A DNA stretch of 32,000 bases from Erysipelotrichaceae bacterium MTC7 (GTDB lineage: Bacteria; Bacillota_I; Bacilli_A; Erysipelotrichales; Erysipelotrichaceae): NCBI GenBank assembly GCA_001695645.1, contig LVZN01000003.1, positions 30,001 to 62,000 of the forward strand, given 5' to 3'. The notes beneath the pieces were generated by a model, which had not been told where the DNA came from, made no database searches, and worked only from the letters and a program-made list of their open reading frames with translations. Every line of letters begins with the position of its first letter. Position 1 is the first letter of the stretch. The translations under genes and the position numbers were made by a program. Of this stretch, positions 1 through 32,000 are shown piece after piece.

Positions 1-576
1 TGAAGTAACATCTTCTGGGTTAACAATTTTTTTATCGACAGTCGGTTTTGCATCTTTTGGTGTTACCACCACATTATAAGTGTAATCGGTGTTGTTTGTA
101 GTGCTTGGAATTGCAACACTGATTGGTTTATTTTGCACATATGCATTTGTTGAAGCCGATCCTGTCTGAACAACAACGTAATACCCAATTGGTAATTCTT
201 GTGCCGTACTTCCACCTTCAAAAGATGTTCCAGTCGCATTCGTAGCTTTTGCATAAGCTTCTAAACTTGCTGCAAAGGCAATACGTTTTGACTCTGATGT
301 TAAATCTTTCATTGATTGAATGGTATAAGAACCATAATTTGTATTTCCAAAGAACCCTTCAAATGCAGTAGTTGCCGAATATTCATAGATTCCTGAACCG
401 GCAGTATAGTCTAATACTTTGTATGCAGTATACGTCGCACCTTCTCGATTGATTGTAAGAGTACCTGTTGTTGCACTTGCATCAAATGATGCTGCATGCG
501 TTGGAACTTGCATTCCAACCATCATAATCATTGCAATTAGCATTGCTGTAAAAACTTGTTTCATTTTGTTTCTCAT
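1..576 (-). CDS. Backbone (major) pilin of a sortase-assembled pilus; N-terminal 192 codons only, 3' end lies beyond the window start
   Basis: Missing from the ORF track because it runs off the edge. ATG at 576..574 is preceded by GGAGG (complement of 586..590), and the frame stays open to position 1. My translation is MRNKMKQVFTAMLIAMIMMVGMQVPTHAASFDASATTGTLTINREGATYTAYKVLDYTAGSG... This is a signal peptide followed by the 'tLtI....tY.aYKVld' opening typical of SpaA/FctA-type Gram-positive pilins. It starts 1 nt after the stop of the adhesin gene. Confidence 0.7.
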   Translation of the reverse strand, partial: MRNKMKQVFTAMLIAMIMMVGMQVPTHAASFDASATTGTLTINREGATYTAYKVLDYTAGSGIYEYSATTAFEGFFGNTNYGSYTIQSMKDLTSESKRIAFAASLEAYAKATNATGTSFEGGSTAQELPIGYYVVVQTGSASTNAYVQNKPISVAIPSTTNNTDYTYNVVVTPKDAKPTVDKKIVNPEDVTS

Positions 577-577
577 T

Positions 578-3500
578 TTAAAATCCTCCTCGTTTATTAT
601 TTTTTTTAAAACTACAAAATGTTTTTGAACAATTGGCTAATGAATGTTTTGCATAACGCATCTCCCTCTTCATTAACACACACATATAGAATGAAACACA
701 TAATAATATTGCACCAAGAATGATATAAATGTAGTTACCTGTGCCTCCCATTGATGGTAAAATGGAACCTTTTACATTGGTTATCGTAAAAGTCACGTTG
801 AGTGCCGGTCCATCAACATCAATCTGAACGCCATCTGTGGTAGTTTCTGGTAGTTCTAAAGGCAAGGACACAAGTATTGGGTCTTTAAGTATGTTGTATC
901 CTTCTGGTGCTAAAATTTCTCTAATTCGATAATCTCCCCTCTCTAAATTGTTGAAAACAGCTTCACTTTCATTTAGCATCTTCATAACTTTAATCTCAAT
1001 CCATTGATTTTCTTCGTTTTTCTTTTCTAAGACGAAACTTGCTCCCAAGAGCGGTTGGTTGTTTTCATCAACTTTTTTTATTTTTATACTACCAACTTCA
1101 ATGTTCCTAATATTCTGGTGACCATCTTCATCTGTAAAGTATTCAGGCCGATACTGACTATCTGCTGTGAGGTTGTCACCAACTTTTATTTCCACAACTC
1201 GATAGACATATTCCACTTTATCGGTTGATAAATAATCAACGTATTTTGGTAAACCAAAGTAGCTATAATTCCAATTATCATGAATCGATACTACCTTTTG
1301 TGCAATTTTATTTCCAGTTTTATCTTTAGCGATTTCATAAGTGGAATCAGCGGTTCCTTTTATTTTTCTTTCCAGTTGAATCGTAATGCTTTCAGGTCTT
1401 GATGGACTGTCTTGATCCTCCCAGTATTTTTGACCTTGCAATTCAATGGTAGGGAAAATGGAGTTTACATAATCGAGAGTCGTTTTGGTGTCGTTGATAA
1501 TGCCACTAGCCGAATAGGTTGTTAAATCAATGGTGATATTGGTATTTGTTTCATCATGTTTGATTTCATGTAATGTAAATTCATCATCAATTTCTTTGAC
1601 TTCCTTGATTGTGTACGTTGTTCCTGCGGGTATCCCTTGCATCGTATATTCACTACCTGGTGTTAACGATACGTTGGTATCTTCAATTGGATTTTGTCCT
1701 TCAAGACCAAGTCCAGCGACATTCTCAAAAGAAACGATAAATTTATAGGTTTTATTTGGATCAAACTGTTCTCCATCTTTAATTGATTTTTTTAGGGTAA
1801 GAGAACCAGTCTTTAATGTATTTGTATATTTTATTTTTAAGTTTGTACTTGATTTTGTGCTATCTGGATCATCATATCGGTAAAATGCAATCGCGTGATC
1901 TGGTTGGCTTATGCCTGAAGTTGCTTGCTTCACTAGACGTCCATCACCGGCCTCCAGGCCATTGATTCGCGATAAAGAGGTAAGCTCTTTTGTTTGTTGT
2001 ACATTAGTTGTCACTTGATTTAGTGCACTAGGTGAAATCGTCTGATTATCTTCTGTTACTGTCCATATAGTTGAAAAAATATTTGGATCAAGACCAATTT
2101 CACTAATTGCAATGTAACTTCCTTTACGAAATTGATTTCTAAATGTAGCTACTTGGTTGTTAGATAGTGAGAACATCCCATCTGTTACTTCGCGATATTC
2201 ACTGGTTGACAATGAACCACCAGCAATTGAATAAGTTGCCCCACTGGCTTTTTCTAGTACTTTTGAAGCTAATGAACCGTAATCATTAATTGTACTTGGA
2301 TCTGTTGAAAATCCATTCGACATATCTGAGGATGTATTAGATTTGTGGAAAGTAAATGGTGAAATATACACGTTTACATCATTCCAGTATGCAAATTGAA
2401 TCTCTACAACTTTTGTAAAGTCAAAACCGGTAATAGAACCATTAGCTAATACATGATCTTGTAGTGCCGATAAGTCTATTTTCATCGTTCGCCATATTTT
2501 TGAACCCATAGTGTTGGAACTATTCTGATAACTGACTTGATTTGCCCATGCTCCAATTCTAGTACCATCACCATCGACCAAAGCGATAAAAGGTGCGGTC
2601 CCATTCTCTGAAGAGTCTTGATAAGTTTCAAATGTCAAATAGTCAGCGGTATTTGAAACATTTATATAACTTTGCTTGCTTGACTGATCAGCAGGTGTGA
2701 TTTTCACAATACGTTTATCTGTGACAGCCTGTCCATCACTACTTTTTTTCTCACCAGGAGCATACCAAGAGATGACGTCTTTTCCATCCTTGTTTATAAA
2801 TGAGGCTGAGACATTAGATACTTTACTAAGTGTTTGTGATTTGTCTGTTGTTGTATATGTGTTGTAAATTTTCTCTTTTGCTTCAGTGCTTCCGCCAACA
2901 TATGCAATGGTATCAGTAACTAAATTTTTGATTGAAAAATCAAAATTCATATTCTTTAAATTATTCATTGATTCATTGAAAATTGCATCAACACTTGGAA
3001 TTTCTACCTCTTTTTCAACTTGCAAGTTATTTCGTTCCGGGAAGTTGAAAGTAATCTTCATGTTAGATTCCCAAACTCCACGTTCCATATAGAATATTTT
3101 CATCACATGTTCATCAGTGTATGAACTTTTTGGTAAAACATTGGCAAATGGAGTACTCTTTGGTCCCAAATGTTCTCCATTTGCATCTTTTGTTCCTGAG
3201 ACAGTTGATGTTTGCGTATTAAAGTTAATTGAACCATATACACGACCGTGATCTCCACCGATATCTAGAACTAAATTCCCATCAATATAAATCCAAATAT
3301 CATCATCTCCAGAGAAATCAAATACAATGTCTTTATTGGCTCCGTTCATCTCAATGGTACCATCTTCACTTAAGGTAAATGGAATCTCCATTTCCATTCC
3401 AAATCCATAATCAAGCTTATTTACATTTCCACTTTGACCACTGTCGTTAAATGGAAAAAATCCCATCGTCTCAACGTTCTCACCTGTAAGTCCATTGATT

Positions 3501-5062
3501 CCAACACCTGTACGTTGTAAGTAATATCCATCTACATTTGACTCTTTCATTTGTAAAGCATAGGATGATTCAGCACTGTCAAACTCCCAATAACCATTAC
3601 TGTTTAAAGTGAATGGGAAGGCAACTTGATCGTAAACTGCAGCCAAAGGAGTATTCTTGTTGCGTAAAAAACTTGTATTAAAATATGGCACTTCAATTTG
3701 GTTCATTGTCACTTTACCGTTACTTAGTGTAGAATCGACCAATCCTTGGTATGCATCTGTTGAGAAATTTGCTGAATTGTTTTTGTAGTAATTGAAGTTG
3801 TATAAATTCCAATTACTATCAAATTGACTATCAGACCAGTAACTTTGATTTTTTTGTTCCCAAAAATCTCCAAAATATAAAGGATTGGATTGTGCATTTT
3901 TACTTCGGAAGTACTGTGCAATCATGCGGTTAAAATATTGAAATTGATTTTTATAATCGGCACTAGAAACTCCAGTCGTTGAGCAGTTCTTCTTACTTTG
4001 TCCGGACTTCATTTCATAATCAGAGTAATAATCATAAAATGTTGAAGTTGCATAATAAGCATCTTTAACGACTTCCTTACTGCCGTTTGTTACTGGAATG
4101 TCTTTGCTTTGATCACCTTTAGAATAATCACTTTCATATGTAGAATCAAAATCGACAGTATCTAAACGGTATGTCCAGACTCCATTAACTAAAAACTTTT
4201 CGTAACCATTCCAATAGTAAGCATTTCCTTTTGCACTTTCCAATGTGGTTTCATCAAGATTTGAAGTACGGAAGTATTCTTGTGTATCTGCATGTTCCCA
4301 AGAGTCATCGTAAAGAAACGCGATACTTCCAGATGCATCTGCTTGGATGTTTGATACATCCCAATACACAAAAGTAATATTCTTGTATCTTACCAGTCCA
4401 TCTGCTTTGCATAGTCTTTGATTTTCACTAGCTGGTAGTGTCGAGATGTATAAATACAACTCATCATTTCTTGTTGTCCAGTCAGCATTTGAATTTTTAC
4501 TCATGCCACTTACATCAAGATAAATATGATTACTATTCAGTTCTGTGATGGGCTGTATAGATGGATTGTTTGGTCCCAAATCGTGCCAGGTTCCACTATA
4601 ATTTTTTCCTGATCCACTACTCATCACAAAGCAAGGGGAATCCATAGACCAGTTAACGGTTAAGTCAATTGTTTGCACATTGTTGTCCCAAGATGCACCC
4701 TTTGTAAAAATCACTTTGCTCCAAGCACGATCAAAGGTATACGCATAGATATGATCACCTCGATCAGATACGTTCATTTTATAAGGGCCACCACTGTTTT
4801 CATTGTTTCCATTTTCATCGAATCCGTAAATCCCAACACCGTATTTCGTTATCCACTCATCGTTAGTGTAATTCGAGGCATCGAAATAAACCGTATATTC
4901 ATTATCTGTGGATACTGTCGTTGGTGTTTCGTTTGCCATAACACCATGATTTGGCAATATCAACAAGAGTATACACAACGCTAGAAGGCATAGTATGCCT
5001 GAAATGATCTTTCCTTTTTTATGTTTCTGAATGTACGCGAAAAAAACTTTGTTAATCCTCAT
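578..5062 (-). CDS. Very large cell-wall-sorted surface adhesin, probable pilus tip adhesin: CBM-like N-terminal modules, a fibro-slime/PA14-like domain, C-terminal CnaB/SpaA-type Ig-like domains and an LPxTG-like sorting signal
   Basis: ORF 578..5089. I prefer the ATG at 5062, which has AAGGAG 7 nt upstream (complement of 5070..5075) and gives MRINKVFFAYIQKHKKGKIISGILCLLALCILLLILPNHGVMA as the signal peptide. The motif FDFSGDDDIWIYIDGNLVLDIGGDHG (Gly codon at 3310..3308) matches the fibro-slime/PA14 signature 'F.F.GDDD.WVFIN..LA.DLGG.H'. GQKYWEDQDSPSRPESITIQL...YVYRVVE looks CnaB-like. GSIKIKKVDENNQPLLGASFVLEKK...GDYRIREILAPEGY looks like a SpaA prealbumin-type fold. The C-terminus is LPSMGGTG, a hydrophobic helix and a basic tail. 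Confidence 0.8.
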   Translation of the reverse strand: MRINKVFFAYIQKHKKGKIISGILCLLALCILLLILPNHGVMANETPTTVSTDNEYTVYFDASNYTNDEWITKYGVGIYGFDENGNNENSGGPYKMNVSDRGDHIYAYTFDRAWSKVIFTKGASWDNNVQTIDLTVNWSMDSPCFVMSSGSGKNYSGTWHDLGPNNPSIQPITELNSNHIYLDVSGMSKNSNADWTTRNDELYLYISTLPASENQRLCKADGLVRYKNITFVYWDVSNIQADASGSIAFLYDDSWEHADTQEYFRTSNLDETTLESAKGNAYYWNGYEKFLVNGVWTYRLDTVDFDSTYESDYSKGDQSKDIPVTNGSKEVVKDAYYATSTFYDYYSDYEMKSGQSKKNCSTTGVSSADYKNQFQYFNRMIAQYFRSKNAQSNPLYFGDFWEQKNQSYWSDSQFDSNWNLYNFNYYKNNSANFSTDAYQGLVDSTLSNGKVTMNQIEVPYFNTSFLRNKNTPLAAVYDQVAFPFTLNSNGYWEFDSAESSYALQMKESNVDGYYLQRTGVGINGLTGENVETMGFFPFNDSGQSGNVNKLDYGFGMEMEIPFTLSEDGTIEMNGANKDIVFDFSGDDDIWIYIDGNLVLDIGGDHGRVYGSINFNTQTSTVSGTKDANGEHLGPKSTPFANVLPKSSYTDEHVMKIFYMERGVWESNMKITFNFPERNNLQVEKEVEIPSVDAIFNESMNNLKNMNFDFSIKNLVTDTIAYVGGSTEAKEKIYNTYTTTDKSQTLSKVSNVSASFINKDGKDVISWYAPGEKKSSDGQAVTDKRIVKITPADQSSKQSYINVSNTADYLTFETYQDSSENGTAPFIALVDGDGTRIGAWANQVSYQNSSNTMGSKIWRTMKIDLSALQDHVLANGSITGFDFTKVVEIQFAYWNDVNVYISPFTFHKSNTSSDMSNGFSTDPSTINDYGSLASKVLEKASGATYSIAGGSLSTSEYREVTDGMFSLSNNQVATFRNQFRKGSYIAISEIGLDPNIFSTIWTVTEDNQTISPSALNQVTTNVQQTKELTSLSRINGLEAGDGRLVKQATSGISQPDHAIAFYRYDDPDSTKSSTNLKIKYTNTLKTGSLTLKKSIKDGEQFDPNKTYKFIVSFENVAGLGLEGQNPIEDTNVSLTPGSEYTMQGIPAGTTYTIKEVKEIDDEFTLHEIKHDETNTNITIDLTTYSASGIINDTKTTLDYVNSIFPTIELQGQKYWEDQDSPSRPESITIQLERKIKGTADSTYEIAKDKTGNKIAQKVVSIHDNWNYSYFGLPKYVDYLSTDKVEYVYRVVEIKVGDNLTADSQYRPEYFTDEDGHQNIRNIEVGSIKIKKVDENNQPLLGASFVLEKKNEENQWIEIKVMKMLNESEAVFNNLERGDYRIREILAPEGYNILKDPILVSLPLELPETTTDGVQIDVDGPALNVTFTITNVKGSILPSMGGTGNYIYIILGAILLCVSFYMCVLMKREMRYAKHSLANCSKTFCSFKKNNKRGGF

Positions 5063-5172
5063 AATTCCACTCCTTATCAACACATACATAAATTATATTT
5101 CACAATTCTAAACACACATTTGTTATTACCTTCAAACTAACATTTTAAACGCTTGCATTCAATAGCAAAAAC

Positions 5173-5212
5173 AGGTGGAAACATTTTCAATCTCATGAAA
5201 ATGTTTCCACCT
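5173..5212 (-). terminator. Rho-independent terminator after the XRE regulator gene
   Basis: Perfect 16-bp inverted repeat AGGTGGAAACATTTTC / GAAAATGTTTCCACCT with an 8-nt loop. On the minus strand it is followed by GTTTTTGC. Confidence 0.7.
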
Positions 5213-5313
5213 TATTTATAGTAAAATAATGTTGTAAAATACCGTAATTAAACGATGATATCAAATAATTATAAGTGTAAATAAATGATAATTATGAGTG
5301 GTAAGTAAAAGGA

Positions 5314-5796
5314 TTACTTGTATGTATGTTCATTATCAATTGAGGTCTTTTCTAACCATAGATTTAGTGAGTCGACAATCAGTGACATCTTATGTAAGTT
5401 TTCTTTTATGGCATTAAAATCTTCTATTTCATCATGAGAGATGACTTCATCAGCAACGATATTAATGAAACGTTCTTTGTTGTTAGAAAGTTCATTGAGT
5501 GTCGATAGCATTTCTAATGAAATTTGTGACAATGCTTTTTCTTTAATCTCTGGCACTTGATCTTTACCAATGGCACAGTCGTGTGAACAATAGTAATTAC
5601 AAAGTGAAGGGTTTTTATAACATGTTGCCATGGCTTTTGCCTCTTCTGGATAGGGCAAGGATTTATCATATTCGATTTTCTCCAAGCGACTTTTTGAAAT
5701 CCCTAATGCATCTGCAGCAACTTCACGTGTCAAATTTGCCTTTTCACGACTTTGAAAGTAGTAGTTTTTATTGTCTTTAATTGAACGTTGTCCCAT
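5314..5796 (-). CDS. XRE-family helix-turn-helix transcriptional regulator with a Cys-rich segment
   Basis: LTREVAADALGISKSRLEKIEYDKSLP is a typical HTH_3/XRE motif. It is followed by CYKNPSLCNYYCSHDC (C-x7-C-x3-C-x3-C). GGAGGG lies 3 nt upstream of the ATG at 5796. Confidence 0.8.
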   Translation of the reverse strand: MGQRSIKDNKNYYFQSREKANLTREVAADALGISKSRLEKIEYDKSLPYPEEAKAMATCYKNPSLCNYYCSHDCAIGKDQVPEIKEKALSQISLEMLSTLNELSNNKERFINIVADEVISHDEIEDFNAIKENLHKMSLIVDSLNLWLEKTSIDNEHTYK

Positions 5797-5812
5797 AATC
5801 CCTCCGTGTATG

Positions 5813-5851
5813 CGCTAATACGTTTTTATAAAAGCATTAGCGTTTGCTAAT
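5813..5851. promoter_or_regulatory. Candidate operator in the divergent intergenic region
   Basis: Inverted repeat CGCTAAT (5813..5819) / ATTAGCG (5836..5842), plus a third direct half-site GCTAAT (5846..5851). It lies between the XRE gene and the divergent two-gene cassette. Confidence 0.35.
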
Positions 5852-5941
5852 AACTATGAATGCAAGTTTCATATCTATGGTTTTCATTATAGACTATTTG
5901 TATATCAAAACAAGAAATTGTTTGTGGGGGGATTGTTGAAT

Positions 5942-6382
5942 ATGACAAATTCAGAAATAAAAAAAGAGATACAAGAAGCTCGAGAAGCTGGACATAAAGC
6001 CTTAACAAGTCTAGAAGGTGCACGTCAACATTTAGAAAGTGCAAGCACTTGGGGAATCTTCGATATGATTGGTGGTGGCTTTTTCACTGGTTTAATGAAG
6101 CACTCAAGATTGGATGATGCAAGTGAAAAAATGGAACAGGCCAAATACGAATTACAAAGCTTTCAAAAAGAATTGATGGATTTAAGTGTTCCTGAAGATT
6201 TCGGCTTAAACATTGGAGGATTTCTAACATTCGCGGATTTCTTTTTTGATGGTATTGTCGCAGATTGGATGGTTCAATCAAGAATTAGTGATGCACGTTT
6301 GCAAGTGAGTCAAGCCATCGAGAAAATAGAACAAATCATGCAAGATTTAGATGCATGGGAACAACAGGTAGGTGAAGTGTAA
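5942..6382 (+). CDS. Hypothetical protein: coiled-coil with two Gly/Phe-rich hydrophobic patches
   Basis: The ORF track begins at a TTG (5918). The first ATG is 5942, after a G-rich SD-like run (GGGGGG, 5925..5930). The sequence MTNSEIKKEIQEAREAGHKAL...TWGIFDMIGGGFFTGLMKH...NIGGFLTFADFFFDGIVADWMV matches no family I can name. Confidence 0.55.
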   Translation: MTNSEIKKEIQEAREAGHKALTSLEGARQHLESASTWGIFDMIGGGFFTGLMKHSRLDDASEKMEQAKYELQSFQKELMDLSVPEDFGLNIGGFLTFADFFFDGIVADWMVQSRISDARLQVSQAIEKIEQIMQDLDAWEQQVGEV

Positions 6383-6588
6383 TGATAACGTTTTTATTTT
6401 TAATTATTTTTTCACGTGTCATTTGGGTTGCAGTTAAAGCAACTTGGTCAGTGACGAAGATTTTATTGTTTGTTGTCTTTTTCCCACTCATTTTTGTGGG
6501 AACAATTATTGGAGGGCTAATGTATGTGGCAATTCCTTTATTGATAGTGGTTGGTATTATTTCGCTACTAACAAGACCCATTAGTTAA
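6382..6588 (+). CDS. Small (68 aa) membrane protein with two predicted TM helices, translationally coupled to the upstream gene
   Basis: Its ATG overlaps the upstream stop (TAATG at 6380..6384). The sequence is almost entirely hydrophobic (MITFLFLIIFSRVIWVAV...FPLIFVGTIIGGLMYVAIPLLIVVGIISLL). Confidence 0.5.
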   Translation: MITFLFLIIFSRVIWVAVKATWSVTKILLFVVFFPLIFVGTIIGGLMYVAIPLLIVVGIISLLTRPIS

Positions 6589-6600
6589 TTTCAATCACTA

Positions 6601-6632
6601 AAAGTGTGCATATCGATGCATGCTTTTCTTTT
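6601..6632 (+). terminator. Rho-independent terminator of the two-gene cassette
   Basis: Imperfect stem AAAGTGTGCAT (6601..6611) / ATGCATGCTTT (6616..6626) with an ATCG loop, then TTTTCTTTT. Confidence 0.55.
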
Positions 6633-6681
6633 AAATTGGTGAAAACTAGGGGTGTTTCTCTATAAAAAAGTTATAATCTCA

Positions 6682-6689
6682 TGTATAAT
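6682..6689 (+). promoter_or_regulatory. Extended -10 promoter element (TGTATAAT) for the membrane protein gene
   Basis: TGnTATAAT match about 50 nt upstream of the ATG at 6739. The short leader contains the hairpin ACACATC-TAT-GATGTGT just before the SD GAAGGAG. Confidence 0.4.
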
Positions 6690-6738
6690 TTAGTCTTGTT
6701 TAAGATATGACACATCTATGATGTGTTGAAGGAGAAAT

Positions 6739-7278
6739 ATGATTCAAAATAAAAAGATTTTATGGGTTACGCAAACTGCAATTTTTATTGCGTTACTTGT
6801 CGTGGTGCAAGCAGCAACTGCACCGTTAGGAAATACATTAGTTACAGGAAGTTTGGTAAATCTCATCCTGATTATCTCGGTGATGACATGTGGATTGGCA
6901 TCTGGCATGAGTGTTGCGCTCATTTCACCAATTATGGCAAAGTTGGTTGGTATTGGACCGTTATGGTCACTGATTCCATTTGTGGCACTAGGGAATTTAT
7001 CACTTGTTTTCGTTTGGTACATCATTGGAAATAAAAAGATGCAAAATTCGTATGTTTCATATGGGATTGCTTGGATTGTTGGAGCAATCACAAAGTTTGT
7101 TGTATTGTACATTGGTGTTGTCAAAATAGCAGTGCCAGTTATTTTAGCTTTACCTGAACCACAAGCTACCGTGATCTCAACGATGTTTGCCTTTCCCCAA
7201 TTGTTAACGGCATTAGTTGGTGGATTTGTTGCTTTGCTTATTTTGCCAAGAATTAAAAAAGCCCTAGGTCAAGACTAA
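6739..7278 (+). CDS. Small polytopic membrane protein resembling an ECF-transporter S component; substrate unknown
   Basis: 179 aa with about 5-6 hydrophobic helices. The N-terminus, KKILWVTQTAIFIALLVVVQ, looks like S components. SD GAAGGAG. No adjacent EcfA/EcfT genes and no recognisable riboswitch. Confidence 0.45.
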   Translation: MIQNKKILWVTQTAIFIALLVVVQAATAPLGNTLVTGSLVNLILIISVMTCGLASGMSVALISPIMAKLVGIGPLWSLIPFVALGNLSLVFVWYIIGNKKMQNSYVSYGIAWIVGAITKFVVLYIGVVKIAVPVILALPEPQATVISTMFAFPQLLTALVGGFVALLILPRIKKALGQD

Positions 7279-7290
7279 ATACATACATTC

Positions 7291-7332
7291 AACTGTCATC
7301 TTCCTTATATAAAAGGGGATGACAGTTTTTTT
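7291..7332 (+). terminator. Rho-independent terminator
   Basis: CTGTCATC (7293..7300) pairs with GATGACAG (7318..7325), followed by a T7 run. Confidence 0.7.
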
Positions 7333-7391
7333 ATTGGTGTATCTTGTTCTTTATTGTTTTATGGTATACTAAAAGAAATTGAGGTGATTTT

Positions 7392-8159
7392 ATGTTTGTG
7401 GAAGAACGACAAGCTTTAATACTAGAACAATTGCATAAAAATGGAAAAGTTCGCGTGAAGGACTTAAGTGAACAGTTTGGTGTAACTCCCGACTTGATTC
7501 GTAAAGATTTAACAACAATGGAGAAAAAGGGGTTACTAAAAAAAGCTTATGGTGGAGCAGTCTTAGAACGCATCAATATCAATCGTAAAAACGCAAGTCA
7601 ACGAAAAGATCTGAATACCAAAGATAAACAGGAAATTGTGAAGCTAGCAAGTCAAATCATCAAAGAGGATCAGGTGGTTTTCTTGGATGTTTCAACTAGT
7701 AGCATTGAACTGGCATTGCTGCTACAAAAGCAAGAGCGTAGAATCATCGTTGTGACAAACATGATTGAAGTCATGCTTATTCTAGCAAAATCAGAAACCA
7801 TCAAACTTATTTTTATTGGTGGTGAGTTAGACTTTGGTCGTGATGGATTTGTTGGTTCTACAGCCAATGAGGAAATTAGCAACTATCGTTTTGATGTGGC
7901 CTTTTTAGGAGTTGTGGGCATTGATGTCTTTAGTGGCAGTGTTTATACGTATATGAACGATGATGGACTCACAAAGAAAGCCGTCCTTGCTAGCAGTCAA
8001 AAAGCCTACATGTTATGTGAATTGGACAAGTTCAATCAACTAGGGAATTATCGGTATGCTGGAATCTCTGATTTTACAGGTATTGTGACAAGTGGTAAAC
8101 CAAGTAAAGAAATTCAAAAATGTTTGATTGATGCAAATCTTGAAGTTATATATCCATAG
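7392..8159 (+). CDS. DeoR/GlpR-family transcriptional regulator (sugar-phosphate-responsive type)
   Basis: The N-terminal HTH ERQALILEQLHKNGKVRVKDLSEQFGVTPDLIRKDLTTMEKKGLLKKAYGGAV is canonical DeoR. The C-terminal ~170 aa form a DeoR_C-like sensor domain. SD GAGGTG. Confidence 0.9.
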   Translation: MFVEERQALILEQLHKNGKVRVKDLSEQFGVTPDLIRKDLTTMEKKGLLKKAYGGAVLERININRKNASQRKDLNTKDKQEIVKLASQIIKEDQVVFLDVSTSSIELALLLQKQERRIIVVTNMIEVMLILAKSETIKLIFIGGELDFGRDGFVGSTANEEISNYRFDVAFLGVVGIDVFSGSVYTYMNDDGLTKKAVLASSQKAYMLCELDKFNQLGNYRYAGISDFTGIVTSGKPSKEIQKCLIDANLEVIYP

Positions 8160-8219
8160 AAGACATCGAAAGGATGTTTTCTTTTTGTGATAAAACAATA
8201 AAAAACAATAAGAAATACA

Positions 8220-8247
8220 TTGACAACAATAAACAAGAGAATATAAT
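8220..8247 (+). promoter_or_regulatory. Consensus sigma-A promoter of the GRE operon
   Basis: TTGACA (8220..8225), 16-nt spacer, TATAAT (8242..8247). This places the transcription start inside the N-terminal extension shown in the ORF track. Confidence 0.7.
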
Positions 8248-8278
8248 GAAAGTAACAAGGAACATCATGGAGGACATA

Positions 8279-10630
8279 ATGGAACTTCAACAAACCAAAC
8301 GCATTCAAATATTAAAAGATAAAATGATGCAGGAAGAGCGCTACGTCAGTATTGAACAAGCAAGAATCATCACCGACACATACAAACAACACGAAGATCA
8401 ACCGATAATTTTGAAACGTGCACATGCTTTGAAAGCTTCACTTGAAAAGATGGAAATAGGTATCGAACCAGAAGAATTAATCGTAGGTAATCGAACCAAA
8501 GGGGTTCGTGCAGGTGTCGTCTTTCCAGAGGGTGGATGTTCATGGGTAGATAAAGAGTTTGAAAGCCTACCAACGCGTCCACAAGATACGTTTCAAATTC
8601 GTAAAGCAGATATCAAAGAATTTCGAGAAGTTATTTTACCGTACTGGCAAGGGAAAACGTTAGAAGATGTTGTCACAAGTCGTGGTGGTAAACAAATCAA
8701 AGAGATTGCAAAAGTTGCTAAAATAAATCAAACGGACCATGCTCAAGGACACATTTGTCCAGACTGTCAAACTTGGTTAGCTAAAGGTCCTGCAGGTTTG
8801 TATGAACAAGCACGCAAAGCCCATGCCAAGGCAACAGGTGATCATGCACAATTTTATGAGAGTGTTATATTGGTATTGGAAGGTGCTATGCATTTTATGC
8901 AAAGATATCATGATTTGCTAGTGCAAGAAGCACAAAAACCAGAAAACGAAAAAAATAAAGAATCAATGCTTACGGTTGCTACAATTTGTGAAAATCTAAC
9001 AAAACGACCTGCACAAAGTTTTCATGAGGCACTGCAGGCTACGTGGTTTTTATTTGTAATTTTACAAATGGAAAGTAATGCATCTTCATTTTCTCCAGGA
9101 CGTATGGATGTGTTCTTATATCCGTACTATCAAAAAGACATTCTACAAGGCGTAATCACAAAACAAGAAGCGTTGGAACTCATTGAGGCACTATGGTTAA
9201 AATTTAATCAAATCGTGTATTTACGTAATAAAAATGGGGCAAAGTATTTTGCTGGTTTCCCCATTGGGTTCAATGTTGCAGTGGGTGGACAAGATGTAGA
9301 CGGTAAGCCATATGAAAATGAACTTTCTCATTTGTTTTTACAAGCACAAGAACATTTGGGTTTACCACAACCGAACTTAAGTGTCCGCTTGCACAAAAAC
9401 ACAAGCGATGCCTTGTTGAAACACGCCATTCGTGTTGTTGCCAAAGGTAGTGGTATGCCACAGTTCTTCAATGATGAAAGTATCATTGATGCAATGATGG
9501 ATTTAGGTATTAGTCAAAAAGATGCACGTAACTATGCCATTGTTGGTTGTGTGGAGCTGACGACATCAGGCAATGGTTTGGGATGGTCGGATTCGGCAAT
9601 GTTCAATTTCAATAAGGCGTTGGAACTCACGTTAAATCATGGAACTTGTTTACTTTCAAAACAAGTGATGTCTCCAGATTTTGGTGGCTTGGATACCTAT
9701 ACATCGTATGAAGAGTTAGAAATAGCATATGAAAAAATGTTGGATTATTATATCGATAAAATGATTGCTTGTATTGAAATTGTGGAACAAGCACATATGG
9801 ATATCCTACCTTCACCATTTTTATCTTCGGTTATGGATGCATGTTTAGACAAGGGTGTAGATGTAACAGCCGGTGGTGCACATTATAATCTAAATGGAAT
9901 TCAAATGATTCAAATTGCCAATTTGGCAGACTCGTTAGCCGCTATTAAAAAACTTGTCTACACCGACAAGCGTATAAAGCAAGAAGAGCTCTTACATGCA
10001 CTACAACATAATTTTGAAAATGCAGAAGTTTTACGACAAACCCTGTTACATAAAGTTGATAAATATGGAAATGATGTTGCATGGGTTGATGAACTCGGAG
10101 CACGTTGGGCTCGCAAGTTTCGTTCAAAACTAAGAAACTTTACCAATGTAAGAGGTGGTCCATATCATACAGGAATGTATACAGTGAGTGCACATGTGCC
10201 AATGGGAGAAAACGTTGGGGCAAGTCCTGATGGTCGTTTAAGTCAAACTCCACTTGCAGATGGTGGGATGTCTGCAGTATACGGTCGGGACATCAATGGA
10301 CCGACTGCGGTGCTTAAATCTGTATCTAGACTGGATAATGAACTGACGACCAACGGTGGTTTACTCAACATGAAATTTCTTCCAGAATTTTTCAAAAATG
10401 AAGCGGGCGTCGATAAGTTTGCAAGTTTTATGCGTTCGTTTGTACAACTAGAAATTCCACATATCCAGTTCAACGTTGTGCGCAAAGAAGACTTGCTTGC
10501 AGCAATTGCACAACCAGAAAAGTATCGTTCTTTAACGGTACGAGTTGCTGGATATACCGCATATTTTACCGAACTAGCAGGAGAACTACAAAATGAAATT
10601 ATCGCTAGAACCAGTTATGAATCCATCTAA
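8279..10630 (+). CDS. Glycyl radical enzyme of the PFL superfamily, dehydratase/eliminase class; substrate not assignable from sequence alone
   Basis: Glycyl radical motif RVAGY (Gly codon 10550..10552) and a GCVE catalytic Cys loop (Cys codon 9548..9550). The Cys-x-Glu arrangement is that of the dehydratase/lyase GREs, not the Cys-Cys of PFL. I prefer the start at 8279 (GGAGG 6 nt upstream, downstream of the promoter); 8267 is an alternative. The N-terminus MELQQTKRIQILKDKMM...SIEQARIITDTYKQHE is typical of GREs. Confidence 0.9.
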   Translation: MELQQTKRIQILKDKMMQEERYVSIEQARIITDTYKQHEDQPIILKRAHALKASLEKMEIGIEPEELIVGNRTKGVRAGVVFPEGGCSWVDKEFESLPTRPQDTFQIRKADIKEFREVILPYWQGKTLEDVVTSRGGKQIKEIAKVAKINQTDHAQGHICPDCQTWLAKGPAGLYEQARKAHAKATGDHAQFYESVILVLEGAMHFMQRYHDLLVQEAQKPENEKNKESMLTVATICENLTKRPAQSFHEALQATWFLFVILQMESNASSFSPGRMDVFLYPYYQKDILQGVITKQEALELIEALWLKFNQIVYLRNKNGAKYFAGFPIGFNVAVGGQDVDGKPYENELSHLFLQAQEHLGLPQPNLSVRLHKNTSDALLKHAIRVVAKGSGMPQFFNDESIIDAMMDLGISQKDARNYAIVGCVELTTSGNGLGWSDSAMFNFNKALELTLNHGTCLLSKQVMSPDFGGLDTYTSYEELEIAYEKMLDYYIDKMIACIEIVEQAHMDILPSPFLSSVMDACLDKGVDVTAGGAHYNLNGIQMIQIANLADSLAAIKKLVYTDKRIKQEELLHALQHNFENAEVLRQTLLHKVDKYGNDVAWVDELGARWARKFRSKLRNFTNVRGGPYHTGMYTVSAHVPMGENVGASPDGRLSQTPLADGGMSAVYGRDINGPTAVLKSVSRLDNELTTNGGLLNMKFLPEFFKNEAGVDKFASFMRSFVQLEIPHIQFNVVRKEDLLAAIAQPEKYRSLTVRVAGYTAYFTELAGELQNEIIARTSYESI

Positions 10631-11540
10631 ACTTACAGGCAACGTTTTTGATATCAAACGCTTTGCTCTACATGATGGACATGGTTTACGAACAACGGTT
10701 TTTCTTAAAGGTTGTCCACTGCACTGTTGCTGGTGTCAAAATCCAGAAGGAATTGCATCAACAAAACAAGTTCTTTATTTTGCCAATTCTTGTATCAATT
10801 GTAAAACGTGTCTTGCATACAGCAAAAACGGCGGTATTACTTCGCAGGAAAAAGGAATTAAACTTTGTCGTGAAAAAACTGAAGATTGGGATACGATTAT
10901 TAATATGTGCCCTACCAATGCTTTGCAATATGATAGTAAGACATATACCGTAAATCAATTGATCACGGAACTCAAAAAAGATTTGGTGTTTTTTCAAAGC
11001 GATGGTGGTGTGACTTTTTCAGGAGGAGAACCTCTCTATCAAGCACCGTTCTTACTAGAAAGTTTAAAGGCCTGCAAGCAAGCCAATATGCATACAGCAA
11101 TAGAAACGACACTCTATGCAAAAAAAGAAATCATTGAAGAAATCTTTACCTATGTAGATTTAATCTATGTGGACTTAAAAATACTTGATTCAAAAAATCA
11201 TCAAAGGTATGTTGGTGCAAAAAATGATGGAATCTTAGATAACTTTCGATATCTACTAACATCGATTCATAAAGATAAGGTGATAGTGCGTACACCGCTC
11301 ATTCCACAAATGACAGCAACAAAAGAAAACATCGAGCAAATTGCGAAATTTCTATTTCACTTATATCCCGATGTACATTATGAACTACTTAACTATAACC
11401 CACTTGCTAAAGCAAAGTATGAATATCTCGATGGTACTTATTGTTTTAGTGAAAATCCAAAACCTTACAACGATGAACAACTACAAAAGTTTTATGACAT
11501 CGTATTACAGCAGGGGATCAAACATCTCATAATAGAATAA
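10593..11540 (+). CDS. Glycyl-radical-enzyme activating enzyme (radical SAM)
   Basis: FDIKRFALHDGHGLRTTVFLKGCPLHCCWCQNPE carries the CxxxCxxC radical-SAM cluster motif. Extra Cys motifs CINCKTC...CPTNAL match the ferredoxin-like insert of non-PFL GRE activases. The start at 10593 (AGGAG upstream) overlaps the GRE gene by 38 nt. The ATG at 10617 is an alternative but has no SD. Confidence 0.9.
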   Translation: MKLSLEPVMNPSKLTGNVFDIKRFALHDGHGLRTTVFLKGCPLHCCWCQNPEGIASTKQVLYFANSCINCKTCLAYSKNGGITSQEKGIKLCREKTEDWDTIINMCPTNALQYDSKTYTVNQLITELKKDLVFFQSDGGVTFSGGEPLYQAPFLLESLKACKQANMHTAIETTLYAKKEIIEEIFTYVDLIYVDLKILDSKNHQRYVGAKNDGILDNFRYLLTSIHKDKVIVRTPLIPQMTATKENIEQIAKFLFHLYPDVHYELLNYNPLAKAKYEYLDGTYCFSENPKPYNDEQLQKFYDIVLQQGIKHLIIE

Positions 11541-11552
11541 GAAGGAGACATT

Positions 11553-12239
11553 ATGAAACTATTAATTGACAATGCAAATCTAGGGGAAATTAAACGAATT
11601 TATGAATTCTATCCAATCGATGGGGTAACATGCAACCCAACCATTTTACGTAAAGAAGGAAAAAATCCATACAAGCTATTAAAAGCGATACGTGCCTTTA
11701 TTGGGGAAGATGCACAATTGCATGTACAAGTCATCGGAATGGATGCCATCACAATGATTGAAGAAGGTCATCAAATCCAAAAAGAATTGGGAGCGAATAC
11801 CTACATTAAAATCCCAGTAACTCCAGAAGGTTTAAAAGCCATCAAACACTTAGCTAGTGAAGGGGCGAATGTTACAGGTACTGCAGTCTACAATCAAATG
11901 CAAGGATTTCTTGCCGGTAAAGCAGGAGCTAAATATGTCGCTCCATATGTAAACCGCATCGATAATTTAGGTTATGATGGAATTACGGTTGCCAAGCAAA
12001 TTCATGATATGTTAAAACAAGCCAATTTAGAAACAAATATTTTAGCAGCGAGTTTTAAGAACTCGTTTCAGGTATTGGACTTATGTGAATATGGAGTTGG
12101 GGCAGCTACGGTTGCACCAGATGTTATTGATGGGTTCATCAAAAGTGATGTAATCACAAGTGCAGTTGATGCATTTACCAAAGATTTTGAAGCACTATGT
12201 GGGGAAGATACCAACATGCTTACAATTGCAAATAGCTAA
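11553..12239 (+). CDS. fsa: Fructose-6-phosphate aldolase / transaldolase-family class I aldolase (FSA/TalC type)
   Basis: NPTIL, YIKIPVT (Schiff-base Lys context), GTAVYN, YVAPYVNRID and LAASFK align with the pattern I recall for E. coli FsaA/FsaB. 228 aa. SD AAGGAG. Confidence 0.85.
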   Translation: MKLLIDNANLGEIKRIYEFYPIDGVTCNPTILRKEGKNPYKLLKAIRAFIGEDAQLHVQVIGMDAITMIEEGHQIQKELGANTYIKIPVTPEGLKAIKHLASEGANVTGTAVYNQMQGFLAGKAGAKYVAPYVNRIDNLGYDGITVAKQIHDMLKQANLETNILAASFKNSFQVLDLCEYGVGAATVAPDVIDGFIKSDVITSAVDAFTKDFEALCGEDTNMLTIANS

Positions 12240-12242
12240 AAA

Positions 12243-12279
12243 ACAACCATCTTGTTGCTACAAGATGGCTGTTTTTTTA
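12243..12279. terminator. Bidirectional terminator between convergent genes
   Basis: CCATCTTG (12247..12254) pairs with CAAGATGG (12261..12268). An A-run precedes and a T7 run follows, so it can terminate both the GRE operon and the convergent minus-strand gene. Confidence 0.7.
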
Positions 12280-12534
12280 TCCTTTTAATCCACGTGATTG
12301 GCGGTCCATATCCTCAACTACGATATCGTAAATTTCACCAAGTGTTGCGCAGTATTGCAATACATCCCAAGGTTCGTTTGTGTGGTAATGAATCTTGATA
12401 AGTTCATCATCACCAACGGCAAGTAAACTATCTCCCTTAAAGTTTTCTGAAATGTAATCAAAGATTGCATCCTCATTAAGGTCATGGCCTTCAATTAGTA
12501 ATTGTGTATCGTATCTAAATTCTGTCATTTGCAT
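12277..12534 (-). CDS. Small protein resembling the central region of FakA/YloV (DAK2-domain fatty-acid kinase) proteins; standalone domain or gene remnant
   Basis: GDSLLAVGDDELIKIHYHTNEPWDVLQYCATLGEIYDIVVEDM matches the 'GDSLvVvgd..lvKvHvHTn.Pg.vl......G.l..i.ieNM' block of YloV/FakA. The ORF track starts at a TTG (12573). The first ATGs are 12534 and 12528, each with only a weak SD. No DAK2 or DegV-like part is present. Confidence 0.5.
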   Translation of the reverse strand: MQMTEFRYDTQLLIEGHDLNEDAIFDYISENFKGDSLLAVGDDELIKIHYHTNEPWDVLQYCATLGEIYDIVVEDMDRQSRGLKG

Positions 12535-12585
12535 ACCTACTTTCTTATTAGTTGTATTATCGTACTTTTTCAAGTCAATTACCAG

Positions 12586-12612
12586 TCAAAAGAAAAAGCA
12601 TCTTTCGACGCT
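12586..12612 (-). terminator. Rho-independent terminator after zupT
   Basis: Minus strand reads AGCGTC-GAAA-GATGCT (6-bp stem with one G:U pair, GNRA-type loop) followed by TTTTTCTTTT. Confidence 0.6.
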
Positions 12613-12613
12613 T

Positions 12614-13420
12614 TTATAAGAATAATAATAGACTAACAGCCATCACGATCATTCCAAGAATTAATCCATAAATTGAAATGTGATGTTCACCGTATTCTCT
12701 AGCTGCTGGTAATAGTTCATCAAAAGAGATAAAGACCATGATCCCCGCAACTCCAGCAAAAATACAACCAAAGACAACATCATTCATGATTGGCATTAAA
12801 ATTAACCAGCCAACTAAAGCTCCGATTGGTTCCGCAAGTCCTGATAAAAAAGAATATTTAAATGCAGTTCGCTTGGAACCTGTTGCATAATAAATTGGAG
12901 CCGATACGGCAATCCCTTCAGGTATGTTGTGAATGGCAATGGCTACAACTACAGGAACGGCTACGGATGGATCTTGAATGGCAGATACAAATGTTGCAAG
13001 TCCTTCAGGAAAGTTGTGAATCCCGATAGCCAGTGCTGTCATAATGCCCATACGATGTAATTTCTTTTTGTCTTTTTCATGCTTTGCTTCTTTGCTGTAA
13101 TCTACCTCTTTTGGTTCGTGTGGGTTTTCTTCACTTGGAACAAGTTTGTCAATAATCGCAATCACAAACATCCCCACAAAAAAGGAAATGACGGTTGCCC
13201 AACTACCTAACTTGGTTCCAAGTTCACCAATTAATGTGGTTTGTGCACTAGCAAATATTTCAATCATTGAAACATACACCATGACCCCAGCTGAAAATCC
13301 TAGGGAAAATGATAAAAACTTTTTATTTGTGCGCTTTGCGAAGAAAGCGATAAAACTTCCAATTCCGGTACATAAACCAGCGATTGCGGTAAACATAAAT
13401 GCAATCAACACATTGCTCAT
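12614..13420 (-). CDS. zupT: ZIP-family zinc/divalent-metal transporter ZupT
   Basis: 268 aa with 8 hydrophobic segments. It has the paired ZIP signatures HNFPEGLA and HNIPEGIAV and a central His/Lys/Glu-rich loop (EENPHEPKEVDYSKEAKHEKDKKKLH). SD AGGAGG. Confidence 0.9.
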   Translation of the reverse strand: MSNVLIAFMFTAIAGLCTGIGSFIAFFAKRTNKKFLSFSLGFSAGVMVYVSMIEIFASAQTTLIGELGTKLGSWATVISFFVGMFVIAIIDKLVPSEENPHEPKEVDYSKEAKHEKDKKKLHRMGIMTALAIGIHNFPEGLATFVSAIQDPSVAVPVVVAIAIHNIPEGIAVSAPIYYATGSKRTAFKYSFLSGLAEPIGALVGWLILMPIMNDVVFGCIFAGVAGIMVFISFDELLPAAREYGEHHISIYGLILGMIVMAVSLLLFL

Positions 13421-13434
13421 AATATCCTCCTAAT

Positions 13435-13452
13435 AGTTAGATTAATCTAACT
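13435..13452. promoter_or_regulatory. Perfect 18-bp palindrome between the -10 region and the SD of zupT; candidate metalloregulator operator
   Basis: AGTTAGATTAATCTAACT equals its own reverse complement. On the minus strand it sits directly after TATATAAT and directly before TATTAGGAGG-ATG of zupT. Confidence 0.45.
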
Positions 13453-13561
13453 TTATTATATAGTATCACGCTGACCATGTGCGGTCAACTGTAATAACTC
13501 CTATCTTTATTTAAGCATATAATGATAGAAAGCCAAAGGAACTAGCACGTGTTGTATAAAT

Positions 13562-13599
13562 AAAACAAAAACGAGTCTAAGACCCGTTTTTGTTTTTGT
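13562..13599 (-). terminator. Rho-independent terminator after the lipoprotein gene; A/T runs on both sides
   Basis: ACGAGTC-TAA-GACCCGT hairpin (13571..13587, one mismatch) flanked by AAAACAAAA and TTTTTGTTTTTGTT. Confidence 0.6.
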
Positions 13600-13600
13600 T

Positions 13601-14260
13601 CTAGTGGTGGTTTCGGTGGTGTTCTTGTTTATACGTTTTATTTTCGTGATGGTTGTTTGGATAGTTTACACAATTGACATGGTGTAATGTTGGATCCTGA
13701 CAGTTTTCAAGGCAGCAATGTGGTTGGCAATCGCGTTGTCGAGTAACAAGACGATCTTGAACAGGTGTATTCACTGCTGGTTGTACCGGTTGTGCAACAC
13801 TGTTTTCAACGACAGGTGTAGGTGCGGGTGCAACCGGTGTTGTTTGGTGAATTCGATCTTGATCACGTGTTTTTAGCAAGCTTGCATATTCGCATAAAGA
13901 ACTTCTAATGGAAACTTGCGTATCTTTATCAAACATGTCGCCTTTGAAACGCACTTGAATGTCATCTTTGTCACGATTTTCTAAATACCCTTTGGCATGG
14001 ATTTTGGTAAGTACATCAATAAGCACTGGAGCAGCACTTTTGTTTTTGTAGGTAATGTTTTCAACAATGGCTTTTGCTTCTTCATTTTTAGCTAAAAGCT
14101 TTGTTACATTTCCTTGTGCATCCAGTTGCAGTTCAACTTCTGGATTTACTTTCAAAAAGATCTGTCCAGCGATTGCTGGTTTGCTTACGTTTGCACTTGT
14201 ACATCCTACACATGTCATAAACACCAGTAAAACCGCAAAGAATTGTTTAAGTTTTTTCAT
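13601..14260 (-). CDS. Lipoprotein whose mature domain is a paralogue of the RsgI-like ectodomain, with a Pro-rich linker and a Cys/His-rich C-terminal tail
   Basis: Signal peptide with lipobox-type Cys (MKKLKQFFAVLLVFMTCVGC). IFLKVNPEVELQLDAQGNVTKLLAKNEEAKAIV... aligns with IWLRYNPEYRIEIDKQGNVIEAKGVNQDAIDSL... of the adjacent anti-sigma gene. The last 43 aa contain 5 Cys and 9 His (DCQPHCCLENCQDPTLHHVNCVNYPNNHHENKTYKQEHHRNHH). Confidence 0.75.
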   Translation of the reverse strand: MKKLKQFFAVLLVFMTCVGCTSANVSKPAIAGQIFLKVNPEVELQLDAQGNVTKLLAKNEEAKAIVENITYKNKSAAPVLIDVLTKIHAKGYLENRDKDDIQVRFKGDMFDKDTQVSIRSSLCEYASLLKTRDQDRIHQTTPVAPAPTPVVENSVAQPVQPAVNTPVQDRLVTRQRDCQPHCCLENCQDPTLHHVNCVNYPNNHHENKTYKQEHHRNHH

Positions 14261-14295
14261 TTGGTTTGACCTCCCTTTATGAATTACACTACACC

Positions 14296-14326
14296 ATACG
14301 TAGTTGCTTTTCTTAAAGTGGGGTAA
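14296..14326 (-). promoter_or_regulatory. Candidate SigI-type promoter upstream of the lipoprotein gene (copy 2 of a duplicated element)
   Basis: Minus strand reads TTACCCCA-CTTTAAGAAAAGCAA-CTACGTAT. Both 8-mers and the 15-nt spacing are identical to the element upstream of sigI. A C-tract -35 with a CG(A/T)A -10 matches what I recall of sigma-I promoters. Confidence 0.6.
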
Positions 14327-14334
14327 TCGGTGAT

Positions 14335-15189
14335 TTAATCGTGATGTTCTTGGTCACGTTTTTGATGTGTTTCATTTTCCACAACTGGTTGTGCATTTTG
14401 ATGCTCTTGGTGGGTTGCTGGATTTTGTTGTTGATTGTTTTGCTCTACCGGAACATGTTGTTGGACATTTTGTTGATGTGTTTCTTTTTCTTGGTGTTGC
14501 TGTTGCTGTTGTTGTGTGTTTTGGTTGTGTTTATTTTCAGGGACAACGTCCGGTAGAGCTTCAGGTGTTGTTTGGTTTTCTTGTTGATTTCCGTGTTTGT
14601 ATTGATGCTTCTTACCAATGTCTTCAATCTGATACGGGATTTCTTTATGACAAAGCTTTTCCTTTAGCCGTATCTCCAGTTCAGTTGCAATCTGGCTGTA
14701 CAAAGAGTCATCCTTCGTATCAATAAATACTTCAAAGGTTTTATCCTGCGTTAGTTTTTCATTTTGTATTCCATAATCGATAATGGCATTGGTAATTGTG
14801 ATGTAACTTTTATCTTTGAATGCTTTTAAATTGAGGGAATCGATAGCATCTTGATTGACACCCTTTGCTTCGATAACATTTCCTTGTTTGTCAATTTCAA
14901 TTCGATATTCTGGATTGTAGCGTAACCAAATGGTAGCAACAACCGGACTTTCCAAACGTGGAAACATGAAAATCAGTAGGGCAATGCAAGTGCTGATGGC
15001 AAGAAGTCCAGCAACGATAGTCCGTGGTCTCCATTTGCGTTTGTTTGGTTGGACATCACTTTGAAAAGGAACGATTTCATCAATTTGATCTCCGATTTGA
15101 TAACTGAAATTAACAGCTAGATCGAAACTACCATTTGTATCTAGAGTTACAACATAGCTTTCGTGTACTTCCATCACTACGTATTTCAT
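14335..15189 (-). CDS. rsgI: Anti-sigma-I factor, RsgI-like: RsgI_N domain, one TM helix, extracytoplasmic domain and a Gln/His-rich disordered tail
   Basis: The N-terminus MKYVVMEVHESYVVTLDTNGSFDLAVNFSYQIGDQIDEI matches the RsgI_N pattern. TM helix IVAGLLAISTCIALLIFMF. The ATG overlaps the sigI stop (ATGA at 15186..15189). The last ~90 aa have about 25 Gln and 11 His, including QQQQQQHQ. Confidence 0.8.
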   Translation of the reverse strand: MKYVVMEVHESYVVTLDTNGSFDLAVNFSYQIGDQIDEIVPFQSDVQPNKRKWRPRTIVAGLLAISTCIALLIFMFPRLESPVVATIWLRYNPEYRIEIDKQGNVIEAKGVNQDAIDSLNLKAFKDKSYITITNAIIDYGIQNEKLTQDKTFEVFIDTKDDSLYSQIATELEIRLKEKLCHKEIPYQIEDIGKKHQYKHGNQQENQTTPEALPDVVPENKHNQNTQQQQQQHQEKETHQQNVQQHVPVEQNNQQQNPATHQEHQNAQPVVENETHQKRDQEHHD

Positions 15190-15920
15190 GAAATCACTCC
15201 TTTCGTTTTTGGAATTGATAATCCACTTAAATGTTCACGAATGCACTCGTAACCATTTGAGTAAATGATAAGTAGGGCAATTAGATAGTTGCGATGTCGT
15301 TCGATTACTTTACGTTCAACATCAACAAGTAACAAGATGTCTTGAATTGGCAATCGCTTACTGCTTTTGAGTTGGACGATCAAGGATGGTTTTTCAACAA
15401 CGGCACGAACGACGCGTTTGCATGCATCCAAGGTTCGTTTTTGCTTAGGTCCGTATTTTGCGATATCGGTAAGTTGCAGTGAGAAACCTTTTAGTTCTTG
15501 TTGGAATTCAAGTAACTCCATTTGAATTGCTTTTGTTGCTGGGATTTTATAACTGTATTTCTGTGAAGGAAGATGATCAAGTAAACTTTGGTCTTCATCA
15601 TCCGTTTTATCTAGGGAAATGTGTTGATGTCTTTGTTCACTTCTTAGATAGTCAATAACACGCCGCTTCATCAGTAGAGCAGCATAGCTTAAAAATGTTC
15701 CTTTGCCTTTTTCATAGGTCATAATGGCATCATAAAAACCCAACATCGCAAAACTTAATTCATCATGTACACCATAACTAACGTGGTGTTTACAGACTTC
15801 GCTTGTGATGCTTGCAATATATGGTTTGTAACTAGCGATCAGTTGATCTGCAAGAAGTGGATCGTGCTTTGCTGCTTCGACTTCTTTTACAATGTCATCG
15901 TTTCGTTTGTTTTGGTCCAT
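15186..15920 (-). CDS. sigI: RNA polymerase sigma-I factor (SigI family)
   Basis: LIASYKPYIASITSEVCKHHV...DELSFAMLGFYDAIMTYEKGKGTFLSYAALLMKRRVIDYLRSE closely follows the pattern I recall from B. subtilis SigI (EYKPFI...SVC...DEFSIGL.AFNEAI..Y......F..FA...IKR+VIDYLRKE). SD GGGGGG. Confidence 0.85.
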   Translation of the reverse strand: MDQNKRNDDIVKEVEAAKHDPLLADQLIASYKPYIASITSEVCKHHVSYGVHDELSFAMLGFYDAIMTYEKGKGTFLSYAALLMKRRVIDYLRSEQRHQHISLDKTDDEDQSLLDHLPSQKYSYKIPATKAIQMELLEFQQELKGFSLQLTDIAKYGPKQKRTLDACKRVVRAVVEKPSLIVQLKSSKRLPIQDILLLVDVERKVIERHRNYLIALLIIYSNGYECIREHLSGLSIPKTKGVIS

Positions 15921-16011
15921 AGACCCCCCTTTATATCTTAAGCATAATATAGGAGTCAGCTTTGGTAAAGGTTATTCGCTTTATTATGGTGTGATAGCTA
16001 ACTACTATAAA

Positions 16012-16042
16012 ATACGTAGCGAGTATTATAAAAATGGGGTAA
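16012..16042 (-). promoter_or_regulatory. Candidate autoregulated SigI-type promoter upstream of sigI-rsgI (copy 1)
   Basis: Minus strand reads TTACCCCA-TTTTTATAATACTCG-CTACGTAT, about 90 nt upstream of the sigI ATG. Same terminal 8-mers and 15-nt spacer length as 14296..14326. Confidence 0.6.
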
Positions 16043-16070
16043 AAAAAAGAGGAATTATCAATTCCTCTTA
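16041..16070 (-). terminator. Rho-independent terminator after the DJ-1/PfpI gene
   Basis: AAGAGGAATT-(GAT)A-AATTCCTCTT hairpin (16048..16070), followed on the minus strand by a T8 run. Confidence 0.75.
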
Positions 16071-16075
16071 AAATC

Positions 16076-16615
16076 TTATTTATCGTAGTAAATTTCTTCT
16101 TTGATTTTTTGTTCTTGTTCCGGTCCTTGTAGTGTATTGATGATTAAGAAACCAAAGTCAATGACTGCTGCTGCACTACGTCCCGTAATGATTTTTCCAT
16201 CAATGGCTGTATACGTATCCATATACGTTCCACCAAAGTCACCATTCATACTTGTGTAGCAAGTGTAGTATTTACCTTTTAAGTAACCAAGGTGTCCAAG
16301 GATTGTTGGTGCAGCACAAATTGCCGCAATATACTTGTCGTTATCGATAAAGTACTTGATCACGTTGCGAACTTGTTCGTTTTCTTCAAGTTCTTTCCAG
16401 TGTGGTCCTCCTGGGATAAATAAACAGTCGTAACCTGTGTGATCAAGTTCTGCAAGGTTATGTGTTTTGGAAACGGTAATGTCAAAACGTCCAGTGGCTT
16501 CATGGTCGTGTAAAGAATATACGTCGACTTCTAAACCAGAACGTCTTAGTAGGGCAATGGTTCCAACCGCTTCGAGTTCTTCAAATCCATTGCTCATAAT
16601 TGTTAAAATTTTCAT
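16076..16615 (-). CDS. DJ-1/PfpI (ThiJ) family protein
   Basis: GFEELEAVGTIALLRRSGLEVD and the nucleophile-elbow context AAICAAPTILG are typical of the DJ-1/YajL/ThiJ class. 179 aa. SD AGGAGG. Confidence 0.85.
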   Translation of the reverse strand: MKILTIMSNGFEELEAVGTIALLRRSGLEVDVYSLHDHEATGRFDITVSKTHNLAELDHTGYDCLFIPGGPHWKELEENEQVRNVIKYFIDNDKYIAAICAAPTILGHLGYLKGKYYTCYTSMNGDFGGTYMDTYTAIDGKIITGRSAAAVIDFGFLIINTLQGPEQEQKIKEEIYYDK

Positions 16616-16756
16616 TTATGAGACCTCCTAAGTAACTTAAGTATAGCACTTTTAGCGCTAGAAACGACTGAGATGCTTAGCTTTATAAACGGATGAGGAT
16701 AAAGAACAAACTACAATGCTGTGTTGATTGAAGTGGATACGAAAGTTGTTTGTTAT

Positions 16757-16794
16757 GGAAAAACGACCCATTCCCATTGGGGATTAGGTCGTTT
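16757..16794 (-). terminator. Rho-independent terminator after the helicase gene
   Basis: AAACGACC (16761..16768) pairs with GGTCGTTT (16787..16794). On the minus strand the stem is followed by TTTTTCC. Confidence 0.6.
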
Positions 16795-16796
16795 AT

Positions 16797-18398
16797 TTAG
16801 TTGATCATTTCTTTTTTATAGAAACGTGCGTTGATGGTACGCTTGTTAATAGAAGCTCCATCCAATTGGCTTACTGCTTGTTTCGCAATTTTTTTATCGA
16901 CATTTACAATGCAGTATTTGTTGCGAAGATCAATTTTACCGATTTGGCTTGATTCGGCTTGTGTGCTAATCAAGATTGCATCTTCGATTTGTTTAGGCGT
17001 TACACGGCTGTTTTTTCCAATGGAAAGTTTAATGTCAATTCCACCTTTTAATACAGGACGTTTGATTTTTTGCATTTGTGGCATCGTAGTATTTGCTACA
17101 GGTGCGTCCACACTGTTGGTGATCATGGCAAGTAAAGCAGCGATGATACCTTGGTGACCAAGACCTTCTGCGTATAATTCATTGATTAATTCAAAATCAA
17201 TTGTTGTTTCACTCATGTTTTTGGCAATGCTAACAATTTCTTGTTTAAGCTTTTCTTTGCGAATCGCATCAATATCAACTTTGGTTGGGATATCTTGGCG
17301 TGCGATTTCCGCTTTGGTAAACTTCATCAACCCTTTTAATTGGTTGAATTGACGGTTTCCTTGAACTAGCGTAATTGCTTGTCCAGTTTTACCAGCACGA
17401 CCTGTTCTTCCAATACGGTGAACATAGATTTCATTATCTTGCGGTAAATCATAGTTTACGACCAAATCGATGTTGTTGACATCAATTCCACGTGCAGCAA
17501 TATCCGTAGCAACAAGAATACATTTTTTTGCATGCTTGAAGTTGTTCATGATTTTCGTACGACGTTCTTGCTTGATATCTCCATGTAGTGCGTGGGCTTT
17601 GTGATCTGATTTACTTAATGATTCGACCAAATCGTCAACACCAGCTTTTGTGTTACAGAAGATCACACATAGGTTTGGGTTGTAGTAACTCAAAAGTGTT
17701 TGTAATACTTCACGTTTCTTTTCACCACGAGGAATGTCGTAGAATACTTGGTTGATTGCATCAACGGTTTTATGTTTACTCTTGATTTCAATTTCCACAG
17801 GATCTTTTAAATAAGTCACTGCAATTTGACGAATCTGTTTTGGCATGGTTGCACTAAACAAAATCGTTTGGTGATCTGGTTTTGCTTTGCTTAAGATAAA
17901 TTCGATATCTTCACGGAATCCCATGTTTAACATTTCATCTGCTTCATCCAATACCACACAATCACAGTCATTTAGTTTAATGGTTTTACGACGGATGTGG
18001 TCATTCAATCTTCCAGGGGTTCCAACAATGATTTGGACACCTTTTTTAATTGCACGAATTTGGCGATCAATTGGCATTCCACCAAAGACACTGACTAGCT
18101 TAATTCCTTCGATGTACTTACAAAACTTACGAAGTTCATCTTCGACTTGTAATGCAAGCTCTCTAGTTGGACATACAACTAGGATTTGTTTCATTTGGTT
18201 CTCACTGATTTGTTGAATCAATGGAAGACCAAAAGAAGCAGTCTTACCGGTACCTGTATTTGATTTAGCAATGATGTCACGTCCTTCAAGTACAAGCGGA
18301 ATTGCTTTGGTTTGAATTTCTGTGGGTTCATTGTATCCTTGTTCACGAATTGCGTGTAATAATTGTTCATTTCTTAGTATTTCGTTAAATTTGCTCAT
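16797..18398 (-). CDS. DEAD-box ATP-dependent RNA helicase with a C-terminal DbpA-type RNA-binding domain
   Basis: Q-motif (EPTEIQ), motif I (SNTGTGKT), DEAD (VLDEADEM), SAT, and HRIGRTGRAG are all present. The C-terminus IKLSIGKNSRVTPKQIEDAI...IGKIDLRNKYCIVNV resembles the DbpA/YxiN RBD. I prefer the start at 18398 (MSKFNEI..., AAGGAA SD) to the ORF-track start at 18452. Confidence 0.9.
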   Translation of the reverse strand: MSKFNEILRNEQLLHAIREQGYNEPTEIQTKAIPLVLEGRDIIAKSNTGTGKTASFGLPLIQQISENQMKQILVVCPTRELALQVEDELRKFCKYIEGIKLVSVFGGMPIDRQIRAIKKGVQIIVGTPGRLNDHIRRKTIKLNDCDCVVLDEADEMLNMGFREDIEFILSKAKPDHQTILFSATMPKQIRQIAVTYLKDPVEIEIKSKHKTVDAINQVFYDIPRGEKKREVLQTLLSYYNPNLCVIFCNTKAGVDDLVESLSKSDHKAHALHGDIKQERRTKIMNNFKHAKKCILVATDIAARGIDVNNIDLVVNYDLPQDNEIYVHRIGRTGRAGKTGQAITLVQGNRQFNQLKGLMKFTKAEIARQDIPTKVDIDAIRKEKLKQEIVSIAKNMSETTIDFELINELYAEGLGHQGIIAALLAMITNSVDAPVANTTMPQMQKIKRPVLKGGIDIKLSIGKNSRVTPKQIEDAILISTQAESSQIGKIDLRNKYCIVNVDKKIAKQAVSQLDGASINKRTINARFYKKEMIN

Positions 18399-18573
18399 TG
18401 GTTCCTTGCTTTCTTTGCTTGCGCAATTAGTCAATTGTATATGTGAATACAAAAATTAGCAAGAAATACTTTGAAAACCTTAGTTATATATTATAGATAA
18501 TGGTGATTCGTATAGGTACTGTTGTGGTGTAATCTTACCTATATGGGAAAACGAAACGATAATTTTGATATAT

Positions 18574-18596
18574 TTGATTGAATTGTCTGCAATCAA
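18574..18596. promoter_or_regulatory. Inverted repeat TTGATTG-N9-CAATCAA in the helicase/LysR divergent region; candidate LysR-type site
   Basis: Perfect 7-bp arms, about 30 nt upstream of the LysR -35. The geometry is compatible with the loose T-N11-A LysR box. Confidence 0.3.
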
Positions 18597-18627
18597 GCAA
18601 GTTGTTATAAAAAAATAAGGATTCCAA

Positions 18628-18655
18628 TTGACAGTTTATGCAGTATAACTATAAG
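18628..18655 (+). promoter_or_regulatory. Sigma-A-type promoter of the LysR gene
   Basis: TTGACA (18628..18633), 16 nt, TATAAG (18650..18655). Confidence 0.5.
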
Positions 18656-18683
18656 ATAAATGTACCGGAAGGGAGTTTTTGCT

Positions 18684-19619
18684 ATGAATACTATGTTGTT
18701 TACGTATGCGTTGGAGGTTGCAGAAAGTGGTTCGATTACCCATGCTGCTGAAAATTTATACATGGCACAACCAAATCTTAGTAAAGCAATTAAGGAATTA
18801 GAAGATCAACTTGGTTATCAAATCTTTGAACGATCAAGTAAGGGGATGTTTCCAACGAAAGAAGGGGCAGAATTTCTAACATACGCTAAGAGTGTGTTGT
18901 CACAAATTGAAAAAATTAAAAGTTTATCAGCGAAGAAACGCACAAATGTGGAATTGTTTGATGTGTCGATTCCAAGAGGGAGTTACATTGCACAAGCGTT
19001 TACGGATTTTGTTAGTACCATCAACGTTGAACGAGGCATCGATTTTAATATGCAAGAAACAAACTCGGTAAAAACCATTACGACCGTTGCAGATGGAACT
19101 TTTCATTTAGGGATTATCCGTTATCAGGTGTTTCATGAAAAATACTTTACCGATTATATAAAAAACAGAAAGTTGGATATGGAATCGTTATGGAAGTTTA
19201 AATTGTATTTAACGTTTTCAAAAGATCATCCGCTTGCTAACGAGGAACGAATCAAACAAAAAATGTTAACGCCGTATTTAGAGATAGTACATGGTGATAA
19301 TATTGTTCCTTATCTTAATGCGGAATACATGAATGATTCAGGACAAGAAAGTCAACGTAAACGTATCTATGTATATGAACGTTACAATCAATTCGATTTG
19401 CTTGAGACCATTACCAATTCCTATATGTGGGCTTCCCCAATTCCAACAAAAATCTTGGAAAAGCACAACTTGGTGCAACGTTCGTGTGTTGGTGTTGAAC
19501 TAGTCTACCGTGATGCGATTATTTATCCACAAGGATATCAACTATCGCCTTTGGATAAACGTTTTATCGACTGTGTCATGGAAGAACAAAAACGCGTTGC
19601 CCAAATCAAGTTTAGATAA
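18684..19619 (+). CDS. LysR-family transcriptional regulator
   Basis: FTYALEVAESGSITHAAENLYMAQPNLSKAIKELEDQLGYQIFERSSKG is a canonical LysR HTH, followed by a ~200-aa substrate-binding domain. I prefer the start at 18684 (GGAAGGGAG SD) to 18660. Confidence 0.85.
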   Translation: MNTMLFTYALEVAESGSITHAAENLYMAQPNLSKAIKELEDQLGYQIFERSSKGMFPTKEGAEFLTYAKSVLSQIEKIKSLSAKKRTNVELFDVSIPRGSYIAQAFTDFVSTINVERGIDFNMQETNSVKTITTVADGTFHLGIIRYQVFHEKYFTDYIKNRKLDMESLWKFKLYLTFSKDHPLANEERIKQKMLTPYLEIVHGDNIVPYLNAEYMNDSGQESQRKRIYVYERYNQFDLLETITNSYMWASPIPTKILEKHNLVQRSCVGVELVYRDAIIYPQGYQLSPLDKRFIDCVMEEQKRVAQIKFR

Positions 19620-19628
19620 AGATAGCTG

Positions 19629-19661
19629 ACCACCGATTCGCAAGAAGTTGGTGGTTTTTTC
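19629..19661 (+). terminator. Probable rho-independent terminator after the LysR gene
   Basis: ACCACC...GGTGGT stem with wobble-extended inner pairs, followed by a T6 run. Confidence 0.5.
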
Positions 19662-19741
19662 TATTGCCAAAAATAGGTATTGACATCACAAGACAAGAGT
19701 TATATTATTGTATTAGTAATTTAATACAGTGAGGAGAAATT

Positions 19742-20650
19742 ATGAGTGATTACATAGTAAAAACAAATGGTTTAACTAAAACCTATGGTCGACGCAATGT
19801 AGTAGATCACATCGATATGCACGTAAAACGTGGAGAGATCTATGGTTTTATTGGGCGAAACGGTGCGGGAAAAACAACGACATTAAAAATGATTGCCAAT
19901 TTAGTTAGCCCAACTACTGGTACGATGGAATTGTTTGGTAGCACAAACTTGACGGATGCACGTAGTAAAATTGGTGTTTTGATTGAAAATCCTGGACTAT
20001 ATCCAGCAATGAATGCCTATGACAACGTGAAAATGAAATGTTTATTGTTGGGGATTCCCCACAGTGAGAAAAAAATCATTGAGTTGTTAGAACTTGTTGG
20101 TTTGGATAAGGTAGCAAAAAAGAAAGCAAAGAATTTTTCATTGGGGATGAAACAACGTCTTGGGGTTGCACTAACTTTAGTCAATGACCCTGAACTAATT
20201 TTATTAGATGAGCCAATCAATGGGTTGGATCCACAAGGAATTGTGGAACTTCGTGATTTATTTTTGAAACTACAAGATCGTGGCATCACGATTATTGTTT
20301 CCAGTCACATCCTAGAAGAGCTGAGTAAAATTTGTAATCGTTTTGGTGTTATCGCTTCAGGAAAATTGATTCGCGAGGTTACTTCTGATGAACTTCACAC
20401 GTTGAGTCATACAGCAATTGTAATTGAAGTGGATAAAGATGTAGAAGCGAAAAAAGTATTGATGGAACTCGGTGTTCAAGACTTCCGTCAAGATGATAAA
20501 ACATTCTTTGTCTTTGATGAAGATGCAAATCCTGGGAAAATCAATACCGCGCTTGTTCATGCCGGAATTGAGGTTTCAAGTTTACATACACAAGATGAAG
20601 ATATCGAAAGTATGTTCATTAATATGATGGGAGGAGCAAATTATGTTTAA
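19742..20650 (+). CDS. ABC transporter ATP-binding protein (ABC-2 / antimicrobial-peptide exporter-like subfamily)
   Basis: Walker A GRNGAGKTT, signature FSLGMKQRL, Walker B LILLDEPINGLD and H-loop SSHIL. It also has a ~80-aa C-terminal extension. Confidence 0.9.
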   Translation: MSDYIVKTNGLTKTYGRRNVVDHIDMHVKRGEIYGFIGRNGAGKTTTLKMIANLVSPTTGTMELFGSTNLTDARSKIGVLIENPGLYPAMNAYDNVKMKCLLLGIPHSEKKIIELLELVGLDKVAKKKAKNFSLGMKQRLGVALTLVNDPELILLDEPINGLDPQGIVELRDLFLKLQDRGITIIVSSHILEELSKICNRFGVIASGKLIREVTSDELHTLSHTAIVIEVDKDVEAKKVLMELGVQDFRQDDKTFFVFDEDANPGKINTALVHAGIEVSSLHTQDEDIESMFINMMGGANYV

Positions 20651-21386
20651 TCTTATTAAGATGGATCTGTATCGTTTATTTAGACAAAAGAGTTTCTACT
20701 TTGTGGGACTTACCATTACCTTTTTTGTAGGGATTACGGTATTCTCACTTGCTATGGCAATTGACTATGGAATGTACGATAATTTAAGTAGCTCTGGCAT
20801 ATCAATTGCAACTGTGTTTGATATGACGCGGGGAGATTCGACGTTTCCAATGATCATGGCTATTGGTGCAATTATTTTTACCAATGCCGATTTCAGTAGT
20901 GGTTATATCAAAAACATTGCCAGCAATGTAAAAAACAAAATGGTAATTCCACTTTCAAAGTTTATTGTAAGTTCGCTTGCTTCTTTGATCTATATTGTGT
21001 GGATGGTGATTATCATTACGGTGATGTCATTTATTATGTTTGACAATGTCAGTCTGGGTAATGCCTCAGATTTGATTTTGGGTATGTTATTATACTTATT
21101 CTTTGTGATGAATATGCTTGCCTTGGTGATTGGGCTATGCATGTTGTTGCGTAATAGTGCAGGAAGCATTACGATTTTAGTATGTATCGTCTTGTTTGCA
21201 GGTTTGATTTATGCAGCTATTGATTACCTGGTATCGATTGATTTAACACCGTACTCAACAGTTGGAAACTTAACAAAGTTTACAGTCGACAGCAAAGAGT
21301 TGCCAACGATGATGCTCAGTGCGCTGGTTGGTCTTATTGGTTACAATGCAGTAGGCGCAATCGCTATGCAGAAAAAAGATATATAG
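20643..21386 (+). CDS. ABC-2 type transporter permease
   Basis: 247 aa with about 6 hydrophobic helices. It overlaps the ATPase gene by 8 nt. SD GGAGGAG. Confidence 0.75.
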   Translation: MFNLIKMDLYRLFRQKSFYFVGLTITFFVGITVFSLAMAIDYGMYDNLSSSGISIATVFDMTRGDSTFPMIMAIGAIIFTNADFSSGYIKNIASNVKNKMVIPLSKFIVSSLASLIYIVWMVIIITVMSFIMFDNVSLGNASDLILGMLLYLFFVMNMLALVIGLCMLLRNSAGSITILVCIVLFAGLIYAAIDYLVSIDLTPYSTVGNLTKFTVDSKELPTMMLSALVGLIGYNAVGAIAMQKKDI

Positions 21387-21393
21387 TCAAAGT

Positions 21394-21431
21394 AAGATGT
21401 GTGTCTCTATGTAAAGATGCACATCTTTTTA
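21394..21431 (+). terminator. Rho-independent terminator after the ABC operon
   Basis: AAGATGTG (21394..21401) pairs with CACATCTT (21420..21427), followed by TTTTTA. Confidence 0.55.
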
Positions 21432-21479
21432 TATATATTTTTATATGAAACCCTTTTCATTGCTATATAGTATAAGTTT

Positions 21480-21497
21480 TTGTGAAATTCTTCACAT
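21480..21497. promoter_or_regulatory. Rex (redox-sensing repressor) operator 1 upstream of adhE
   Basis: TTGTGAA-ATTC-TTCACAT matches the Firmicute Rex consensus TTGTGAA-N4-TTCACAA at 17 of 18 positions if the 4 spacer positions are counted as free (13 of 14 specified positions). It lies just upstream of the -35. Confidence 0.7.
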
Positions 21498-21503
21498 TAC
21501 CAC

Positions 21504-21532
21504 TTGCACCAATGAATACGATGTGGTAATAT
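21504..21532 (+). promoter_or_regulatory. adhE promoter
   Basis: TTGCAC (21504..21509), 17 nt, TAATAT (21527..21532), preceded by TGg as an extended -10. Confidence 0.55.
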
Positions 21533-21547
21533 AGGCTCAACCAAAAT

Positions 21548-21565
21548 AAGTGAAACTTTTCACAA
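21548..21565. promoter_or_regulatory. Rex operator 2 in the adhE leader
   Basis: AAGTGAA-ACTT-TTCACAA. The right half is perfect and the left half differs only in its first two bases. It lies between the predicted TSS and the SD. Confidence 0.65.
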
Positions 21566-21583
21566 CTAGGTGCAGGAGGAAAT

Positions 21584-24214
21584 ATGGCTAAAGTAGAAAA
21601 AGTAGAAAAAGTAGAAATTAGCCCAGCTCAAAAAGAGGTTAACACATTAGTTGACAAAGGGTTAAAAGCATTAGATGAATTTAGACTTCTTGATCAAGAA
21701 CAAGTAGACTACATCGTTGCGAAAGCAAGTGTTGCAGCACTTGACCAACACGGGGTTTTAGCAGAAGCAGCTGTTAAAGAAACGGGTCGTGGTGTCTTTG
21801 AAGATAAAGCAACGAAAAACTTATTTGCTTGTGAACACGTAATTAACTACATGCGTGATTTAAAAACAGTAGGTGTAATTGCTAGAGACGAAGAAGCAGG
21901 GATTGTTGAAATCGCTGACCCAGTTGGAGTTGTTTGTGGTATCGTGCCAACGACAAACCCAACAAGTACAGCAATCTTTAAATCATTAATTTGTTTAAAG
22001 ACAAGAAACCCAATTGTATTCTCATTCCACCCAAGTGCAAACCGTTGTTCACAACAAGCTGCAAAAGTTGTATATGATGCAGCAGTGGCAGCAGGAGCTC
22101 CAGAAAACTGTATCCAATGGATTGACACACCTTCAATGGAAGGAACTAACGCATTAATGAACCACGATGGAATTTCAACAATTCTAGCAACTGGTGGTAA
22201 CGCAATGGTTCGTGCAGCTTACTCATGTGGAAAACCAGCATTAGGAGTAGGTGCCGGAAACGTTCCAGCATACATTGCTAAAGATGCAAACTTAAAACAA
22301 GCAACAGCTGATATCGTATTATCAAAAGCTTTCGATAACGGTATGATTTGTGCTTCTGAACAAGCAGCTATCGTTGATAAAGAAGTTTATGACGAAGTGA
22401 AAAACGAATTCAAATCTTACCACGCTTACTTTGCTACAGCAAAAGAAAAAGCAATGCTTGAAGCATTCATGTTTGGCGTAAATTCTCCAGCAGAAGTTGA
22501 CCAAGCAAGATTAAATCCAAACGTAGTTGGAAAATCTGCATTCTGGATTGCTGAACAAGCAGGATTCAAAGTGCCAGAAGATACAAACATCATCTGTGCA
22601 GAATGTAAAGAAATCGGAGTAAAAGAACCACTTACTCGTGAAAAATTATCTCCAGTATTAGCGTTTGTTAAAGCAAACAGTACAGAAGACGGAATCACAA
22701 AAGCTGAACAAATGGTTAACTTTAACGGTTTGGGTCACTCAGCTGCAATTCACACAGCAAGCGAAGAATTATCAATTGAATTCGGTGAACGTGTAAAAGC
22801 TATCCGTGTTATCTGGAACTCTCCTTCTACATTCGGAGGAATTGGAAACGTATATAATGCATTCATTCCTTCATTAACACTTGGTTGTGGATCATACGGA
22901 CGTAACTCTGTAGGAAACAACGTAGGACCACTTAACTTAATTAACGTGAAAAAAGTAGGGAGACGTAAAAACAATATGCAATGGTTTAAAGTACCTTCAA
23001 AAATTTACTTTGAAAGAGATTCAATCGAATACCTAAGAGACATGGAAAATGTTAACCGTGTAATGATCGTTACAGATAAAGCAATGGTTGACTTAGGATA
23101 TGTAGATAAAGTAACAAAACAATTAATGGCTCGTGACAACAACGTAAAAGTACAATTATTCTGCGATGTTGAACCAGATCCAGATATTACAACTGTAAAC
23201 CGTGGTGTTGAAATTATGCGTTCATTCCAACCAGATGTAATCGTTGCATTAGGTGGAGGTTCACCAATGGATGCTGCGAAAGGTATGTGGTTGTTCTATG
23301 AAAGTCCTGAAACAAACTTCGATGACTTGAAACAAAAATTCATGGATATCCGTAAACGTGCATTCCAATACCCTAAATTAGGACAAAAAGCTCGTTTGGT
23401 TTGTGTACCAACAACAAGTGGTACAGGATCTGAGGTAACTCCATTTGCGGTTATTTCTGATAAAGCAAACAACAAAAAATACCCATTAGCTGACTACGCA
23501 TTGACACCAAACGTGGCAATCATTGACCCAGCATTCACAATGGGATTACCTGCATCAGTTACTGCTGATACTGGTATGGACGTACTTACTCATGCTCTTG
23601 AAGCATTGGTAGCTGTACTTGCAAGTGACTACACGAATGGTTTAGCTGTTCAAGCAATCCAAACGGTATTCAAATACTTACCAAGAGCAGTTAAAAATGG
23701 TAAAAACGATCCTGAAGCTAGAGAAAAAATGCACAATGCATCAGCAATGGCTGGTATGGCATTTGCCAACGCATTCCTTGGAATGTGTCACTCAATGGCT
23801 CACAAAATTGGTGGAGTTCACCACGTTCCTCACGGACGTACAAACGCAATCTTACTTCCATACGTAATTCGTTACAATGGAACGAAACCTGCGAAATTGT
23901 CTTTGTGGCCAAAATACAACTTCTACAAAGCAGATGAACAATATGCAGATATCGCTCGTTTGATTGGTTTAGATGTTAAAGATACAGCTGATGGTGTTGA
24001 AAAATTAGCACAAGCAGTTGAAGCATTAATGGCTGAAGTTGGTATTGCAAACAACTTTAAAGCACAAGGTGTTGACGAAAAAGAATGGATGGATAACGTT
24101 CATGAAGTCGCAATGCTTGCTTATGAAGACCAATGTACACCAGCAAACCCAAGACTTCCATTAGTTGAAGACATGGAAGAAATCATGATCAAAGCTTACA
24201 ACGGAACAAAATAG
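21584..24214 (+). CDS. adhE: Bifunctional acetaldehyde-CoA / alcohol dehydrogenase AdhE
   Basis: 876 aa. The N-terminal ALDH domain includes GMICASEQ with the catalytic Cys. The C-terminal Fe-ADH domain includes GGGSPMDAAK and the His-rich metal site HSMAHKIGGVHHVPHG. SD AGGAGG. Confidence 0.95.
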   Translation: MAKVEKVEKVEISPAQKEVNTLVDKGLKALDEFRLLDQEQVDYIVAKASVAALDQHGVLAEAAVKETGRGVFEDKATKNLFACEHVINYMRDLKTVGVIARDEEAGIVEIADPVGVVCGIVPTTNPTSTAIFKSLICLKTRNPIVFSFHPSANRCSQQAAKVVYDAAVAAGAPENCIQWIDTPSMEGTNALMNHDGISTILATGGNAMVRAAYSCGKPALGVGAGNVPAYIAKDANLKQATADIVLSKAFDNGMICASEQAAIVDKEVYDEVKNEFKSYHAYFATAKEKAMLEAFMFGVNSPAEVDQARLNPNVVGKSAFWIAEQAGFKVPEDTNIICAECKEIGVKEPLTREKLSPVLAFVKANSTEDGITKAEQMVNFNGLGHSAAIHTASEELSIEFGERVKAIRVIWNSPSTFGGIGNVYNAFIPSLTLGCGSYGRNSVGNNVGPLNLINVKKVGRRKNNMQWFKVPSKIYFERDSIEYLRDMENVNRVMIVTDKAMVDLGYVDKVTKQLMARDNNVKVQLFCDVEPDPDITTVNRGVEIMRSFQPDVIVALGGGSPMDAAKGMWLFYESPETNFDDLKQKFMDIRKRAFQYPKLGQKARLVCVPTTSGTGSEVTPFAVISDKANNKKYPLADYALTPNVAIIDPAFTMGLPASVTADTGMDVLTHALEALVAVLASDYTNGLAVQAIQTVFKYLPRAVKNGKNDPEAREKMHNASAMAGMAFANAFLGMCHSMAHKIGGVHHVPHGRTNAILLPYVIRYNGTKPAKLSLWPKYNFYKADEQYADIARLIGLDVKDTADGVEKLAQAVEALMAEVGIANNFKAQGVDEKEWMDNVHEVAMLAYEDQCTPANPRLPLVEDMEEIMIKAYNGTK

Positions 24215-24225
24215 TTATATTTCTT

Positions 24226-24258
24226 AGAGGTACATCCTATGGGTGTGCCTCTTTTTTT
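24226..24258 (+). terminator. Rho-independent terminator after adhE
   Basis: AGAGGTACA (24226..24234) pairs with TGTGCCTCT (24244..24252) with one wobble, followed by a T7 run. Confidence 0.75.
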
Positions 24259-24266
24259 ACAAATAT

Positions 24267-24295
24267 TTGATATGTGATTTGAAGTGTACTATAAT
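24267..24295 (+). promoter_or_regulatory. Promoter of the adenosine deaminase gene
   Basis: TTGATA (24267..24272), 17 nt, TATAAT (24290..24295). The -10 lies inside the ORF-track N-terminal extension, which supports the downstream start. Confidence 0.55.
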
Positions 24296-24325
24296 AAGCC
24301 TCACAACAAAAGGAAGGGAAGTCGT

Positions 24326-25333
24326 ATGGATTTTAAAGAAATGATGAAAGCAGAACTCCATTGCCACCTTGATGGTTCTGTTTCGATTGACTTGTTAAAA
24401 GAGCTTGCAAAGGAAAAAGATGCTGAATTTGCATTGAGTGATCAAGAAATTAAACAATTGGTAAGTGTGGATGATCAGTGCCCTGATTTAAAGACCTACT
24501 TAGAGAAGTTTGATTTTATTTTGGATCACCTACAAAGTGGTGATGCCTTAAAACGTGCTGCTGTAGATGTGCTTAAACAAGGAGTAGATGAAAATTTGTG
24601 TTATATGGAATTACGCTTTGCCCCAAGTTTCCATGGACGTGAAGGCTTGAGCATAAAAAAAGCAATCCAAGCTGTATTGCAAGGGATGAAAGATGCAAAG
24701 AAAGCCTATGGCATTGAAAGTACATTGATTGTTTGTTTGATGCGTCATGAAAGTAAAGAGATTCACCAAGAAGTGATCCAAGCCGTAAAAGAACTTCGTC
24801 GTCGTACAAACATTGCAATGGACTTAGCAGGTGATGAACAAGCGTATCCAACAGTTGGATTTGCAGATCAAATTCATACGATGTATCGATTGAAAATACC
24901 TTTCACTTTACACGCAGGAGAAACGGGGAATGAACAAAATGTAACTGACTCTATTGCGCTTGGTTCTAGACGCATTGGTCATGGGTTAGCAATGGCTTCA
25001 TTTACTGAAATTGAACGTTTTGCAAGTAGCCAGGCTGTAATGGTTGAAATGTGCCCAACCAGTAATTTACAAACCAAGGCAATTGCCTCTTTGAAAGAGT
25101 ATCCTATCCAAGAATTCATGGATGAGGATATTGCCATTTCCATCAATACGGACAATCGGACGGTTTCTGATACCACGTTAAGTAAAGAGTTTGAAAAGTT
25201 AGATGCTGTCTTTTCATTGGATCAAGCGATGGTAAAAAAGATTACGATGGACACACTAAGAGCAGGCTTTATGGATGAAGAAACAAAAGCAAGTCTGCTA
25301 GAAAAAGTCGAACAAGCATATCAAGAAGTCTAA
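24326..25333 (+). CDS. add: Adenosine deaminase
   Basis: KAELHCHLDGS (metal-binding HxH), HAGE and SINTDN(R) are the hallmark adenosine/AMP deaminase motifs. I prefer the start at 24326 (MDFKEMM, AAGGAAGGGAAG SD). Confidence 0.9.
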   Translation: MDFKEMMKAELHCHLDGSVSIDLLKELAKEKDAEFALSDQEIKQLVSVDDQCPDLKTYLEKFDFILDHLQSGDALKRAAVDVLKQGVDENLCYMELRFAPSFHGREGLSIKKAIQAVLQGMKDAKKAYGIESTLIVCLMRHESKEIHQEVIQAVKELRRRTNIAMDLAGDEQAYPTVGFADQIHTMYRLKIPFTLHAGETGNEQNVTDSIALGSRRIGHGLAMASFTEIERFASSQAVMVEMCPTSNLQTKAIASLKEYPIQEFMDEDIAISINTDNRTVSDTTLSKEFEKLDAVFSLDQAMVKKITMDTLRAGFMDEETKASLLEKVEQAYQEV

Positions 25334-25357
25334 CAGTTCCAAGTGGAACTGTTTTTT
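25334..25357 (+). terminator. Rho-independent terminator after add
   Basis: CAGTTCC-AAGT-GGAACTG followed by a T6 run. Confidence 0.75.
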
Positions 25358-25379
25358 CCTATGGTTCGTTTACGCATCA

Positions 25380-25388
25380 TGGTATAAT
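25380..25388 (+). promoter_or_regulatory. Extended -10 (TGGTATAAT) for the glycosyltransferase operon
   Basis: TGnTATAAT match 22 nt upstream of the ATG at 25410. No good -35 element. Confidence 0.5.
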
Positions 25389-25409
25389 AGATACGATAAT
25401 GGAGATTCT

Positions 25410-26420
25410 ATGAGAATATTACTATATTTTGAAAATGAAAAAATGATAAAAACCAGCGGAATTGGACGGGCGATGAAACACCAAATGGCTGCACTTGAAA
25501 GCCAGGGGATTGATTATACAACCGATCCCAATGATGAGGATTACGACATTTTACATGTAAATACTTACATGATTAACTCGTCTCGCTTAATTGCAAAAGC
25601 AAAAAAAGCAGGAAAAAAAGTCGTGGTTCACGCACATAGTACAGAAGAAGATTTTCGTGATTCTTTTGTCTTAAGTAATCAAATTGCCCCCATTTTTAAA
25701 AAGATTATTATGAACGTATATTCACAAGGAGATTATATTTTAACGCCAACACCGTATTCCAAACGTATTTTGGAAGGGTATGGATTAAAACAACCAATTG
25801 AAGCTGTGAGTAACGGAATTGATATCCATCGCTTTAACTATAATGAAGAGAAAGTAAAAGCTTTCCGCAAATACTTCAGTTTAACAGATACCCAAAAAGT
25901 GGTAATTGGGGTTGGACTGTATTTTGATCGTAAAGGGATTTTGGATTTTGTGGAAGCGGCGAAACGTTTGCCACAATACACGTTTATCTGGTTTGGCTAT
26001 ACCCCACTTTATACCGTGCCAAAACACATTCGTGAAGTAGTAAGTGAAAATGATATTCCAAACTTACTGTTCCCTGGATATGTGAAAGGGCCAATCATTG
26101 AAGGTGCGTATAGTGGAGCAGATGCCTTTTTCTTTCCAAGCAAAGAAGAAACGGAAGGGATTGTTGTACTTGAAGCATTAGCGAGTTACCAAAACGTCAT
26201 TGTTCGCGACATTCCGGTTTTCGATCCATGGTTAGTTGATAAAGAAAACTGCTACAAAGGAAACAATGTAGAAGAGTTTTGCGAACTTCTGATTGGAACC
26301 GTTGAACAAACCTTACCATCAACAAAACAGGCAGGACGACAAACGGCATTGACACGTAGCATTCCAGAAATTGGTAAACAACTGGCAAGCGTGTACGAAA
26401 AAGTGTTGAAGAATACATAG
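25410..26420 (+). CDS. GT4-family glycosyltransferase, short CpoA/DGS-like type; probable diglycosyl-diacylglycerol synthase
   Basis: 336 aa. N-terminus MRILLYFENEKMIKTSGIGRA, with the EX7E motif in EETEGIVVLEALAS. Size and pattern resemble the second-step glycolipid synthases (S. pneumoniae CpoA, Acholeplasma DGS). Confidence 0.7.
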   Translation: MRILLYFENEKMIKTSGIGRAMKHQMAALESQGIDYTTDPNDEDYDILHVNTYMINSSRLIAKAKKAGKKVVVHAHSTEEDFRDSFVLSNQIAPIFKKIIMNVYSQGDYILTPTPYSKRILEGYGLKQPIEAVSNGIDIHRFNYNEEKVKAFRKYFSLTDTQKVVIGVGLYFDRKGILDFVEAAKRLPQYTFIWFGYTPLYTVPKHIREVVSENDIPNLLFPGYVKGPIIEGAYSGADAFFFPSKEETEGIVVLEALASYQNVIVRDIPVFDPWLVDKENCYKGNNVEEFCELLIGTVEQTLPSTKQAGRQTALTRSIPEIGKQLASVYEKVLKNT

Positions 26421-26427
26421 GGAAGAT

Positions 26428-27498
26428 ATGAAAAAACAAAGTTATGTTATCAATTTTCTATTGATCTTTGGTTTGACCGCATTTGGGTTATGGTTTGCCC
26501 TAAAAGATCATTATAAAGAAGTCCTTAATTTACTTTCTAATCTCAGCATCGTCGCGATTGCTTTGATTTTTCTTTATGGACTTTCGTATAATTTTATCAT
26601 CGGTTGGATCTACAAAGTGATTGGAAAAACATATAAAAAAGACTATCGCTATCGTGAAGGGTTGTCCGTTGCATTTGTTGGTGCTTTTTTTAGCGGGATT
26701 ACACCGAGTGCTTCAGGTGGACAATTTGCGCAAGCTTATGTCTTAAAGAATCAAGATTTGAAGATGAGCAGTGCGCTTAGTTTGCTTTGGATAGATTTTA
26801 TTATTTATCAGAGTGTCATGGTGGCATATACAACCGTATTGATGGTGTTACGTTTTAGCTACTACTATACCGAACAGTCTTCATTTTTTATTTTGGTTTT
26901 AATTGGATACGTCATCAATAGTGCGGTTATCGTATTCTTGTATACGATGGCTAAGTTTCCCAAAGCTTATGAACATTTAAGTGGGTTTGTGGTTCGAATC
27001 TTAGCACGATTTCACATCATCAAAAACCCAGATCAAACCATTGAGAAATGGAATATCTCGCTTGGCCAATTCACAAAGGAAATTCAAGAAATTAAACATC
27101 GTAAAAAAATGGTAATAAAATGCATCGGATTGAATGTTTTGCGTTTAACCTTACTTTATACCTTACCTTTACTGATTGCGTATGTAATGAAAATTGATGT
27201 TTCGTTTTCAATGGTATTTGATGTCATCACGATGAGTGCTTTTGTTATGATTGCCAATGCATTTTTACCAGTTCCCGGAGCCAGTGGTGGAACCGAGGCT
27301 GCGTTCATTTTAATATTTTCAACAATGTTTACAACCATTCAAGCCAATAGCATCATGATCTTGTGGCGGTTTGCGACGTATCATTTAATCATGTTGGTTG
27401 GTGGTGTAACGTTTATATTCCTAAAACGGAAATACGATAAACTTAAAAACAGTGTAATTACGAAGGAGGATTATCATGAAAATAGCAATCTTTACTGA
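26428..27498 (+). CDS. Membrane protein of the LPG_synthase_TM / UPF0104 family (MprF flippase-domain-like, YbhN-like)
   Basis: 356 aa with about 8 TM helices. It carries two copies of the family signature (ITPSASGGQFAQAY and LPVPGASGGTEAAF). It lacks the C-terminal aminoacyl-PG synthase domain of MprF. Confidence 0.7.
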   Translation: MKKQSYVINFLLIFGLTAFGLWFALKDHYKEVLNLLSNLSIVAIALIFLYGLSYNFIIGWIYKVIGKTYKKDYRYREGLSVAFVGAFFSGITPSASGGQFAQAYVLKNQDLKMSSALSLLWIDFIIYQSVMVAYTTVLMVLRFSYYYTEQSSFFILVLIGYVINSAVIVFLYTMAKFPKAYEHLSGFVVRILARFHIIKNPDQTIEKWNISLGQFTKEIQEIKHRKKMVIKCIGLNVLRLTLLYTLPLLIAYVMKIDVSFSMVFDVITMSAFVMIANAFLPVPGASGGTEAAFILIFSTMFTTIQANSIMILWRFATYHLIMLVGGVTFIFLKRKYDKLKNSVITKEDYHENSNLY

Positions 27499-29464
27499 TA
27501 CATACACTCCGGATATCAATGGGGTCGTTAGTAGTGTTGTCACGCTTAAAGCGGGTTTGGAACAATTGGGACACGAAGTGTACATCATTACCTCACACAA
27601 AGGATTTACCCCAGATACAAGTGAGAAAAACGTGTATCGGTTACCTGGTTTAGAAATCAAGAAACTTTATGGTTATAAATTAGGGACACCATATAGTCGT
27701 GCCGTTCGTGATGAAATCGCATCACTTGGTTTGGATGTGATTCACGTCCAACAAGAATTTACTGTGAGTATTTTCGGTCGTATTGTGGCACATCAATTAC
27801 AAATACCAGTTGTGTATACCTACCATACGATGTATGAAGACTATACGCACTACGTCAATCGCTTCAACTTAAAAGGCGTAGATGAAGTAACAAAACGTTT
27901 ACTTTCTGGAGCGGTACGCTACTTGGGTGATTCGGTTGGTGCAGTGATTGCCCCAAGTATGAAAACCGAAGAGGCACTGCTGCGCTATGGGGTAAGTCGC
28001 CCCATCCACATCATTCCCACAGGAATTGATTTGGACGCATTTAAAAAAGAACATATCGACAAACAAGTCGTGAATGATTTGCGGAAGCAATACGGACTGG
28101 ATGAACAAACCAAACTGATTTCCTACATTGGTCGCGTTGCGCAAGAAAAAGACATCGACATGATTGTTGAAGGATTTCAATACGTAAGTGACCCACAAAT
28201 AAAAATGATGATTGTTGGTGGTGGACCAAGTTTTGATGATTTGAAAAAACAAGCTGCGAAATTGCATCTAGAAAATCGTATCATTTTCACCGATAAGCAA
28301 CCAAGCAATATGATGCCAAGTTATTATGCATTAGCAGACGCATTTGTTTCGCCATCGCTAAGTGAAACACAAGGGATGACCTTTATTGAAGCTCTTGCTT
28401 CTGGGCTTCCGGTATTTGCACGTCATGATGAAGTGTTAGACGAATTGGTCTATGAAAATAAAACAGGATTTTATTTTGCCGATGAAAAAGAGTTCGCACA
28501 AAAAGTAGACAGCTTTTTTGCTTTAGAAAAAGCGGAGCGTGAAGCATATGAGCGTGCTTGCCAACAAGTGGTTGAAAAGTATGACGTAGAAAAGTTTGCC
28601 AAAAGCGTGGAAGGTGTCTATAAAGAAGTGATTCGTGATTATGCAGAAAGCTATAGCATTGAAAGCGTACGAACAAGTGATGATTGTATGCGATTGCGAT
28701 TAATTAATGAAAAATCAGATGATGATGAAACCTTACTGGTTTCTTTGGATGACTATGTAACTTTCCAATTGCGTAAAGATGGGTTTATCGAATATTCACT
28801 TTTCTTAATGTTGAAAAAGAAAGAGAAGATGTTATTGGCATACCGAATGTGCTTGCGCAAAATTCGAGTCAAAGACCGTACCCGTAAAGAAATTTACGAT
28901 CTACTTGTGAATGATGAAGATCCATTAAGTATAGATCAAATCAACAAATTGGTCGAAACATTGGAAAATAAAGGATACATTAACGATGAAGTGTATACAT
29001 TGATGTACGTTGAACGTAATGGTAGTGCCTTAAGTAAGAAAAAGTTAGTTCGCCAATTGCGCGCAAAGGGAATACCTTATGACATGATTGATCAACATCT
29101 ACAAACGATCACAGAAGAAGATGAACTAGCAAAAGCTAAAGTTCTTGCTAGAAAGTATCAAGATGGAATTCGTAATCGTTCCCTAAAAGAGAAAAAAGAC
29201 ATGATCAAAAACAAATTGATCAAAAATGGTTTCACCTTTACACAAGCAAATGAAGTAGTTGAACAATTGGACTTTGCCGAAGATGAATTGAAAGAAAACG
29301 TTGCACTGAGTAGCGCTTATGAAAAAGCATTGCGTACCTACAGTCGTAAATACAGTGAAAAAGAACTCGTCAATCGAATCATTCAATATTTACTTAGAAA
29401 AGGATTCAATTATGATGATATACTTAGAGAATTAGAAAAGAGGGAATTACATGGCTCTGAATGA
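27476..29464 (+). CDS. Fusion protein: GT4 glycosyltransferase (MGlcDAG-synthase-like, aa 1-390) joined in frame to a full-length RecX-like module (aa ~393-655)
   Basis: The N-terminus MKIAIFTDTYTPDINGVVSSV and EX7E (SETQGMTFIEALASGLPV) resemble alMGS/Spr0982-type synthases. From nt ~28652, SIESVRTSDDCMRLRLINEK...LLVSLDDYVTFQLRKDG...AYRMCLRKIRVKDRTRKEIYDLL...LRAKGIPYDMI...QYLLRKGFNYDDI follows the layout of Firmicute RecX (B. subtilis YfhG-like, three-repeat helical protein). No stop occurs in frame between the two parts. A perfect SD AAGGAGG precedes 27476. Confidence 0.75.
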   Translation: MKIAIFTDTYTPDINGVVSSVVTLKAGLEQLGHEVYIITSHKGFTPDTSEKNVYRLPGLEIKKLYGYKLGTPYSRAVRDEIASLGLDVIHVQQEFTVSIFGRIVAHQLQIPVVYTYHTMYEDYTHYVNRFNLKGVDEVTKRLLSGAVRYLGDSVGAVIAPSMKTEEALLRYGVSRPIHIIPTGIDLDAFKKEHIDKQVVNDLRKQYGLDEQTKLISYIGRVAQEKDIDMIVEGFQYVSDPQIKMMIVGGGPSFDDLKKQAAKLHLENRIIFTDKQPSNMMPSYYALADAFVSPSLSETQGMTFIEALASGLPVFARHDEVLDELVYENKTGFYFADEKEFAQKVDSFFALEKAEREAYERACQQVVEKYDVEKFAKSVEGVYKEVIRDYAESYSIESVRTSDDCMRLRLINEKSDDDETLLVSLDDYVTFQLRKDGFIEYSLFLMLKKKEKMLLAYRMCLRKIRVKDRTRKEIYDLLVNDEDPLSIDQINKLVETLENKGYINDEVYTLMYVERNGSALSKKKLVRQLRAKGIPYDMIDQHLQTITEEDELAKAKVLARKYQDGIRNRSLKEKKDMIKNKLIKNGFTFTQANEVVEQLDFAEDELKENVALSSAYEKALRTYSRKYSEKELVNRIIQYLLRKGFNYDDILRELEKRELHGSE

Positions 29465-30401
29465 TAAAAAGATAAAAGATTTAAGAAGTGGTGATCGTGT
29501 AGAAATCAAGTTGTTGATTTTTCAAGTAAACAAAGGGGTCACAAATAAAGGTGCCCCTTACTTGTCATTTCAACTACAAGATAGCACTGGGGATATGGAT
29601 GCGAAGTATTGGAATGTAAGTGAAGCAGAACTTGAAGCTTATAAACCAGGCATGATTTGTAAGTTTAAAGCAGATATTTTACTTCACAACAACCAACTGC
29701 AAATCCGGATTGCATCGATTGAAATCTTAGATCAACAAAAGGAAGATATTAGCGATTATGTTCGTGCAAGTCGTTATACTGCCCAAGAATTAAAGTATAA
29801 AGTCCAAACCTATATTGAGGATCTTACAAACCCTGTCTACCGCAAGGTTGTCAAAGGCTTACTTGATGCATGTGAAGATGATTTTTACATCTATCCTGCA
29901 GCTAGTAAAAATCACCATAACTTTGTAGGTGGTTTGGCAACACATGTACTTGGGATGCTAGAACTTGGTAAGTTTCTATGTGGACAATACCCACTGCTGG
30001 ATGCTGATTTGTTGATGAGTGGAATTTTAATGCATGACATTGGAAAAATTGTTGAGTTAAGTGGACCGGTTATTATTGAATATACAACCGAAGGAAAACT
30101 ACTTGGACATATTTCGATTATGCAAGCAAAGATCTATGAAATCGCGCGTCGTTTAGAAGTTGACCAAACCGAAGAAGTTACCTTGTTACGACACATGGTG
30201 TTAAGTCACCACGGTGCGTATGAGTTTGGTTCACCAGTCTTACCGATGATTCCAGAAGCGGAAATCTTATGTATGGTTGATAACATTGATGCAAAAATGA
30301 ATACGATGGAAAAGGCGTTGGATCGCGTAGAACCAGGAACATTTACTCCTCGTGTTTTTGCGATGGAAAACCGCCAACTGTACAAAGCGAAAAATAAATA
30401 A
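29451..30401 (+). CDS. yhaM: 3'-5' exoribonuclease YhaM (OB-fold plus HD domain; Cbf1 family)
   Basis: The N-terminal OB fold (GDRVEIKLLIFQVNKGVTNKGAPYLSFQLQDSTGDMDAKYWN) and HD domain (HHNFVGGLATHVLGM...LMHDIGK...SHHG) match YhaM. It overlaps the upstream gene by 14 nt. Confidence 0.85.
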   Translation: MALNDKKIKDLRSGDRVEIKLLIFQVNKGVTNKGAPYLSFQLQDSTGDMDAKYWNVSEAELEAYKPGMICKFKADILLHNNQLQIRIASIEILDQQKEDISDYVRASRYTAQELKYKVQTYIEDLTNPVYRKVVKGLLDACEDDFYIYPAASKNHHNFVGGLATHVLGMLELGKFLCGQYPLLDADLLMSGILMHDIGKIVELSGPVIIEYTTEGKLLGHISIMQAKIYEIARRLEVDQTEEVTLLRHMVLSHHGAYEFGSPVLPMIPEAEILCMVDNIDAKMNTMEKALDRVEPGTFTPRVFAMENRQLYKAKNK

Positions 30402-30413
30402 TGAAAAATAAGT

Positions 30414-30439
30414 GAAGATGCGATTTGCATCTTTTCTTT
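30414..30439 (+). terminator. Rho-independent terminator after yhaM
   Basis: AAGATGC-GATTT-GCATCTT followed by TTCTTTAT. Confidence 0.6.
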
Positions 30440-30440
30440 A

Positions 30441-30449
30441 TGTTATAAT
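30441..30449 (+). promoter_or_regulatory. Extended -10 (TGTTATAAT) ending only 6 nt before the glycerate kinase ATG
   Basis: The TGnTATAAT match ends at 30449 and the ATG is at 30456. There is no SD in between. Confidence 0.5.
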
Positions 30450-30455
30450 ACTTTC

Positions 30456-31589
30456 ATGAAAATAGTTGTCGCAATGGATTCATTCAAAGGATGTATGAGT
30501 TCCGAACAAGCCAATCAAACCGTTAAAGATGCAATTGTGGATATTCAACATTCCCATCAAGTTGCATGTTTTACCATGGGTGATGGTGGTGAAGGAAGTG
30601 TAGATGCCTTTGTGAGTGCTTGTAACGGTCGTTATGTACAGGTGCAAGTGCGTGATGCTTATTTTCAAAACATTACAGCCAGTTATGGTTTAATTGATCA
30701 AGGTAAAACAGCAGTTATTGAAGTGGCAAGTGTGATTGGATTAAACATGCGTGATAGAGCCCAAAGAAAACCATTATATACAACCAGCTATGGTGTTGGA
30801 CAGTTGATGTTGGATGCAAAAGCTAAAGGTGTAAAAAAAATTATTCTAGCCTTAGGTGGAAGTTCAACCAATGATGGTGGTATGGGTATGTTAAACGCGT
30901 TGGGAGCAAAATTCTATAATTCCAACAATGAGTATTTAAAAAGCAATGCAAAATCACTTGGACAAGTTGAACGTATTGATTTACGTAAGTTTGATCAGCT
31001 GAAGGGTATTGATATCATTGCAGCTTGTGATGTTAAAAATACTTTGGTTGGAGAACATGGAGCAACGTATACGTTTGGTAAGCAAAAAGGTTTGTTTCCA
31101 AACCAAATAAAAAAAGTAGATAAAGATATGCAACATTATGCAAATATCTGGAGTCAAAAAGGTTACGATATTTCCAGTTTTGAAGGAAGTGGAGCAGCTG
31201 GTGGAATCGGTGGTGCTTTGGCACTCGTTGATGCACACTTTCAAAGTGGCTTTGAACTGTTACGCGTGCATACAAATCTTGATGAAATCATCAAAACTTG
31301 CGATCTAGTGATTACTGGAGAAGGACAAAGTGATTATCAAACAATGTTTGGTAAAGTACCAGCTGGCGTTGTCGGTGTCGCAAACACCTATCAAAAACCA
31401 TGCCTGTGCATCAGTGGTGCATTAGGGAAAGACTATGAGAAATTATACGAACTGGGATTCATCGGTATATACAGTACTGCAGATAGAGCGATGAGCTTTG
31501 CAGCGGCACTTGAACAAGCAAAAGAAAAGTTATATGCTTGTGTGTATAGCATTATGAAGACCATCGATTACTGGGAGGAAAAAAGATGA
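30456..31589 (+). CDS. glxK: Glycerate kinase (GlxK/GarK family)
   Basis: MKIVVAMDSFKGCMSS...MGDGGEGSVDAF and the C-terminal DLVITGEGQSDYQTMFGKVP follow the glycerate kinase family pattern. 377 aa. Confidence 0.85.
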   Translation: MKIVVAMDSFKGCMSSEQANQTVKDAIVDIQHSHQVACFTMGDGGEGSVDAFVSACNGRYVQVQVRDAYFQNITASYGLIDQGKTAVIEVASVIGLNMRDRAQRKPLYTTSYGVGQLMLDAKAKGVKKIILALGGSSTNDGGMGMLNALGAKFYNSNNEYLKSNAKSLGQVERIDLRKFDQLKGIDIIAACDVKNTLVGEHGATYTFGKQKGLFPNQIKKVDKDMQHYANIWSQKGYDISSFEGSGAAGGIGGALALVDAHFQSGFELLRVHTNLDEIIKTCDLVITGEGQSDYQTMFGKVPAGVVGVANTYQKPCLCISGALGKDYEKLYELGFIGIYSTADRAMSFAAALEQAKEKLYACVYSIMKTIDYWEEKR

Positions 31590-32000
31590 AGAAATTATTA
31601 ACAATCATAACTTGTATGTTACTTGTGGTAAGTGCATGTTCAAGTAATAAAGACTACGAACGTGATACAACACAAGGAAAAATAACAGAAATTACATTTG
31701 AACAGCTAAGTGATCATTCCTTTGCGAAAGGGGATGCAATGGTTGTCTTGTCGCAAACGACTTGTTCACACTGTAAAATCTATAAAGAAGATACCATTGT
31801 GCCATATTTATTGGAACACAATCTAACTGTATACGAATTAAACTTTACCAACGAACCTGATCCAGCTGCCTCTTGGGAAAAGGTTTCGAAGATGTTGGAA
31901 GAAGGATTAGAAGGGACACCAACGACACTCATCGTGAATGGTGGAAAAGTAAAAGAAGTCATTGTGGGTGAACAATCACTTGAAGATTTTGATGACATTG
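31586..32000 (+). CDS. Thioredoxin-fold lipoprotein (CxxC), 5' part only; continues beyond the window end
   Basis: Missing from the ORF track because it is edge-truncated. The ATG at 31586 overlaps the glxK stop (ATGA), with GGGAGG upstream. MKKLLTIITCMLLVVSAC is a lipoprotein signal. VVLSQTTCSHCKIYK carries a thioredoxin-like CxxC motif. Open to the window end. Confidence 0.65.
   Translation, partial: MKKLLTIITCMLLVVSACSSNKDYERDTTQGKITEITFEQLSDHSFAKGDAMVVLSQTTCSHCKIYKEDTIVPYLLEHNLTVYELNFTNEPDPAASWEKVSKMLEEGLEGTPTTLIVNGGKVKEVIVGEQSLEDFDDI

Follow-up and report, generated by a model that had tools for sequence, protein, structure and literature searches.

A candidate sigma-I module of sigI, rsgI and a lipoprotein gene paralogous to the RsgI ectodomain region in Erysipelotrichaceae bacterium MTC7

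Genes and proteins of the locus

In the analyzed stretch of DNA (the window; 32,000 nucleotides from Erysipelotrichaceae bacterium MTC7), three consecutive minus-strand genes encode a sigma factor, an anti-sigma factor and a lipoprotein. The first, sigI (positions 15186-15920, minus strand; 244 aa), encodes a probable RNA polymerase sigma factor of the sigma-I family according to NCBIfam and Pfam models; the database record of the 100 per cent identical protein from this bacterium is labeled a hypothetical protein. The end of sigI overlaps the beginning of rsgI by 4 nt (15186-15189), and sigI is paired with rsgI in all related loci that have sigI. Upstream, an intrinsic terminator of a DJ-1/PfpI gene (16047..16069, minus strand; a 10-bp stem and then a T-run) is predicted to shield the sigI promoter from read-through. 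A second intrinsic terminator (13562..13596, minus strand; a 16-bp stem with a U-rich tail; -18.5 kcal/mol, z = -6.35) ends the unit after the lipoprotein gene, and ZIP, the gene that follows, is preceded by a sigma-A-like promoter (13488-13460). We found no terminator in the 74-nt gap between rsgI and the lipoprotein gene.

The anti-sigma-I factor (rsgI; 14335-15189, minus strand; 284 aa), assigned through Pfam PF23750 and a family profile, comprises a probable N-terminal sigma-binding domain (aa 1-45), a single transmembrane segment (aa ~56-77), a SEAL domain (aa 85-200; nt 14937-14590, minus strand; PF23750 RsgI_M, 35.7 bits, E = 1.6e-8, cut-off 25.3) and a Q/N/H-rich tail (aa 201-284). Its predicted cleavage site, N92-P93 (nt 14916-14911, minus strand), is invariant in the RsgI alignment. 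Searched against the PDB, the family profile matched only RsgI SEAL/PD structures (8t9n, 8hep, 8her, 8u9o and 8hdj), in which residue 1 of the cleaved fragments aligns with P93. The preliminary description had looked to SigI models and to RsgI_N (PF12791) for the identity of the two proteins. SigI models are the ten best NCBIfam matches of the sigma factor (other sigma families score at most 35 bits), with the best, TIGR02895, at 181.9 bits, 3 bits short of its cut-off of 185; Sigma70_r2 (PF04542) is matched at 31.8 bits (cut-off 24). PF12791 gives a weak, below-threshold match to the window RsgI alone (12.3 bits, E = 0.15, cut-off 25) and is matched by 19 of 24 aligned RsgI homologues (best E 8e-6), with which the window protein aligns over M1, Y3, G20 and G33. 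No NCBIfam model matches either the RsgI-like protein or the lipoprotein.

The third gene (13601-14260, minus strand) encodes a SEAL-domain lipoprotein of 219 aa, recognized by PF23750 and a lipobox. As read from the sequence, its signal peptide (aa 1-19) begins MKKLKQ, continues as a hydrophobic run and ends in C-V-G-C20, where Cys20 is the lipobox cysteine; across 66 homologues the lipobox consensus is L-x-G-C with C20 invariant, and the Cys at -3 is atypical. A word-indexed homologue search with the lipoprotein returned only the query itself, and relatives were reached by exhaustive phmmer searching. The SEAL domain (aa 31-137; nt 14170-13850, minus strand; PF23750, 55.2 bits, E = 1.5e-14, cut-off 25.3) carries an Asn-Pro site, N39-P40 (nt 14146-14141, minus strand). 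N39, P40 and N59 are likewise invariant in the 66 homologues, and position 61 is Glu in the window protein and Asp in most homologues; in RsgI2, the polar residues close to Asn-Pro are Asn (+20) and Asp (+22). Where classical RsgIs have Asp at -2 and Ser at +2, the window lipoprotein has Lys and Glu. The disordered tail (aa 138-219) ends in a Cys/His-rich stretch (aa 178-219; 13604..13729, minus strand), C-x3-CC-x3-C-x9-C and then a His-rich run, which has no match in Pfam and is present twice in protein P0002 of a sister species.

By-eye alignment had led the preliminary description to regard the lipoprotein as a paralogue of the RsgI ectodomain, and several comparisons agree. BLASTP aligns the two proteins with E = 8e-8 and 31 per cent identity over 70 residues that span the I(W/F)L.(Y/V)NPE...D.QGNV block, and both exceed the PF23750 cut-off. 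In the AF2 model, the lipoprotein core (aa 31-137) has pLDDT values of 76-92 and the tail values below 50; N39-P40 lies in the turn between beta1 (32-37) and beta2 (42-46). The SEA-like domain of Bacillus subtilis RsgI, with which a structural comparison had been suggested, is the top Foldseek match of this model (8t9n; E = 8e-5, probability 1.0, TM 0.68), followed by periplasmic domains of Clostridium thermocellum RsgIs (8hdj, 8hep, 8her, 8u9o). The phylogenetic tree places the lipoproteins in a clade separate from the RsgI clade, and the SEAL domains of cognate RsgIs and lipoproteins are 13-23 per cent identical. Because of this low identity and the separate clades, we reject a recent rsgI/lipoprotein duplication or gene conversion; judged from sequence and predicted fold, the lipoprotein and the RsgI ectodomain are ancient paralogues. 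What the two proteins share is the juxtamembrane autoproteolytic SEAL domain (PF23750) and not a ligand-sensing part, which corrects the earlier wording of a shared "sensor domain".

Two sites resembling sigma-I promoters

Two minus-strand sites in the window share terminal 8-mers at a 15-nt spacing. The sigI-rsgI site (16042->16012; TTACCCCATTTTTATAATACTCGCTACGTAT), a predicted sigma-I-type promoter with an ACCCC -35 core at 16040-16036 and a CGTA -10 core at 16016-16013, lies after the DJ-1/PfpI gene terminator, 92 nt ahead of the sigI start codon, and its sequence predicts a transcription start near 16003. The lipoprotein-gene site (14326->14296; TTACCCCACTTTAAGAAAAGCAACTACGTAT), a predicted second promoter of this type with cores at 14324-14320 (ACCCC) and 14300-14297 (CGTA), lies inside the 74-nt gap, 36 nt ahead of the lipoprotein start codon, with a start predicted near 14287. 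The coordinates agree with those first given for the pair, as does the equal downstream offset of TAGT, 4 nt past the 8-mer at both sites.

On both strands of the 32-kb window, the pattern TTACCCCA-N15-CTACGTAT has exactly 2 matches, and allowing up to three mismatches adds no others; the background expected from shuffles is 0.09, and none of 100 shuffles reached 2 or more. The relaxed core ACCCC-N18-20-CGWA also recovers these 2 sites only (0.30 expected). Although the boxes are small, these frequencies, together with conservation of the motif at orthologous sites across many loci, make a chance match of 8-mers in AT-rich intergenic DNA extremely improbable, and we discarded it. A mobile or REP-like repeat was also ruled out, as conservation is limited to the two boxes and does not extend to the spacer. 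Sigma-A promoters were rejected too, as the search for them gave only two weak 9-of-12 matches, which overlap the sigI site, and sigma-70-like matches in the region are fewer than in shuffles.

Published sigma-I promoters have the consensus ACCCCC--AA-N15-CGAA in Bacillales and a CGWA -10 element in clostridia (PMC4711584). Both window sites read ACCCC-N19-CGTA, a layout 1 nt shorter than that of Bacillales (one relative has N20), and have a T-run after ACCCC, in contrast to the A-rich "extended -35" of published sigma-I promoters. The resemblance to sigma-I promoters proposed in the preliminary description holds against the published consensus, and the same bipartite motif recurs in the sister species and at dozens of distant loci, where it precedes sigI and the lipoprotein gene with a fixed spacing and a variable spacer sequence.

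Conservation of the triad

The sister species retains the gene order DEAD-DJ1-sigI-rsgI-lipoprotein-ZIP. Its sigI site has identical 8-mers and spacing, and its lipoprotein-gene site reads TGACCCCA-N15-TTACGTAA in the same place; the boxes are kept, whereas the spacer at the lipoprotein-gene site and three spacer positions at the sigI site differ. Between the two species, the SigI proteins are 68 per cent identical, the RsgIs 58 per cent and the lipoprotein SEAL domains 39 per cent, and by these values the lipoprotein SEAL is the fastest-evolving of the three. In the sister-species lipoprotein, L-P replaces N-P, and the conserved Asn and Asp/Glu close by are lost as well. This protein is therefore probably uncleaved, and self-cleavage cannot be essential in that lineage.

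The triad noted at the outset proved to be widely conserved. The sigI-rsgI pair adjoins all seven sampled lipoprotein homologues. A metagenome survey, whose sample was drawn with a narrow alignment and is biased toward the clostridial clade, yielded 37 non-redundant clusters of lipoprotein relatives, 23 of them with enough upstream DNA; sigI-rsgI is adjacent in 22 of these 23, co-directional in 16 and divergent in 6. In the six divergent lineages, the lipoprotein gene can only use a promoter of its own. Of 35 non-redundant clusters, 33 have ACCCC-N19-CG(T/A)A in the 300 nt ahead of the lipoprotein gene, five clusters have 2-3 tandem copies there, and the motif precedes sigI in 17 non-redundant metagenome clusters. 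Most strict motif matches in 904 kb (103 of 115) lie upstream of sigI or the lipoprotein gene, and in the first-round loci the motif was found ahead of 10 of 11 sigI genes and 9 of 9 lipoprotein genes. A search starting from SigI returned the triad in 5 of 6 informative loci. By sequence, then, the triad recurs in many gut and environmental Firmicutes. Exceptions include Atopostipes, which has sigI-rsgI without an adjacent lipoprotein gene, and L044/45, which has the lipoprotein gene and CotH and lacks both sigI-rsgI and the motif. One relative (L087) has a PepSY-like insert.

Genes for VTC, DUF4956 and CotH follow the lipoprotein gene, in that order, in all long first-round loci and in 22 of the 37 clusters. 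In L018 and L044/45, CotH alone accompanies the lipoprotein gene. All three genes are absent from the 32-kb window, and none of them lies near the triad in the sister species. Tails at loci with CotH consist of Asp/Ser/Gly/Tyr repeats, and those of the CotH-less window are Q/N/H/Cys-rich. Across four composition classes, tail compositions of cognate RsgIs and lipoproteins are correlated (r = 0.64-0.89), except in L003 (r = 0.34), whose RsgI tail is 26 aa long; part of this co-variation could reflect genome-wide mutational bias.

Proposed function and relation to known systems

The regulatory architecture of the locus is well supported by sequence comparison, in which SigI appears to switch on its own operon and the neighboring lipoprotein gene. 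We propose, with a probability of roughly 0.7, a three-gene sigma-I module in which sigI, rsgI and the gene for the ancient ectodomain paralogue would be driven by SigI from two promoters. Free SigI would transcribe from both ACCCC-N19-CGTA sites; transcripts from the sigI promoter would probably also read through into the lipoprotein gene, and the second promoter would act directly ahead of it, which would make the lipoprotein a dedicated SigI output. The protein would be exported, lipid-anchored at Cys20, and would present a SEAL fold with a disordered tail of ~80 residues. By analogy with its family, it probably self-cleaves between N39 and P40, like RsgI, which would leave a lipidated beta-strand of ~19 residues holding the remainder non-covalently at the membrane surface.

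Given the same SEAL-plus-tail design and the matching tail composition, the lipoprotein should meet the envelope cue or pulling force by which the RsgI ectodomain is detached. Because it is not coupled to SigI, we tentatively suggest that it might buffer or compete for this cue, in negative feedback of a decoy kind, or else be shed as an effector of the system. As a feedback partner, which we consider possible but rather doubtful, it could be a decoy absorbing the cue, or release an ectodomain that re-caps the RsgI stub; being made only when SigI is active, it would by either route set the threshold and the shut-off of the response. The Escherichia coli rpoE-rseA-rseB unit offers an analogy: RseB, a soluble protein that is not an RseA paralogue, blocks the site-1 protease and tunes release of the anti-sigma factor, and it too is an extracytoplasmic accessory protein encoded in an autoregulated sigma/anti-sigma unit. 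RseB-like action of the lipoprotein is hypothetical. SEA-domain mucins such as MUC1 likewise have a membrane-tethered, self-cleaved domain and a long disordered ectodomain that can be shed under force; the fold topology is convergent, not homologous, and the anchor is a lipid in the window protein and a transmembrane helix in MUC1.

The lipoprotein may instead not modulate RsgI at all, and be an envelope effector, tied in its ancestral role to the extracytoplasmic CotH-family kinase and the polyphosphate-polymerase-like VTC/DUF4956, its tail serving, for example, as a substrate or scaffold; SigI would then switch the pathway on, and the lipoprotein would be all that the MTC7 lineage has retained of it. 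That the lipoprotein gene heads a VTC-DUF4956-CotH operon in most relatives points this way and away from feedback, as do the retention of the lipoprotein gene with CotH alone in L018 and L044/45 (the latter without sigI-rsgI) and the change in tail composition where CotH is absent. Against it, the window and the sister species keep the triad with none of the three genes nearby, a pure effector model leaves the tail composition common to RsgI and the lipoprotein unexplained, and we found no biochemical link of CotH or VTC to SEAL proteins in the literature. We regard this effector role as a serious contender, at somewhat less than even odds. Inactivity of the second motif is an improbable explanation: the lipoprotein gene would be transcribed by read-through only, and the boxes would be a vestige or the site of another regulator. 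Read-through is likely anyway, as the rsgI-lipoprotein gap lacks a recognizable terminator, yet the second site agrees with the published sigma-I consensus as well as with the sigI site, its boxes are conserved while its spacer differs in the sister species, and the motif's presence in 33 of 35 clusters includes the six divergent ones, in which read-through is impossible, and the five with tandem copies.

We judge the locus to be a variant of the known SigI/RsgI system with a new third part. The B. subtilis SigI-RsgI pair responds to cell-wall stress through SEAL autoproteolysis followed by intramembrane cleavage by RasP. As there, the window sigI-rsgI operon appears to be autoregulated via an ACCCC...CGWA promoter, and RsgI combines a probable sigma-binding domain at the N-terminus with one transmembrane segment, a SEAL domain that carries N-P and a disordered tail. 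Unlike B. subtilis, for which no such arrangement is described, the window has, behind a predicted sigma-I-type promoter of its own, an adjacent gene for a lipoprotein copy of the ectodomain, and its -35 core is followed by T-rich sequence rather than AA. C. thermocellum SigI1-8/RsgI1-9 sense polysaccharides, with Asn-Pro autocleavage followed by RseP and ClpXP. The window system resembles them in the fold of the periplasmic domain, the N|P site and the CGWA -10 element. C. thermocellum RsgIs, however, end in carbohydrate-binding or glycoside hydrolase sensors and their regulons are cellulosomal, whereas the window tails are of low complexity, with an ectodomain paralogue as the conserved target.

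The preliminary description knew of no comparable arrangement in SigI/RsgI systems. For the link to sigI-rsgI this stands, as we found no description of a genetic or regulatory link between sigI-rsgI and a SEAL lipoprotein in literature on the SEAL domain, lipoproteins, RsgI and CotH, nor any linking VTC-DUF4956-CotH to SigI/RsgI or SEAL proteins. It does not stand for the SEAL domain itself, which Brogan et al. (2023, Figs S12-S13) had already noted on proteins that have a signal peptide and lack an anti-sigma domain. Their examples are a D. welbionis signal peptide-SEAL-PepSY protein and a P. brassicae TM-SEAL-helical bundle protein, both of which, when tested, showed autocleavage with fragment retention; N|P autocleavage and retention are published for RsgI as well. 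The window lipoprotein resembles these proteins in having an extracytoplasmic SEAL behind a signal peptide or transmembrane segment, a conserved hairpin and no sigma-binding domain. It differs in consisting of SEAL and tail alone, and the portion of the study available to us does not report sigI-rsgI linkage, a sigma-I promoter, lipidation or VTC-DUF4956-CotH neighbors.

SigI/RsgI is a bacterial model of self-cleaving, force-sensitive signaling, parallel to the eukaryotic SEA, GAIN and Notch systems, and has so far been described as a two-component unit with cell-wall genes (Bacillus) or cellulosome genes (clostridia) as outputs. In the widespread subfamily considered here, the most conserved output would be a lipid-anchored copy of the anti-sigma ectodomain with a tail that co-evolves with that of RsgI, which bears on the tuning or resetting of the pathway and on the cue sensed by the disordered tails, and SEAL proteins would be tied to the VTC-DUF4956-CotH gene set. 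If the lipoprotein is only an effector, the result is still a useful regulon definition, if a less surprising one. If the feedback reading is true, it would give regulated intramembrane proteolysis in Firmicutes a new regulatory principle, across a large and mostly uncultured clade.

A predicted SigI-dependent unit with two promoter-like sites

All ten best NCBIfam matches of the minus-strand open reading frame (ORF) at 15186-15920 are SigI models (181.9 bits against TIGR02895, for which the cut-off is 185), and its product is 100 per cent identical to a hypothetical protein of Erysipelotrichaceae bacterium MTC7. The rsgI ORF (14335-15189, minus strand) shares 4 nt with the end of sigI, and its product matches Pfam PF23750 (RsgI_M). 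Its N-terminus, for which the RsgI_N match is below threshold (E = 0.15), aligns in register with homologs, and 19 of 24 of these do give an RsgI_N match. A profile of this RsgI family retrieved from the PDB only structures of RsgI SEAL (autoproteolytic juxtamembrane) or periplasmic domains, and in the profile alignment P93 of the window RsgI corresponds to residue 1 of the crystallized C-terminal cleavage fragments.

The preliminary description had placed two 31-nt promoter-like sites on the minus strand, at 16042→16012 and 14326→14296, with TAGT at the same downstream offset; both positions are correct, and TAGT lies 4 nt 3′ of the 8-mer in each. The first predicted sigma-I-type site is 92 nt 5′ of the sigI start codon, immediately preceded by the terminator of the DJ-1/PfpI gene (16069-16047), and the second is within the 74-nt gap that separates the end of rsgI from the start codon of a lipoprotein gene (13601-14260, minus strand). 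Within the 32-kb window, TTACCCCA-N15-CTACGTAT with up to three mismatches matches only at these two sites (0.09 matches expected from shuffles; 0 of 100 shuffles with two matches), and the relaxed core ACCCC-N18-20-CGWA recovers the same two sites and no others. No terminator was found in the 74-nt gap, but there is a strong one after the lipoprotein gene (13596-13562; -18.5 kcal/mol, z = -6.35). The ZIP transporter gene that comes next is preceded by a sigma-A-like promoter of its own, so the predicted unit has the form P-sigI-rsgI-P-lipoprotein-terminator.

Published sigma-I promoter consensus sequences are ACCCCC--AA-N15-CGAA----T in Bacillales (PMC4711584) and AAA-N13-14-CGWA in cellulolytic clostridia (PMC4711584; PMC10575876), and the predicted promoter of Clostridium thermocellum sigI8 (…CGAATTTTCTATAGT) carries the same CGWA-N-CTATAG extension as the window subfamily (PMC4711584 Table 1). 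The window sites, ACCCC-N19-CGTA, are 1 nt shorter than the Bacillales layout and have a T-run in place of the A-rich 'extended -35' of published sigma-I promoters. To our knowledge, RsgI8 is the sole C. thermocellum RsgI that lacks both the N-P cleavage site and a known sensor domain, and we presume that it may be the closest characterized relative of the window subfamily.

Elsewhere in the window, a 1503-aa ORF (578-5089, minus strand) with SpaA/prealbumin-like, DUF7601, and DUF5979 domains is probably a large surface adhesin. A plus-strand cluster (7392-12239), probably a sugar or deoxysugar utilization unit, encodes an 818-aa PFL-like glycyl-radical enzyme together with its radical-SAM activase, a transaldolase/FSA-family enzyme, and a DeoR-type regulator, assigned from its synteny with the conspecific metagenome contig L001. 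The 662-aa ORF at 27476-29464 (plus strand) joins a GT4 glycosyltransferase (Glyco_transf_4 and Glycos_transf_1) to RecX-type helix-turn-helix domains, and is an unusual fusion or possibly two genes run together.

The SEAL lipoprotein

The product of ORF 13601-14260 has a signal peptide with a lipobox cysteine (C20) and matches PF23750 at 55.2 bits, more strongly than RsgI does. BLASTP aligns it with the RsgI-like protein at E = 8e-8, so the alignment of the two ectodomains that had been made by eye is real, as the PF23750 match in both proteins also attests. The lipoprotein had accordingly been described as a paralog of the RsgI sensor domain: the paralogy stands, but PF23750 is the juxtamembrane SEAL domain and not the ligand-sensing part of RsgI. 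According to Brogan et al. (2023) and Chen et al. (2023), SEAL domains cut themselves at a conserved Asn-Pro pair, between the two residues, in the hairpin of beta1 and beta2, and both fragments remain associated.

In the lipoprotein this cleavage position is N39-P40, and phmmer gives alignments of the protein with 8t9n and with 8u9o_B, a P-initiated fragment; C20, N39, P40, and N59 are invariant in 66 aligned homologs. The AlphaFold2 model made from these aligned sequences is confident in its core (aa 31-137, pLDDT 76-92), where N39-P40 lies in the turn between beta1 and beta2, and has a disordered tail (aa 139-219). The comparison with the SEA-like autoproteolytic domain of B. subtilis RsgI that had been proposed returned precisely this domain as the first Foldseek match in the PDB (8t9n; E = 8e-5, probability 1.0, target TM 0.68), followed by C. 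thermocellum RsgI6, RsgI2, RsgI9, and RsgI1. In the lipoprotein of the sister species (L010:7555-8337, P0002), Leu-Pro replaces Asn-Pro, and the conserved Asn and acidic residue 20-22 positions further on are also missing; the sister-species RsgI keeps N-P. Because of these losses P0002 is probably not self-cleaving, and Ala in place of either N or P essentially eliminates cleavage (Chen et al. 2023).

Within a locus, the disordered tail of RsgI and that of the cognate lipoprotein (in the window, 14338-14589 and 13604-13849) are alike in composition; between lineages they are unlike. At least four classes occur among loci L002-L087 and the window: Q/N/H (window and L010), G/S/T (L002), Asp/Ser/Gly/Tyr repeats (most clostridial loci), and N/K/T (L086). 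Cognate tails correlate at r = 0.64-0.89, except in L003 (0.34), where the RsgI tail is only 26 aa; the window RsgI tail correlates at r ≤ 0.17 with clostridial-type lipoprotein tails, that is, with all but that of the sister L010. Part of this co-variation may reflect the mutational bias of each genome. The window lipoprotein tail ends (13604-13729, minus strand) in C-x3-CC-x3-C-x9-C and a His-rich run, a Cys/His-rich motif that occurs twice in the sister species (L010:7555-8337). The gene for the ZIP-family metal transporter (12614-13420) directly follows the lipoprotein gene in both species; a link to metals is possible.

Conservation of the triad, its motif, and its neighbors

An exhaustive phmmer search with the lipoprotein yielded 171 relatives; among the best 150, about 94 have a signal peptide, mostly with a recognizable lipobox, followed by a SEAL domain, and the remainder are RsgI-like. 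All seven lipoprotein homologs whose context was read (L002, L003, L004, and L006-L009) directly follow sigI-rsgI. A lipoprotein-anchored metagenome scan gave 70 loci in 37 clusters at ~90 per cent identity, and sigI and rsgI are adjacent in 22 of the 23 clusters with at least 2.3 kb of upstream sequence (16 co-directional, 6 divergent). The closest SigI relative (68 per cent identity, L010/L011) shares the window order of DEAD-box helicase, DJ-1, sigI, rsgI, SEAL lipoprotein, and ZIP genes. Among SigI-anchored loci, the triad is also present in L002, L086, and L087, and at the Atopostipes sigI-rsgI locus an ion-channel gene comes next, with no lipoprotein gene there. The triad is conserved in many related genomes, as is the motif. 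In a neighbor-joining tree, all lipoprotein SEAL domains form one clade and all RsgI SEAL domains another, and cognate pairs are only 13-23 per cent identical, so the duplication is ancient and its two products have been inherited as a pair. In L001, whose lipoprotein is 99 per cent identical to that of the window, an enolase gene (L001:2126-3370) lies between the DEAD-box helicase and DJ-1 genes, whereas in the window these are only ~180 nt apart (16616-16796), a strain-level insertion or deletion.

At the sister-species sigI site both 8-mers and their spacing are identical to those of the window, and the lipoprotein site is TGACCCCA-N15-TTACGTAA, with a spacer unlike the window's; at the sequence level, the two predicted boxes are a phylogenetic footprint in this species. 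Of the first-round loci, 10 of 11 have the motif before sigI and 9 of 9 have it before the lipoprotein gene; in 33 of 35 metagenome clusters it is no more than 300 nt from the start codon of the lipoprotein gene. Strict matches on both strands of 904 kb fall at sigI or lipoprotein promoter-like sites in 103 of 115 cases. The consensus is tACCCCg.tttt.a.aaa.....T.CGTATtCTaTa before sigI and cgACCCCG.TTTt...aaa...c.T.CGTAttCTataa before the lipoprotein gene. The six arrangements divergent from sigI-rsgI show that this gene must there be transcribed from a promoter of its own. Five clusters have two or three tandem motif copies before the lipoprotein gene; such ACCCC-N19-CGWA copies, ~80-100 nt apart, are seen in L087 (6700-6870), L007, L009, L049, L050, L063, and L084. 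The L087 lipoprotein has a PepSY-like insert.

In most relatives the lipoprotein gene heads an operon with VTC (PF09359), DUF4956, and CotH (PF08757) genes (L003, L004, L006-L009, and L016-L087; e.g. L004:5773-8610), and 22 of 37 clusters have the full set; all three genes are absent from the 32-kb window. Neighbors of the operon often encode PhoU, PhoR-like kinases, a Na/Pi cotransporter, or polyphosphate kinase. Such an operon could encode a SigI-controlled extracytoplasmic kinase/polyphosphate system. The single CotH N-terminus inspected (L002) begins with a hydrophobic segment. L018 has sigI-rsgI-lipoprotein-CotH without VTC or DUF4956. In one lineage, L044 (4809-7304) and L045, the lipoprotein gene is directly followed by CotH; the 5 kb upstream contains no sigI-rsgI, and a sigma-I-type motif is absent.

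Possible roles of the lipoprotein

From sequence comparison, we consider it probable (about 0.8) that SigI drives its own operon and the SEAL-lipoprotein gene from two promoters. SigI would be active ahead of sigI-rsgI and ahead of the gene for the lipid-anchored SEAL paralog, whose product, by analogy with its family, would self-cleave at N39|P40 and stay held on its lipidated beta-strand. Because their design and tail type are common to both, the lipoprotein should meet the envelope cue of RsgI. It might then buffer or compete for that cue, which would constitute negative feedback, or it might act as a shed effector. A feedback or decoy function seems to us rather doubtful: the sister-species protein lacks N-P and the neighboring polar residues, the lipoprotein diverges more quickly than either RsgI or SigI, and L044 and L045 retain the lipoprotein gene with CotH in the absence of sigI. 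The association with the VTC-DUF4956-CotH operon likewise suggests an effector role.

Proteins that combine a signal peptide with a SEAL domain but have no anti-sigma domain were already known (Brogan et al. 2023, in Figs S12-S13). A literature search, in which most subscription journals were not covered, found no paper on a SEAL lipoprotein, its linkage to sigI-rsgI, or its sigma-I promoter, and no description of the six-gene cluster (sigI, rsgI, lipoprotein, VTC, DUF4956, and CotH) or of a lipoprotein-VTC-DUF4956-CotH system under SigI. A sigma factor that would control both its own operon and a lipid-anchored paralog of the SEAL domain of its anti-sigma factor is of clear interest for research on sigma/anti-sigma signaling.
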